The notes: generated by a model not told the origin, from the letters alone. DNA of 64,000 nucleotides from an uncultured virus (IMG/VR IMGVR_UViG_3300028601_000024) (IMGVR_UViG_3300028601_000024); one strand, 5' to 3'; counted from the stretch's first letter, positions 1-64,000 are shown. Numbers and translations are program-made.

Positions 1-209
1 ACTCTTTCGCCCGCTGAATTTACCATTCCTTTTGTTGCATCCCATGCCCCACGCGTAGCATTTTGAATACCTGTTCCAAAAGTTCCAGCATTAGCTAAAG
101 CAGCCCCTGCGCCTAACCCTGCTACAGCCATACCTTTTTTAGCAATCGGAGAAAGTTCTTCTTGTAAAAGACTTTCTAATATTAATTTTTTATCTGTTTT
201 ATACTTCAT
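1..209 (-). CDS. Partial virion/internal-head protein paralog (runs off the window)
   Basis: ATG at 209 after an AAGGAACAAC RBS; reads MKYKTDKKLILESLLQEELSPIAKKGMAVAGLGAGAALA, the same N-terminus as the neighbouring paralogs. Confidence 0.7.
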   Translation of the reverse strand, partial: MKYKTDKKLILESLLQEELSPIAKKGMAVAGLGAGAALANAGTFGTGIQNATRGAWDATKGMVNSAGER

Positions 210-248
210 GTTGTTCCTTTATTATTTTTAAATATTGCTTTAAATAAT

Positions 249-839
249 TTATAATCCTCTAAATAGTCCTGCTTTATAACTTAAAGATTGGTTGTTTGGT
301 CTAAATATTTTTGGATATCGAGATGCTCCACGACCTTTATTGAAATCCGTTTTCATTGAATTAAATTGATTGCGTATAGTATCACCAACAGCTGAAGTTT
401 TAATTGAATCAACATGATTAGTCATTGCTTTATTAAAATGATCAGCCTTATTTTTAGCTGAAGTTTTAATTGAATCAACATGATTAGTCATTGTCTTATT
501 AACATGATCAATATCACTTCTCATTGTGTTTGATGCTTGATTTTTAGCAGCTTTCATTCCAGCATTCATTGTTTCACGAACAGACATATTTGGATTTCTC
601 AAACCATTTGCTAAAACTGTAGCACCTGTTTTACCACCATATCTGTAACCAACTGCACCAAGACCAGCTGCTCCTAATGCACCTGCTGCACCTAATGCGA
701 CATCACCTGAAGTAATACCTTCATCTTCTTCACCTGGATAAAAGCTATTCTTAATATCACCAGCATATTCAACGGCATCTTCCCAAGCTTCTTGTAAAAG
801 ACTTTCAAGAATTAAATTCTTATCCATTTTATACTTCAT
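249..839 (-). CDS. Putative virion internal protein (short leader A + Gly/Ala-rich domain X)
   Basis: LILESLLQEAWE propeptide-like N-terminus; C-terminal part paralogous to 1857..2450; internal 22-aa duplication (MTNHVDSIKTSA). Confidence 0.6.
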   Translation of the reverse strand: MKYKMDKNLILESLLQEAWEDAVEYAGDIKNSFYPGEEDEGITSGDVALGAAGALGAAGLGAVGYRYGGKTGATVLANGLRNPNMSVRETMNAGMKAAKNQASNTMRSDIDHVNKTMTNHVDSIKTSAKNKADHFNKAMTNHVDSIKTSAVGDTIRNQFNSMKTDFNKGRGASRYPKIFRPNNQSLSYKAGLFRGL

Positions 840-851
840 GTTGTTCCTTTG

Positions 852-1240
852 TTATTCTTTAGCACTAGAGATGAATCTGGGTACATTTTCAACAGCTTTA
901 AGATATTGTGCATGATTAATACCCCTTTCTCTCTTTTGTATCTTGGTCAAATGCTCCTGAAGGACTTGATCTGGTTCTTTGCAAAAATATTATAGAGATT
1001 TGCTATTCCATCCCACCCTTCTTTTCTGTGAGTATCTCTTTTTTCTCTAAAATCTTTAATATCCTTTGCTAGAGTATTACGATTTTTTTGAATTTCCATA
1101 CCATCTTTATAACTTCCGTTATTTCTAGCAGTTTTACTGAGGTATGGATGATTATCATGAGCAGCTTCGAATAATTCTTGTTCCCAAGCTTCTTGTAAAA
1201 GACTTTCTAATATTAATTTTTTATCTGTTTTATACTTCAT
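852..1240 (-). pseudogene. Frameshifted paralog (short leader A + domain Y)
   Basis: The ORF stops at 947, but another frame downstream gives YLKAVENVPRFISSAKE* (stop 852-854), matching the YAKAAQAVPRFVSSAKK tail of 1253..1789. Confidence 0.65.
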
Positions 1241-1252
1241 GTTGTTCCTTTA

Positions 1253-1789
1253 TTATTTTTTAGCACTACTGACGAATCTAGGTACTGCTTGAGCTGCTTT
1301 AGCATATTTACTGCGACCAAGAAACTCTGCCTCTTTTGAAGTATGAGGACTAAACATTGATGGATAAGGTGCTACTTGAGAGATCCCTCTTGCAAAATTA
1401 TCATCTCTATTTGCTAAATCCTCTCTCCCCTTTTTTCTGACCTCATCTCTATCTTTTCTAACCTCTTTAATATCATTTGCTAAGTTATCACGATTTTTTT
1501 GAATTTGCATACCATCTTTATAACTTCCATTATTTCTAGCAGTTTTACTGAGGTGTGGATGATTATCATGAGCAGCTTCGAATAATTCTTGTTCCCAAGT
1601 CTCTTGTAGCATTGAACGAGTTTCTTCAATAACTTTTTCATCTACAAGAATTTTGCGAATACCCATAGTACTCTCATTAATTAACATTTTACCTTGAAGA
1701 ACATCTTTTTCAGATAGTGTTGATTCCTCAAGTAATCCTAAAGTATATTGATTTCTAACATTTTCTAAAATCATATCTAATTTCAACAT
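1253..1789 (-). CDS. Putative virion internal protein (long leader B + domain Y)
   Basis: N-terminal ~65 aa nearly identical to 1857..2450; C-terminal part nearly identical to 947..1240. Confidence 0.6.
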   Translation of the reverse strand: MLKLDMILENVRNQYTLGLLEESTLSEKDVLQGKMLINESTMGIRKILVDEKVIEETRSMLQETWEQELFEAAHDNHPHLSKTARNNGSYKDGMQIQKNRDNLANDIKEVRKDRDEVRKKGREDLANRDDNFARGISQVAPYPSMFSPHTSKEAEFLGRSKYAKAAQAVPRFVSSAKK

Positions 1790-1829
1790 ATTGTTCCTTT
1801 TTACATTGTTTAAAATAAATTACATGAAT

Positions 1830-1855
1830 AAAGTATAAGCTTTCGCTTATACTTT
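1830..1855. terminator. Hairpin terminator
   Basis: aaagtataagc-tttc-gcttatacttt inverted repeat just after the stop of 1857..2450. Confidence 0.6.
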
Positions 1856-1856
1856 A

Positions 1857-2450
1857 TTATCCTCTAAATAGTCCAGCTCTGTAACTTAAAGATTGACTTT
1901 TTGGTCTAAATCTTCCTGGATGTTGAGATGCTACACGACCTTTATTGAAATCTGCTTTAACTGATTCAACTTGATCATTTACTGCATTTCTAGCACGAGC
2001 AACATCACTTCTCATTGTTGCACCAGCTTGAGTTTTAGCAGCTCTTCCCCCGGCACGCATAGCTTCTCCAACTGACATATTAGGGTTACGTAAACCATTT
2101 GCTAAAACTGTAGCACCTGTTTTACCACCATATCTGTAACCAGCAGCACCAAGTCCAGCTGCTCCTAATGCACCTGCTGCACCTAATGCGACATCACTTC
2201 CATCAATTCCTTCTTCTTCAGGGTATAAGCCTTGAGCTGTCTGTACCATATCTTCCCAAGCCTCTTGAAGAATTGAACGAGTTTCTTCGATAACACCTTC
2301 ATCTACAAGAATTTTACGAATACTCATAGTACTCTCATTAATCATGATTTTACCATTTAGAACATCTTTCTCAGATAAAGATGATTCTTCAAGCAATCCT
2401 AAAGTATATTGGTTTCTAACATTTTCTAAAATCATATCTAATTTCAACAT
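1857..2450 (-). CDS. Putative virion internal protein (long leader B + domain X)
   Basis: Several (I/L)xE motifs followed by the ALGAAGALGAAGLG segment shared with 249..839. Confidence 0.6.
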   Translation of the reverse strand: MLKLDMILENVRNQYTLGLLEESSLSEKDVLNGKIMINESTMSIRKILVDEGVIEETRSILQEAWEDMVQTAQGLYPEEEGIDGSDVALGAAGALGAAGLGAAGYRYGGKTGATVLANGLRNPNMSVGEAMRAGGRAAKTQAGATMRSDVARARNAVNDQVESVKADFNKGRVASQHPGRFRPKSQSLSYRAGLFRG

Positions 2451-2452
2451 AA

Positions 2453-2947
2453 TTAGCCTCTATTTTTAATATTTGCAAGAATACGTGCTACTGTATTAGT
2501 AGATTCTTCGATTATTTCATTTGTGTGTTGTGTGCTTTCAGTGTACTCACCATCAACGTCACCATCAACGTCACCATCAACGTCACCATCAACGTCACCA
2601 TCGACGTCACCATCGACGTCACCATCGACGTCACCATCGACGTCACCATCGACGTCACCATCTTCGCTAGGTGCTGGAATTAATTGACCATTATCAAAGT
2701 AATAACGATTTCCTTCTGCATCATAAAGCTCCATTGGTTCTTCTGCTTCTGGAATATCTAATTCATCAGGAATAAAATCCTCAGCTGCTTCTGTAATAAT
2801 TTGTAATGCAAGATTATTATAAAAATCTGCTTCCTCAAGATTTACACTACCATGCTTTACTAAATGGTTCATGATTAATTTATCAGTTACCAATCCTGTT
2901 GTTTCTTCAAGCACATTGCTTAAAGATTGTACAATATATTTATCCAT
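2453..2947 (-). CDS. Acidic protein with DGDV repeats, possibly prohead core/scaffold
   Basis: Highly acidic, xLEE motifs, lies next to the head-protein paralogs. Confidence 0.4.
   Translation of the reverse strand: MDKYIVQSLSNVLEETTGLVTDKLIMNHLVKHGSVNLEEADFYNNLALQIITEAAEDFIPDELDIPEAEEPMELYDAEGNRYYFDNGQLIPAPSEDGDVDGDVDGDVDGDVDGDVDGDVDGDVDGDVDGDVDGEYTESTQHTNEIIEESTNTVARILANIKNRG
2549..2662. repeat. 12-bp coding tandem repeat (DGDV x9.5)
   Basis: tcaccatc(a/g)acg units read directly from the sequence. Confidence 0.95.
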
Positions 2948-3007
2948 TATATTTCCTTATTTTTTTAGTTTCTTTGAGTTGTGATAATTAACTATTTGTT
3001 ACTTGTA

Positions 3008-4027
3008 TTAATTGAAAATCAATAATTGATTATTATTTAATACATTAAATTGATAATCTTGAATCGGAACATCGAATTTTAAATCGACATCGCTTGATAA
3101 TATAATTCCTAGTTCTTCATATATTATAATTGGATCACTACTAGTAGAATCACTTACTAAATAAATAACTGCTTTTTTACCATTCAATGCTTTTGTTATA
3201 TGCGATGGAATAATTAATTGGTTATTTTCAAAATTGTTTTGATCAATTAAAATATTTGCAAATAACTTTTGCTTGGTATCACTTATGATATTATCATTCA
3301 TATCAATTAATATTGGTAAACTCTCTCCTTGAGAATTAATAATAATTTGAATTCCATTAATAATATTATTATTTTGTGTTTGATTACTAATCATATTAGG
3401 TATTTTTAAAAACCCTTCAAATTCAATCTGAAGACTATTTTGCTGTTCTACTTGTTTATTCTTAGTAATGCTTTGAATTCTTAGCATCGGTTCTAATTTA
3501 TATGTTGCATATTTTTTAATTGCTTTATCATATGTTTTATAATAAAGTCCTTCTGTATCATGATCTAGTTCCCAATCTTTAGTAACCTGATCAACGTCCA
3601 AGAATGTTGTATACTTATAAGCATAAAACCAAAAGTTTTTAGGAAATGTGGTTATTAAATAATTATGATAATCTAATAAATCATTACTTGAATTAAAATT
3701 TATTTTAACACCCATACTTATTGTAACCCATTTAAAATCCATTACAACCGTATCTCTAATAGTATGATTTACACAAAGGGTTTGAACTATCGGTCGAGCC
3801 ATCATATGACTAACACTTCTGAAAAAATCAGCGTTTTGATCAATTCGTATATCATTAAAATTGATAATACATAGAGGAAATTCATAAACATCTTCATTAT
3901 ATAATTTCCAATTTAAGAATGTTTTATCTGCATAATTAAATTGATAATGTTTAATTTGTGGGAAATGAGAACTTAGAAAATGTTTAAAACTTTTTAAAAA
4001 ATCTATATAGTATGTACTTACTAACAT
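3008..4027 (-). CDS. Hypothetical protein, possibly virion structural (tail completion-like)
   Basis: 339-aa ORF; function guessed from context only. Confidence 0.35.
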   Translation of the reverse strand: MLVSTYYIDFLKSFKHFLSSHFPQIKHYQFNYADKTFLNWKLYNEDVYEFPLCIINFNDIRIDQNADFFRSVSHMMARPIVQTLCVNHTIRDTVVMDFKWVTISMGVKINFNSSNDLLDYHNYLITTFPKNFWFYAYKYTTFLDVDQVTKDWELDHDTEGLYYKTYDKAIKKYATYKLEPMLRIQSITKNKQVEQQNSLQIEFEGFLKIPNMISNQTQNNNIINGIQIIINSQGESLPILIDMNDNIISDTKQKLFANILIDQNNFENNQLIIPSHITKALNGKKAVIYLVSDSTSSDPIIIYEELGIILSSDVDLKFDVPIQDYQFNVLNNNQLLIFN

Positions 4028-4428
4028 TCTTCTCCTTCACAAAACTGTTTAAAACTATAATATTTTAAACTACTAAAGAATACACTAAAATTATGATCCT
4101 TATTAAATACTCGATGGAAGACAATTATTATATTGTCTTCATTTTGGTACTTGTAATAATTTAATAAGTTATTATCAGATAACTCAATTTTATCGAGTTT
4201 CCATAAATTCAAATCTTTAATTGTTATTATATTATCATCTACCGTAAAATATTTATTACTCGGTATTAACTCCGCATTACTTATGTCTCTGATAAAGTTT
4301 AATCTTGTGCCATACTTAGTATTACAATACTTATAATTACACGATACTCTATAGTTTTTACAGTCGCTATGGACCTTTACATAAATATAAGGTCCATTAA
4401 TTTTTATTTTGTGTACAGATTCATCCAC
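4021..4428 (-). CDS. Hypothetical protein
   Basis: ORF with AAAGGA RBS, coupled to its neighbours. Confidence 0.6.
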   Translation of the reverse strand: MDESVHKIKINGPYIYVKVHSDCKNYRVSCNYKYCNTKYGTRLNFIRDISNAELIPSNKYFTVDDNIITIKDLNLWKLDKIELSDNNLLNYYKYQNEDNIIIVFHRVFNKDHNFSVFFSSLKYYSFKQFCEGEEC

Positions 4429-4439
4429 TATAATTCCTT

Positions 4440-7400
4440 TTATATTTGTGACTGTAATCCTGCTCCTAAGAAAAATGCTTCTATTGTCTTTAAGCTAGAA
4501 ATGTTTTCACGTTGTACTTGAACATCAAAATCCTCAGGGATAATCCCATGACGAATAATTGAATTTATCATTTGTTTCTTAGCTTGAAGATCATCACTCT
4601 TAATTGCGTGCAACTCTTTAATTAATTTATATGGCTGTCTAGATAGTAAACTATTCATATCATATAATCCTACTTTAATAGCTCCTGCTCCCTCTCTAGT
4701 TCCACTTCGTCCTTGACCACTTATAAAATTTCTTTTAGCGTTTATAATTCCACGAACACTACTCATACTTTTTGGAAAATGCTCTAGTAAATTTACAGGA
4801 AGTATTCCAACTGGAACTTCTTTTAAAGTAACAATATTATTATTCTCTACTACTTGAACCTTTTCATTTAATTTAACTCCAACTATCTTAGCAGCATTCA
4901 TAATATGTTTAATATTAATCTTATTTTTAAATGGAGGAACCATTGCAGGAAAGGCTGGATTATTTAAAGGATCGTGTTTATTAATATATTTTTTAATATT
5001 TGAATCACTTTGTTCAAAAAATTCTTTTAATTGACTCACTAATTGTAAATCTTGTGTTTCATCGATTGCTGTCATGACTTCTAAAACTAATTTTTTAACT
5101 TCATCAATTTTATTTGAATCACTTAAATCTTTTACTTTTTTATTTAGAAAATAAATAACTTTTCCAAGATACATACTAAGAAGAATACTTGGATTTTTAC
5201 GACTTATGATGCTAAGAGGCGTTCCTACAAATTCAATAGTTAATCCACTATCTAATGCGATAGGTTCTTTACCTTTTTCCATAATATATTGAACAGTTCC
5301 TTTACCTCCACTACTAGTTAAAGTAAATTTACTACCGTTTCGAATAGGATTTGCTTGTTCAATATACACTTCAATTAAAGCTCCATCAAATTCTTCGCTA
5401 TTTATTTTATGTCCACCAATAGTAAGCATTTCGATATTTTCTATATGACCAATACAATCGACTTGTCCATTACATTTAGTAATTTTCTCTTTTGTTTGAC
5501 GAATTAAATTATCATATAAGCTTAATATATCTTTAGGTAATTTAAGGGTATTTAATTTTACAACTACATCTTTAATTACTCCACCTGGACTTCTATAAAT
5601 TTTAGTATTACCTCTAGTCTCTAATCCAACCATAATACTTTCACCTTCGTCATCATCTTTAAAATCATCGTCTTGAAATTCATGATGAGTGTTAAATTTA
5701 ATCAATTCGTGTCCAGGGTCTGTATTTTGAAGTGAGATATTTAATTTATCCAACTTAGCATCTCTAGGGAAAAGTATTGTTATCTTCTGAAGAATTGTAT
5801 TATTGTATTTTTCATCTAACGTGTCACTTACTACCCAACCGTCTTCATAGTTTAAGCCTAAGTATCCCATTTCTGCTACAACTAGGTTTTTACCAATAGC
5901 TAATTTATCCTTCTTTAGTGAATCACTCGATGCTAATATATGACCCTTTTTAATCTTTTGTCCAGCACTAACTCGTGGAGTATAATTATTCATTAAATAA
6001 ATCCCCCGTTTAGTTCTACTCTTAACTGGTCGAATATCTATTTTCTCTTTAGAGGTTTTAGTTTTAACTTCGATAAATTCATCTGTAACCCTTACTACTT
6101 CACAATCCTTTGTTGCTTTTTTACTAAATCTATCACTAACTAAATGAGGAATGTAACTTTCAAAACCAGTTTGAACCAATGGAACATCTGGATTCTTTAA
6201 TTGAGTAAATTGTGCAGTTTGCTGATTACCCATAACTCTACGAGTAGTATCATCATATTCAAAAAAAGGTGAAAGTGATTCTATAGGACTAAGATTTCCA
6301 AAACTATTAGATATATTAGTAAAAGGTTTCTTACTAAGATTTCCATATTTGTCATCAATCATAACACTATTGGTTAATGTTTGATTAACACCAATTCCAC
6401 CATACTCATTAGTAGCAGTTGGACTAATAATTCCAAAATAAGATGGATTTAAATCTCTCCTATTTAAAGTTAATTGATTTTTTAAAACATTTCCTAGTCC
6501 GGTTTTAACAACTTTCATACTAAGCATCAATTCTTCCATAGGATTCAATGTTTTAGTATATTGTAGGATACCAGCATTTAAAAGATTTTTAATAATATAA
6601 TCACTTTGAATAGTTAATTTTTCTTTACTTAATGTTTGATTTTTCTTTAATTTAGACATAGCTTGATGAACCTGATTATAAGCAAGAGCAGTAATAGTCT
6701 CGGACATTCTTAAACGGTAATTATCTAAATCTAGAGCATTTTTAGTTTCTCTTTGATTCAACATATCAACCATATCTATTCCAAGAATCTCACCTAACTT
6801 TGTATGAAATCCTCCATCTTTTAAAATATTTAATGTACTTGAATCTATAAATTTATCTTTAACATTTGATAGAATATCAAATCCTACTGATCCATATCGA
6901 TTAAGGATAAAATCCCCAATATCATCTAAATAAGAAGCTAGTGTATCTCCACTTCTTTTCAATTTATTAAATTTAAGAATTCCATTTATGAAGTATTTTT
7001 CTTGATTACTAGTTATACTATTTTCATTAATATACAAGCATAAATATTTACTATTTAAATTAATACATCCATATGCATTCGGATCTTTTTTATCTTTTAT
7101 TAAATAATTAATATTCATTATATTAAAAGCTGGTTTACCATAAGCAAAAATAAGAAATAAACTAAGTGGAATCTTTCTCCCTGCTATTTTTAATTCATAA
7201 TAAGGTTTACTTGATATAGACTTGTGAAGAGTTGTTTGATTGATTTTATTATAAACATTAAAAATAAAAGTATTTAAATGTTTTTTATCAATATGATTTA
7301 CATCTCCTTCGCTTGTAACATAAACTATATCATTATTTTGTCCAGGTAGAATATAGGCATACTCTACCATTTTATTTTGCTCATAACGTTCGTAGAATTG

Positions 7401-7466
7401 TAACACTTGGATTGATTTTCCACTTACCATTTTATCTACTTCGTTTTCAAAATTAATACGTATCAT
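4440..7466 (-). CDS. rpoB: Phage RNA polymerase beta subunit, large C-terminal part
   Basis: DDTTRRVMGNQQTAQ (~DANRALMGSNMQRQA), GKNLVVAEMGYLGLNYEDG (~GxNxxVAxMxxxGYNxED), GSKFT..GGKGTV (~GDKxxGRHGNKG), KVGLYDM (~RFGEME). Confidence 0.9.
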   Translation of the reverse strand: MIRINFENEVDKMVSGKSIQVLQFYERYEQNKMVEYAYILPGQNNDIVYVTSEGDVNHIDKKHLNTFIFNVYNKINQTTLHKSISSKPYYELKIAGRKIPLSLFLIFAYGKPAFNIMNINYLIKDKKDPNAYGCINLNSKYLCLYINENSITSNQEKYFINGILKFNKLKRSGDTLASYLDDIGDFILNRYGSVGFDILSNVKDKFIDSSTLNILKDGGFHTKLGEILGIDMVDMLNQRETKNALDLDNYRLRMSETITALAYNQVHQAMSKLKKNQTLSKEKLTIQSDYIIKNLLNAGILQYTKTLNPMEELMLSMKVVKTGLGNVLKNQLTLNRRDLNPSYFGIISPTATNEYGGIGVNQTLTNSVMIDDKYGNLSKKPFTNISNSFGNLSPIESLSPFFEYDDTTRRVMGNQQTAQFTQLKNPDVPLVQTGFESYIPHLVSDRFSKKATKDCEVVRVTDEFIEVKTKTSKEKIDIRPVKSRTKRGIYLMNNYTPRVSAGQKIKKGHILASSDSLKKDKLAIGKNLVVAEMGYLGLNYEDGWVVSDTLDEKYNNTILQKITILFPRDAKLDKLNISLQNTDPGHELIKFNTHHEFQDDDFKDDDEGESIMVGLETRGNTKIYRSPGGVIKDVVVKLNTLKLPKDILSLYDNLIRQTKEKITKCNGQVDCIGHIENIEMLTIGGHKINSEEFDGALIEVYIEQANPIRNGSKFTLTSSGGKGTVQYIMEKGKEPIALDSGLTIEFVGTPLSIISRKNPSILLSMYLGKVIYFLNKKVKDLSDSNKIDEVKKLVLEVMTAIDETQDLQLVSQLKEFFEQSDSNIKKYINKHDPLNNPAFPAMVPPFKNKINIKHIMNAAKIVGVKLNEKVQVVENNNIVTLKEVPVGILPVNLLEHFPKSMSSVRGIINAKRNFISGQGRSGTREGAGAIKVGLYDMNSLLSRQPYKLIKELHAIKSDDLQAKKQMINSIIRHGIIPEDFDVQVQRENISSLKTIEAFFLGAGLQSQI

Positions 7467-9007
7467 TTAATCTCCATATTAAATCTAACATTTGATAAAT
7501 CTATACTATATTTATCACTAAGTTGTTGCTTTTTATCATTTTCTAAAATATCAAATTTTATACGCTTAGAACCTTGAAGAATATTAATTATTTCATCTTC
7601 TATTTCATTATAGCTTACATCTGAATTCAATTTAGTATTTTTTAACGTAACACTACACACAGAATAATGTGTATAAAATCTTACCAGGTTAGGTGCAATT
7701 TTTTGAATAGGTTTTGGAAATAATTGATTAATCATAATATAATTATTACCACCAATTTTAACATACTTATCTTGTACAACATAAGGTACTCGAAAGGTAA
7801 TATTATATGGCTTTTGTGTTGTATTTCCCAAATCTTTATGCTGAATACGTACAGTGTATTCTTTGTATCTATCTGTATTATTATCGATTATTTTACTACT
7901 AATTTTTAACACTTTTATATTTAATTCTTTGTCACTCGTTAAAGTTCCCTCAATTAATTCTTTAATTAATGAATCTGTATTTTCAGTAAGTTCTGAATAT
8001 TGTTTATTATATCCACCTAGCTCGTCTAATCCAACTATTTTTTGATAATCAAATGATCCTTTTGGGATATTAACTTCAACACTTCCGTTATATTTTTTAT
8101 TAATCATTTGATTGGTTTTAGTTAGATTTTCAACACCTTTGCTAGGAGTTTCTTTGAATAATTGATTCAATTTCTCTTCTAATGTTCCCTTGATTGGAAC
8201 ATTAGCTAATTCATCTTTCACTTGTTGAATGAATTCTTTATCATCAAATATCAAATCAGGTTTTTTTTTAGATTCTTCCATTTGATCTACTAGTTTTTGA
8301 ATCTTTAATTTAGTTTGATTAAGTTTTTCCTCTACAAATTCTTTATCTTTAATTTGAATATTTCTTTCTTTCATAACCATTCCAAGAATATTTCTTTGGA
8401 ATATTAATTTATCTTCGTTCTTGATCGCTAAAGGATAATATCTATTTTCACCTTTTGTAACATAAACAATTCCATCAAGAGTTGATTCAATCTTTCCACC
8501 ATAAAGTCTATTAATATAAATTATTAAATTTAATAAATCACTTTCATTTCCATCCAGTTCAGGATCTCCATAGATAAACATATAGTTTTTACCAGTTGGG
8601 TAATCCTTAACTGCTTTTTGAATTAAATCATGTAATGCATCGAATAATAATTTAGGACTCCTAGTCTTTAAAATACTTAATATATCACTCATGATCCCTG
8701 TAAAGTCAAAAACATTAGTTTGTTGAGTACTTTTCTTATTAGGTAATCTATTATATGTAAAATTTGGTAATTGTTTTTTGATACTTAGAAAATACTTTTG
8801 ATTAGCAATTCTTTTGCCTAGAAAACTAGAAATAATAGGAGGAATAGTAATCTGTCTAAAAAACCCTTTAGTTTGAGTATTTATAAATTCATATAAACCA
8901 TTCTCCATTTCAGGTAGAAAAAATATATTATCTCCAACTTCTCCATCCCACATTCTGACATTATTTACTGGTTGTTTATTTTTAAATAATAATGTACTCT
9001 TGACCAT
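7463..9007 (-). CDS. Phage RNA polymerase beta subunit, N-terminal part with a long extension
   Basis: FRVPYVVQDKYVKIGGNNYIMINQLFPKP resembles beta region A (IPxMTxxGTFIINGxERVIVSQL); overlaps the start of the large beta gene. Confidence 0.75.
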   Translation of the reverse strand: MVKSTLLFKNKQPVNNVRMWDGEVGDNIFFLPEMENGLYEFINTQTKGFFRQITIPPIISSFLGKRIANQKYFLSIKKQLPNFTYNRLPNKKSTQQTNVFDFTGIMSDILSILKTRSPKLLFDALHDLIQKAVKDYPTGKNYMFIYGDPELDGNESDLLNLIIYINRLYGGKIESTLDGIVYVTKGENRYYPLAIKNEDKLIFQRNILGMVMKERNIQIKDKEFVEEKLNQTKLKIQKLVDQMEESKKKPDLIFDDKEFIQQVKDELANVPIKGTLEEKLNQLFKETPSKGVENLTKTNQMINKKYNGSVEVNIPKGSFDYQKIVGLDELGGYNKQYSELTENTDSLIKELIEGTLTSDKELNIKVLKISSKIIDNNTDRYKEYTVRIQHKDLGNTTQKPYNITFRVPYVVQDKYVKIGGNNYIMINQLFPKPIQKIAPNLVRFYTHYSVCSVTLKNTKLNSDVSYNEIEDEIINILQGSKRIKFDILENDKKQQLSDKYSIDLSNVRFNMEIK

Positions 9008-9016
9008 ATTGTTCCT

Positions 9017-9649
9017 TTATAAAATTAATTTTTTACATAATACATCAACACTAGGATAATTAGCACTTTTGTTAAATCCATCTCTATGTATAAATATTAG
9101 ATTACTTATTTGTTTGATTTCACCTGGTTCATAGTGTTTGAGAATTACTCGTTGCAAGTTATTAATATTCTTAGCTATTTTACTTCTATTTTTAGAGTAT
9201 TTTAAAAACATCATTAATTCATGCGACCACAAATACTCAAACATTCCTAAAGGATTTTGTAACACTTTATGATACTGAATAGTTGATAATGAATTTGAAA
9301 CACTTGAATAAACCATGATTCCAACATCATCTAATTCACGAGCAATTTGCAATTTAATTATATTTTTTAAATGTTTTTTATCAACGACAACAAGCACTAT
9401 ATCACTATATAGTTTATATTCATTTACTTGATTAATTAATCGTTTTAATGTATCTCTATCGCTTTTAATTTCTACACTTATAATTAAATTATATTGCTCG
9501 CTAATGCCCATGACATCATTTCTAGTATTTAAACTAAAATGTGTAAACTCTTCAAATATTTGAGAATTGTATTGTTCAATTAAATATTGTTTAATTAGAT
9601 CTCTTATTATTTTTTCATTACTGTCATTATGTATAATCGGCTCCTGCAT
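9017..9649 (-). CDS. sce7726-family PD-(D/E)XK nuclease-like protein
   Basis: RNDV...VEIKSDRDTLKRLINQVNEY...D.VLVVV signature. Confidence 0.7.
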   Translation of the reverse strand: MQEPIIHNDSNEKIIRDLIKQYLIEQYNSQIFEEFTHFSLNTRNDVMGISEQYNLIISVEIKSDRDTLKRLINQVNEYKLYSDIVLVVVDKKHLKNIIKLQIARELDDVGIMVYSSVSNSLSTIQYHKVLQNPLGMFEYLWSHELMMFLKYSKNRSKIAKNINNLQRVILKHYEPGEIKQISNLIFIHRDGFNKSANYPSVDVLCKKLIL

Positions 9650-10214
9650 CGTATCGGTCCTTTCCTATAATTGTTATTGCATTAAATACTTTTTTTATAT
9701 ATCCTATAAATAAAGTGTTGTATTTATTATAAGGAGTACAATAAATATTACATAGATTATATTGTTTAAAACATTTATACATTTCATCAGTATCTTGTTT
9801 GAATATTTGATATGCTTTAGATAACCCAAGCTTTAATAATTCATCTATATCTAAATGATTGTGTCCATGTAACCCGACCTGCACAAATATTTGCAAATGT
9901 TTAATTTGATCAAGAGTTATATAATTATTATAAACCCCTTGTTTAGATAATAAATGAGCTTGTTTACAAGTATTCCAATATTGATTAGTTGAGTTACTTA
10001 TTATATTAGTACTTACAAAAACAATACATTTTTCAAGCAAATAAGGATAATACTTTTGTAAATACAATATATATAAATATTGAGAATATAATGCATCATC
10101 AAATGTTAAATATCTATACGAATTCAATGAATCTATAAATTCTTTTTTATAGTGTTTAGGATATATTTCGTGAAACATAATGTCCATAATAAACCTTTCT
10201 TTAAATTTTGCCAC
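9627..10214 (-). CDS. Polysaccharide deacetylase (NodB-like) domain protein
   Basis: LTFDD and GLHGHNH metal-binding motifs. Confidence 0.65.
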   Translation of the reverse strand: MAKFKERFIMDIMFHEIYPKHYKKEFIDSLNSYRYLTFDDALYSQYLYILYLQKYYPYLLEKCIVFVSTNIISNSTNQYWNTCKQAHLLSKQGVYNNYITLDQIKHLQIFVQVGLHGHNHLDIDELLKLGLSKAYQIFKQDTDEMYKCFKQYNLCNIYCTPYNKYNTLFIGYIKKVFNAITIIGKDRYDAGADYT

Positions 10215-10334
10215 AAGAAAAAAAGAGACTCAGTCTCTTTTTTATAATACATAATAATTGATTTAATATTTGTTATTTATAATTTTTTGCTCTAATTTGG
10301 AATATTTATAAAGTGAGTCATGCATTTATCCGAT

Positions 10335-11333
10335 TCAATTCTCTTGAAGTTTTTTATAATAGATAAATCCTTTTTTTGAATGGTTTCTAAGTAACGCTTT
10401 ATAATCAGCAATATTGTGTAATTCATTGACAAGATTTTTTCCTATTTTAAATGGTTGAAAACCCTTTAAAACTGCAAGTGAATAGAGCCGGACGCCGCGT
10501 TTTGAGACTATAAAACACGCTACTCCGACTATTTCATTAAAATTTGTTTTAGCTACAAAAAATTTATGACTATTTTTTCTTAAGGCTCTTTTATAAAAAT
10601 CAATGGTTGATTGAAAATATTTACCATTTTTAAACATAGCTTTCTCGACATTAAATATCTGTTCTAAGTCTTTTTCATTGGTTGCGTACTCATATTTTAT
10701 CGTGGTTTGAGATATGGTATATTCCTTGCATTCTGTAAGTAGTTTTATTTCATTAAAAGGAATATAAGGAGTTTTATCTAAATCTAATGGAATAATTACC
10801 TTTTTAGAATGAAATTTTTTCAAAAGAGGAGTTTCTATCTTATCAATTGTTTTTTGAATGAAATCCTCTTCATCTTTGTTATAGAAAGCATATTCAATTT
10901 GTTGCGCAATTTGATGCGCATGAGCATAATCAAAATCTTTTAAAAATTTGAGTAGATTTTTTTCAATATATTCATGAATAACTATAAGTTTAAATTGAAA
11001 TTCATTAAAACTAGATAAACTATCTTTATCCACATATAAAATATTACAAGAATCAGAATATCCACCTATGTAGGGGACTGTCTTTGTACAGTCGATATAG
11101 TAACATGAAATAATATTGTTATAAATACTTTCAACATCTTCAATTTTTTTGTGTTTATATCCATAATCGATTGTTTTTTTAAAAAGAATATTTATAAGAA
11201 TATCAGCTATGTTACTATTTATATCAGAAAAAACTTTCCTAAAAAAATCTTTGTTAAACCTTTTTTTAAGTAAGTCAATACTTTGTGTAAATATTTTTTT
11301 ATCATTATGTGTGACGCGTGATTTTTTTATCAT
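10335..11333 (-). CDS. Fusion of an HE..E/HxH metal-binding domain and a C-terminal GNAT acetyltransferase (C-terminus may be truncated)
   Basis: IVIHEYIE...YAHAH; EIVG...RLYSLAVLKGFQPFKIGKNLV acetyl-CoA motif A. Confidence 0.55.
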   Translation of the reverse strand: MIKKSRVTHNDKKIFTQSIDLLKKRFNKDFFRKVFSDINSNIADILINILFKKTIDYGYKHKKIEDVESIYNNIISCYYIDCTKTVPYIGGYSDSCNILYVDKDSLSSFNEFQFKLIVIHEYIEKNLLKFLKDFDYAHAHQIAQQIEYAFYNKDEEDFIQKTIDKIETPLLKKFHSKKVIIPLDLDKTPYIPFNEIKLLTECKEYTISQTTIKYEYATNEKDLEQIFNVEKAMFKNGKYFQSTIDFYKRALRKNSHKFFVAKTNFNEIVGVACFIVSKRGVRLYSLAVLKGFQPFKIGKNLVNELHNIADYKALLRNHSKKGFIYYKKLQEN

Positions 11334-11500
11334 TATGATTATCCATTATTTGATTATTCAATATTTGTTTGAAAAATCAAATAATAAGAGTTAAAAGTAC
11401 AAATACATGAAAAAGCTATTTGAAGATATTAATAAACTTATTAACTTTAGAGATTTTTAGGTCTTTTTAAAATATTTGAAAAATACTTTAAAGAAAACTA

Positions 11501-11576
11501 TGGCTCTGGATATAGGGTTCGAACCTATGACCATTCGGTTAACAGCCGAGTGCTCTACCAACTGAGCTAATCCAGA
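11501..11576 (-). tRNA. tRNA-Asn(GTT)
   Basis: Cloverleaf, CTGTTAA anticodon loop, GTTCGAA T-loop, encoded CCA. Confidence 0.95.
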
Positions 11577-11610
11577 ATAAAATTTATTATATTATCCATA
11601 AATACTTTAA

Positions 11611-11696
11611 TGGTGCGAATGGACGGACTTGAACCGTCACGCTTAAAAAGCGAGGGATTTTAAGTCCCTTGTGTCTACCGATTTCACCACACTCGC
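11611..11696 (-). tRNA. tRNA-Leu(TAA)
   Basis: CTTAAAA loop, long variable arm, CCA. Confidence 0.95.
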
Positions 11697-11706
11697 ATAT
11701 TGTTTC

Positions 11707-11933
11707 AAAATTAGACGTGTTGTTACACCAAATCGTCGGGTTAGTTTTTTAAAAACTATGTCATGCCCAAGTTATTTCTCAGGTTCTTACTGACTCAATC
11801 TATCGATTACCCATCCCAAATAACAATAGATATCGATTATCTTTTATCGTTATAAGTCTACTTCGTAGCATTAGATGGATAGATGAACGAACTCTTTAAA
11901 AGATGGCTACTTCTAAGCCTACTTACTAATTTT
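11707..11933 (-). ncRNA. Structured RNA resembling the 23S rRNA L11-binding domain (H42-H44) with a ~150-nt insertion
   Basis: AUUAGUAAGUAGGCUUAGAAGUAGCCAUCUUUUAAAGAGU...GGUGUAACAACACGUCUAAU compared with rRNA GCCAGGAUGUUGGCUUAGAAGCAGCCAUCAUUUAAAGAAAGCGUAAUAGCUCACUGGU; closing stem AAAAUUAG/CUAAUUUU. Confidence 0.75.
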
Positions 11934-11959
11934 GTTTTAAAACTATTAGGAGACTACCA

Positions 11960-12035
11960 TGGCTCCAGATACTGGGCTCGAACCAGTGACCCAATGATTA
12001 ACAGTCATTTGCTCTACCAACTGAGCTAATCCGGA
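11960..12035 (-). tRNA. tRNA-Asn(GTT), second copy
   Basis: Cloverleaf, CTGTTAA loop, CCA. Confidence 0.95.
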
Positions 12036-12040
12036 ATAAA

Positions 12041-12115
12041 TGGTGACTCTGAGGAGAATCGAACTCCTGTACTACGGATGAAAACCGTATATCCTGACCG
12101 CTAGACGACAGAGCC
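12041..12115 (-). tRNA. tRNA-Glu(TTC)
   Basis: TACGG-TTTTCAT-CCGTA anticodon arm, CCA. Confidence 0.93.
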
Positions 12116-12126
12116 TTATTTTAATA

Positions 12127-12216
12127 TGGTGGACAAGGAGGGATTCGAACCCTCGGAACCCTTACGAATTCGCATCCTTAGCAGGGATGTGATTTAAACC
12201 ACTCATCCACTTGTCC
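12127..12216 (-). tRNA. tRNA-Ser(GCT)
   Basis: CATCC-CTGCTAA-GGATG arm, long variable arm, CCA. Confidence 0.93.
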
Positions 12217-12377
12217 ACTTATCCATACACCCATGGTGTATGGATGTATGATGAAGAATTGAACTTCCGAACATTTCGTTATCATCAAACGAAAAGATCA
12301 AATAAATTGATAAGATTACTAAATAGCTGTTTAGTAATCTTGTTATCATGTTTTCATGTTTTTTTGAAACATGATAA

Positions 12378-12550
12378 CAATTGCGAAGAGGCTCGTTCAA
12401 CTGCACATCATCCTAATAAGTCATATGAACTTATTAAAAACCATAGGAAATTTAAAGATTCCAATCTTCGACGCTACTCGGACTTCAGCTACCACCTGAA
12501 GCAAATTACACACTAAAAACAACTTTAACTTTAAGGAGCCGCAACTATTG
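12378..12550 (-). ncRNA. Candidate structured ncRNA of unknown class
   Basis: Ends pair (TTGCG-GCTC / GAGC-CGCAA); internal hairpins CTTCAG/CTGAAG, GGAA/TTCC, TAATAAGT/ACTTATTA; lies inside the tRNA cluster. Confidence 0.5.
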
Positions 12551-12555
12551 TCACA

Positions 12556-12635
12556 TGAACTCGGATACTGGATTCGAACCAGTGACCTCCTGATTAAAAA
12601 TCAAGTGCTCTTCCATCTGACTGAGCTAATCCGAG
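12556..12635 (-). tRNA. tRNA-Lys(TTT), atypical (enlarged D-loop, TCA in place of CCA)
   Basis: CTCGGAT/ATCCGAG acceptor stem, CTTGA-TTTTTAA-TCAGG arm, GTTCGAA T-loop. Confidence 0.75.
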
Positions 12636-12640
12636 ATATT

Positions 12641-12716
12641 TGGTGGGTTGAGCAGGGTTTGAACCTACGACCACTCCGTTATGAGCGGAGGGCTCTACCA
12701 GCTGAGCTATCAACCC
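12641..12716 (-). tRNA. tRNA with CAT anticodon (Ile2 or elongator Met)
   Basis: CTCCG-CTCATAA-CGGAG arm, GGG start, CCA. Confidence 0.9.
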
Positions 12717-12795
12717 ATATATTGGAACATATATGCTCCAATATATCTTTCTATGACCGATCAAAGTAATAGATATAATAATATATATTTCAATT

Positions 12796-12993
12796 TATTC
12801 AGCTAGGGCTATTCTCCCTAAGACGATTAGCATTTTTACAGAAGGGGGAATTAAATAATTTATTATTTAATTTGGATTATCGAAAATCCTCCTCGACTAA
12901 GCCTATTAGACTGTCGTTTGTTACACTCTGTTAATTCAGATCCCAAAACCTATCTAATCATATCATTACGCGTCTCTCTTCCGCCACTGAATA
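12796..12993 (-). ncRNA. ~200-nt tRNA-like RNA with an expanded central domain
   Basis: TATTCAG/CTGAATA acceptor-like stem, GTGGCGGAA..AGACGC D-arm, TAGGG-AGAATAG-CCCTA T-arm-like hairpin. Confidence 0.6.
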
Positions 12994-13001
12994 TAATTTA
13001 A

Positions 13002-13283
13002 TTAAGCACCAATTGTTTTACCAGATTTGCTTAATGTGAATTTTAATTTTTTACGTTCTGGCTTAGCTGGAATATCATATGTTCCTCCAGTTAACGGATT
13101 TTTTACACCTGTGCGAGCTGGAGTTGCTTTAACTTTAGCCATTTCAAATGTACCAATTTTACCAATAACTACTTTATCATTAGTTGTAATAATTTCTACA
13201 AGTGCCTCAATAATTTCTCTAGATTTATCTTGTGTAATTTCAACTTTACCTGCTAATGCAGTATATAACTCTTTTTCAGTCAT
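13002..13283 (-). CDS. hup: HU/IHF-family DNA-binding protein
   Basis: VVIGKIGTF...PARTGVKNPLTG...IPA...KFT signature. Confidence 0.9.
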   Translation of the reverse strand: MTEKELYTALAGKVEITQDKSREIIEALVEIITTNDKVVIGKIGTFEMAKVKATPARTGVKNPLTGGTYDIPAKPERKKLKFTLSKSGKTIGA

Positions 13284-13400
13284 ATTATTCCTTTAATTTA
13301 ATTTTCTATCTTTGTATTTGGAATATGTTCAACCGTTATCTTTTTTAATACTCCAATTGATACTTCATCTCGTAAATAAGGTGGATTCTTCTTCCATAGC

Positions 13401-14521
13401 CTAGCTGGCTATTTGTAGAGAAGCATTAGAGCCGTGTATCCCACGGTCTCGTATGTTTTTAGAGGCATTGATATCAGCGTTATCTCTATGCCCACAAGCC
13501 GTACATACAAACTTACTTTGCGATTGTCTATTCTCTTTAGAAGTATGACCACATTCATTACAAATTTGAGAAGTGAATTGTGGATTAACTTTAATGAGTT
13601 CTCCACCGTTCTCTTTGAGTTTGTGTTCCAGCAACATAAAGAACATTCCCCAACTTTGTTGAGTGATGGAACGATTTAAGCCTCGTTTTTGAGCAACATT
13701 TTTACCAGGTTTTTCTTCTGTTCCTTTTGCAGATTTTGTCATATTCTTAATTTTCAAATCTTCCACTACAACAGCTTGGTTCTCACTGTATTGCTTTGAA
13801 AGTTTGTGTAAAAAATCTTTTCTCATATTTGCAATACGAAGATTTTGTTTAGCTATTTTGACTTTCGCCTTAGCACGATTATTTGAGCCTTTTTTCTTTC
13901 GGCTTAACTGTTGAGCATATTTTCTAAGTTTTGATAGCTCATGGAGCAATTCAAGAGGTTTTACACTATTGCCATTACTATCAGCAACAATAAGTGAAAC
14001 ACCTACGTCAATGCCAACGAATTTGCCATTCAGATTCGGCTCTATTGTTTTTACACCACTATCAAACAAGATACTTGCGTGGTATTGATAAGCTTTAAAA
14101 CTTACAGTAACCGTTTTAATTTTCCCTCTTATATCAGTTCTAAGACCTTTACATTTTACCCAACCAACTTTTGGTAGGTAAACCTTATTATTTTCAATTT
14201 TAACCCTTTGTGGGTATTGAAATGATTGTCTTGAATGATGTCTGCTTTTAAATTTTGGAAATCCTGCACCTTTAAAAAAGTGTTGATATGCCTTATCCAT
14301 ATTTGCAACTGCTTGTTGCAAAGCTTGACTATCTGCATTTTTCAACCATGATGTATTATCACGATTTCTTAACTTAGTAATATGCTTTATTAAGTCAAAC
14401 TTACTAACATTCTTACCAAACTTTTTATAAGCAAAAATTCGTAAAGCAAGAGCCCTATTATAAACATATCGTACAGCACCTATTTGAGATGCAATGATTT
14501 GTCTTTGCACTGCATTTGGAT
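13401..14521 (-). pseudogene. tnpB: TnpB of the outer IS605; its first ~9 codons lie at 16300-16324
   Basis: RuvC GIDVG/VEDL/NADINA and zinc finger intact; LKAIKVRL-Y-PNAVQRQ is rebuilt by excising the inner IS. Confidence 0.9.
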
Positions 14522-14565
14522 TTGATACTCCACCCCATAAATGAGGTGGATTCTTCTTCCATAGC

Positions 14566-15738
14566 TTAACTAGCTATTTGATGAGAAGCATTATTGCCGT
14601 GTATCCCACGGTCAAGTATGTTTAAGGCTCCCACAACATCTGCATTGTTTGTGTATGAGCATTTTTTACATACGAATTTAGATTGAGTTAATCTATTCTC
14701 TTTAGATACATATTTGCATATAGGGCAAGTTTGTGATGTGTGTTGTGGATTAACTTTTATGAGTTCTCCACCTCTTTGTTTTAGCTTGTAATCAAGCATA
14801 TCAAAGAACATACCCCAGCTTGATTGAGTTATTACACGATTTAAACCTGATTTTGCTTTAACATTCTTACCATGTTTTTCAATAGTACCTTTTGCACTTT
14901 TTGACATATTCTTGATTTTTAAATCTTCAATTACGATAGTTTGGTTTTCACTGTACTTAGTTGAGAGTTTATGTAAAAAGTCTTTTCGTTTATTAGCAAT
15001 TAGAAGATGAATCTTTGCTAGTTTCTCTTTAGCTTTGATTCTGTTTTTACTACCTTTTTTCTTGTTGCTTAACTGTTTAGCTCTTAGTTCCAGCTTATGA
15101 AGTTCTCTTTTTAGCTCAAGAGGTTTAACTTTGTTTCCGTTGCTATCAGCTACTATAAGCTTAACCCCAACATCTAAAGCTAAAGATTGTCCGTTGTGGT
15201 TATTTGCAATAGTTGATACACCATCATCAATAAGTAAACTAGCATGGTGCTGATATGCCTCAACTGATACAGTTACAGTTTTTATCTTACCTTTAAATTC
15301 ATCTCTAAACCCCTTACACTTAACCCAGCCAACTTTAGGTAAAAATACCTTTTTATTATCCTCGCTAAGTTTAACTCTTTGAGGATATTGATATGATTGT
15401 CTTGGTTGGTGTTTAGATTTGAATTTTGGAAAACCAACTGCACTTCCCTCTTTAACTCTTCTAAAGAAGTTCTTATAAGCTAAATCCATGTTAGATATTG
15501 ACTGTTGCAGAGCTTGTGAATCAACATCTTTAAGCCATGAGGTCTTATTTCTTTGTTTTAGCTTGGTAGCGTGTTTGATTAAATCAAATTTACCAAAACT
15601 TTTACCAAACTTCTTATAAGCATTTATCCTAAGTGCCAACATACGATTATATATGTATCTACAACTACCTATTTGAGTAGCTATGATATGTTTTTGCTGT
15701 TCGTTTGGATATAAGCGTATCTTACAAGCTTTTAACAT
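14566..15738 (-). CDS. tnpB: RNA-guided endonuclease TnpB
   Basis: N-terminal KIRLYP, RuvC ALDVG/IEDL/NADV, CxxC..CxxC. Confidence 0.95.
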   Translation of the reverse strand: MLKACKIRLYPNEQQKHIIATQIGSCRYIYNRMLALRINAYKKFGKSFGKFDLIKHATKLKQRNKTSWLKDVDSQALQQSISNMDLAYKNFFRRVKEGSAVGFPKFKSKHQPRQSYQYPQRVKLSEDNKKVFLPKVGWVKCKGFRDEFKGKIKTVTVSVEAYQHHASLLIDDGVSTIANNHNGQSLALDVGVKLIVADSNGNKVKPLELKRELHKLELRAKQLSNKKKGSKNRIKAKEKLAKIHLLIANKRKDFLHKLSTKYSENQTIVIEDLKIKNMSKSAKGTIEKHGKNVKAKSGLNRVITQSSWGMFFDMLDYKLKQRGGELIKVNPQHTSQTCPICKYVSKENRLTQSKFVCKKCSYTNNADVVGALNILDRGIHGNNASHQIAS

Positions 15739-15828
15739 TTAGCTACTCCTTTAAATATGGTGTGTATCTTGTTATTATACTTATTATATGGTAATATGTC
15801 AATATATTGTTAAAAGGTATGTATATCT

Positions 15829-16236
15829 ATGGAGATACAAAAAAATCGACACGCAACTCATTTACTCTATGCTCATTTGGTATTTGTAACAAAGTACAGA
15901 TACAACACTTTAACTAAAGAACATATAGATTATTTAAGGGTTTTATTTAAAGAAACTATTGAAGAGATGGGAGGAACATTAGAAGAGTTTGATGGAGAGA
16001 GAAACCATGTCCACTTACTTATACAATATCCGCCAAAACACTCTATATCTGTAATTGTAAACAACCTAAAAGGTAGAAGCAGTCGTTTGCTTAGAAAAAA
16101 GTACCCTGATGTTAAAGAGAGGTATTGGGGCAATGGTTCTGCATTATGGCATAGAAGCTACTTTGCAGGCTCAGTTGGTGGTGCTCCGCTTGAAATTGTG
16201 AAACAGTATATCCAACAACAAGATACACCACATTAA
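15829..16236 (+). CDS. tnpA: IS200/IS605 Y1 (HUH) transposase
   Basis: HLVFVTKYR, HVH, KGRSSR, YIQQQ. Confidence 0.97.
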   Translation: MEIQKNRHATHLLYAHLVFVTKYRYNTLTKEHIDYLRVLFKETIEEMGGTLEEFDGERNHVHLLIQYPPKHSISVIVNNLKGRSSRLLRKKYPDVKERYWGNGSALWHRSYFAGSVGGAPLEIVKQYIQQQDTPH

Positions 16237-16409
16237 AAGCTAAAGCTTTTCAACCTTATATCCACTCCCTAAAGAGAAGTGGTTTTACGGTTGAGTTTGA
16301 TAAACGAACTTTTATAGCTTTCAAAGCATCTCCTTTAAAATATGGTATATCTTGTTATTATACATATTTTATGTTAATATGTCATGATTAAATTAATATG
16401 ACACAAAAG

Positions 16410-16488
16410 TTATTTTGTGGGAAGTGTTGGAGATGCTCCTCTTGAAATTATCAAACAATATATTTAGCAGCAAGACACTCCACATTAA
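16410..16488 (+). pseudogene. tnpA: 3' remnant of the outer element's tnpA
   Basis: Reads YFVGSVGDAPLEIIKQYI*QQDTPH*, compared with YFAGSVGGAPLEIVKQYIQQQDTPH* in the intact copy. Confidence 0.85.
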
Positions 16489-17005
16489 AAAGAGAACACT
16501 TATAATCACCCTTTAAAAGAGGTGGTTTTTCGCTAAGTTTTGATAATTTTAAACCCTTTTCGTCATTAATTTCTTTACATAGCATTATTAAACAATTATA
16601 ATCAACGATAGATTGATGTTCCAATTCTTGTACTTTGCTCACAATCTCATTAATATTAGTTAAGTGAATATTTACAATAGATTCATCTAATACAATTTGA
16701 ATCTTATCTTGTAAATTATAGTCACTACAATATGTAATGATTTTATGATAATGCTCCAATTCTTCTTTAGCATGTTCAATTAATTCGTCGACTATTGGTT
16801 TAACACCTAACCCGACTGCACTATTTGCACAATTAATATAAAATATATACGCACTTATTTCATCGCGAATAACTTTATTTAATAATTCAATCAATTTATC
16901 CATTAATTCTCCTTTTGTACTAATTAGTTAATTATTATTAATATATTAAGGTGATTAATGAATAATGTTTATTTCTATATTAATTAAAACTATCACTAAT
17001 GATAA

Positions 17006-17446
17006 TTACCAAGAAGTAAATTGTGCGGTTTGTTGAATACTAGGTACTTCTTGTTGAGGCGAAGCTTGTTGAGAAGATTGATTAGTAGTATTTGATGATA
17101 CTCTCGATTCTTTTACTTCAGTTTTATATTCTTCTTTTAACATATAATTTCTATATGTGTCTGTTTCACTAAATAGTTTAATACCTAGATTAACAATTGT
17201 TTCTGCAAATACTTCACCTGCTTCTTTGATAATTCTCATACTATGTTTATCTAAAACAACTGCTACTTTTTGTAAATCATTAGTATCCTGTGTTTGTGCA
17301 ACATGTTGAGGATGCATAGGCTGCATGGGCTGTTGAGGTTGATAAGTCTGTTGAGGTTGATAAGGTTGATAATTCTGCATAGGTTGTTGAGGTTGTTGAT
17401 AATTCTGCTGATATTGCCCATCTGTTATTCTTCTGTCATTTTCCAT
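17006..17446 (-). CDS. Gln/Pro-rich protein with a possible ribbon-helix-helix core (ParR-like adaptor?)
   Basis: Low-complexity termini around KVAVVLD-helix-helix; downstream of the ParM-like gene. Confidence 0.4.
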   Translation of the reverse strand: MENDRRITDGQYQQNYQQPQQPMQNYQPYQPQQTYQPQQPMQPMHPQHVAQTQDTNDLQKVAVVLDKHSMRIIKEAGEVFAETIVNLGIKLFSETDTYRNYMLKEEYKTEVKESRVSSNTTNQSSQQASPQQEVPSIQQTAQFTSW

Positions 17447-17540
17447 TATTATTCCTTTATAATTGATTTTATTGTGTCATATATCATCATCTGTGCTTAA
17501 TTGATTTTCAAATGCTAATTCTCTAGCTTTTCTAAATATT

Positions 17541-17915
17541 CTATGCGACATCTTGTTCCCTTATTTCCCAAGTAATTATACGTGATACTTTAGGTGATAT
17601 ATTATCAGTTGCATATGCTTTTAAAATAAATTCAGGGTTATTAAATTCTCGATAAAGCACACAATCTGCTCGAATCTCAGTGGAGGATTTATTGTCAATT
17701 ATTTCAAAATTAGTTAAATATCCAACTGCTTCTAAAAGTGATTTATCTTTTAAAATCGGAGTCCAATTATGAATAAATAATTGATCGCGCTCACCATATA
17801 ATGGACTACTTGCGATCATTTTCATAATATTTTCTTTATCACCTAGTTCCCAATATTTTCCATCTTTAGCTATTCCGTTATAGAATCCTAGTGTAATATT
17901 AGATAATAATGTCAT
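17541..17915 (-). CDS. Hypothetical protein
   Basis: ORF translationally coupled to the ParM-like gene. Confidence 0.6.
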   Translation of the reverse strand: MTLLSNITLGFYNGIAKDGKYWELGDKENIMKMIASSPLYGERDQLFIHNWTPILKDKSLLEAVGYLTNFEIIDNKSSTEIRADCVLYREFNNPEFILKAYATDNISPKVSRIITWEIREQDVA

Positions 17916-18832
17916 TATTGTACCAACATATATCCACTAACATTTGCAAACTCATCAGGCATTCGACCCGCATCGCTACTCCAACAAGTATTTGGTGGCA
18001 TAGGTGTATTTTTTAAGAAATAACTTCCTCCTCCTGTTATAAGTACTTTATCGCTTAGTTGTAAAAGTTTATTCTCACTCACTAATACACTTTGCATTAA
18101 TTTAGTTTTAAATTTATTTTTTAAATCTTCAATCATTGCAGGAATCTGTTCTTGAACGGTTCCACCAAAGCTAAAATGCCCATCCATGAATATTTTTAAA
18201 GCTTCTTGTTCGCTAAAATTAATTCCATATGTACTTTCCAACATACTTGTAAATGTTTTAATAATACTTACAACCCCATGACCAGGAAAGCCTTTCATAC
18301 GATTTTGCTGAGCAACACCTTTTTCATAATATAGAAAATTAATAGTTCTGTATCCAATATCGATTACGCTCATTTTATTAGGTAGTTTATCAAATAATGC
18401 ATTATCAGAAATATATGAATTATATGCGCCGCTCCCTTGTGGTCCTACTACCTTAGCCCCTGTTGTAATTATTTGATCATCAACTTTAATAATGTTGATG
18501 CGTTGTTGAAATTCTTCTCTTTTACTCCAATCGGTTAAAGCTAATCCTGTTTTAACAGTCATTGGTCCTGCAATGTTTAATTTCTTAATAATATGATAAA
18601 TTATCAAAGGTGCAAATTTAAAAAGAAATTTATAATCAGTTGTGGTAAATGCCTCATCGCTTGCAGACTCACCTACATAGTATTTTTCCCCTTCAAAATC
18701 ATAAACATTATTCTCACCATATTCGATTCCCATATCATTAGCAAAACTAATGCTAGTTGGGACTTTATAAAATTCATTATTAAATTTTATCTTAGTACTG
18801 CTATAACCTATATCAATTCCTAGTGTTACCAT
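17915..18832 (-). CDS. ParM/StbA-family actin-like ATPase
   Basis: GIDIGYSSTK (phosphate 1), PQG, VIDIGYRT (phosphate 2), ITGGGS (adenosine), ANVSGY. Confidence 0.88.
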   Translation of the reverse strand: MVTLGIDIGYSSTKIKFNNEFYKVPTSISFANDMGIEYGENNVYDFEGEKYYVGESASDEAFTTTDYKFLFKFAPLIIYHIIKKLNIAGPMTVKTGLALTDWSKREEFQQRINIIKVDDQIITTGAKVVGPQGSGAYNSYISDNALFDKLPNKMSVIDIGYRTINFLYYEKGVAQQNRMKGFPGHGVVSIIKTFTSMLESTYGINFSEQEALKIFMDGHFSFGGTVQEQIPAMIEDLKNKFKTKLMQSVLVSENKLLQLSDKVLITGGGSYFLKNTPMPPNTCWSSDAGRMPDEFANVSGYMLVQ

Positions 18833-19311
18833 TACATTTCCTTATTTAGTTTTTTAAATTTAATGTATAATTTATTAGTTGAATAACTATTAAATATATT
18901 TCGAAGCTGTTCTTCTGTTAAATAATCATCATCTCTTATATTTGAAAATATATCATTTATAATATTTTCAAACAGTGTTATTTGTATTGGTTCAAGAAAT
19001 GAATTATATAATCGATCAATTAGAACCACTTTTGCTCTATTGATCTCCAATGAATCTAGACTGTCATAATCCATATTAATAAACATTGACTGCATATCCA
19101 TAAAATAGTCAATTAATATTGTTTCATATTTTAATAGATAGTATTTTCCATACAATTTAGTAAAATTTGTAATTATATTATTACTAATAGGTTCATATTT
19201 ATCCTGTTGATCATTTAATTTATAATACAGGATATACATTAAAGTATAATAATAATATAATAAATAGTGTATTTGATGTGTTATATTCATTTTTTCTTTT
19301 TCCTTTCCCAA
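18832..19311 (-). CDS. Hypothetical protein
   Basis: ORF coupled between the helicase and the ParM-like gene. Confidence 0.55.
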   Translation of the reverse strand: MGKEKEKMNITHQIHYLLYYYYTLMYILYYKLNDQQDKYEPISNNIITNFTKLYGKYYLLKYETILIDYFMDMQSMFINMDYDSLDSLEINRAKVVLIDRLYNSFLEPIQITLFENIINDIFSNIRDDDYLTEEQLRNIFNSYSTNKLYIKFKKLNKEM

Positions 19312-21920
19312 TCGAACCCTTCATATCTGAAGTTACTTGGATATCTCTTTTTTATATTGTTTACTAACGTGAATATATTATCAGGAAATAATTTATCATA
19401 TATATCGGGTACCATAAAATGTGCAACAATATCTTGACGCTTATTTTTATTAACCCTTGCGATTCTTCCTAATGTTTGATTAACAGGAATTTTACCAATT
19501 ACCAAACTTCCAAATATTACGCAACTTAACTCACTTTTATCATATCCAGCAGATAAAAATTTAAAATTACTTACCAAAATAGGTAATTCTTTTACTTGAT
19601 CTCTTTCGCTAAGCTCAGGAAGAGTTTGTTTTATAGTTATCTCAGGAAATGAATCAGTTATTAATTTTCGAGTACTTGATGTAACTTGATATTTATCATC
19701 AAATCCTTTTAATAATTTTATTTCAACAACTTTTTTCTTTCTAGGATTTCTTTTAATTGTTTCATCATATATTAGGGTTACGTCATCATATGTAATATAC
19801 TCGATTACCTTTTTACCTTTCTTATCAGTTTTGCCTGTAATTTTTCCAGCGGGTAAGCCAAGTGCAACTAATTTATCATGTAATTTTCCAACCATGGCAT
19901 TAGTAGAAAATAACACAGCAATACTATGTCCTTCGTGATATCTATATTGTACCCATTGAGCTATCCAATCAAAATATTCATCTTTATTAAATAAGATACT
20001 ATTTAACACAGTCATAAACATTGTATAATCACCCATAAAATATTGTAGTTTTTGAATCTCACTTGTGCTTAACACTGTTTGAAAACAATGCATCATAATA
20101 TCAGGAACTAAATTCTGGTGAGTACTTTCATATAATATTCCCCCTGTCATATTCTGAAAAATAAAATCATTAATTCCATTTCGAAAAGGAGTAGCTGTCA
20201 TACTAATAATATTATTAGTTTTAAACATATTAACCGTTAAACTATATCCATCACTAGCTGTTCCAACGTGTGCTTCATCATAGATGACTAATCCAAATAC
20301 TTTATATAATTCTCTTAAACTTTCAATTGTGTATTTTTTAAATTGACTATATAATGATTGAATTTTTGCAATTACAATATCTTTATCGAAATGTCCTTGT
20401 TTTAAAATATGATCTAAATCGCTACCTTGGAGAAGACCGATGTCCTCTTTTTCTAAATTACTAAATTCAACAATACTTCCAATAAATTGTTCATTTAATA
20501 TATCATTTGGAACAATTATTAAGGTCTTCTGTTTTAATATCTCACATGCTTTAATAGCGATTATCGAATTATGTGTAACTGTAAAATCTCTAGTTATATA
20601 TAAATGATCTTTAGCATCTACAGTAATGCATCTAGAATTTTCCTGATAATCTAATAATTCAACATTTACTATTGTTTTTGTATTCTTTTTAGGATTAATA
20701 TTAATTAAAAATTGATACGCCATTTGATCAACACGTTGTTCACCTGATGTAAATTTTGGCTCAAGATTTGTTTGAATTTTATTTGTATATATTCCTAATG
20801 ATTGACATAATTCATATAATTGCCGTATCATTATTTTACTTGAACTATAAATCATTTTACTAAATTTAGTATGTGAGAATGAATCCGTTTCTAAAAAAGC
20901 TTTCAGTAAATCATCTCTAGTATCATGTGTTAAATAATCATCTGGTATAAATTTTTCAACACTTTTCAATCCAGCCAATTTATAAGATATCATAATATCT
21001 CGAATTATATGTGACTTAATGCTATAATTAACACCGTGTTGGTTATATGTTAAATCTGGATCAACTTTTAATAATTCATTTATTAATTTATGAATAGTTG
21101 TTTTGTTATCAGCATAAGTTATTATTGAATTACCAGCAATGTTTAATTGACTTAAATCACCATTTGATAATATGAGTCCCATCGCATAAGAAGAAATTTT
21201 TAATTCGGTTGAGTTATTATATTTGATTGATTCACATAACGGTACTTCATATCGATATTGTTGAAATATATTATGCTTTCCACTTTTAAAATTCTTTAAT
21301 AAAGTACATGTGTCAACAGTTTCCCACCCTTTATTTTTATTTTTTAATTTATTTCTATTTTTTACATACCATAGATGATCAAGCCCACAACGAGTATATG
21401 TTCCATCTTGAAAAGATATTTTATAAACATCTTTTTGACCATGTTCATGAATATGTGTTACTTTTGTAGGTTTTCCATCTTTTCCTACGACATTTGATCC
21501 AATTTTTAATTCACCCATAGTTGTCCAACCATTAGGTGTTAATACTGGCTCGCTATAACATTGTTCTTTTCCAAATCCGGGAGTAGCAACAACTTGTCCA
21601 TATACGGGTAAATTCTGAGAAACTTTATCCTTGATAGTATCAAGTATGATTACTTGTTCATCTCTAGGGGAAATGTTTGTCTCGAATTTTGTAAGAGGAT
21701 ATCCTTGATATGTTTCAATTGGTTCACATAAATGAGAGGTTTGTGTATAAAGCCTTAAGTATTCTTTATTGCGTTCTACAAAAAATTTAGGAAGGATGAC
21801 CTGTTGTCCAATTATTAGAACACCTAGGTCTTTTTCTTCTGGTTTAATATATCCATGAGGTTTCCATATTTCAGGAATTAATTTTATGGTTTCCCACGTA
21901 TTCAAATCTATTGTTCTCAT
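19287..21920 (-). CDS. SF2 (UvsW-like) DExH helicase containing an intein
   Basis: ATPGFGK|S Walker A, YDEAH, MTATPFR, GYD, QTLGRIAR. Confidence 0.88.
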   Translation of the reverse strand: MRTIDLNTWETIKLIPEIWKPHGYIKPEEKDLGVLIIGQQVILPKFFVERNKEYLRLYTQTSHLCEPIETYQGYPLTKFETNISPRDEQVIILDTIKDKVSQNLPVYGQVVATPGFGKEQCYSEPVLTPNGWTTMGELKIGSNVVGKDGKPTKVTHIHEHGQKDVYKISFQDGTYTRCGLDHLWYVKNRNKLKNKNKGWETVDTCTLLKNFKSGKHNIFQQYRYEVPLCESIKYNNSTELKISSYAMGLILSNGDLSQLNIAGNSIITYADNKTTIHKLINELLKVDPDLTYNQHGVNYSIKSHIIRDIMISYKLAGLKSVEKFIPDDYLTHDTRDDLLKAFLETDSFSHTKFSKMIYSSSKIMIRQLYELCQSLGIYTNKIQTNLEPKFTSGEQRVDQMAYQFLININPKKNTKTIVNVELLDYQENSRCITVDAKDHLYITRDFTVTHNSIIAIKACEILKQKTLIIVPNDILNEQFIGSIVEFSNLEKEDIGLLQGSDLDHILKQGHFDKDIVIAKIQSLYSQFKKYTIESLRELYKVFGLVIYDEAHVGTASDGYSLTVNMFKTNNIISMTATPFRNGINDFIFQNMTGGILYESTHQNLVPDIMMHCFQTVLSTSEIQKLQYFMGDYTMFMTVLNSILFNKDEYFDWIAQWVQYRYHEGHSIAVLFSTNAMVGKLHDKLVALGLPAGKITGKTDKKGKKVIEYITYDDVTLIYDETIKRNPRKKKVVEIKLLKGFDDKYQVTSSTRKLITDSFPEITIKQTLPELSERDQVKELPILVSNFKFLSAGYDKSELSCVIFGSLVIGKIPVNQTLGRIARVNKNKRQDIVAHFMVPDIYDKLFPDNIFTLVNNIKKRYPSNFRYEGFDWERKKKK
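20568..21566 (-). mobile_element. 333-aa class-3-type intein with a degenerate LAGLIDADG domain
   Basis: Starts EQCYSEPVLTPNGW; HLW, RCITV and VTHN|S; LILSNGD / LLKAFLETDS / SLGI endonuclease blocks. Confidence 0.9.
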
Positions 21921-21944
21921 AGCATTCCTTTTTTAATACTATAT

Positions 21945-22810
21945 TATTTCTATATTACATTACAATATCACTTAAGATAAATTTAATAATTCATCATTTT
22001 TCACCTATCTTAAGTGATAGTTTTTGTAAAAAAATGAGCAAAATTTTGTAAAGTGGAGGGAGTGGCCCCAAAAACTATCACGAGTGATAGTTTTATTTAA
22101 TATAGAAATAACCCGCGCTTAAACCATATATATTTCATTGCTTTTAGAAATTATTAAATTATTCTTAAATTAATTTATTAATTAATATTTTAATATTAAT
22201 TTCATTAATTAAAATTTTCTGAAAATATTTTTTAAATCTTATAATAATCTGACAGATTTCATCTAATTTTTTATGACCTATCATCAGTGATAGGTCATAA
22301 TCTTAAATATTAAAATTAAATAAAATAATTCAGTAGAAATACAGTTATCAAATTACTCCAATAGTCAATCAAATCATTGACTATTGTAAAATTGGTTATT
22401 TCTATATTAACTACTAATTATCTTATGTGATACTGACATTTTGTGATTAATTTTAATTCTGCAGAAATGACCTATCACCAGTGATAGTTTTTGAAAAAAT
22501 TAATCATATTATGTCAGACTATTATAAGATTGTTAATAATTTAGAATATAATTTAATTGATATGATTAGTTATACAAAATTAGTATCATTCTCAAAATTT
22601 AGAAATACAAAAAATATTTTCTTGAAACATAATGAAATCATTGTGTTTAAGCATACTCTATATTTCTATATTACTTGGAACTATCACTAGTGATAGTTTT
22701 TGGTGCAACCTACTTCACTTTACAAATTTTTACTCATTTTTTCACAAAAACTATCACTTAAGATAGTTTTTTTTCAGTGTATTATTAAAGATATCTTAAG
22801 TGATAATTAG
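21945..22810. repeat. ~850-bp imperfect palindrome with symmetric CTATCAC-NN-GTGATAG sites (candidate origin or segregation locus)
   Basis: Mirror-paired sites at 21966/22792, 22005/22751, 22075/22681 and 22278/22472; central hairpin caatagtcaat/attgactattg at 22359-22386. Confidence 0.85.
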
Positions 22811-22832
22811 CACAAGAAAAATAGAAAAGGAT

Positions 22833-23576
22833 TTAACCTTTTCTATTTTCTAATTCATCATAATGTCCACCAATTATTAATTCTAAATCAGTTGAGGTAT
22901 TACTAGTTGTTCTTGTGATATTTTCACTAATAGCATCTTTAGTGTAACCATAAGAAAAACCTTGACCATTATTTAATTTGTGAGCACTAGTTTTTGTAGT
23001 AATTGCTCGATCTTTTGTATATTTCATATCTATTAATCTTACTGGTTTGAATCCTTCTTTCGTATTCTCACCATAAAGTACTGTTAAAATCGTTTCAATA
23101 TGATGAAGCATGATATTATTGGTACTAAGGATTTGCTGATGTATAGCGAGTATTTGCTTATCTATCTCGCCATTTAAATATTTAACTCTATTCTCAAACA
23201 GTTTATCAACTGTTTTAATATTAGTACTGTTACTTTTAGTAGTAGCACTAAATAGAATATCACCTGGAATATAATTATGTATAATTATTCCTTTATTTAC
23301 TTCATTATCTTCTGGAATAGTTAAATTTATATTAAAAGGTAAATAAATATTTATTTCATCATTAAATTCAGGTATTTCAACAATAATTGATCCTGGGATG
23401 CTTATTACTGTTTCAAGTATTTCATCGTCATCATCTCCACTAACATCTAATAATTCTTCATCATCAATTTTAAAATCATTTTTATTTAATCTAACAACCG
23501 TATTGTATTTGCATATAATTTTATGTTTAGATATTTCAAAATATTTTTCTAATTTCTGACTAGTTGTTAATTTCAA
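22833..23576 (-). CDS. RNA polymerase beta' C-terminal fragment
   Basis: IMLHHIETIL (~INDKHIEVIV); ITTKTSA...GFSYGYTKDAI...LELIIGG (~region H). Confidence 0.7.
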   Translation of the reverse strand: MKLTTSQKLEKYFEISKHKIICKYNTVVRLNKNDFKIDDEELLDVSGDDDDEILETVISIPGSIIVEIPEFNDEINIYLPFNINLTIPEDNEVNKGIIIHNYIPGDILFSATTKSNSTNIKTVDKLFENRVKYLNGEIDKQILAIHQQILSTNNIMLHHIETILTVLYGENTKEGFKPVRLIDMKYTKDRAITTKTSAHKLNNGQGFSYGYTKDAISENITRTTSNTSTDLELIIGGHYDELENRKG

Positions 23577-23779
23577 TTACGTTTCCTTTCGAGGGCTTGT
23601 AATTCCTCTCTATCATAAATAGTTTTAAAATATTGCACTTCTGGGCTACTATTGTCTTCATCAGTTGAGGTAACTATTTTTGATAATTGTTTATCAACTA
23701 CATCACACTGATCCATTTGATTCATACCAATTTCTTTTAATTTTTTTACTAATTTACTTTTATCTATATCATATACCAT
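23573..23779 (-). CDS. Small hypothetical protein
   Basis: AAAGGA RBS, overlaps the next gene. Confidence 0.55.
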   Translation of the reverse strand: MVYDIDKSKLVKKLKEIGMNQMDQCDVVDKQLSKIVTSTDEDNSSPEVQYFKTIYDREELQALERKRN

Positions 23780-23790
23780 AATGTTCCTTT

Positions 23791-24096
23791 TTATTTACTA
23801 TATTCATTTGTTAAACATAGTCCCCAATCTTGAGCAAATAAATCTTCTTGTGTTACTTCCCATACTTGAACTGTATCATTTATACACATATCAATATGTG
23901 GTAAATATTTTATATGATGACCCTCTTCAAAAATTCCTAGAAGAGGTTTCCTATTTACCTTGAACTCACTTCCAGGAACTAAGAATATAAAGCCTTCTTG
24001 GCTTGCGCGCTTAACTCTATTACCTGCTAATATATTACTAAGTGCCCATTGAAATGAGTGATTTGATAGTGTGTCTATATTTCTAGTATCTTTCAT
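23791..24096 (-). CDS. DUF2829 / Tad2-like anti-Thoeris sponge protein
   Basis: FQWAL...G.RVKR...FIFLVPGS...PHIDM...W..TQEDLFAQDW signature. Confidence 0.8.
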   Translation of the reverse strand: MKDTRNIDTLSNHSFQWALSNILAGNRVKRASQEGFIFLVPGSEFKVNRKPLLGIFEEGHHIKYLPHIDMCINDTVQVWEVTQEDLFAQDWGLCLTNEYSK

Positions 24097-24152
24097 ATTA
24101 TTCCTTTAATTTTTAATTTGTACTTTGTTAAGATGTGTAAGGAAAATACTAA

Positions 24153-24292
24153 TATTTCTATATTACTTGTTAGAATTATAATAAGTTAGTATAGAAATAA
24201 TAATATTAGTAAAGGATATGAATTGGTCATATTCGAGAGTCGTAAAGACTAACAACAACAGGAATTCAACCTGTAATTTTTAAAGGATTATT
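24153..24292 (+). promoter_or_regulatory. Repeated promoter + structured leader cassette, copy 1
   Basis: Near-identical to 36248-36397 and 37627-37782; contains TATTTCTATATTAC. Confidence 0.8.
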
Positions 24293-24469
24293 ATGGAAAT
24301 TAAATACATTTGCACTATGTGTAACACTGAATTTGTAACGAAATTAGAGGAAACAGACGGATCATTCGACATTATAGTCGAATGCAAATGCGGTTGTTGC
24401 GAAGTCGAACCAATGGTTGACTTCGATGAATTAGATGAGATATTAAAAGAATTAGAGACTAGTCTCTAA
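24293..24469 (+). CDS. 58-aa acidic zinc-ribbon mini-protein (not in the ORF track)
   Basis: AAAGGA RBS; MEIKYICTMCNTEF...ECKCGCCEVEPMVDFDELDEILKELETSL; palindromic terminator at its end. Confidence 0.75.
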   Translation: MEIKYICTMCNTEFVTKLEETDGSFDIIVECKCGCCEVEPMVDFDELDEILKELETSL

Positions 24470-24501
24470 TTCTTTTATTTAGAAAGGAAAATTAGGGAAA
24501 T

Positions 24502-24536
24502 AAAAAATATCCTAGACTAAGTCTAGGATATTTTTT
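24502..24536. terminator. Bidirectional terminator
   Basis: aaaaaatatcctagact-a-agtctaggatatttttt between convergent genes. Confidence 0.75.
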
Positions 24537-24544
24537 ATTGTTCA

Positions 24545-25039
24545 CTATTTTAATTTTGTTGCATCATCCTTCTTTTCCTTATCTTCCTTTTTATTATCCT
24601 CTAACCAATCCTCATTTAAAGGAGAAACATCTTGTTTAATAATTCTTAATGTTTCTCCTATAAAATCTTTACCTTGATCAACATAATCAAAATCTTTACA
24701 ATCATAGCATAGGGTGATATGAGGAACATATTTATCATAATCATAACTGGCTCCTGCTTTTAGTGCTAGTTTATGCTGTTTTTCACAAATTTTGCATTCT
24801 AATTCAACATGTAAATTTTTACCATTTGGTGTATCAAAATGTCCAAATTTTTTAATATGAACTATCTTATCTAATGTTTTCTCATGTTTTGAAAAATCAA
24901 TCGGTGCTTTACTGTATACAATTGTACAATGAAAATCATCTTCGAAGTCTTTAGACAATCCAAAATGTTTTAAAATTTTTAATAATTTCTTTTCACTTGT
25001 TTTACAAAATTTAAAATCACTATAGGTTGGCTGTTTCAT
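24545..25039 (-). CDS. 2H phosphoesterase, T4 gp57B/Acb1-like (anti-CBASS)
   Basis: FHCTIVYSK and GASYDYDKYVPHITLCYD, two HxT motifs. Confidence 0.8.
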   Translation of the reverse strand: MKQPTYSDFKFCKTSEKKLLKILKHFGLSKDFEDDFHCTIVYSKAPIDFSKHEKTLDKIVHIKKFGHFDTPNGKNLHVELECKICEKQHKLALKAGASYDYDKYVPHITLCYDCKDFDYVDQGKDFIGETLRIIKQDVSPLNEDWLEDNKKEDKEKKDDATKLK

Positions 25040-25057
25040 AATTTTCCTTTATTTATT

Positions 25058-25795
25058 TTATTTATTTTTAAAATGAAGTTTATTTACTTCATTAAGTAAT
25101 TCTTCCAAAATATTATCCATTATACCATGCTCCGGAAATATAGGTAATTTCTTTCTTCGTGGATATAGAATTGGATAATATTTTAGAATTCTATTAAATT
25201 CTATTTTATTAATTGTTTTAATTTGTCCACTATTTAATTTTTCAATATATTCATCTGTTTCTTTTTTATATTGTGTAAATTCTTTAGTAATGTTTCTTGG
25301 ACATCTAGGAAGCTTTTTATTGGGATGTATAAATTTCCAATATTTTTTAATTTTATTATAATCAGCTTTACTCATTTTAGGCATTTTTACTTTTTCTTTA
25401 TAATGTAAAATAGGTAATGGACACAGATCACTATCGTGGAAATCTGCCAAATTTCTTAGTAATTCACTAAATCCGATATCTTTATCTAATCCAAGTCTTT
25501 TATAAAAATTCCAAACCTTTCCTTCAAAGGCGTTGCACCTGAATTCTAAAGCTCCTCGAATAAATCCTAGTTTATTGTCTAATGTTGGTATATCATTTTT
25601 TAATTTATGTTTATGATCTACAACTACGCTTGGACTATCTAATTCAATATGTTTTTTAAGAATTGGACATATTCCATTTTGAATTTTAATCAATTCATTT
25701 TTGATAGGTTTTATGTGACTTTGAGAAGTTAAATAATATCCATCTGGGTGTAATTCACAATTTTCTTCTAAATATTCTTTTAATTGTTGAGACAT
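25058..25795 (-). CDS. Recombination endonuclease VII-like nuclease
   Basis: QNGICPI...VVDHKH...IRGAL...CNAFEGK. Confidence 0.8.
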   Translation of the reverse strand: MSQQLKEYLEENCELHPDGYYLTSQSHIKPIKNELIKIQNGICPILKKHIELDSPSVVVDHKHKLKNDIPTLDNKLGFIRGALEFRCNAFEGKVWNFYKRLGLDKDIGFSELLRNLADFHDSDLCPLPILHYKEKVKMPKMSKADYNKIKKYWKFIHPNKKLPRCPRNITKEFTQYKKETDEYIEKLNSGQIKTINKIEFNRILKYYPILYPRRKKLPIFPEHGIMDNILEELLNEVNKLHFKNK

Positions 25796-25798
25796 AAT

Positions 25799-26062
25799 TT
25801 ATCCTGTACTATCTATAAAATTGATTACACTAGTAGGAATTTTATCTAAAGATTTATATCCTTTGCTTCTTGCTCTATGAGTATATATAAAATATGGTTT
25901 ATCTTTTTCTGATCTCCGTCTTGAAAATCCACAACTAAAGCCCTTCTTTTCTTTTATTCCTTTACAAGGAATATTGTCGAAATATGATTTAGAGGAAGAT
26001 TCTAATATCAATTGTTTATTTAATTTAATAATCATATTATTTCCTTTATTGATTTTAAGCAC
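25799..26062 (-). CDS. Small basic protein with an LILES leader (putative virion protein)
   Basis: KLNKQLILES resembles the 0-2.4 kb leaders; YTHRARSK.Y motif; probable start at the second Met. Confidence 0.55.
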   Translation of the reverse strand: MLKINKGNNMIIKLNKQLILESSSKSYFDNIPCKGIKEKKGFSCGFSRRRSEKDKPYFIYTHRARSKGYKSLDKIPTSVINFIDSTG

Positions 26063-26092
26063 ATGAAAATCTAAGAGAATTACTCTCTTAGA

Positions 26093-26461
26093 TTAGTATA
26101 CAAATCCACCTTGAGGTACATCAGCTGATCTATATTTAGTAGAAACTTTAGTTTCTACAGGTGCAAGTGTTTCTGCTTCTGCAGGTGCAAGTGTTTCTGC
26201 TTCTGTTTCTGTTTCTGCTTCTGCAAGTGTTTCTGCAAGTGTTTCTGCCGGTGCTTCTGCCGGTGCTTCTGTTTCTGCTTCTGTTTCTACTTCTGTTTCT
26301 ACAGGTGCTTCTACTTCTGTTTCTACTTCTACTTCTGTTTCTACAGGTGCTTCTACTTCTGTTTCTACTTCTACTTCTGTTTCTACAGGTGCTTCTACAG
26401 GTGCAAGTGCTTCTGTTTCTACAGTTGCTTCTTCTAATTTAGCTATTTTATTCTTTGCCAT
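26093..26461 (-). CDS. Acidic low-complexity ([12 protein letters not shown]) repeat protein
   Basis: AAGGA RBS, degenerate 6/12/36-bp repeats, hairpin after the stop. Confidence 0.7.
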
Positions 26462-26520
26462 AATATTTCCTTTTTTATTTGGGTTTATTTCGAATTTGTT
26501 AAATAATAATTAAAAATAGT

Positions 26521-27648
26521 CTAATCCATTTTTTTAAATTCTTCAATTAAATTAACTTCTTCTTTATCAAGTCCTACCCCAACATGAGATTTTTTAAGAG
26601 TAAGATTCACAAGATTTCCTGTTAATCCAGTACTTGCAATTAATCCAATATTTGCGCCAGAATTTAATTTCGCATCCTTAATATATTTAGGATTGTAACA
26701 CCTATGACATATTCCATCAAGTGATTTACAATATAAAGGACTACGTAATTGAATTGTTTTACCAATCAATTCTTTATTACTTGGTGTAATTTGTTTTTCA
26801 CCCAGAGAAGTTTTATAATATCTTCCCTCTAATGATTTTAATATATCTGAATCCTGTATCTTAAGTTTTAAATAATTAGTTGTTTTACAATCTAAACTTT
26901 TACTCAATTTAATACGTTCAGCAATGGTTGATAGTTTTCTACCAAGAAATCCAGGAGCACTTGTTTCAACCCCTTTAGAATATAATGCTTGTATTGCTTG
27001 ACTTGTTCCATTAAAGAATTGGGTTTGAGTCAAGCCCTCCGCATGAGAATTATCTATAACATCATTTACTTCTCCGAACGAGTTAATGCTAAGTCCTACC
27101 CCAAGTAATAATGATTGAATATGACTGATATTACCTTTTGCTCCACTATTCATTAAATCAGTAATACTTATATTATTCTTATCAAAATATAATTTAACTT
27201 TTTCAGCTAATTTAGTTATATTTTTTTGAAAATTTAAAGCATCCTCGGTAGTCTTTTTACTATCATTATATATTTTAATATATTCATTTTTTTCTTTACG
27301 AAATTCATCTGGGATAATGAGTGCTTCTGGTTGAAAACTAGATGGATTAACACTACTTAGGGTAAACCCCGCTTGCATTAGTAAATAATAGAACCACATG
27401 AACTCAATATCATTACAACTTTCACTTAAAGTATGAATATATTTACTAATATTTTTTTTAGTTAATACACCGGGTAATTTAATTTTAGGATAAAAAATAT
27501 TTTGTTCAAGATTCTTTATAGTTTTTTTCTGAAAGTCTTTACTTTCAGAATCTATTTTTAATTGATCATGAAATGATTGCAACCTACTCATTACCCAAGT
27601 AGGTGGCTTTGCATGTTCAGGATATATAAATGGTTGATTAAAATTCAT
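26521..27648 (-). CDS. RNA polymerase beta' middle fragment (bridge helix + trigger loop)
   Basis: LMNSGAKGN (~MADSGARGS), EGLTQTQFF, TSAPGFLGRKL (~TANSGYLTRRL), RSPLYC..GICHRCY, NLTLKKSH (~QLTMRTFH). Confidence 0.9.
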   Translation of the reverse strand: MNFNQPFIYPEHAKPPTWVMSRLQSFHDQLKIDSESKDFQKKTIKNLEQNIFYPKIKLPGVLTKKNISKYIHTLSESCNDIEFMWFYYLLMQAGFTLSSVNPSSFQPEALIIPDEFRKEKNEYIKIYNDSKKTTEDALNFQKNITKLAEKVKLYFDKNNISITDLMNSGAKGNISHIQSLLLGVGLSINSFGEVNDVIDNSHAEGLTQTQFFNGTSQAIQALYSKGVETSAPGFLGRKLSTIAERIKLSKSLDCKTTNYLKLKIQDSDILKSLEGRYYKTSLGEKQITPSNKELIGKTIQLRSPLYCKSLDGICHRCYNPKYIKDAKLNSGANIGLIASTGLTGNLVNLTLKKSHVGVGLDKEEVNLIEEFKKMD

Positions 27649-27657
27649 AGTATCACT

Positions 27658-28875
27658 TTATTCGTAAATTTTATCCATGCCACGAATAATATATTGTTTC
27701 TCTGATGGATAGTGAATATTTTCACATTCGGTTTCGATACAAGTAAATCTTGTACTAAAGCTATCACCACCTAGAGGCTTATACAATAAACTATTAACGA
27801 CAACATGATAACTATTCGTTGGAATAATAATTGGTTTAAGTGTGTGATAACTTCCTTTATCCCAAGCCGGATCCCTTTTTGTTAGAACTCTTAAATCTTT
27901 ATACACCTCTAACATCTCTTTTAATAACTCAATCCATGTTTCTCTTAATCCTGAGTTATTTAAAGTATATGTATCACTGTTTCTATAAATATAATCGAAG
28001 TGTTCTCCTAATTCATTAATACTAAATGATTTAATTTTTAATAATTCAGCGTAATCTTTTGAAAGATTATTTTTAGTTAAAACACTAATTACATACACAT
28101 CAAATACATTTATTAATACATGCCAAGGTAATCCTATACAGTTAAAAGGAATATCAGGTCTAGCATTTGCAACTAGTCTAACATTATTATCTATTCTTTT
28201 ACTTATTAACTCCCCTCGAAATTTTCCATCTTTCTTTTCAAGTATTGTTATAAAATATTTATATAGCTCAAGAATCATGCGTTGAACAATTGTCGCTTTG
28301 CTACTTTGTTGCATCATTTGATCTAAATAATCCGCATCTAATTGTCCAGCAATTGTTCTAACTAAAAGTTTTTTATAAAGTCCTGTAATTTCATCTTCTT
28401 CAATTAATCCATGTTTCTCAACATAGTTTCTATATATTGTAGGAATTACTAAAAATTTATCAATAAATACATTAGTAGTTTTAAAAAATTCTACAATATC
28501 TTCGACACCTGGTTTTATATATTTATCAAAATCTATCTTTTTAAAATTATGATAAAGCCAATCTACACCTGATTTACCATTGTCATCTTTTACTAATTTA
28601 CCCTCTTCGATAATATAACTTTTTTCATTTAATATACAATATTTAAAATCAGGTGACAATTTTATAATTGCATCAAATGCTGCCGGGTGAATAACATTTG
28701 TGTTTAAAGAAATATATCCAAATCTGGTGCGTTTTTCGTCATTTGTAATTCCAAAAATTCTAGGACTATATAGTCCTGAATTTGTAGGTCCATTTTTATC
28801 AAATGAATTTACTTGTGTTACTTGTAATGCTTTATGTTGATTAATAAATTTATTAATATCTAAAATTTTTAACAT
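27658..28875 (-). CDS. rpoC: RNA polymerase beta' N-terminal fragment fused to a 34-aa split-intein N-part (27661-27762)
   Basis: GLYSPRIFG, VIPTIYR, GKFRGELISKRID, KRDPAW (~NRAPTL); homology ends at YKPLGGD, the first Asp of the catalytic motif. Confidence 0.88.
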   Translation of the reverse strand: MLKILDINKFINQHKALQVTQVNSFDKNGPTNSGLYSPRIFGITNDEKRTRFGYISLNTNVIHPAAFDAIIKLSPDFKYCILNEKSYIIEEGKLVKDDNGKSGVDWLYHNFKKIDFDKYIKPGVEDIVEFFKTTNVFIDKFLVIPTIYRNYVEKHGLIEEDEITGLYKKLLVRTIAGQLDADYLDQMMQQSSKATIVQRMILELYKYFITILEKKDGKFRGELISKRIDNNVRLVANARPDIPFNCIGLPWHVLINVFDVYVISVLTKNNLSKDYAELLKIKSFSINELGEHFDYIYRNSDTYTLNNSGLRETWIELLKEMLEVYKDLRVLTKRDPAWDKGSYHTLKPIIIPTNSYHVVVNSLLYKPLGGDSFSTRFTCIETECENIHYPSEKQYIIRGMDKIYE

Positions 28876-28884
28876 CTTGTTCCT

Positions 28885-31800
28885 TTAGAGTGTTCGGTGT
28901 ATAGCAGGTGCGGTAACGCTACCAAATGGTGTATGTATTAAAGGATTTTCATCTTCTGGTATCAATCCATTATATATCTCTGGTTCGTTGTCTTTACGAT
29001 AGTCTAAATGATCAATATGTTCTTGTTTAACATTTTCCATTCTTAACTTTCTATTTTCATACAACGTATCTTTAATTTTAGCATTTGAATATTCTGGCAT
29101 TAAATTTGCTAAATTATTTTCAGTGGTGATCAATTTTTTAACCTTATCTCTATCGATAATGATTCTAATTTGATCATCTACTGTTCGTTTAGTAATTCCA
29201 TTTAATTCTAACTGATTCATTTTAATAAACTGTTGAACACTCAAGAAATTTTTATTACTGCTTGATTTAATATATTTATTAATAAGTACTAAATCTATTG
29301 ATCCATCTCTATCGAAACTTTCTTTAATATTATCTAGCATTTGAATATTATTTGACATTACAATTGCATCGTCAATATTTTCATTCATTTGAAGTTTAAT
29401 ATTATCCCAATCATTTTCAACTAATTTAATTACCAGTTCGCCAAAGGAATGCATTAAAAGAATTTGTCGATTGAATTGATTATTCTTAATATTATTTTGA
29501 CACCATTCTTTTTTCAATTTAGTTTTGTAAATAATTGCCCAGAAGTCAAGCAATTCAGTTTTAATATCAAGCACAAGATCATCAATTGTTTTCCAACCCA
29601 TAGCGAATGAACTTTCTTTCAATGTTACATCAAGCCTATAATAACTAAGTCGTCTATCTTCACTTTCATGTCGAGCTGGACACTCACTATTAGTAAACAT
29701 AATAAAGTTAAAATATCTTCTAGTTTTATAACTATCAACTCCTTTTTTCTCAAGGTTGATATAGCTATTTCCTGATATATTTTTTAAGTTATCCATTTCT
29801 TTAGTTGTACTATAGGTTCCTTCATCTAGAACCACCAAACTACTAGTTCCCATGTAGTTATTGAAGTTACTCATAATTTTATCACTTGAAGCCGTATTAA
29901 TATATTCTTTACTAAAGTAATAATTTAAAATAGTCTCACTAAATAATCCTTTACCTGTTCCTTGAACACTCGAGAATATAGGAATTATAGGCATGACTTC
30001 AAATTTACTTTGTGCAGCTAACCAGTTTATAAAATAAGGTAAACTACCTTTTTGTGTAATTTGATTCACATAATACCACATAGTAGGTAATGTTTCTTTA
30101 ATAAGATTCATACTAGATTCAAGATCTAGCTCATCCATATTTTTTGCTCTTTCGTGAACAGCTAAATATTCTTTTCCTGGAATCCAAAGATTAACATATC
30201 GGACACCCTTTCTTTCAAAAGTATGAGGTTTTCCTGGAATAAATTCTTCAAAAGCATTAATCAAAACTTTTTCACAAAATTTATCATGAAATAAAGCTCG
30301 TAGTGCTAAATCAGCATTTTTTACTTTTAATTGATTGGTAAGTATATGTTCTGTCATCATTCTAGTTCCATCAAACATAAATGATTCACCATCTTCAAAT
30401 TCTCGCATAATACATGAACGATTTTTATTTGCTAGTCTATAATAAATTTTTGATTCTGTGTCAACCATTCCTATTAATTCTTCAACTGTTTGTTCTGTTC
30501 GATCATTATCAAAACTTTTTCTTTCCGATTTATTGAGAGTAAAACCGAAATCAACTGCTAATTTTTGAATAACACTTGCTCTAGGCATATCAAGAAATTT
30601 CATTGTAAAAGTAATAATATTGTATACATCATTTCCTTCGTGAAAGTCTCTTGCAATTGATGCCAATCTACCTTTATTTTCATAAATAGCAAATGATGCA
30701 TTATTATCCTGATGAAAAGGACATTTATATGTTGTATAAGAAGAATTTCTTTCAATAATTGCACTTGAATCTTTACTTAGAATTAATTTTTCCATATAGT
30801 CACGTTGAGCAGTGGTATCTGGAATTTTCTTAAGGATTTCAAAATCTTGAGGCGTATTAAATAATGCTTCATCACCTTTATTAAAAGTTTCAGTGCTTTT
30901 ATTATTGATAGTTGCTCTTGATAATATTTTTGATACTTCTAATATATTAGCATTATTGATTAAGTTTTTAAGCTCTTTAATATTAAAACTTATATTCTGG
31001 AGAGCTCCTTGAACTACCTTATCATTTAATTCACTATTTGATATGCGATCTCTTAATTCTATTTCTAATTGATCCAATTTATCATTATTATAAAAGTCTT
31101 CAATTTCTTCACTAAAGCTACCAAAATACTGATCCTTAGGATTAACAGTTCCACCAATTCTTTGTGTGTGAATTATATCACAACTACTTAAGTCAAATTC
31201 TAAATAACAACTAGGAGTTTCTTGTAAGAAACCATATCCCCAAATAGCAATTCTGTCTTTTAATTTACTTAATCCACTTTTGAAAAAAGTAAATATCTCT
31301 TCTGCTTCATAAGGGAGTAATTCTCTATCGAAATCAATAATAAATTGTAAACCTCCACCAGTTGCAAATATGTGACTAGGTTTAAAAATAGTTCCTGCAC
31401 AATGCTCACTCATTATCCGATTCATAACATTTAAAACATGCATAGCAATATGTCTTCTACTTAAATCGATATATGAATTAAAATGAAATCTTTCCTTTCC
31501 TGCATTATGAGCATGAGCATCAACATCTAATACAAATCTACGAATGCCTTTAAAATGTTCTTTATTTGGAGCAGTTCTAATAGTTTTTCCATCATCATTT
31601 TCATAAGGAGCAACATATCTAAAAACACCAGCATTCATTGAAAAACCTATACCTTTTTTCAACTCCTGATCAGTTGTACTATTATATGCTTTTTGTATAA
31701 CATCTAATAATTGATCAACATTTCTTATTTGATCACTAAAAGTTTTAGTACTGATTTTAAATTTTTGATTAGCTTTATCAAAAACAGGTATGCTTCCTGT

Positions 31801-31953
31801 AATGCGAATTGTTTCATCATCTTCTAAATCTCTACCTATTGTGTAATTCCAAAATTCCTGCATTTTAGTAGGTCTAACCCTATCTTGCCAATTTAAAGAA
31901 TCTTTTATTGCAGGTGCACTAGAAAGTTGTTTATCTTGATTGGTTTGGTTCAT
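28885..31953 (-). CDS. Primase-helicase (AEP-like primase, CHC2-like zinc finger, P-loop helicase)
   Basis: LDVD and TGGGLQ primase motifs, CPFHQD.NASF, QGTGKG Walker A, VVLDE, FTN, DRR. Confidence 0.85.
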   Translation of the reverse strand: MNQTNQDKQLSSAPAIKDSLNWQDRVRPTKMQEFWNYTIGRDLEDDETIRITGSIPVFDKANQKFKISTKTFSDQIRNVDQLLDVIQKAYNSTTDQELKKGIGFSMNAGVFRYVAPYENDDGKTIRTAPNKEHFKGIRRFVLDVDAHAHNAGKERFHFNSYIDLSRRHIAMHVLNVMNRIMSEHCAGTIFKPSHIFATGGGLQFIIDFDRELLPYEAEEIFTFFKSGLSKLKDRIAIWGYGFLQETPSCYLEFDLSSCDIIHTQRIGGTVNPKDQYFGSFSEEIEDFYNNDKLDQLEIELRDRISNSELNDKVVQGALQNISFNIKELKNLINNANILEVSKILSRATINNKSTETFNKGDEALFNTPQDFEILKKIPDTTAQRDYMEKLILSKDSSAIIERNSSYTTYKCPFHQDNNASFAIYENKGRLASIARDFHEGNDVYNIITFTMKFLDMPRASVIQKLAVDFGFTLNKSERKSFDNDRTEQTVEELIGMVDTESKIYYRLANKNRSCIMREFEDGESFMFDGTRMMTEHILTNQLKVKNADLALRALFHDKFCEKVLINAFEEFIPGKPHTFERKGVRYVNLWIPGKEYLAVHERAKNMDELDLESSMNLIKETLPTMWYYVNQITQKGSLPYFINWLAAQSKFEVMPIIPIFSSVQGTGKGLFSETILNYYFSKEYINTASSDKIMSNFNNYMGTSSLVVLDEGTYSTTKEMDNLKNISGNSYINLEKKGVDSYKTRRYFNFIMFTNSECPARHESEDRRLSYYRLDVTLKESSFAMGWKTIDDLVLDIKTELLDFWAIIYKTKLKKEWCQNNIKNNQFNRQILLMHSFGELVIKLVENDWDNIKLQMNENIDDAIVMSNNIQMLDNIKESFDRDGSIDLVLINKYIKSSSNKNFLSVQQFIKMNQLELNGITKRTVDDQIRIIIDRDKVKKLITTENNLANLMPEYSNAKIKDTLYENRKLRMENVKQEHIDHLDYRKDNEPEIYNGLIPEDENPLIHTPFGSVTAPAIHRTL

Positions 31954-31977
31954 GAATATCCTTGTTATGTGTTATTG

Positions 31978-33102
31978 TTATTTTATATTGGTTGCGTTAT
32001 AAAGTCCTAGAATAGCATCATCGCTAATCCAATTGTTTATAGTCGCAGTATTCAAATCTTTATAATATTCTTTGTTTTCCGGACTAAATTGTTGAGCATC
32101 TTGTAATGCACCTTTTGTAAAAATACCAGTTGCCCCAAGTATGTCTCCATCACTATTTTTCATAAAGGGTGTAAAAGGTAAACTATAATTTGTCGCACCT
32201 GAATGCTCACATGTTAAATCATATAAAATATTATCATCTGCTTGTTCAAAATTTATACTATTGGTAGGAATCAATAAAGTGTTTCCAATATTTATTCTAT
32301 CCACTAAATCACTCTCGCTCTCAAATGAAATAATAGTATCTTTTACTAATTTAACCTTATTTTCAACAATCGCATACATTTGATTAGTAATATATTTTTT
32401 TGGTAAAAAATTTCTAAAATACATAGGAAGTTTAAAATATAATTCTTTTCCATAAGTATGATTTCTTATAGAATAAAATGCTCCCAAATAATTCAACATT
32501 GTTGTAATTGTATAAATATTAACAAAAGGTTTAATAATACATTTGTCTTGCAGTGTTGACAAATAACCTTTTAAAATTCCTATTATGAACGTATAATTTG
32601 TGTTTATTAGAATGTTTTTATTTAAGCTAATACCTTTACTCGTATTGAATAGTTCTTGCTTAAATTGCTCATCAATATCAATGTCATCAACCTTAAGTTC
32701 TCCTCCAACAACTTGACCAATTAATGTTCCTAAACTATCATCAAGAATAATTTTTTTATCATTTATAACCAAATATGGATTTTGAGTCATATTCAAAGCA
32801 GGGATAGGATATATTAAATAATGATCATTCATAATATTACTTGTATTTGAATGCTCATCTTTTAAAATAGTTGCATTATTATCCATTACTAATATTGAAT
32901 TTTTTTCTCCAATAATAAAATTAGTTCTTCTATTAAAATATCCAGGACACATTAAACCATCATTAAAATTATTTTTTGCAAGTAAAAGGTATTGCAAACT
33001 AACATCATGAAGACTAATATGTATAGATTGTTGTTCGATAACTGAATTATCATCTGTGCGTATAGATTGAATTTTTAAATCTAATGCTCTTGTGTTTTTC
33101 AT
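31978..33102 (-). CDS. Split-intein C-part (316 aa) fused to a 58-aa beta' catalytic segment (31981-32154)
   Basis: LYDLT...NY...MKN|SDGDILGA...ISDDAILGLYNAT (~FDGDQMAV...PSQDVVLGLYYMT); LAGLIDADG-like remnants FIIGILKGYL and MLNYLGA. Confidence 0.85.
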   Translation of the reverse strand: MKNTRALDLKIQSIRTDDNSVIEQQSIHISLHDVSLQYLLLAKNNFNDGLMCPGYFNRRTNFIIGEKNSILVMDNNATILKDEHSNTSNIMNDHYLIYPIPALNMTQNPYLVINDKKIILDDSLGTLIGQVVGGELKVDDIDIDEQFKQELFNTSKGISLNKNILINTNYTFIIGILKGYLSTLQDKCIIKPFVNIYTITTMLNYLGAFYSIRNHTYGKELYFKLPMYFRNFLPKKYITNQMYAIVENKVKLVKDTIISFESESDLVDRINIGNTLLIPTNSINFEQADDNILYDLTCEHSGATNYSLPFTPFMKNSDGDILGATGIFTKGALQDAQQFSPENKEYYKDLNTATINNWISDDAILGLYNATNIK

Positions 33103-33248
33103 TCTTGTTCCTTATGTTGTTATTTGTTTTATCATTAAATATTTTAAACATATAGTATTTCTATGGTTAAATAATTTTTATCACTAGCGATAAAATAAAA
33201 AATTTATATAAATAATTATAAATTTATATAAATTTTCTTAAACTAAAG

Positions 33249-34874
33249 TTAATTAGTCGCACCTATTTTAATCAGTGCTAGATTCAAGGAGTTACACCTT
33301 GACCCTTTTATTTCACTAAGAGCGACTAAGGTCTTAGGATTTGCTAAAAGGTGAGCTGTTAGCTCATCTGTAGTCTTAAATAATTTTTTGAGCCTAGACC
33401 ATAGGCTCCAGTTTGAATTTGTTTTAGAGTTCCTATCAAATTTACTAACATTATCTTCTAGCAATGTTAATAGTGACTTAATAGGAATAGAAACTATTTT
33501 ACCAAATAGTTTTATATTTATAATTCCTTTTTCTTTTAAACATAAACCTCTTCTACCTATAACATAAGCAGCAGATAAATCTTTAGATTTAGCATTATGT
33601 GAAGTGCATAAATTATGAATATTTGAATATCTAAATAAACCAATAACAGATGTATAAGCTGGATTAATTAATTTTAACTTTAATCCATTTCTATTACATT
33701 TGGATTCAAGTAAATCTTTAAACATTGTTCTTGGAAATTTACTAAGCATTCTATTTAAAGATTTACTCTTAAATTTATGGTCTGGTTTAAACTTTAAATT
33801 CTCTACTGTTATTTGATACATTTTATAATGTATAGCTAACTTGACAATATCATCTAATATTTCAGATAATCTTCTTTTTGTTTCTTTGCTCCTTGCATCT
33901 AAATTATTTCCTATTGGATAGTGTTTATAAGTTAAAATATTTCCATCATTCTTTACAAAAGCTACTGCAATCTCTTTCGGACCAATATCAATGCCTATAT
34001 TACCATAAGATTTTTCTGTTAAAAATTTAGAAACAGGTTTTATATAATTATAAGTTATATTTAATACCAATTTACCTTTAGAGTTAAAGTGTATTCTTGC
34101 TGTTTGTCTATTGAATCCATCTAAACTAAATGTATTTAAATGAGATTTTGGTACTTTTATATCTATTTTATGTCCAAAAAGCTTTAATTCGTGATTATTT
34201 TCTTTATTCTTTTGAATTCTGATAAATCTATTACCACTTTTAGATTCTTCGCCTGATATAACCAGACTTAATCTTGATTTGAAATATTCATCTTTGTTTT
34301 TTGGATTTTTATTTCCAAACCATGTAGATAAATATCCTTTAGATTGGTATTTTGTTAATTTATTTTTTAGTATTTGTAATTGATGTTTTTTACCTTTTAT
34401 AAATCCAGGTTTAAAATTATTATGATTAAGAATAACCTCTTGTAAATCTTTTTCTTTTTGTAAAATTTTATTCTCTAAATTTTCTATAGTTGTTATATAC
34501 CATGTGTTCATTGATTCGTAAGAACCTTTAGCAAATTGATATACGCTTAAACCAAAATATGATTTTAAACCATAATCTTTTTGAGCTATTTTATCATATT
34601 CATTACCACTTAAAGCTCTATCATGTTGAAAATCTTGAAATATTCTTCTTTGTAATGAAGATTGAGATTTCATTAATGATAAAATTTCATTATATTGTTG
34701 TTCATTTAGTATTTTTTCTAAACCTAAAGTCATTGTTCTTATTTGAAGCACAGAGTCAATATCATATTTATCTGTTCTTTCAGAATATTTTATGTGCCCA
34801 ATTGTTTTCCACATGCCCAATTCTGATTCTGAAATGTTTAATTTATCAATTATAAATTCTTTAGATTTATACAT
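33249..34874 (-). CDS. tnpB: Large IS607-associated TnpB-like RuvC nuclease
   Basis: IGIDIG, VENL, INPAYTS, DLSAAYVIGRRG; N-terminal MerR-like segment. Confidence 0.8.
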   Translation of the reverse strand: MYKSKEFIIDKLNISESELGMWKTIGHIKYSERTDKYDIDSVLQIRTMTLGLEKILNEQQYNEILSLMKSQSSLQRRIFQDFQHDRALSGNEYDKIAQKDYGLKSYFGLSVYQFAKGSYESMNTWYITTIENLENKILQKEKDLQEVILNHNNFKPGFIKGKKHQLQILKNKLTKYQSKGYLSTWFGNKNPKNKDEYFKSRLSLVISGEESKSGNRFIRIQKNKENNHELKLFGHKIDIKVPKSHLNTFSLDGFNRQTARIHFNSKGKLVLNITYNYIKPVSKFLTEKSYGNIGIDIGPKEIAVAFVKNDGNILTYKHYPIGNNLDARSKETKRRLSEILDDIVKLAIHYKMYQITVENLKFKPDHKFKSKSLNRMLSKFPRTMFKDLLESKCNRNGLKLKLINPAYTSVIGLFRYSNIHNLCTSHNAKSKDLSAAYVIGRRGLCLKEKGIINIKLFGKIVSIPIKSLLTLLEDNVSKFDRNSKTNSNWSLWSRLKKLFKTTDELTAHLLANPKTLVALSEIKGSRCNSLNLALIKIGATN

Positions 34875-35052
34875 TTAAAACTCTTTTTGTTGTGAATCCT
34901 ATATCTTTTGTTTCTATTATAGAATCATAAACTATACTAAAAGGAACATTAAGCTTTTTTGAAATTAATTCTAAATAAATGTATCTAGCTGTTGTACTAT
35001 CTTTAGCATTTATATAAGCTACGTTAAATTTACTTTTAATTTGATAAGTCAT
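34867..35052 (-). CDS. Small hypothetical protein between the IS607 tnpA and tnpB
   Basis: AAAGGA RBS; overlaps the tnpB start. Confidence 0.55.
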   Translation of the reverse strand: MTYQIKSKFNVAYINAKDSTTARYIYLELISKKLNVPFSIVYDSIIETKDIGFTTKRVLNV

Positions 35053-35091
35053 GATGTTCCTTTCTTTTTAAGTATTTCTTTAATTGCGTTA

Positions 35092-35340
35092 CTAAAAGTA
35101 ACTATTTATACTAATAGCTTCATCATTTAATGTTTTTTCTAGCTCTTTTAGTTTTTTTCTTCTATTAGAATACATTTTCATACTAAAATGATGAATAATT
35201 GAAATTAAATCTTGCGTAAGTTCTTCTTGAAAATCTTCCTCTTTTGATGAATTTAAAACTTGTATTTCAGTTCCGTATTTTTTAAATAATTTTTCAAAAT
35301 ATTGAAAACCAAATCTAACCATTCTATCTTTACGTAGAAT
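35092..35340 (-). pseudogene. tnpA: 5'-truncated IS607 serine recombinase
   Basis: KDRMVRFGF...EELTQDLISIIHHFSMKMYSNR; the HTH and catalytic Ser region are absent. Confidence 0.85.
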
Positions 35341-35342
35341 TA

Positions 35343-35472
35343 CTATTTCTATAGTAACTCAAGTCCCTCAAGGTTGATAGTTTGTTGTTAATTTTTTCAA
35401 AATTTTTCAAAAACTAAAAATTTTGGACAAAAACTATCATGAGTGATCATAACATAATCTAATATAGAAATT
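35343..35472. promoter_or_regulatory. Divergent control region at the strand switch
   Basis: Two oppositely oriented TTTCTATA motifs (35344 and ~35460) and a CTATCATGAGTGAT operator-like site (35434). Confidence 0.55.
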
Positions 35473-35525
35473 AATTCTGAATAAATAATAAAATAAAATT
35501 TAATTTTTAAAGCAAAAGGGAACAC

Positions 35526-36173
35526 ATGCTACGAATAGACAAGACTGAAAGTAATGATAAATATTTTACTCATTATCTCGAACCATATATAAATTACATT
35601 GAGACACTAGATATTAAAAATTTTAATTATTTAATATTCCTAGAAGACTTAGATAATATGCATCAATTAGAATTTAATACATTCTTTGATAATGAATTTA
35701 AAACAATTGTTAAATTAATAAATAGACATATATCATTTGATATAAGCGATTTAGATGATCAACCGTATCGTATAAAATTATTATTTGCTAAGAATATAGT
35801 AAAATTTTATATGTTTGATCTTCCATATAATTATTTAAAAAATCATATATTTGCAAACGATTGCGAAAATATGTATGATGCATTAAAAGAATTTGACGAA
35901 CAAGATGTTAAAAGTAAATTAATTGATCAAATTCATCAAATGAAAAGACAATATAATAATTTTAATGAATTAATTAATAATTTAGAGGATACTATCTCTA
36001 ATGATAAAAAACGTGATAAATTTACAGATATTGTGATGTTGCTTGATACTAATATGGATTTAAAATTAAAACTTTTAAAATATCACACAACCTTAATCAA
36101 TAATTCCGAATCATTAAAATTAGTAGAATTAATTAAGATTTATCTAGATAATGATTCATATAATATAATTTAG
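35526..36173 (+). CDS. Hypothetical protein
   Basis: 215-aa ORF followed by a hairpin terminator (36174-36199). Confidence 0.65.
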   Translation: MLRIDKTESNDKYFTHYLEPYINYIETLDIKNFNYLIFLEDLDNMHQLEFNTFFDNEFKTIVKLINRHISFDISDLDDQPYRIKLLFAKNIVKFYMFDLPYNYLKNHIFANDCENMYDALKEFDEQDVKSKLIDQIHQMKRQYNNFNELINNLEDTISNDKKRDKFTDIVMLLDTNMDLKLKLLKYHTTLINNSESLKLVELIKIYLDNDSYNII

Positions 36174-36247
36174 AAGAGAGGTAACTTTACCTCTCTTTTC
36201 ATGTGGCAATTTTTAAACATGCTCCGAAGTAAGATGGAAAATACTAT

Positions 36248-36397
36248 TATTTCTATATTACTTGTTAGAAATATAACGAGTTAGTATAGAAATAATAATA
36301 TTAGTAAAGGATATGAATTGGTCATATTCGAGAGCCATATAGGCTAACAAGTGCTTAATGCACAACGGAGCCATCCGAAAATTCGCAAAGGATAATT
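36248..36397 (+). promoter_or_regulatory. Promoter + structured leader cassette, copy 2
   Basis: Repeat of 24153-24292 with compensatory stem changes. Confidence 0.8.
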
Positions 36398-36532
36398 ATG
36401 GAAAATATAGAAAATTATGATATCGAAGTTGCTCAATTGAGCGACATGTTAGATATAGACTACGAAACATTTTTGAGTCTTGAAGAAGACTCATGGTCAC
36501 TTAACAGTGATGGAGCAGATTATGAATATTAA
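36398..36532 (+). CDS. 44-aa highly acidic mini-protein (not in the ORF track)
   Basis: MENIENYDIEVAQLSDMLDIDYETFLSLEEDSWSLNSDGADYEY; RBS; paralog of 37783..37926. Confidence 0.8.
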   Translation: MENIENYDIEVAQLSDMLDIDYETFLSLEEDSWSLNSDGADYEY

Positions 36533-36693
36533 ATTCATAATCTTTTTCGTGTGTGTTATTTTAATATATTTCTATTTTAAAATATAGGGAGATACAATGT
36601 TGATTGCAATAACAATAACACTTATATTTGTAATAGTTGGATTATTAATCGATTTAGAGTTAATCATTATTGATTTATTTTAAAGGAGATATT

Positions 36694-37623
36694 ATGAAAA
36701 TAATATTATTATTAGCAAGTATTTATATACTTGTATTAGGCAATGAATGTTTTAATATTCAACCAACAGTCGGAAACGCTGTTGGATATGGAATCGGTGA
36801 TAACAGAAAAGAGGCATATTATAATGCTATTCAAGAGTTATCAACATACATTAATGTTAATGTCGAAAGCGACATCGAATTAGTTAATGGCAAATTAACT
36901 AAAGATGAGGCAAGATTGACAAATAATTTATCAATCTCCAACATTAACATTATACACCAATCACGTGAAAACAATGAATGGTGTGTAGTAGTCCAATACG
37001 ATGTTCGAAACATAGAACAACGCATTAAAGGACTTTCATTAAAAAAGGAAGTCCTAGAGGAGAATTATATAAATAACTCTCCTCTAGCTAAAAGAATTAG
37101 AAATGTACTAGGTTTTGATGTAAATCTTAATCTAGTGTATGATAATGGATGGTGGGTTGTGGTTCAAGATAAAAGAGTGAGTTTGCATTATAATGAAATG
37201 CACGAATTCTTTTATAATAAGGATAAACACCCTAAGTACTATAAACTGCATCTGAAGAATGCAGTTTATTATAGTGGAAGTTATTTAAATTTTCGCCTCG
37301 ATAGCGAAATACGAAGACCTTCCACTATTCTCCGGGTGAGAAGTGACGGAATGACCGTTGCACTGACTAAAGACTGGACTAGTAGTTATACTAGTCCAGA
37401 GAGTGAGGAGTTCCGTGTAAAAAATTTGCAAAAAGGGGAAAGTGTAGAACTTCTTATTGCAATAGGTTATCCGATTCACACATTTCCAATGTTTACCGGG
37501 CATAATATTCGTCCGAGTGTTATACATGATTTGTCATTTTATGACATAAATGAAATGTTTAAAACATTTCAAACGAGGACATATAGTGTTCGTAAATATT
37601 GGATTCGTGGTGGTGGAAAATAG
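36694..37623 (+). CDS. Exported LPP20-like protein
   Basis: Signal peptide MKIILLLASIYILVLG; GIG..RKEAY.NAIQELS..INVNVES. Confidence 0.6.
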   Translation: MKIILLLASIYILVLGNECFNIQPTVGNAVGYGIGDNRKEAYYNAIQELSTYINVNVESDIELVNGKLTKDEARLTNNLSISNINIIHQSRENNEWCVVVQYDVRNIEQRIKGLSLKKEVLEENYINNSPLAKRIRNVLGFDVNLNLVYDNGWWVVVQDKRVSLHYNEMHEFFYNKDKHPKYYKLHLKNAVYYSGSYLNFRLDSEIRRPSTILRVRSDGMTVALTKDWTSSYTSPESEEFRVKNLQKGESVELLIAIGYPIHTFPMFTGHNIRPSVIHDLSFYDINEMFKTFQTRTYSVRKYWIRGGGK

Positions 37624-37626
37624 GAG

Positions 37627-37782
37627 TATTTCTATATTACTTGTTAGAATTATAACAAGTTAGTATAGAAATAATAATATTAGAAAAGGATATGAATTGG
37701 TCATATTCGAGAGTCGTAATGACTAATCAGGTGTTTAAGACACAACAGGAATTCAACCTGTAAAAATTTTAAGGAATTAAAA
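37627..37782 (+). promoter_or_regulatory. Promoter + structured leader cassette, copy 3
   Basis: Repeat of copies 1 and 2. Confidence 0.8.
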
Positions 37783-37926
37783 ATGGAAAATTGGGAAGCA
37801 TATTACCTATACGACGAGGAGGCTATAAAATTAAGTAGCTTCCTCGACATAAGCATCGAAGACTTTATGAGTCTTGAAGATGCAGCATGGTCGCTATTAA
37901 GCGACGAAATAGATTATGGTTATTAA
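37783..37926 (+). CDS. 47-aa highly acidic mini-protein (not in the ORF track)
   Basis: MENWEAYYLYDEEAIKLSSFLDISIEDFMSLEDAAWSLLSDEIDYGY; RBS. Confidence 0.8.
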   Translation: MENWEAYYLYDEEAIKLSSFLDISIEDFMSLEDAAWSLLSDEIDYGY

Positions 37927-38127
37927 ACAATAATCTATTTCGTGCGTGTATACATTCTTGTAAAGGAAGGGCAATGGATAGTAATGAAAGCGAGTATATT
38001 GATTACTCGCAAATTGTTAGATAGAGTAGTACATACTACTCTGTCAAAATCTTTCAATGAATTAATTGTAATTTATTGAAAGGTCTTTGACCTAAATTTT
38101 AAGCCTTAGAGGCAATAAGGAATTATA

Positions 38128-38781
38128 ATGCTAACTATAAATAATACATTTGACACATGGTCAAATATATATATGAGAGAAGAAATTGATGGATCGGCTG
38201 GAATTATCATCATTTCAGACGAAGAATGCGAAGATTGCGTGAAGATCGCAATCAATCCATATATAGAGTTTTCAGCTGAAACAATAGCTGAAATAGAAGA
38301 TAATGTTTTCGGGTGCACTATAACGGTACTAAATAGGGGAGAGTTGGATCATCTGGAGGACAGATTATCCTTCATCCCAACACCAACACCTAAGGAAAAA
38401 ATTGGAACTTATTTCCAATGGGCTAAAAACAAGGAGTTTAGAGGGTTTCCTCTATATGAGGATACAATCCTTAAAAAAGACATGGTATATACCTTGTTTA
38501 AGGAGGGCAAGACGAGCATCATCTGTCCTCCTGAATTAGAGGGCACAAAAATATTATGTGCATATCTAATAGCAGGGGCAGTGCCATCAAACCTTGCCCA
38601 ACCCCACCTTGTTAAACAACTCAGAGAAGCTTTCAAAAACTTCTCGGATGAGAAGATAGAAGGTATCATGCGCGAGTATGATACCCAAAATCCGAAAAGG
38701 AAAAATCTTTTCAGAGAAAGAAATTTAACGTTTCTTTCGCGTGCAGTAAAAAAGGAAAATATTCTTAGTGATTTAATCTAA
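38128..38781 (+). CDS. Hypothetical protein
   Basis: 217-aa ORF with RBS. Confidence 0.65.
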   Translation: MLTINNTFDTWSNIYMREEIDGSAGIIIISDEECEDCVKIAINPYIEFSAETIAEIEDNVFGCTITVLNRGELDHLEDRLSFIPTPTPKEKIGTYFQWAKNKEFRGFPLYEDTILKKDMVYTLFKEGKTSIICPPELEGTKILCAYLIAGAVPSNLAQPHLVKQLREAFKNFSDEKIEGIMREYDTQNPKRKNLFRERNLTFLSRAVKKENILSDLI

Positions 38782-38877
38782 GAATATTTCAAAAGATCAT
38801 TAGGAATTTAATCCTAATGATCTTAATATATTAAGATCATTTATGATCTGAGTCGCAAAGACTATAAAGGAGACCCA

Positions 38878-39315
38878 ATGTTATATAAAGACATAGAAAA
38901 ATTGGATATTGAGTGTACCAATCCAATCGTTACTAATTTTGAGTTTTTCAAAATTGGTAACGATACAATTAGCTATGATGCCGAACAAGATCATGTCAGT
39001 TATAAATTCTTTTCTTTTTCAAGAAAAGAATTTTTGAATTATATACTAATTCAAAACATCATATTAAATGGTTGGGATATATATTCCAACTGTTTTATGA
39101 AATTTAGTGAATTGCATAAAGCAGAACAAGATCATATTGTTCGTTTGTTAAATGACAATCCATTTTTAACTAAAGAAGAGTTATTTATTAAGTTGGCGAC
39201 TAGTAATAGTTCGCCTTTTGTGACGGCTAGTATATATAAGGTGGAAGAAAAATTTATCAAAAATTTAAGACGCAAAATGCGTCAAAGTATTTTGACAAAT
39301 TTAAAAATATTTTAG
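38878..39315 (+). CDS. Hypothetical protein
   Basis: ORF with AAGGAG RBS. Confidence 0.6.
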   Translation: MLYKDIEKLDIECTNPIVTNFEFFKIGNDTISYDAEQDHVSYKFFSFSRKEFLNYILIQNIILNGWDIYSNCFMKFSELHKAEQDHIVRLLNDNPFLTKEELFIKLATSNSSPFVTASIYKVEEKFIKNLRRKMRQSILTNLKIF

Positions 39316-39338
39316 AAAATAAAAGACAAGGAGTCAAA

Positions 39339-39968
39339 ATGACTATTAGAAAAAGTAAAGGTGCCCCAGTCAAATTGGACAAGGAGGAGGTTATCAACAT
39401 CTTATTTCCTTTATTAATTAAAGGAGAGCAGGTAGAAGATGTTGCGCGCATTTGCAACGTAAGTAAACTATATGTTACAAATACTTTAAAGTGTGTCGGA
39501 CGCTTTAAATCTTGGTGTTTAGAGAATGCATTTTCTTCTAAATTAGAAGAAGTCAAAATCGCTCGACCTGAGCTTTTTAAAAAAAAAGTTGTTCATAAAA
39601 AAGAGCATAATCACACTGCTCGCAAGAATGAAACACAAATTGTTGAGTTCTTGCGAGAGAACTCTAACACAAGTATTGAAGAAATATGTCAACAATTTGA
39701 CATAAGCTCGTCGACTGCTTATAGAATCACAAGAGCATACGGGTACAAAACTCGTATGAAAAAAGAGATTCAAAGACAAAGAAGTCAAAAACAACCTTCC
39801 ACAAAATTGGAAATCGCAAATAGCATAATTCGCGATTTGCAAAAAGTGGGGATTGATATTCAACATATCGATTCATATGAAAATATCTTAGCTGAGATGA
39901 TTATTCATCTCCGAAATATTCCACTTTCAAAAGAGAAGTGGAATGAAATATTAAAGAAACTAGCTTAA
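39339..39968 (+). CDS. Tandem helix-turn-helix DNA-binding protein
   Basis: VEDVARICNVSKLYV and SIEEICQQFDISSSTAYRI. Confidence 0.7.
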   Translation: MTIRKSKGAPVKLDKEEVINILFPLLIKGEQVEDVARICNVSKLYVTNTLKCVGRFKSWCLENAFSSKLEEVKIARPELFKKKVVHKKEHNHTARKNETQIVEFLRENSNTSIEEICQQFDISSSTAYRITRAYGYKTRMKKEIQRQRSQKQPSTKLEIANSIIRDLQKVGIDIQHIDSYENILAEMIIHLRNIPLSKEKWNEILKKLA

Positions 39969-40310
39969 GCTAGTTTCTTTTTTTATTTGAAACATGAAAG
40001 GAATATTATGAATTATACAGAATTACTGGATTTTAGTGATAGTGTAACACATGTAGATAAAACAAGTATTACACTATCATATAATTTTAATGATTATGAT
40101 GATATGTCAGATTTTCAAACTAAAGTTAATAAATTATATTCAAATTTTTTCAATTTTAATATAATGTTTGAATCACAATATCAAAGAATTAAAGAAAAAT
40201 TTAATGCATTCAAATATAGCCTAACTATAATGATTATTATATCTAATGATTGTCAATTAGACGATATAAAATCATTTATAGTAGATATTGATAGTATTTA
40301 AAGGAATTAT

Positions 40311-40940
40311 ATGCAACCAACTAAATGGCTCGAAGATGGTCAAAATAAGTATTTTTATTACAAACATATGATTCATCAAATATATGAAAATTCACAAGGG
40401 TTTGTAAAAAATCAAGATGGATTATTATATTCTATAAAAGATGTAATAATAATTGATAATTCAGAAGGACGTCAAGTGTTGATAAATGATCAAGATGATG
40501 GATTTCACACATTAATTGTAAAATGTGTGAAAGGTAAACACTTCTGGTATGAATATTACCTAGGTGTTAATAAGTCATCAATGTTTTGGTCAAATATTGA
40601 TATTAGCGCTCAAGACAGAAGATGTAGGTTATTATCAACTGTATTTGGAAAAAAATATATAAATTTCGATAAAATGAAACATGTATATCCACTAGATGTT
40701 AGTTGGATATCGTTTTCTCAACCAGGACAATGTTCTGATAAATTAGAATATCCTTTTTTAAATAATGATATTATGTATTATGGTGGAGCGATGGAAGTTC
40801 ATAAGAATTATCCAAATTTTAATCACATTGATTCATTTAAAGCAGCATTAACTCAACTTGAGTTAATGAAACAAAAAATCTTAAAACTAAAGGAAAATAA
40901 TGACCTTACAAGAATTAATCAAATTGATAAAAAAATATAA
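40311..40940 (+). CDS. Hypothetical protein
   Basis: ORF with RBS. Confidence 0.6.
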   Translation: MQPTKWLEDGQNKYFYYKHMIHQIYENSQGFVKNQDGLLYSIKDVIIIDNSEGRQVLINDQDDGFHTLIVKCVKGKHFWYEYYLGVNKSSMFWSNIDISAQDRRCRLLSTVFGKKYINFDKMKHVYPLDVSWISFSQPGQCSDKLEYPFLNNDIMYYGGAMEVHKNYPNFNHIDSFKAALTQLELMKQKILKLKENNDLTRINQIDKKI

Positions 40941-41092
40941 GGATGTAAAATGTTTATATGGAACCCACAGAATTGAATCATATGATTTAGATCAGACATG
41001 CATGTCTGGTTACGATTCTGGTGGAACGTATAAATGTATTTTCTTAGATTCTGATGAATTTGATATTAATCAAATTAGAGAAGTTATAAAAT

Positions 41093-42055
41093 GTGAAACA
41101 ATATGGAGAAAAAATGAATGAATTCGTTAATCTTTCAAATTTAGATCATATCGGAGAGGACATAATCAGCTTTATGTCCACCAATGGAATAGATTGTGGT
41201 GATACTTTGCTCAAAAGAACCGCAATTGATTATTACTTACAACATAATGGCATTGTTGGGTTCACACCTGATATTGAATACATTTTAAACAACGGAGAAG
41301 AAATGAATATTATAGATACCGATATTGAATTAGAAAACATTAAAAATTGCAAAGATTTTAATGTTTTATTTGAAACATTGATTGATATTGATAAATCAAT
41401 AAGTAATGCAATAAATAACATTACTCAATTTGAAATTTCAAATTGTATGTGTTTTGAGGAAATTTCCGAAACAGACGACATACTTTCATGTTTAAGTTTA
41501 TTTTTTATTGAAGCTGAAACGGACTCATTAAGTTCAAAACTTATTCAAAAGAATACAAACATTTCAAAAATTCAAAAGTTATATCAACAATTGAATGAAG
41601 AAATGTTCAATTCTTTTGAAAGCGATGATCAAGGTTTCCTCTGTTTTAAAGTAGAGGATTTTAGTAAATTAAAAGTTTTATTATCTAATCATCTGCCAAA
41701 AATTCTTGAATTAATTCAAGAATTTTTAGAATCTCTTGAAAACTTCCAGAGTCAAAATATTAAAATAATAGATGATTCAGGAATTTTAGAACAAGTGTCT
41801 AATGGTGCAAGAATTCAAAAAGTTTTGTTCAGTGTTGGTCATAAAATTTACAAAATTTCGATTCGATCAGAATCACATGAACCACAATCTTTTGCACTAC
41901 TGTATGAAAAAACAGATGAGTGGCTATTGCTTTTGGAGAAGAAACCTCCTAAAATAGCCTACATGACTGATTATAAAAGAGATGTGTTTGAATCGTTAAT
42001 TTTAAAACTTATAGATAAAGCACATACAATATCAAAAACTGAGACATCATGTTAG
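41093..42055 (+). CDS. Hypothetical acidic protein
   Basis: 320-aa ORF. Confidence 0.6.
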   Translation: MKQYGEKMNEFVNLSNLDHIGEDIISFMSTNGIDCGDTLLKRTAIDYYLQHNGIVGFTPDIEYILNNGEEMNIIDTDIELENIKNCKDFNVLFETLIDIDKSISNAINNITQFEISNCMCFEEISETDDILSCLSLFFIEAETDSLSSKLIQKNTNISKIQKLYQQLNEEMFNSFESDDQGFLCFKVEDFSKLKVLLSNHLPKILELIQEFLESLENFQSQNIKIIDDSGILEQVSNGARIQKVLFSVGHKIYKISIRSESHEPQSFALLYEKTDEWLLLLEKKPPKIAYMTDYKRDVFESLILKLIDKAHTISKTETSC

Positions 42056-42765
42056 ATGTAAAAGTTTTATTAAAAAACAATAAAAAACACTATATTTTCT
42101 CATTAGATGATATAGTGTTTTGGAATTATATTATAAAATATGATAAAAAATTTTATAAAATTAAATTGGGGAATATTGACAACGGATTTAAATATTTTTT
42201 TGGGTGTAAAGAGCAAATATTACACCAAGATGAAAAAGATGCATTGTTTAAAAAATTTTTTAATTTAGTAACATCAGTTGCTCAAAAATTCACAAGTGAG
42301 AGCGCAGTTGATGTACCTACAACTACATCAACTGCGCCTAAAAAATCTACTACAAAATCTGTTTCGAAAGATAGAGGCGCAAAGACACGAAAGTGGAAAT
42401 TGTGTAATATTCCATATGTGTCATTACATTACACTCCAAATCGATCTAAAAACTACATAACATTCAGAATTAGATTTGCAGTTGGTAGATCTAAAGCTCA
42501 CCCGAAAATGGTGAGAAAAGATTATCCGTTTACAAAAGAAGGATTAATTAATGCATGTGTTGCAAGTTATGATTATAGCGTGCAACATAATTTACCGATC
42601 AGATTCGACGTAAGTCGAGAAGAAATCTTAAAAGGAGATATAAGCAATGACTTAGATTTTTTAGAATTGGCAACACAAGTTGCAAATCAATATAACACTA
42701 AGTATAATGAAAATTATGCTATAAATTTACAATTTAGTAAATTTAGTAAAAAAGAATTGAATTAA
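42049..42765 (+). CDS. Hypothetical basic protein (possible AP2-like DNA-binding domain)
   Basis: Basic beta-rich segment followed by a helix; weak. Confidence 0.4.
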   Translation: MLDVKVLLKNNKKHYIFSLDDIVFWNYIIKYDKKFYKIKLGNIDNGFKYFFGCKEQILHQDEKDALFKKFFNLVTSVAQKFTSESAVDVPTTTSTAPKKSTTKSVSKDRGAKTRKWKLCNIPYVSLHYTPNRSKNYITFRIRFAVGRSKAHPKMVRKDYPFTKEGLINACVASYDYSVQHNLPIRFDVSREEILKGDISNDLDFLELATQVANQYNTKYNENYAINLQFSKFSKKELN

Positions 42766-43282
42766 AAGGAAAAATAATGGGAAATTTTTTATTAATTGTA
42801 CTTGCGATTATTATAGGGTTATTTATATATAATAACTTTTTATATATAATTGGGGCAATTCTTATTGCAGTGGTTATTATATTTGGACTAATCATTTCAC
42901 AAGATTTGATTAAAAATTATAAAAATAAAATAAAAAAATAAAGGATAAATTATGAAGAAAAAAGTAGTATTAATAAGACCAACAATTGAACAACAAAAAC
43001 AATTGGTAGAGATGAGACTATGTTATCCATCTAAACTAGATGAATTATATTTAGAGCCATATATTGTTGTATTCGGTAAAAAAACATATGATGGTCATGT
43101 GATTACTAATGGACAATATGTAACTGCACTAGCAGTAGAAGATAAAATCATTCATCCACAGGATAAGGAGTTGACCGATTATTTTAAATTATAAATTATA
43201 AATAAATTATTCTAATATTCTAATTTAAAATCAACATGATTTAATTACACACAATAAAAATAAATAACCAAAGGAAAATATT

Positions 43283-43729
43283 ATGCAAAACAAACTTAGA
43301 GAATTACTTAACAATAACCCGCACGCTGTAAAAACACTTGACCTTAAAAATGGCGCAGTAGTAGGCAAGTTTAAAAAAGGTGAGATCAAAGAACTCTCAA
43401 TTAACACATTAGAGAATATGGGTGCGAGTTGTGGATATGTTCCACATATTGTAATGTTACCTGCTGATTCAACATTAAATGTTGGGGAGTTAAATGAAAA
43501 ATTTGTACAAGCTCTATCAGAAGTTCTCGAGAACTTTCGCCCTGTAAAAGCAGAGAAATTGCCAAAAGCACAGAAAGCACCAAAAGCTGAAAAAGTAGAA
43601 GATCATTCAATGATTCTACCAGAAACTAACACAAGTGTGTTGCCTGAAATGGTACTACCAACTGAAGCAGCACCAGTAGAAACTCAAGCCGCGCCAGCTG
43701 ATTCAATCTCAATCAATATCGCTGAATGA
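43283..43729 (+). CDS. Hypothetical protein
   Basis: ORF with RBS. Confidence 0.6.
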   Translation: MQNKLRELLNNNPHAVKTLDLKNGAVVGKFKKGEIKELSINTLENMGASCGYVPHIVMLPADSTLNVGELNEKFVQALSEVLENFRPVKAEKLPKAQKAPKAEKVEDHSMILPETNTSVLPEMVLPTEAAPVETQAAPADSISINIAE

Positions 43730-44142
43730 AGGCGATAGTTTTCGATGATTATTATTCGCCAAAAATTTGCGAAGAGAATCCTCAATTTCTCTTCGTTTTT
43801 GGAGACAATATAATTAGAAAAGGTACAGGCGGACAAGCTTGTATTAGACACATGAAAAACTCTAAAGGAATTGCAACGAAGAGATTACCAACTATGAATC
43901 CTAACGCATTCTTTAGTGATCTTGCAGATGAACGTGAAATTATTTATAATGATTTTATGTTTGCATTGAATTATGCAAATAGGTATAATATGACCATATG
44001 TTTCCCTAGAGATGGTCTAGGGACAGGTTTAAGTAAAATGCCTGAGAAATCTCCACTATTATTCAAATATTTGAATAACTTGATCGAACAATACTGTGGT
44101 ATTGTTTTCGATTATAAGCTGCAAAAATTTACTATGGAATAA
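43726..44142 (+). CDS. Conserved phage protein (FVFGDN...G.GGQA family, macro-like fold)
   Basis: FVFGDN, GGQA.IR, GIATK, GLGTGL motifs. Confidence 0.6.
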   Translation: MKAIVFDDYYSPKICEENPQFLFVFGDNIIRKGTGGQACIRHMKNSKGIATKRLPTMNPNAFFSDLADEREIIYNDFMFALNYANRYNMTICFPRDGLGTGLSKMPEKSPLLFKYLNNLIEQYCGIVFDYKLQKFTME

Positions 44143-44176
44143 TTACATATTTCTATAGTAACTTAAAAGGAAAAAA

Positions 44177-44905
44177 ATGGAAAAAAAATTATATGTCGTG
44201 AGTCATAGTGGTGGGTTAGATTCCACGACTATGTTAGCAAAAGCACTTAAAGAAGGTAATATTGTATTACCTTTAAATTTCAACTATGGACAAAAGAATG
44301 TAATTGAAATCAGTGCTCAGCAACAATCTCATAATTATTTCAAGAATATTTATGGAGATCAATTGTTGGACACAATTAATATTGATTTAACTACTTCGAT
44401 TGGTGATCCTATCAAAAAATTTCAAATAAATCGCGATAACGGTTTATCTGAAGAAAAACACGGTATGAAATACTACATGCCAAGTAGAAACTTATTATTT
44501 CTAAGCCTATGTGCAGTCGTAGGGGAAATAATTGCAACTGAAGAAAATTATGATCATATTATAATTGGTATCGGAATTCATAAACATAGCGATGTTTATG
44601 AAAGAGATTATTGGGACATAAGTCCTGAATTTGCTGATCGTCTAAATTTTTTAATTAGCTTAAATGATGTAATCAAAATTACAGTTGATGCACCTTATAA
44701 GGATAAATACAAAGAAGATATTATAAAAGATATGATAGATCTTGCAGTTCCATATGATTTAACATGGACGTGTTATGATCCACAAGAAGTCAAAGAAGGT
44801 CGTTATCGCCCATGCCATGCTTGTGAAGCGTGTTTAGAGCGACAAATTAACGCAAAATCATCATCATATGAAGATATTATAAATTCATATGAATTAACTA
44901 TTTAG
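44177..44905 (+). CDS. queC: 7-cyano-7-deazaguanine (preQ0) synthase
   Basis: SGGLDSTT, NYGQK, PSRNLLF, TWTCY, C..C..C.ER. Confidence 0.92.
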   Translation: MEKKLYVVSHSGGLDSTTMLAKALKEGNIVLPLNFNYGQKNVIEISAQQQSHNYFKNIYGDQLLDTINIDLTTSIGDPIKKFQINRDNGLSEEKHGMKYYMPSRNLLFLSLCAVVGEIIATEENYDHIIIGIGIHKHSDVYERDYWDISPEFADRLNFLISLNDVIKITVDAPYKDKYKEDIIKDMIDLAVPYDLTWTCYDPQEVKEGRYRPCHACEACLERQINAKSSSYEDIINSYELTI

Positions 44906-45245
44906 GATATCAAATGAAAAATTTATTGAATGTTTATATTAAACCAGAAGATATAAGTGTTGTAATGGTTGATGATGTTGTTAGAGATGAAGATCAAGGT
45001 TATTGTGTACAAATAAAAATATGGGTAAATAATCTTAATGATCCCTTTATTTTTACATATCTTTTATTAGAAGCGGAATATGATGAATCCAAAATATTTG
45101 GAATTGTTTATAGCAGGAAATTGAGAAAATATAATAGTGATATGGCTTTAACACATCCAAATTTGCTCCAAGATAATTTAAAAGTTTATTTAAATGATCT
45201 TGCAAAATTAAATATTAAAAAAAGTTTATTTAAAAAGGAAATATA

Positions 45246-46040
45246 ATGCTTCAAAACATTAACAACCCAATTCTTGACATTATCTGTCAAGTAAATAACA
45301 GAGAAAATAAGTTAGTTGAAGTGACCGATAAAATATATGAAATCGGTCACTTCAATGCGGAAGATATTTTAGATAATAATCAATATGAATACAGTGATAT
45401 TGATTACGGAGTATGTGACAACGTCGAGCAATTAGAAAATAAATATAATATAAGTGGTAACCCATATATTGCATTTATGACACCTATTGTTAAAAGCAAT
45501 CAACCTAGTGAGGGCGGATGGAGATGGTGTAAGTGGGGACAATATATCGGTACTCACGAGATTACAAGCGAATATTTATATGATGAACCTCAAATTGAGA
45601 AAGTTTATGTTTTCTCAATTTATAAAGTTCATGCTAAATATAATGAGGCCAAAGTAAGATCGATGATTCATTCACCTGATCTTGATATGAATGATGTTAC
45701 ACTTAATGTAAAATTAAGCGAAAGTTTTATCCGAGAACATTCGGATAAATTAGAAAAGTATTGGCTAAACATTAGCTCAAGACAAAAATTAAGCGAAGAT
45801 CTTATTAAAGAGTTTGAGGATAAAGTAGATTGGGATATGGTAAGTTTAAACCAAAAACTTAGCGATCAAATGATTCGTAAATACAGTGATCGTTTAAACT
45901 GGCTTTATATTGGATGTCATCAACAGCTCAGCGATGATATAATTCTTGAATTTATAGATCGTTTGAATTATAATGATCTATTAAGATTTCAAAACCTTTC
46001 ACAGGAAATGATTGAACGCATTAATACTATTAAAAAATAA
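45246..46040 (+). CDS. Fusion of a GGWRW.KWG.YIG domain and Trp repeats
   Basis: C-terminal QKLSEDxIxEFxDKVDW repeats. Confidence 0.7.
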   Translation: MLQNINNPILDIICQVNNRENKLVEVTDKIYEIGHFNAEDILDNNQYEYSDIDYGVCDNVEQLENKYNISGNPYIAFMTPIVKSNQPSEGGWRWCKWGQYIGTHEITSEYLYDEPQIEKVYVFSIYKVHAKYNEAKVRSMIHSPDLDMNDVTLNVKLSESFIREHSDKLEKYWLNISSRQKLSEDLIKEFEDKVDWDMVSLNQKLSDQMIRKYSDRLNWLYIGCHQQLSDDIILEFIDRLNYNDLLRFQNLSQEMIERINTIKK

Positions 46041-46095
46041 ATAACAATTTTCAATTTTATCATTATGATAAAATTGAAAATATAAAAGGAATATA

Positions 46096-46275
46096 ATGAA
46101 TTTATTAGTTATAGATAACTTAGAAAATTATCCTAAATGCGAAAGTTGTGGTTCAGAATTTTTAACACAACATGATATAAATGAATTGATATATCATAGA
46201 ACAACTGCTTCTCATGATATTTATTATTGTCCAGACTGTAAAAAAGAATCTGTTTTTATTAGTAATAATGAGTAA
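46096..46275 (+). CDS. 59-aa zinc-ribbon protein (not in the ORF track)
   Basis: RBS; KCESCGSE...YCPDCKK. Confidence 0.65.
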   Translation: MNLLVIDNLENYPKCESCGSEFLTQHDINELIYHRTTASHDIYYCPDCKKESVFISNNE

Positions 46276-46332
46276 ATTTATACATATAATATTTTTATTA
46301 TATGTATAAATTTTATTTAAAAAAGGAAACAT

Positions 46333-47271
46333 ATGTTATATACGGACTTGATGACACAGGTTATTAAAAGTAAAGATCTTGAACTTGTTCATGCTATTCT
46401 AGGTGAACTCATTAAATTGAGTGAGATTTCAAAAGATGACTATATTGATTTAATTAAGAATTCAATTAATGTTAAAGAAAACATTGAATTTTGTTATGAA
46501 CTTCTTTGTATGAATTATTCAGATGATGAATTATGCAACATGCTTGGTATCACAGAAGATAATATTGAGAACCATGTTGAACTTATTGATAAGATAATAG
46601 ATGAAATAGATTTAGATTATGATATAATTAAAGCATATCAATCATTTAAAATTATAAGTGATTTTAATACTTACTATATTGATTACGGTTATGATGTGTT
46701 ACTTGATAAAGATTTTGATAAAATACTATTTGAAAAAAAATATGATGTTGTTAACAAGGATCATGTTATTTACATGACTAAAGCATGCTGTCATTTATTT
46801 GATGATAGTAATTATACATTTAGTCCAAATAAATATCATAGGACCAGAAGACTAAATGAATTGTTAATCAATGCTGATTTTGATCAAAATATTGCCAAAC
46901 TCATAGAAGAACACAGCTATGGTTGGTATAGTGATAGTGATAGTATTGACAGCCAATTAAGTAAAGTTGATATGACCGATATGTTAATTGAAATGAAGCG
47001 AAATACAAGACGGATTAAATACGAAAATTTAATAAATATTGAATTTATTAATAAATTAAAAGAGGAATATCCTCGATTAGAATTTAATTTCGTACAAGGT
47101 GAAGTGTATTTAGAAGATCAAAGAAATGATTCGGTTAAGGTGTATTTCAATGGAGATTTGATTTACACGGATAATGGAAGGGGAAATGATTTCGGCGATA
47201 TTCGTTTAAATGGAAAAAATTTAACTGAATATCTAGAAAGTAATAGCTATTTATTTAAAGAAGACAAATGA
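46333..47271 (+). CDS. Hypothetical protein
   Basis: 312-aa ORF with RBS. Confidence 0.65.
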   Translation: MLYTDLMTQVIKSKDLELVHAILGELIKLSEISKDDYIDLIKNSINVKENIEFCYELLCMNYSDDELCNMLGITEDNIENHVELIDKIIDEIDLDYDIIKAYQSFKIISDFNTYYIDYGYDVLLDKDFDKILFEKKYDVVNKDHVIYMTKACCHLFDDSNYTFSPNKYHRTRRLNELLINADFDQNIAKLIEEHSYGWYSDSDSIDSQLSKVDMTDMLIEMKRNTRRIKYENLINIEFINKLKEEYPRLEFNFVQGEVYLEDQRNDSVKVYFNGDLIYTDNGRGNDFGDIRLNGKNLTEYLESNSYLFKEDK

Positions 47272-47813
47272 GATATTTTACAAGTGACATTCATTTAGGT
47301 CATAATAATATAGTTCAAAAATATAGAACAGAAATATCATCTGTTCAAGAACACGATCAATTGTTTTTTGATCAATTATATGCTCTAGGTAAACGAGATA
47401 TATTAGTAATCATTGGTGATTTTCTTTTTGATTGTGAAAATTACGATCAGTATATTGAAAAGATAAGTCGAGCTAAGTGTCGAATTCAATTAGTTTTTGG
47501 AAACCATGATTCTTTAAAATTATTAAAATGTGAAAAAATTGAAATCCAATTACCTTTATATTCCTATAAAAATATTTGGATTAGTCATTGTCCAATTCAT
47601 CCTTCTGAAATGCGTGGAAGATTAGGGAATATTCACGGTCATTTGCATAAATGCAAAATTCCAGATAATCGTTATTTTAATGTTAATTTTGATGTTAATG
47701 ATTATAAATTTGTATCAAATGATACTATTTTAAATTATTTTAAAAATAGAAAGGAAACACTATGGACACGAATAATTTCGAAACTCAAACTGAGTTGTCA
47801 GAAGAAGAGTTAA
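47268..47813 (+). CDS. Calcineurin-like metallophosphoesterase
   Basis: SDIHLGH, IGD, GNHD, SHCP, HGHLH. Confidence 0.92.
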   Translation: MRYFTSDIHLGHNNIVQKYRTEISSVQEHDQLFFDQLYALGKRDILVIIGDFLFDCENYDQYIEKISRAKCRIQLVFGNHDSLKLLKCEKIEIQLPLYSYKNIWISHCPIHPSEMRGRLGNIHGHLHKCKIPDNRYFNVNFDVNDYKFVSNDTILNYFKNRKETLWTRIISKLKLSCQKKS

Positions 47814-48089
47814 AAAGAGAATTAGCTAAAAAGGAGCTTCAAAATATGTTTCGTGGATACGAGACAATTGAAGTGTTAAAAGATCAATTGGATCATTTGA
47901 AAAAATATATTGAAATTCTTACAAACGAAAATTCAAAATTAAAGAAGCAAAATTCAATACATGCTTCAAATGAGAAATTGTTTTTGCAAAAAATTAAAAA
48001 ACTCGAAATTTCGAATTTTGATTTGAAAAAGAACAAACATACTGATATATATATCGAGAATGTGTATATTAATAATTAAGGAGCAATTT

Positions 48090-48210
48090 ATCACTCGATT
48101 CATAATCCTAATATAATCCATATCGGATGCTTCAGATGAACATATAATGAAGAAACTAAGGCTATTCGTAAAAAATACAAAAGATCACATAGTCAAAGTA
48201 AATGAATATT
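48090..48210 (+). pseudogene. Degenerate remnant of the Trp-repeat family C-terminal domain
   Basis: atccatatcggatgcttcaga...gctattcgt...aaagtaaatgaa matches IHIGCFR...AIR...KVNE, with stops. Confidence 0.55.
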
Positions 48211-48230
48211 TTAATATATAAGGAAATAAC

Positions 48231-48896
48231 ATGGAACCGGTAAGTGAAGCAGAATTAAGACAGTTAATGGCTGAAGATAATGTTGATTGGGTTAGAGTTA
48301 GTTTTTGCCAAAAACTACCAGAAGACATACTTCGGGAGTTTGCGGATAAAGTTGAATGGGTGAAGATTATTAGTGCTCGTCAAAAACTATCAGAAAGCTT
48401 TATCAGAGAGTTTAAGGATAAAGTTGATTGGGTACAGATTAGTGTTCGTCAAAAACTTAGCGAAGATTTTATCAGAGAATTTAGTGATAAAGTTGATTGG
48501 GTACAGATTAGTGTTCGTCAAAAACTTAGCGAAGATTTTATCAGAGAATTTAGTGATAAAGTTGATTGGGTACAGATTAGTGTTCGTCAAAAACTTAGCG
48601 AAGATTTTATCAGAGAGTTTAAGGATGAATTAGATATTAGATATATCAATCTTTATCAACACCTTAGTAATGATTTCTTGAAAGAATTTAAACTACAAAG
48701 ACTATATGTTAAAATAATTCATAACGCTGGAAACCACAATAGATATATTTATCGATTAATAGAAACTCCTGAATTAATCCATATTGGATGCTTCCGAGGC
48801 ACCCAACAGGAAGCAATTGATGCTATTCGAAGAAATTATGATGGAGAAGATATGGATGAATATATCTCTAAAGTAAATGAGTGTTTTGAGGATTAA
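48231..48896 (+). CDS. Tryptophan-repeat protein (23-aa repeats)
   Basis: Near-identical 69-bp units encoding DKVDWVQISVRQKLSEDFIREF; IHIGCF C-terminal domain. Confidence 0.8.
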   Translation: MEPVSEAELRQLMAEDNVDWVRVSFCQKLPEDILREFADKVEWVKIISARQKLSESFIREFKDKVDWVQISVRQKLSEDFIREFSDKVDWVQISVRQKLSEDFIREFSDKVDWVQISVRQKLSEDFIREFKDELDIRYINLYQHLSNDFLKEFKLQRLYVKIIHNAGNHNRYIYRLIETPELIHIGCFRGTQQEAIDAIRRNYDGEDMDEYISKVNECFED

Positions 48897-49180
48897 TATG
48901 AAAATATTGCTTAATACAATCATAGTTATTTTAATTATTAGTATGATATTAACAATATGTGATATCATTGTTATGAAAGGGTTTTAATGTATTACTATGT
49001 AATTTTTTATCATGATAATAGATATAAATTAAGTACATCAAATATACCTATTGATGAACACATTAAAAAAAGAAGAATAGATGAGAGTTGGATAGTGGAA
49101 TCTGGAAAATTGAACAATGAATTCAATATGATTCCATATCTCAAAACGGTTTTAGATAAATATAACTCAAAAGGAAAGAA

Positions 49181-50053
49181 ATGATAGTAACACACAACGG
49201 GATTAATTACACTAGACCAAAAGTTTTTTTATTACAGCATTCAGGTTTAGGAGTAGCGGAATTTGCAGGGCGAACAGCATATGATAGTTTCAATAATAGT
49301 GAAAATGAAATTATCCGAGAAGCAAACAATGCGTATTCATCAAATGAAATATATAATTGGTCAGAATTAAATGATATTAGAAATTCATTAAATAATATCG
49401 AATCAAGTGAATTACTTGATTCACTTAGTTGGGTGCATCATCATCACTCTGTAATTGAGTTAGCAAATATTTCATATTTAGTTAAAGGTACAAGTCGCGG
49501 AGTCTTACAAGAACATGCTAGACACCGTATACAATCATTAACAGTGCGCAGTACTCGTTACACTATGAGTAGTATAATTAACGCATTTCTTGCGAGCTTA
49601 CGTTGTGAAAACTCATTGGAATCTAAATTATGGTTTAGATATATTATTAACACATTTGATATGTTTGTTACGAGTGATACGTTATATAATGTAATTGAAA
49701 TTGATGCAATGTGGGAGAAATTAAATTATCAGGTTGCCATATTAGGAGACAAATTTTATGAAATAAGTGTTGCTAAATCGAGTCTAGAATTTCTAAAACT
49801 CGATAATCCAGATGAAATATTTGAGGCATTGCAAAATGGTAAAAAGAAGAGAAATGTAGGCGATAGTTTTAAACATATTATAACAGACAATTTCAAGTGT
49901 GATTTAGTATTTAATATGAACTTGCGTTCATTAAAAAATTATTTAACTCTTCGAAACAGTGGGGCGGCATATTTTCAAATTAATTGGCTCGCTGAGGAAA
50001 TTATCAAAGTTACTCCTCAAAAATATTTAGATTTAATAATCAAGAAAAAATAA
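49181..50053 (+). CDS. thyX: FAD-dependent thymidylate synthase
   Basis: AGRTAY, HHSVIE, SRGVLQEHARHR, STRY, NLRSLKN, LR. Confidence 0.92.
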   Translation: MIVTHNGINYTRPKVFLLQHSGLGVAEFAGRTAYDSFNNSENEIIREANNAYSSNEIYNWSELNDIRNSLNNIESSELLDSLSWVHHHHSVIELANISYLVKGTSRGVLQEHARHRIQSLTVRSTRYTMSSIINAFLASLRCENSLESKLWFRYIINTFDMFVTSDTLYNVIEIDAMWEKLNYQVAILGDKFYEISVAKSSLEFLKLDNPDEIFEALQNGKKKRNVGDSFKHIITDNFKCDLVFNMNLRSLKNYLTLRNSGAAYFQINWLAEEIIKVTPQKYLDLIIKKK

Positions 50054-50573
50054 AGAGTCGGCGGTTTGGTGTGTTTACCTTTACACCGTGTTGAAAGTGA
50101 TTTTAATAAGATTTGTAAAGAACTTTTAGAAGTAACTGAATACATAGAGTATTTAGATAGATTTTTATCTTTATATGAAATCGCTACATTTAAAGCCACT
50201 AAATCCGGATTATATTGTTTAGATATTGGTAGTTTGGTATTTCGAGATATGAGTAAATGGAATTAAAAATGGAAGAATTTGTATTTAACTTGGAATTTAA
50301 CAAACAGAAAAGGAGCAATCATGGAACTAACTATACCTTACAAATGGACTAGTTTAGAATTAAATACACAACCAAATGGTAACATATTATTAACTTTGTC
50401 AGATGATTTAGAGTTACAACATCATCTTATAAGTGAACTTATGGTTTTTGTAAGTTATGAAGATTTTATAGAAGCTATTGGTACAGAAGAATTTGAAAAA
50501 ATGATTGAGTTTTATAATACAAAATTAGAGGAGTAGTGCAACTACTACAAATACCCAGACAAACGGAGAATGA

Positions 50574-51116
50574 ATGAAAACGATTACAATTGATGGGGTA
50601 GAGTACAAATTAGTCCCCAAATATTATAAATCAGAAATTAACACACTCAAAGAGAAGTACGAAACGGGTAATTATATTTGTGTATTTTGGAATATTAATG
50701 AGTGGATGATAGCTAATAGACCTAATTGGTATATCCCTTTAAAGCGAAAACTTATCCATATTAAACACGAAGAAATCCTTAATGCTTATTTATATGACAA
50801 TTCTATTGATATAGAAGTATGGGGAGGTGAAGAATACGGATTGATCAGAAATGAATTTATAGATACTTATGATGAATCTTGTATCTACAAATTAACACCA
50901 CCTTCTAACCCGATCAACTTAGATTTAAATGAAATCCCTTTTAAAAAGAAAGCACAAGAAAATATTAGACACCTCATGAATGGTGGGAAGTGTTCTCATG
51001 GTAAATATAAGCTAAAAGTTTTTCAAGGTGAAAACGGAAACTTTTATATCGAAAAGAGAGATGGTAGTTGTGAAACTTTCTCTGGACTTTTCAGAGAATT
51101 AAAAATAATCCGCTAA
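50574..51116 (+). CDS. Hypothetical protein
   Basis: ORF with RBS. Confidence 0.6.
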   Translation: MKTITIDGVEYKLVPKYYKSEINTLKEKYETGNYICVFWNINEWMIANRPNWYIPLKRKLIHIKHEEILNAYLYDNSIDIEVWGGEEYGLIRNEFIDTYDESCIYKLTPPSNPINLDLNEIPFKKKAQENIRHLMNGGKCSHGKYKLKVFQGENGNFYIEKRDGSCETFSGLFRELKIIR

Positions 51117-51133
51117 AATTAAGGAATAGATAG

Positions 51134-51490
51134 ATGATACCACCAAGTAAAGAATTATTAAGCGCAGTTTTGGATCTAACGTTACCATTCGAAGCATATA
51201 TAGTTGGAAACACTATAACTATTCACTTAAGTAGTTTACAAACAGATGACTGTGGGTACGAAATTAACGTCTACGAACTAGCCCACAAGTGTAAAGAGTG
51301 GGCTGTTAATCTTAAACCAAATAAGCATGCATTGTCTTCATATCCGAGATGGAATAATATAAAGGACTATCCAGAAACTAATGGAAATTATTATATTTGT
51401 CAACATTTAGTTACAGGTATTCAATTTGAAGCTGAGACAGAGCCAGAAGCAGTTTTCAAAGCGTGTGAATATTTAAAGGAGATCGAATGA
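51134..51490 (+). CDS. Hypothetical phage protein
   Basis: INVYELAHKCKEWA...FEAETEPEAVFKACE. Confidence 0.6.
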   Translation: MIPPSKELLSAVLDLTLPFEAYIVGNTITIHLSSLQTDDCGYEINVYELAHKCKEWAVNLKPNKHALSSYPRWNNIKDYPETNGNYYICQHLVTGIQFEAETEPEAVFKACEYLKEIE

Positions 51491-52347
51491 AATTAGATGA
51501 ACTAGGCAAAAATAAATTTCCTTGTTTTAGAAAGCATACTAAGAGTAGCTTAATAGTAGAATTTATTACTGAAAATTCATGTAATGTACTTGTGTCTAAT
51601 GATGTATATCATTCAGATCACTTTATGAAAAATGTAATAGATTATGATGACACTACAATATGGGTGCCATGTGAAGACCCTCGTAAACGTAAGTTTAAAG
51701 TAGGTGACACTATTAAACTTGTGAACAACAATGATTTTAAATGGACCATAAAGAGTATTGAGAGAGATAGATATAGGCATACTTGCGGAGCTTTCACATT
51801 ATTTAGCATGGAAGACATGCACGAACTCGTTGAATCAACTAGTTGCTCTTCTGATCCAACCACATCAGAACCTGAAATTAAAGTAGGTTCACACTGGGAG
51901 TGTATTTGCGCATCAAACGGAAATACCACAAGAGAGGTAATTAAGATTACCAATATTACGTATAAAAAAGTATATTGGAAATCTAATATAAATCGCTCAA
52001 GTTCGGCGAGTAAAAGCTACTTGTTCAATAACTTTACACCAAGACCAGATCTAGACACACACATAACTGAACACAGCAATGTGGAACAAGTAAACCAAAC
52101 AAACCAAAAGGAAAACACAATGGAAAAAATGGATTTAGGATTACTAGCAATGATGGCAGCAAATAGCAAACACGTAGTTATTGTAACTAAAGACGATGAG
52201 TATGAAAGATACTTCTACGCTGATGACTTGGAATCAATCAAAGCTATTGTAGCAGAACCAAAAAACGAACTTAAGAAGTTCCATGTGTTCGACTACAGCA
52301 CTACACTAGCTCAGAAACCTCGTAAAGTCATAGAAGTTAAGCACTAA
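51487..52347 (+). CDS. Hypothetical mosaic protein with small SH3-like modules
   Basis: FKVGD and IKVGS modules; internal RBS + ATG at ~52120. Confidence 0.55.
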   Translation: MKLDELGKNKFPCFRKHTKSSLIVEFITENSCNVLVSNDVYHSDHFMKNVIDYDDTTIWVPCEDPRKRKFKVGDTIKLVNNNDFKWTIKSIERDRYRHTCGAFTLFSMEDMHELVESTSCSSDPTTSEPEIKVGSHWECICASNGNTTREVIKITNITYKKVYWKSNINRSSSASKSYLFNNFTPRPDLDTHITEHSNVEQVNQTNQKENTMEKMDLGLLAMMAANSKHVVIVTKDDEYERYFYADDLESIKAIVAEPKNELKKFHVFDYSTTLAQKPRKVIEVKH

Positions 52348-52360
52348 TAACCACCAACCT

Positions 52361-52488
52361 ACTCACTTGAATTACAGACTAGCAGAGTGAGACCGGTTTC
52401 GAGGCTGTATCTCGCTGGACCGGCGTGGAGATGGAAATTCTCTCAGCCACAGTACGAATACTAGAAGCTGTGGTATATAGTAGTATTT
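52361..52488 (+). ncRNA. GC-rich structured element ending in an H-type pseudoknot
   Basis: CTCACT/AGTGAG, CCGGT..CGAG/CTCG..ACCGG, CCACAG/CTGTGG with loop AATACTA pairing to TAGTATT. Confidence 0.5.
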
Positions 52489-53408
52489 TTTACGAAGGGT
52501 TTTATGATGAGTTTAGACATGAGTAAGATAGATTTATATAAAGGTGACCGTTTAGAGAGAATTTGAGAGAAGAATAGATGTGAGTTTTTTATAGTTTGGG
52601 ATTATGGACAAGGGATGTGCTATTCTTGCACAAAGATAGGTGAATCACATAATGTTATTGACATTCCTAATGATTGTGAATTTATGGAGTTTATAGAAGA
52701 TACAGTAGTAGAGAAAGGATTGTTTGATGAGTAAGATAGAATTAACAGATAACCAAAAGAATCACATAGGTAACGCATTATTGTTTATGTGTAGATATTC
52801 TTATCCAAGAAAAACAAGTGCTGATATGGCATGTAATAGTGCCTTAAAGGCATTGTGGGAATATGTACCAGAACACATTAAGAAAATGATTGTAGATGAG
52901 ATTAAGTGTGAGATTGATTTGAACAATACAGCAAATGACCCGATAATATGGGAAGATTTTTTAAAATGGGAGATGAGGGAGACTAAAGATGAGTGAGATA
53001 GATTTATATAAATGCGGCTACCCATATGTTTAAAAAAATAAAATATATTTATTGTTATATAAAAGTATCCAACTTGCAAGATAGAATTGGCTCACTTTTT
53101 TTCACTGAGTTTAATAAAACCAAAAGAACTACTTTATGGTATATGGCTGGAAAAACAAAGGATACGCAGATGCTATAGATTATGCTTTTTTTAAAGTTTA
53201 TCACTTATGGGGAATTGATGGACTCACAGATGCAGAAAAGATGGGATTTTAAATGATAGCCAAAAAGCGTACTGAAGATACATCAGAGAAAAGATTGTTT
53301 GAGGATACCAAATGAAGAAAATCTAGTAAAACAGTCTCAAAAATGTTTATATATGACAAATCTGATATTAGTAATCTTTGAATCCGTTCAACTCAGGTAC
53401 ATCAAAAA

Positions 53409-53482
53409 GGACTTGTAGCTTAAATGGATAAAGCTAACGCCTCATAAGCGTAGAGATTTCGGATCATACCCGAATGAGTCCA
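53409..53482 (+). tRNA. Atypical tRNA with CAT anticodon (possibly pseudo)
   Basis: GGACTTG/TGAGTCC acceptor stem, ACGC-CTCATAA-GCGT, T-loop ATCATAC, no CCA. Confidence 0.65.
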
Positions 53483-55896
53483 CTATTTAATTTTTTACTT
53501 TGTGTAATACACATCTCTGTGTAAATTTAATCAGTCACAAAGTATTCGCTAAATCAAAAATGAGGAATTCAAATGGATGATATTAAAACTGTTCGGAATT
53601 TAGAATCAACTTTTACACCTAGTATGATTGGTGACAAATACCAGGTAAGTGGAGTCGAGGGAGACTCGAGATACTCAACAATTGCAGAAGTGCATAGTAA
53701 AGACGTAGGATTTGGTATCGTGTTTAAAATTAATGATAAATTTCATTATTTATATGATCATATTCTATTACGAAAATTATAAGAAACATAAGGAAAAACT
53801 CATGACTTTTGAAGAAATACAGGCATTAAAAGAAGAGTATGGTAACTCAAATAAATTGCTAAAAGAATACCAAAAAGCAGAAGAAAGACTTAAACAAGTC
53901 TTTGACTTTCATAATGAAAATATTATACCCAATGCTATTTTCAAAATAACATTTGAGCGTGAAGAACAATATGATCAATTAAATGAAGACATATTAAGTT
54001 GTCTAAGTTTTGACTATGATAAATTTTATGATCTAATGGGTGAGCAAGAAGAGAAGATTTCTGAATTAGAAACTCAATTAGAAGATATTATTGATGTTTC
54101 CGAGATATAGACTTGAAATGAATAATTTAAGCGAAATTGATCAAATAATTTTTGAATTGTTTATTAATAACTGGAGTGGTAGTTGTGTATTATCTAGTTT
54201 AGATAATATGAAAAAACAACTATATAAAAATTTACAAAACCAAATAGATGGATACTGGTCAGGGAGAACTGCATACAATATTATGATTAAAGGTGGATTT
54301 TTAATTGATGGTAAAAGTTCTACAAAAAAAGAATTGACAACGTTAGGTAAATTATTTATGCAAAATTATAAATCAAGTTTAATGGATTGTGAGAGAAGGT
54401 CAAATGATTAAAATTAATAATATTTTTGGATTTTTAGTTTTATGTTTCCTTTTTATGCTAGTTTGGTTTCTAAGTGGATATGTATTAGAAAGACAACATA
54501 TTTCAACATTAGATAAAAATTGTGAAACTCATATGAAGTTTCACAATGAAATATTGATTAGAAAATCAGGGCAATGCAATGAAAATTGAATCAAGAATAG
54601 GCATCGAAATACATGATGAATTCATTTCAAAAGAATATATTCAAAAATTAGGATTTGGTGAACTTAAAATGATACTTAGTTTTATTGATAATTTGGACAC
54701 TTTACATAAGGTAGCTAGTTGGCACTCAGATAAAGCTATTCATTATGCACAAGAACTAGATAGAAACATAAGGGTAATATAATGGATTTAAAAGAGGTTT
54801 TCCACTTAGAAGAACATGTTGAAATTGAGCAAATTAAATTGAATAAGTTAAATAATTCATGTGATCATATTAAGAGATTCTTTAATTATGAGTCAGTAAA
54901 TCTTTCAACTAAAGAGACAATCATCATAGATATGGGAAATAAAACATTTAGTAGTAAAAGTGATTTAGGAAATATTATTGTTAATTGTTTAAGTTTTGAT
55001 TTTGGAAAACTATTATATGAGATCAATAATCAAAAAAAGATTGTAGCTGATCTTGAATTAAAATTACGAAAAGTGAAACATGCTTTAAAAAATATTAAGT
55101 AAGGAACAATATGACAGTAATTGTATCAAATGATGAAATATTATATCTTCTTAAAACATTAGGATATACTATTGATATTAAAGTAGTTGATGATTCAAAA
55201 AAGGTTACTATTTTATCTAAAATCAGTAATCCACATGTTCTTCCACACTGTTATTCTAGTGAATCCAGTGATGAATATATTAGAAGAGATTGTGTACAAT
55301 ATGTACTAAAATGGGCAGGATTAGAAGTTGTTCCTATGTTGCAGTATGTCTAAAAATAAAAGGGAAAATAATGACACATACTAGAATTTTAATTGGTGGA
55401 ATAATGATCTTATTATTATTATTAATTCTTGATACTTTTTATATTGGATTGTTTTCAACTGAAAAGGTGAGTACTCATAAAATTGAAAAAGTATATCTGG
55501 AACGATTCTTATTACTTGATAATGGCGAAATGATTCAAATGGAGGATTATAGATATGTAGATTATAATACTATTTATAAAAAAACTTATACTCATCACCA
55601 TTTAATTTTTCCAAATTTTAAACCAAGAGTAATTATAAAATATTCTTTAGAGGCGGATTAAATGAAAACTAAAAATAGAAAGAGTGTTCTACGAGTTATT
55701 GAATTAAATAGTAGAATACATACCGATCAGGTAATGCAAGAACTTTACAATGAAATACTTTGCGATAATGACCTCCCTGGTATTTTTCAAGATATATTAC
55801 CATTTACTAATTCTAAAATATTTAAAGAACAATGTATTTCTACTGTTCAATTTATTCCTTTAGTAAAATTTAGAAAAATTAAAATAAAGAAATAAC

Positions 55897-56490
55897 ATGA
55901 AACAATTAAATGAAGAAGAATTAAGAAAGTTAAGGCTAGACGATAGTGTTGATTGGCGCGATATTAGTAGTTTCCAAAGACTTAATGAAGATTTTATTCG
56001 AGAGTTTAAGGATAAAGTTGATTGGCGTGAGATAAGCATATATCAAAAATTAAGTGAAGATTTTATCCGCGAATTTAGGGATAAAGTTGATTGGGTACAG
56101 ATTAGTGATTATCAAAAATTAAGTGAAGATTTTATCCGCGAGTTTAAGGATAAAGTTGATTGGGTACAGATTAGTGTTCGTCAAAAACTTAGCGAAGATT
56201 TTATCAGAGAGTTTAAGGATGAATTAGATATTAGATGTATCAATCTTTATCAAAATCTTAGTGATGAATTTCTGGAAGAATTTAAACTACAAAGACGATA
56301 TATCAAAATAGTTCATAATTGTGGAAATAGTAATCGCCGAATTTATCGCAAGATAGAGACTCCTGGATTAATTCATATCGGATGCTTTATAGGCACGCAT
56401 CAAGAAGCAATTGATGCAATTAGTAAAAGATATGATGAAGAAGAGAGGGATGCGTATATAGCAAAAGTGAATGAGTGTTACAAAGATTGA
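55897..56490 (+). CDS. Tryptophan-repeat protein, paralog of 48231..48896
   Basis: VDW..IS..QKLSEDFIREF repeats and IHIGCF domain. Confidence 0.8.
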   Translation: MKQLNEEELRKLRLDDSVDWRDISSFQRLNEDFIREFKDKVDWREISIYQKLSEDFIREFRDKVDWVQISDYQKLSEDFIREFKDKVDWVQISVRQKLSEDFIREFKDELDIRCINLYQNLSDEFLEEFKLQRRYIKIVHNCGNSNRRIYRKIETPGLIHIGCFIGTHQEAIDAISKRYDEEERDAYIAKVNECYKD

Positions 56491-56791
56491 TAAAGGAATT
56501 TTATGAAAAATTTAAATGAACGATTTAATATCGAAGTATTGGTTATTAGAATAAATGGCAAAATTGACCACGTAATAGGAATACACGATCATTACACAAT
56601 TGTAATACTTAGTATTCCTAAAAAAGATTTGAATGAAGAGGCAATTAAAAAATTAACCGAAAGTTATCATACAGAAGATGATAACTATATTCATTTATAC
56701 GAAAATGAAGCAAAAGATCAAGTAAGAGATATAGGTAATCTCAAAATCAACATTGAAACCATTAATTTATTAGATGTGATAAGGAAAAATA

Positions 56792-57589
56792 ATGAATTAT
56801 AGACAATTAAAGAAACACAATAAAAAAATGATTAATCAGCAATTAAATTATTTACCATATACCATTGAATCGAAAAACTTTGGCGGTGGATACTTTATAT
56901 TTTCATTTGAACCAGCTAGTGTTTGTCATTTCACATTAAAAGAATTTCCTGATTGGAAATTCGCAATTTGGAATCAGGAAGTGTTTAGTATATTCTGTGA
57001 CAATATTTACATGATTAATAAATTCAAACCCGGACATGGATTCATTAATGAAAATTCTATGCAAAAATTTGTAGAAGAATTGGATGAACTTCGTGAAACA
57101 TTGTTAGGTAAAGATACCCATATGAGTAGATACATTGAAGCATGTGATGAGGCTAAAAAGGATCAACTTCAACTTGATGAATTCAATAGAAAAAATTACC
57201 AGATTATACTTGACGAATTAAATAAAATAAATTCAGAGCAATCAGATATAGAACTAGTTTTACATGATAATTGTACAAAACATTTGAAAGTTTCTCCTAG
57301 ATATAATATCATTACGAAAGTAACTCATGAATTTAATGAATCATCAACTATTGATCAAAATAATCAATTAGATTTTATGAATTATAAACGATTATGTGAT
57401 GTAATTCTATTTGATGAAGAAATTTCAATATTAAAGGATACATATGTTTTTGATTCCAGTGTGCATTTAGAAGTTATGAATTCAGCTGAATATGAATCTC
57501 GAGCAATTAGGTATGATTATACTTTAAAAACATTCGATGAAAAATTGGATAAAATTTTAAAGGATATGGATGAAAGTAGTAATAAGTAA
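56792..57589 (+). CDS. Hypothetical protein
   Basis: 265-aa ORF. Confidence 0.6.
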   Translation: MNYRQLKKHNKKMINQQLNYLPYTIESKNFGGGYFIFSFEPASVCHFTLKEFPDWKFAIWNQEVFSIFCDNIYMINKFKPGHGFINENSMQKFVEELDELRETLLGKDTHMSRYIEACDEAKKDQLQLDEFNRKNYQIILDELNKINSEQSDIELVLHDNCTKHLKVSPRYNIITKVTHEFNESSTIDQNNQLDFMNYKRLCDVILFDEEISILKDTYVFDSSVHLEVMNSAEYESRAIRYDYTLKTFDEKLDKILKDMDESSNK

Positions 57590-57783
57590 TTACACAATTA
57601 GTAATTTAAACATTACTAAAGATAAAATATACCCAATTTTGGCGAAAAGTGAAAATTTTATCAAAATCAAGAATGATATTGATAAAAGTCTTCATTTTCA
57701 AATTAAAAGTTTTTATCAAATATTCTCTCCTTTATCAGAGAGGGAATAAATAGATATTTCTATATTAACATAAGGAAAAAATA

Positions 57784-58083
57784 ATGAAAAAGATAGTTTT
57801 ATTGGTAATGATTGCGAGTTCAGTTTTTGGGTTAACCACTAAACAGTTCCATTTAAAGAATAATGGTTATAATGGATTCTTAGATGATAAAACCATATTA
57901 TATATTGATAAAGATGTTAAAGTAGGCACAACAGTGGATGCAAACCATATTGGTAAAGTTCTTTGTAACGATCCACAATTGTTTGTGCTTATTAATGAAG
58001 GATTAACTATTACTATGATTTATATATTTGAAGATGATAGTGTGCTAAGCATCTTAATCAATGATTGTAAATTAAATAAATAA
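57784..58083 (+). CDS. Exported hypothetical protein
   Basis: Signal peptide; preceded by TATTTCTATATTAAC at ~57756. Confidence 0.6.
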   Translation: MKKIVLLVMIASSVFGLTTKQFHLKNNGYNGFLDDKTILYIDKDVKVGTTVDANHIGKVLCNDPQLFVLINEGLTITMIYIFEDDSVLSILINDCKLNK

Positions 58084-58903
58084 GGAATATCATGACAGTA
58101 AATGAATTAATTGAACATATGGAAAGTGTTCCGGATGACTACAAAATAAAATTGGTATATGGATATGGTGTTAACCAACAATACTTTACAAGTGACTTTA
58201 TTACGGATAGTTGGCGAGGTAGCTATAATTTACCAGCAACTGAATTTGGTGGTGATGATACATTATTAAATCAAATAAATAATTTAAAAGCAACCCATGG
58301 TAAACGAGTTAGAGGTGGAAATTATATTTTAGATGGTGATTCTACATTATTCTTTGTAGAATGTTGGGATGAAAGTGGCGACTGTGTAGCAGTAAGAGAT
58401 GTTCAAGTTGATCATGAAAGTGAAGAATTATTATTCTTTTTACAAGATAATATGTATTAATAAAAGGTATCAAATGAAAACTAAAACATCAATAATTGAT
58501 AATTTAACAAACTCTGAAATTTCTGAAATTCTTAAACAATATGAAGAATTAAAAAATAAAGGATTTACAGGGGATGGTATACTTAGACAAAAAGCTAAAG
58601 AATACTTTAGTGATTTACCAGAATCATTATCTTTAGAACTTTTTGCAAAAGAAGTCGCATATCAAGTTTGTATAAAATATTGGATCAATGATGTTCTCGA
58701 AAAATAATTTAAGTGTTGAATTATTTTATTGTTCAGGTGATTATGAATTTCCTGATTTAATATTTAAAGTTATTGCAAATAATGAAATTAGGTATGATCA
58801 AGTATCATACCTTTTAGATCATAAATTATATAACTATATTTTCGACAATAATATTTCACAATTGGAAAAAAATTATTACGATATCCTACTTTAAAGGAAA
58901 TAT

Positions 58904-59347
58904 ATGAAACAGATTGAATTATACACAGATGGATCAGCTCTTGGTAATCCAGGAAGAGGAGGATGGGCATATATTTTAAAATATAATGAACATATTAAAA
59001 AAGATAGCGGTGGAGTACCTCATGCTACTAATAATCAGATGGAATTGCTTGCAGTAATAAAAGGACTCAGTGTATTAAAAGAACGTTGTTATATAAAATT
59101 ATATAGTGATAGCAAATATGTATTGGATGGTTTAAATACTTGGATTAAAAATTGGAAACACAATGGATGGAGAACAAGTAGTAGAAAACCAGTTGCAAAT
59201 GGCGAATTATGGAAAGAATTAGATGCCCTCTCAGAGAAACACTATATAGAGTTTAACTGGGTAAAAGGACATAATGGTGATCCAATGAATGAAGAAGTTG
59301 ATTCAATGGCTCAAAATGCTGCTCGTGGTATGAAAAAGGAAAACTAA
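58904..59347 (+). CDS. rnhA: Ribonuclease HI
   Basis: YTDGSALGNPG.GG, TNNQMEL, DSKY, WVKGH, NE.VD. Confidence 0.97.
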   Translation: MKQIELYTDGSALGNPGRGGWAYILKYNEHIKKDSGGVPHATNNQMELLAVIKGLSVLKERCYIKLYSDSKYVLDGLNTWIKNWKHNGWRTSSRKPVANGELWKELDALSEKHYIEFNWVKGHNGDPMNEEVDSMAQNAARGMKKEN

Positions 59348-60356
59348 ATGGGAACTTTTTTAAAAATATTTTTTGGCGGGGTATTGTTTATTGCATTAGT
59401 AATGATTGTGGTATTAATTATAATTTGGGTACCAATGCAGATATTAAATTATTTTGAGGTTGTTGATTATCGACAATTAATTTATTTTTGTATTATGGTA
59501 CCTTGGATGAGTTTTGTATTCACTGTTATATTTTTTATAGCAGACGGGCTTGATTAATGAATGAATTAAAATATATTGATGAAAACATTAACTATTTTCG
59601 AAAAATTATTCTAGGAGAATTTAATAACTCTCCTGCTGGTAAATATTTTTCAAATAATGAAGAATTTCAGAATAGTGATCAAGCAGAAATTGGTGCACGT
59701 GGTGATTTATTATTTCTAAGCTACTTTGCAGGTGAAAGAACTTATTTATTAAGATGTCTTCAAATTGATGAAGACAATATTGAAATAATATTCAATAAAT
59801 GGTATCAATCTTTAATAAAAGATATTGATAATCCACATTTAGCACCTGGATTCAAAGAGTGGTATAATCTTTATTTTTTACCATTATATTATTCAGTAAG
59901 AAAATAAAATGATTATAATGCCACAGATTTCTAATGATTTGTGAATTAAATTAAAAATATGTTAAAAGAGGTGAACACAATGAATAAAACACTCCGTGGA
60001 GAATACAAAATTGCTTCTAAAGAAGTTCAAGATATATATTATTATATATTCAATGGTGGACCAGTAGATGATATTAAAAGATCATTGCAGCTAGTAGAAA
60101 CTTTACCAATTTTAAATAAAGAACCCGTAAAGATTCGCAATCGAAAAGGACATTTAATTGGTTTAATTGGAATAAAAGGAAGCTTAAGAAAGTTCAATTC
60201 TGATTTTAATAAAGGATGTTGGTATTTTGATGGCAATCGAGTTGGTAAAAGAAAACAACTATTAATAGATGCATTCTTTACTGATGCCCCGGTTCCTACT
60301 GGACTCAATGAAGTAAAAGTCTGGAATAAAATTCAATATAGACTACGGGCAAATAT

Positions 60357-60953
60357 ATGAAAAAAGAATATTTGAGTCATGATAAATTATTAGAAAAATT
60401 AAATAATCAATCACATGCAACATTGATTATTGTTGGTCGAAATGGTTCAGGAAAAACATATTTGTCTCGACAAATTCAAAATTCACTTTTAGATAATACT
60501 GGGTTTTATACGATAAATGAAAATGTTCAATTCACAGATGCAAACCCTTTTAATTCGGATGATTATAAAAACGCAATTATTCATAAAGTAGTGCATTCCA
60601 CAGGAGAATCACTATATAATCAAATTCTTGATACTATGAATACAAAAGATAATATAATACTTGATGAACCTACCGCTACTCTAGATTTATTAAATTCAAG
60701 TATTATAATCGAATCTTTTATTAGACATAATGGAAAAATTAAGATAATTACCACAAATGACTATCTTACTTTAAAATTATTAAGTGATTATATTAGTAGT
60801 GCTTATAATGTTGAAACAGGAACTTTTGTTCAAATTAAAGATTATATAAATGATTTAATTGATGAAACAATTAACACTTTAAGTGATCTACCATTTGAAA
60901 TGATACCAATAAATAACTACAATAAACTAAAGGAAACATATGCAAGAGGGTGA
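60357..60953 (+). CDS. ABC-type/AAA ATPase-like protein
   Basis: GRNGSGKT, STGE, ILDEP..LD. Confidence 0.8.
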   Translation: MKKEYLSHDKLLEKLNNQSHATLIIVGRNGSGKTYLSRQIQNSLLDNTGFYTINENVQFTDANPFNSDDYKNAIIHKVVHSTGESLYNQILDTMNTKDNIILDEPTATLDLLNSSIIIESFIRHNGKIKIITTNDYLTLKLLSDYISSAYNVETGTFVQIKDYINDLIDETINTLSDLPFEMIPINNYNKLKETYARG

Positions 60954-62128
60954 TAAAGCATTTCACAAAGATTCAAAACACTTCCACGGTACAGTTGTAC
61001 AGATATTATCAGATACTCAAATATTGATAAAAAACTCAAAGGATGAATTTCAAACAGTTTATTCAAAAGATTATGTTACTCAAGAGGAAAAGAAAGTTGA
61101 GGGAATACGTATTGCTAAAAAATATTCAAAAGAATTATATCTTCATTTTAAAAACAATGATTACGATATATTAGATACATGGGAAAAGTTTAAAAAAGAA
61201 TTTGATAAGCTTGCTGGGTTATCACCTACTTTTTCTAAGAAAAGTAAATTTGATGATCAATTTTCCCATGTTGTAAATTTCGTTCCAGATGGGTATTATT
61301 TAAGTAAAAATCTTTTTACAAAAGAAGAAGCTTTAATTGAATTTCAAGAGACTTTGGGTAAAGAAATTAAAATTGATGAAATTAGTGAACAATATGTTCG
61401 ATTTCAACCAACACCAGAAGAACTTCGAGGAGAGTTAGATACTAAGATGGCATAGATAGTGTGTAATAAAACAGATAGAAATGCTCAGCCTTGTTGGAGA
61501 TATTTATGAATACATCCAATATTCAAGTACCAAGTTATCAAATACTTGAAAGTTTAAGAAAAGTAGTAAAATACTATTTACTTAATCCAGATTATGATAT
61601 GTTTATGTCCAGATTAAAATTTTTAAGAGACACTGCTCTAAAATTTAAACATGAAAGTTTACTAGACACAATCGATCATGAAATTACATTATTAGAAAAT
61701 GGCGATTATGGTATATGTGATGCACCTGAATTACATTCTAATGGACTATTATAGTCTTATAAAATAAAAAATAAAAATAAGGAAAATAAAATGAAAAAAA
61801 TAATAATTACAATAATGATGAGTTTAGTGATGAGTGCAACACTAGTTGCTGAATATGTTATTGATATTAGTAAATATCCAGTGTTATTTTCAAATAGTAG
61901 AAGTGAGTGTATACACATTGCTCGTTTTAAATTAAATGATTTAAATAATATGATGGAATATTTTGAACACCCATCCACTCAGATGATAACTCAAAATAAA
62001 GATTATGTAAAAGTAGGATCATATTATGATGGTGGATATGAAGAATTGTATTTCTTTACAAATGAAGAAGTTTGTAGTAACTATGCAGGATATATTGCCA
62101 TCATTAATGATAGTGCAAAGTATAGATA

Positions 62129-62707
62129 ATGTTGGGTAATAAAAGATTACTATTTGAAAAATTACAATCTCAAATAGAAAAAGACAAAACCCCAGTTTAC
62201 ATCGTAAAAAGAGGAGATGATAGTTATCCATACCTTTGTACTTTCTCATGGGATGACGCATATAACATGTATCTACGTGAAACGAAGAATGCTAATTTTC
62301 CATACATTGAGATAATTAATGTTCAGGATAATATAAATTCCTCATGTCAATTTGGTGCTCCTGCGAGCACAATATATTTTAGTCTTATGAATAATGGTGA
62401 TGTGATTAAACATTCTAATGATTCAAGAGAATTAGTCTTATCCTCAAATTGGGATAATGTAAAGCATGAATCAGGTACAGTATTGCCATATGATTCAATT
62501 AATGGTTTTTATTCATTCCAACCAGTATGGTGTTGGAGTGATAGAATATTTCCACAATTATCTTTTTGGGATGTAAAATCTAGTAAACCTATAAATGCTA
62601 ACAACAATTATTATGTTGTTGAAAGTGTACCAGTTGATGATTTAAAGAATATGAAATATGCACATGAGTATTTTTTAAAACTGATAAAGGAAAACCATGA
62701 TTGTTAA
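62129..62707 (+). CDS. Hypothetical protein
   Basis: 192-aa ORF. Confidence 0.55.
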   Translation: MLGNKRLLFEKLQSQIEKDKTPVYIVKRGDDSYPYLCTFSWDDAYNMYLRETKNANFPYIEIINVQDNINSSCQFGAPASTIYFSLMNNGDVIKHSNDSRELVLSSNWDNVKHESGTVLPYDSINGFYSFQPVWCWSDRIFPQLSFWDVKSSKPINANNNYYVVESVPVDDLKNMKYAHEYFLKLIKENHDC

Positions 62708-62928
62708 AAGAATCAAAGAAATTCCACCCGATTTAAAACCAAAAATAGTTCGAAGATTCGCATTCTTTCCAACTTGGGTAATTGATAAAAATATTAAACA
62801 TATCTATCACCATCAAGAAAAATATGTATTAATATGGTTAGAGTATTATTATCAGGAATATTATCCGGATAAAGTAAGTAAGAAATTATTTGGAAAAACT
62901 TATACAGTAAGTAAATTCAAAGCAGATA

Positions 62929-63330
62929 ATGAAAGAAGATACAAAGATTAAATGTTTAACATCTAATTCTAAAGAATTTATAAGTAACAGATTTTCAGAT
63001 TTTAAAGAAAATGCTAAATCTGAATTGAAGTTATTATTACTAATTGCATTAGTAAGTATTGGAGTTTTTATAGGGTTATTTATTACGATGATAATTACCG
63101 GATTATTATCGCAAATAATTAGTATGATTATTTACGGAACTCTACAATCATGGGTCCCTATTACATTAAGAGAAATGGGAAATTTTACATTTACAATTTT
63201 AGTTATTCTTGCAATTGTAATATTTATTATAAATATAATAAATACATGGCGCATTAAGATTGTAAGTATCTATAAATATTTACAATTTGAAGAGTGTGAA
63301 AAGGATCAGAATGAGATTATACCTAAGTGA
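62929..63330 (+). CDS. Membrane protein
   Basis: Two to three hydrophobic segments. Confidence 0.6.
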   Translation: MKEDTKIKCLTSNSKEFISNRFSDFKENAKSELKLLLLIALVSIGVFIGLFITMIITGLLSQIISMIIYGTLQSWVPITLREMGNFTFTILVILAIVIFIINIINTWRIKIVSIYKYLQFEECEKDQNEIIPK

Positions 63331-63463
63331 GTTTTTTGATATAAAAGATTTCTGGAAAAACACAAAAGAAATATTGTAATTCAAAAATATGTAGACACAG
63401 ACTTGTGTTCAATTTTTTGGCTTAGAATTTAAATTAGATTAAAATAACATCATAAGGAATAAT

Positions 63464-64000
63464 ATGCAACAGTTTGCACACAATGTAAGTGAAAAGTTTA
63501 AAAATCTCCAAGGAGAATTATATGTCGTTGATGTATCAAAAGATGAACTTTACCAATTCTATCTAGATAGTTTTCCACAAGGAACCAATGAAATTTTTAG
63601 AGAAAGAAGAGCATATGAATGTAGCGCATGTGGTAATTTTATTAAAAATTTAGGCAATGTAATTGCATTAGATAATGATGGTAATTATATTACTGTCTGG
63701 GATATCCCTGAAGTCGATACAGATTATCACAATATTGTTGCAAATAAAATGCATCATTTTATCTTGAGCAAACCTATTATTAGTGTATTTCGTTCAAGTG
63801 AAAAGCAGTACGGCTTAGTAAAAAATTTCGAAGAGGGAGAAAATCAGAATTATGTTTGGCATCACTTTTTTGGAGAAGTACCCGAAAGATGTTATAATCT
63901 CAGTCCGGGCGAATCAAGAGAAGAAAGTAATGTTAAAGCTAGAGTTCTTCAAAGTGGTTTAGATTTAATTAAAGATGAAAGTATTGATATTGTTCTTGAT
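63464..64000 (+). CDS. Partial conserved phage protein (runs off the window)
   Basis: RBS + MQQFAHNV...YLDSFPQGTNEIFRERRAYECSACGNFIKNLG, open to the window end. Confidence 0.7.
   Translation, partial: MQQFAHNVSEKFKNLQGELYVVDVSKDELYQFYLDSFPQGTNEIFRERRAYECSACGNFIKNLGNVIALDNDGNYITVWDIPEVDTDYHNIVANKMHHFILSKPIISVFRSSEKQYGLVKNFEEGENQNYVWHHFFGEVPERCYNLSPGESREESNVKARVLQSGLDLIKDESIDIVLD

Follow-up and report, generated by a model that had tools for sequence, protein, structure and literature searches.

The same repeated unit stands three times in front of a very small acidic ORF in the genome of an uncultured phage, which raises the question of what the unit is and what it does for the genes behind it. 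The 64,000-nucleotide stretch of DNA analysed (the window) comes from a low-GC jumbo phage of landfill metagenomes and carries multisubunit RNA polymerase genes, with beta and beta' both split; two separate beta-like loci are found only in a relative, G004 (97% complete, 272 kb). Our preferred reading, to which we give a probability of about 0.6, is that each copy joins a two-way early promoter, read by one of the multisubunit RNA polymerases of the phage, to a folded mRNA leader of 95–110 nt on the + strand and, behind it, a very small and strongly acidic early protein. The three-copy arrangement of promoter, folded leader and small acidic ORF had been proposed in a first-pass annotation and is borne out in each copy.

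A repeat search found one three-copy family with 93% identity to the reference copy (Table 1). In a MAFFT alignment, a 100-nt core is 94–95% identical in all three pairs of copies, the adjoining 10 nt on the left reach 20–30%, and identity falls sharply, directly after GAGAG, to 59–70% between hairpin 2 and the ATG. Both promoters and their upstream blocks account for ~69 of the 100 conserved bases, leaving ~30 nt of conserved leader around hairpin 1. Copies 2 and 3, with a core identity of 94% and encoded proteins 53–57% identical, are old duplicates of the entire gene unit. Copies 1 and 3 have a common leader up to the ATG (diverged part 70% identical, same H2 stem and H4) and unrelated ORFs; copy 1 is the same promoter and leader fused to an unrelated Cys-rich ORF. 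The high core identity may be due to gene conversion and not to selection. In that case the unit would be a recombination or duplication relic, a two-way promoter copied with ~100 nt of neighbouring DNA and kept alike by gene conversion, and its hairpins would have no function. The abrupt identity step, as expected where a conversion tract stops, and the large part of the core explained by promoters and upstream blocks speak for a relic, which we nevertheless consider unlikely in view of the hairpins themselves.

Table 1. Positions of the cassettes and neighbouring features in the window
Feature	Position	Strand	Remarks
Split beta genes	4440–7466, 7463–9007		PHROG matches
Tad2-like (anti-Thoeris) gene	23791–24096	-	Pfam PF11195, E 2.8e-11
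Copy 1 core	24141–24255	+	both promoters, upstream blocks, hairpin 1, hairpin 2 start; repeat search, alignment
Copy 1 forward motif	24154–24166	+	ATTTCTATATTAC; predicted start ~24173 (AR9 rule, G after 6 N)
Copy 1 reverse motif	24185–24198	-	ATTTCTATACTAAC; faces Tad2-like gene
Copy 1 H1	24214–24234	+	8 bp with one G-U, loop ATTGG; fold, alignment
Copy 1 H2	24238–24250	+	AGTC-GTAAA-GACT; fold, alignment
Copy 1 H4	24258–24274	+	ACAGG-AATTCAA-CCTGT, then AATTTTTAAA; flagged terminator-like
Copy 1 ORF	24293–24469	+	58 aa, net charge -12.5
Two-way terminator hairpin	24500–24538		between copy 1 ORF (+) and Acb1 (-); fold z -6.07
Split beta' genes	26521–27648, 27658–28875		PHROG matches
Copy 2 core	36236–36350	+	repeat search
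Copy 2 forward motif	36249–36261	+	predicted start ~36268
Copy 2 reverse motif	36280–36293	-	would read back to terminator ~36170–36200
Copy 2 hairpin region	36309–36377	+	H1 36309–36329, H2 36333–36345 (AGCC/GGCT), H3 36351–36363 (GTGC/GCAC), H4 36366–36377 (CGGA/TCCG)
Copy 2 ORF	36398–36532	+	44 aa, net charge -14.5; paralogue of copy 3 ORF
Copy 3 core	37615–37729	+	repeat search
Copy 3 forward motif	37628–37640	+	predicted start ~37647
Copy 3 reverse motif	37659–37672	-	would read antisense into 3' end of ORF 36685–37623
Copy 3 hairpin region	37688–37761	+	H1 37688–37708, H2 37712–37724, H3 37731–37743, H4 37745–37761
Copy 3 ORF	37783–37926	+	47 aa, net charge -12.5

The proposed promoter motif and its face-to-face pairing

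The most over-represented intergenic motif of the phage is ATTTCTAT(A/G)NTA(A)C, which is also the most repeated 12-mer of the window. Allowing at most one mismatch, the promoter word has 13 sites in the window against 2.3 expected, a number reached by none of 100 shuffles. ORFs of at least 90 aa occupy 82% of the window and all 15 motif sites fall outside them, several being upstream of co-oriented ORFs. Related phages, whose beta' piece is 55–65% identical, carry variants of their own, ATTTCTATGGTAAC and ATTTCTATACTAAC, the latter the main one in L014; variants in the clade read TATATTA, TATGGTA and TATACTA.

In the available part of the AR9 study, the early promoter read by the virion RNA polymerase is given as AAATATATATTAT-(6N)-G (Lavysh et al. 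2017, PMC5312081), and in our cassettes a G likewise stands 6 N past the motif. As the accessible text describes for AR9 and phiKZ, the motif is a highly conserved AT-rich element of ~12–14 nt that has TATATTA at its core and is over-represented in intergenic DNA (PMC5312081); it also varies between related phages and precedes small unknown genes and counter-defence genes (available parts of PMC5312081 and PMC7598289), consistent with the general rule that the latter source, in its available part, gives for polymerase-encoding jumbo phages. Unlike the AR9 and phiKZ promoters, ours are predicted and not mapped. Because of the likeness to AR9, the intergenic position of every site and the variants of the clade relatives, the best reading of the motif is a putative early promoter for the phage polymerase, the start site, timing and polymerase all being predicted from sequence. 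At two sites (44149 and 57756) the ATG lies 28 nt from the motif start, where AR9 spacing would leave an 8-nt leader cutting into AAGGA; the true start may therefore be nearer the motif, or inside it, and the RNA may then contain either some of the left arm or a 5'-terminal hairpin of 7 bp. Downstream of other promoters in the window stands a common palindrome, CTATCAC..GTGATAG, that has the look of an operator.

In all three cassettes two copies of the motif face each other 44 nt apart and make up the inverted repeat, TATTTCTATATTACTTGTTA / TAACAAGTTAGTATAGAAATA, an AT-rich palindrome of ~45 nt with no U run on the + strand and a single-strand fold of -17.8 kcal/mol (z -5.6). The motif occurs singly too, outside such pairs. 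Five related-phage contigs (L001, L009/G001, L014, L021 and G003) have the mirror pair at 44–46 nt with genes on both sides, and in L001 ORFs begin 33–34 nt beyond both of its ends; under the pattern used, it is absent from G002 (92 kb) and G004 (272 kb). Between the two arms there are two differing positions in G003 and, in the window, a mismatch plus a bulge; the arms thus behave as two sites, not as a selected stem. Conservation of the pair in relatives, with genes on both sides, argues that the left arm is probably promoter DNA that is not transcribed into the + RNA. Hence the inverted-repeat promoter of the first-pass annotation is a real and promoter-like repeat, to be read not as one promoter with a hairpin but as a two-way pair. 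The accessible portions of two texts on promoters of this type (PMC5312081 and PMC8244752) make no mention of a face-to-face or bidirectional motif pair. Pseudo-symmetrical bidirectional promoters of bacteria, according to the available part of PMC12825309, use host sigma-70 and have one common -10 region, whereas here two full phage-type motifs stand 44 nt apart and the AR9 rule would put each downstream of the other's start.

The reverse arm of copy 1 likely drives the Tad2-like gene, whose ATG lies 57 nt beyond the palindrome and which has the ribosome site AAAGGA; the reverse arms of copies 2 and 3 face no gene. Copy 1, a + strand unit within a block of minus-strand genes, sits between the Tad2-like and Acb1 genes, and behind it comes a strong two-way terminator hairpin, in agreement with the earlier description of an antisense copy with its own terminator. 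It is not simply a portable insert, as had been suggested, because its reverse arm precedes the Tad2-like gene and the same layout recurs in L001.

Hairpins of the predicted leader

Hairpin H1, missed in the first pass, is GGATATGA-ATTGG-TCATATTC, 8 bp including one G-U pair that is compatible with the + strand only, and is invariant in the three copies. The hairpins H2–H4 have 4–5 bp; stems of 4 bp are weak. All three had been quoted earlier and are present with the changes described: H2 is AGTC/GACT or AGCC/GGCT, H3 is GTGT/ACAC or GTGC/GCAC and is missing in copy 1, and H4 is CAGG/CCTG or CGGA/TCCG, its pairing rebuilt with different letters. The compensatory changes stand as well, the pairing of H2–H4 being kept in copy 2 by changes on both sides. 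MFE folds of the three leaders give the same hairpins and are better than those of their shuffles (z -1.9 to -3.1). In the MAFFT alignment, which holds two both-side changes, stem cells are paired at 96.5%, against 27–35% with the partner slid. H2 and H3 together have four changed stem bases, and the probability of these falling by chance as two canonical pairs is 0.003 (0.002–0.008 by simulation). Within the diverged part, each of the four altered pairs of H2–H4 is still canonical, with loops and linkers varying freely. In a shuffle control on the three leader copies of this one genome, covariation as strong as that observed arises in 77 of 500 shuffles. Homologues that might back the stems, and further copies, were sought with a covariance model, which found no other leader in the window, 27 related loci or 475 kb of four related records.

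The weak shuffle control and the missing leader homologue are what a relic would lead one to expect, as are the leaders of only 33–34 nt that relatives pair with the mirror promoter. Against it stand the canonical pairs rebuilt amid freely changing loops and linkers, the low chance value for H2 and H3, and the better-than-shuffled folding of all three leaders, and we favour a leader that is folded for a function.

The palindromes could instead be DNA operators, with a dimeric phage repressor on the 45-nt palindrome and/or on H1 (ATATGA..TCATAT) shutting off early genes. The operator-like palindrome at the other window promoters would suit such a repressor, and H1 is conserved in sequence, beyond pairing alone. 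We regard this as very unlikely, given that each arm of the 45-nt palindrome is simply the promoter motif, found alone as well, that H1 reaches 8 bp only with a G-U pair, and that sequence change with pairing kept in H2–H4 suits folding of a single strand better than binding of a protein.

It is also improbable, though somewhat less so, that the leader is itself the product, with pausing or termination at H4 yielding a ~100-nt small RNA and read-through yielding the mRNA. The comparison is with phage 201phi2-1, where 8 of 11 small RNAs come from premature termination in 5'UTRs (available part of PMC11512511); in both cases a giant phage with its own polymerase has a 5' leader that folds, with a possible early stop here at H4. 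The invariant sequence of H1 and the terminator-like flag on copy 1 H4 with AATTTTTAAA point the same way. However, H4 of copies 2 and 3 is unflagged on the + strand, which leaves termination there unsupported, in copy 2 H4 is not followed by a T run, no antisense target apart from the promoter motif turned up in the window, and there is no sequence or Rfam relation to the 201phi2-1 small RNAs as described in that part of the source. No Rfam family (riboswitch, leader, small RNA or tRNA) reaches its gathering threshold at the cassettes, copies 2 and 3 being without any match; seven tRNA genes at 11504–12716 are the sole matches in the window that pass. A partial tRNA-like match on the minus strand (24258–24320) scores 22 bits against a threshold of 29, and ARAGORN finds no tRNA.

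Proposed mechanism and known promoter cassettes

Under the preferred reading of a two-way promoter with a folded leader, the virion polymerase would read the motif straight after infection and start a few bases past it, in which case the left arm would be promoter DNA and the right arm alone would enter the + RNA. The overlapping promoters would be mutually exclusive, so each firing would go in one direction or the other. Leaders measure 120–137 nt here, compared with the 31–40 nt typical of phiKZ in the available source text. The leader would work post-transcriptionally: a protein or RNase that sets message lifetime or translation would grip the invariant H1 by its sequence, and H2–H4 would be required solely as structures. 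The common unit may double as a homologous recombination site that moves small genes, like the PeSL cassettes of T4-type phages.

The cassette resembles promoter cassettes already known from other phages. In the accessible parts of their descriptions, PeSLs too are a repeated early promoter and stem-loop that runs up to the ribosome site and start codon of ORFan genes, and one cassette can be joined to unrelated genes, as in copies 1 and 3 (PMC2839356, PMC4122927). In PeSLs the promoter fits the sigma-70 consensus of the host, and the G/C-rich stem-loop terminates upstream transcription (Arbiol et al. 2010, PMC2839356; Comeau et al. 2014, PMC4122927; both as available in part). Our cassettes differ in having a palindrome that is AT-rich, lacks a U run and consists of two promoters, in carrying extra hairpins within the leader predicted to be transcribed, and in number, with 3 copies in 64 kb against ~50 per genome in the same partial sources. 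That they are nevertheless true PeSLs read from a host sigma-70-type early promoter is hardly credible: they are AT-rich, repeated and upstream of ORFans, but in none of the three is there a -35/-10 pair matching at 9 of 12 positions, the motif changes along with the phage clade, and the phage has its own polymerases.

A more speculative proposal, for which we would give rather long odds, is that the 44-nt pair is a clade-wide two-way polymerase switch. Two polymerases would compete for the overlapping sites, each message would open with the complement of the other promoter, and in this phage the + side would have gained the H1 handle to time a burst of acidic counter-defence mini-proteins, a phage or host factor acting through H1 and the structural hairpins.

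Promoters of giant-phage virion RNA polymerases, enzymes that recognise DNA without sigma, are known from very few cultured phages. The motif variants of this uncultured clade would be natural specificity variants, and the motif recurs as a mirror pair with a set spacing of 44 nt, a predicted compact two-way promoter. The leader adds a modest yet genuine example of hairpins that compensatory change has preserved in what are probably early phage messages.

Acidic mini-proteins and their neighbourhood

The ORFs behind copies 1, 2 and 3 have 58, 44 and 47 codons. As the first pass had it, each follows a ribosome-binding site, AAGGA 6–8 nt before the ATG, and starts with ME; net charges are about -12 to -14. 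The cassettes thereby flag three extremely acidic orphans as predicted early genes, no family having been found for any of them and their sole relatives being within the same lineage. T7 Ocr and gp5.9, phi29 p56 and PBS2 Ugi are small acidic early inhibitor proteins of phages. By analogy only, the mini-proteins would be comparable to these in small size, extreme negative charge, early-type promoter and counter-defence neighbourhood. With one of the genes lying between Tad2-like and Acb1, they are reasonable candidates for new counter-defence proteins; judged by charge and neighbourhood, they may be host-takeover or anti-defence factors, possibly nucleic-acid mimics.

Variants of the ORFs preserve the reading frame. 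The copy 1 ORF has seven Cys, with a C-x2-C near the N-terminus and a C-x-C-x-CC cluster, and two variants elsewhere retain both Cys and frame. AF2 models its protein as three strands and a helix (pLDDT 66) and the copy 2 protein as a two-helix hairpin (pLDDT 72).

The three cassettes

The promoter-leader cassette is a real feature of this DNA. The first-pass annotation had described three copies of a promoter and structured leader, each followed by an acidic mini-protein of 44-58 aa beginning ME, and this description was borne out in every detail. A core of 100 nt is 94-95% identical among the copies, every copy terminates in AAGGA and ATG, and the ORFs of copies 1, 2 and 3 encode 58, 44 and 47 aa, all starting ME, with net charges of -12.5, -14.5 and -12.5. 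Left of the core, the adjoining 10 nt show no relation among the copies; between the second leader hairpin (H2) and the start codon, identity falls to 59-70%.

The products of ORFs 2 and 3 are paralogous (BLASTP identity 53%, 57% in the alignment), and because similarity extends about 25 nt beyond the stop codon we take them for an old duplication that covered the entire gene unit. In the promoter core the two copies are 94% identical, far above the proteins, and such conservation despite diverged paralogues points to constraint or gene conversion; a rival reading takes the leader for a neutral relic maintained by conversion. The copy 1 leader matches that of copy 3 up to the ATG, with the same H2 stem and the same fourth hairpin (H4), yet its ORF is Cys-rich and unrelated to ORFs 2 and 3. 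A common leader before an unrelated ORF is the sequence pattern expected if the cassette were a recombination joint. The TnpB-like genes of the window prompted us to consider an IS200/IS605 end or a MITE, which was rejected, as no matching element ends were found and the arms of the cassette's inverted repeat are the promoter motif; a CRISPR-repeat mimic was also considered, and nothing was found in its favour. Right after their stop codons, ORFs 2 and 3 have in common AATAATCT(T/A)TTTCGTG(T/C)GTGT, which has no strong fold.

A probable phage promoter motif and its facing pairs

Among the 12-mers of the window, ATTTCTATATTA recurs most often, and TTTCTATATTAC with at most one mismatch occurs 13 times in the window against 2.3 expected. 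All 15 sites of the form ATTTCTAT[AG][TCG]TA lie outside ORFs of at least 90 aa, where the non-ORF share is only 18% of the window. The motif precedes all three mini-ORFs, a 215-aa ORF at 35526 and two further ORFs (see table), and several sites lie within an ORF-poor stretch at 21.9-22.8 kb. Its cassette form, TATTTCTATATTAC-TTGTTA-G, is close to the early promoter consensus of jumbo phage AR9, AAATATATATTAT-(6N)-G, as given in the accessible text of PMC5312081, and motifs identified in this way in jumbo phages that encode polymerases were early promoters in every tested case, according to the accessible text of PMC7598289. The split beta-like and beta'-like subunits of RNA polymerase encoded in the window itself are of the kind typical of phiKZ/AR9-type jumbo phages. 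A host promoter is a less likely rival reading; sigma-70-like sites were sought within the three cassettes and none was found. Related phages have their own motif variants, ATTTCTATGGTAAC in loci L001, L004 and L009 and ATTTCTATACTAAC in L014 and L021. AR9 spacing would leave an 8-nt leader at sites 44149 and 57756, so that these have either very short leaders or a start nearer the motif than in AR9. In the latter case, cassette RNAs would begin with a 7-bp hairpin, CTTGTTA/TAACAAG.

The cassette palindrome had been described as an inverted-repeat promoter. The promoter part of that claim stands, but a single promoter does not, as the palindrome consists of two facing motifs and the two-way arrangement recurs in relatives. 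On the minus strand its right arm is a full L014-type motif with its own AT-rich upstream block, and the motif starts lie 44 nt apart in all three copies. A mirror pair of 44-46 nt is also present in L001, L009/G001, L014, L021 and G003; among four whole related records searched, two have it and it was not found in the others (G002 and G004). ORFs start 33-34 nt outside both ends of the L001 pair, the minus side of the L014 pair leads to a 204-aa ORF, and in copy 1 the ATG of a Tad2-like gene follows the reverse arm after 57 nt. The G003 pair (L033 1501-1700, that is, G003 35073-35272) has hybrid arms, TATATTA / TATGGTA. A less likely reading of such palindromes is as DNA operators. Their arms differ from each other, at two positions in G003 and by a mismatch and a bulge in the window, and therefore represent two sites rather than a stem under selection. 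The promoter reading is well supported, and the inverted repeat would then be a two-way promoter for a phage polymerase, the left arm most likely forming no part of the plus-strand RNA. Bacterial sigma-70 polymerase is known to use pseudo-symmetrical two-way promoters (PMC12825309). For jumbo-phage polymerases we found no description of them in the open-access literature searched, and the terms 'palindrom' and 'bidirectional' are absent from the text of PMC5312081 and PMC8244752.

Other motif arrangements were seen in the window. Between the divergent genes at 35322 and 35526 is a wider facing pair with a separation of 126 nt, and leaders from it would overlap in antisense. The ORF-poor stretch holds four motifs and an inverted duplicate of a 106-nt unit (87% identity). 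In each unit a motif is followed by a palindrome, ACTATCACT..GTGATAGTTTTT, located at the predicted start; after a further ~50 nt comes another, similar hairpin that has a T run. By their sequence these units look like two copies of a ~95-nt small RNA gene, or operator-controlled promoters. The palindrome CTATCAC(N)GTGATAG, directly 3' of several motifs, is a candidate operator or 5'-terminal RNA hairpin common to a second promoter class.

Leader structure and a proposed mechanism

Of the 100 conserved bases, the two promoters with their upstream blocks cover about 69 (24141-24209 in copy 1), which leaves some 30 around the first hairpin (H1) unexplained. H1, absent from the first-pass annotation, is GGATATGA-ATTGG-TCATATTC; its 8 bp include one G-U, and its sequence does not vary among the three copies. 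The diverged part holds H2 and H3, of 4 bp each, together with H4, of 4-5 bp. Copy 1 indeed has no H3, and the compensatory changes reported earlier are present: H2 and H3 each have one both-side change in copy 2, where H4 is rebuilt as CGGA/TCCG around a shorter loop. Single-sequence folds recover the hairpins (z -2.3, -3.1 and -1.9), and 96.5% of alignment cells pair, versus 27-35% with partners slid. The chance that the four changed H2 and H3 stem bases make two canonical pairs is 0.003 (0.002-0.008 in simulations at 25-45% divergence); the shuffle control is weak, with 77 of 500 reaching the observed covariation, and the sequences number only three, all from one genome. Taken at the level of sequence, the RNA structure of the leader is plausibly selected.

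When aligned, as had been suggested, the three copies keep stem pairing; no leader homologue was found in the collections and relatives searched. The exact 21-mer of H1 had 0 matches in viral_contigs, metagenome_contigs and genome_contigs, and blastn of 36200-38000 had none among GenBank phages. R1, a covariance model built on the three leaders, found only these copies across the window, 27 related loci (278 kb) and four related records (475 kb); a single additional match (L020/G004, E 0.046) was judged to be chance, as it lies within coding sequence with no upstream motif. Rfam gave nothing at threshold at the cassette leaders. G003 has a long hairpin of ~115 nt between its mirror promoter and the next ORF (MFE -54.9 kcal/mol, z -5.8); the window is thus not alone in having a long folded leader after this promoter, though the leaders are not homologous. 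A tRNA-like reading of 24258-24320 (-), over H4 and the copy 1 ORF start, was rejected (22-28 bits, below 29; none by ARAGORN), as was a conserved peptide from a leader upstream ORF (MNWSYSR...), which has 9, 21 and 23 codons and just 1 nt from GGA to ATG.

The closest described systems, as far as the accessible texts go, are the early promoters of AR9 and phiKZ and the PeSL (promoter-early stem-loop) cassettes of T4-type phages (PMC2839356, PMC4122927). PeSLs likewise place a repeated early promoter and stem-loop ahead of ORFans, and one and the same cassette can precede unrelated genes; the window cassettes differ in that no sigma-70 promoter was found in them and in that their palindrome folds but is AT-rich, unlike the G/C-rich terminator stem of PeSLs. 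We propose that the virion polymerase would read the motifs at the start of infection, and that, with overlapping sites, each initiation would go in only one of the two directions. The plus message would consist of the folded leader and an acidic mini-protein. The minus message would carry the Tad2-like operon at copy 1, and at copies 2 and 3 would be a short antisense RNA stopping at nearby hairpins. The leader may be a cis-acting element setting message lifetime or translation, with H1 as a sequence-specific handle and H2-H4 as structural hairpins. Less probably, it is a 5'UTR-derived small RNA, as described for giant phage 201phi2-1 (PMC11512511); when the window was searched for sequences to which the leader could be antisense, only the promoter motif matched elsewhere.

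Mini-proteins and phage context

The mini-proteins matched no family in Pfam or PHROG, and a word-based search returned only the query itself. An exhaustive profile search gave four matches with E no higher than 0.001, namely both window paralogues, a 44-aa variant on another contig, of 7.8 kb (75% identical to ORF 2), and a spurious repeat protein. No relatives were found in G001-G004, nor in viral_contigs with the small-protein alignment. Variants of ORF 1 retain all Cys and the reading frame and, together with the ORF 2 variant, support coding. The Atlas comparison gave weak zinc-ribbon-like leads for ORF 1 and none for ORF 3, and AF2 predicted, at modest confidence, three strands plus one helix for ORF 1 (pLDDT 66), and for ORF 2 a hairpin of two helices (pLDDT 72). 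Tad2-like (anti-Thoeris) and Acb1 (anti-CBASS) genes flank copy 1 as a small counter-defence island. Given their charge, the early-type promoter and this position of copy 1, we propose that the mini-proteins are host-takeover or counter-defence factors.

Coordinates of features in the window
Feature	Position	Strand	Remarks
Split beta-like RNA polymerase subunits	4440-7466, 7463-9007		
Split beta'-like RNA polymerase subunits	27658-28875, 26521-27648		
TnpB-like ORFs (three)	13401-14510, 14566-15738, 33249-34874		two close paralogues; one 541 aa, weak Cas12f-like TNB match
76-aa fragment, transposase family phrog_6620	35092-35322		adjoins strand switch
Tad2-like gene	23791-24096	-	PF11195, E 2.8e-11
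Acb1 gene	24545-25039	-	PF23474, E 3.5e-27
Motif up to ATG of QueC-like gene	44149-44177		ATG exactly 28 nt from motif start, AAGGA between
Motif up to ATG of 99-aa ORF, hydrophobic N-terminus	57756-57784		ATG exactly 28 nt from motif start, AAGGA between
Wider facing motif pair	35345, 35471	+, -	
ORF-poor stretch	21920-22833		motifs 21946+, 22109-, 22398+, 22662+
106-nt inverted duplicate	22005-22110, 22661-22766		
CTATCAC(N)GTGATAG sites	16971-17007, 22073-22111, 22662-22700, 35430-35471		
3' flanks of ORFs 2 and 3	36533-36560, 37927-37950		
69-nt-period coding repeats	45710-45865, 48299-48805, 55893-56330		
12/18-nt coding repeat	26151-26468		
Other coding repeat	2535-2678		

The window (64 kb, ~28% G+C, strand switch near 35.5 kb) further encodes a primase-like protein, an SNF2-type helicase, seven tRNAs and the three TnpB-like genes; the sequencing runs containing it are landfill metagenomes. 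Its beta-like protein is only 23-27% identical to those of the closest GenBank phages. Single-protein searches for relatives in viral_contigs found none, nor did the alignment of the beta' piece in genome_contigs. Elsewhere the beta' piece has one 90% relative, on a 13.5-kb contig, and then a clade at 54-65% identity, with contigs up to 295 kb. In G004, a 97%-complete relative of 272 kb, beta-like genes occur at two distinct loci, which suggests that this clade, like phiKZ and AR9, has two polymerases. Three window ORFs have in common coding repeats whose period is 69 nt (23 aa), and two other coding repeats are present, one of them of 12/18 nt.
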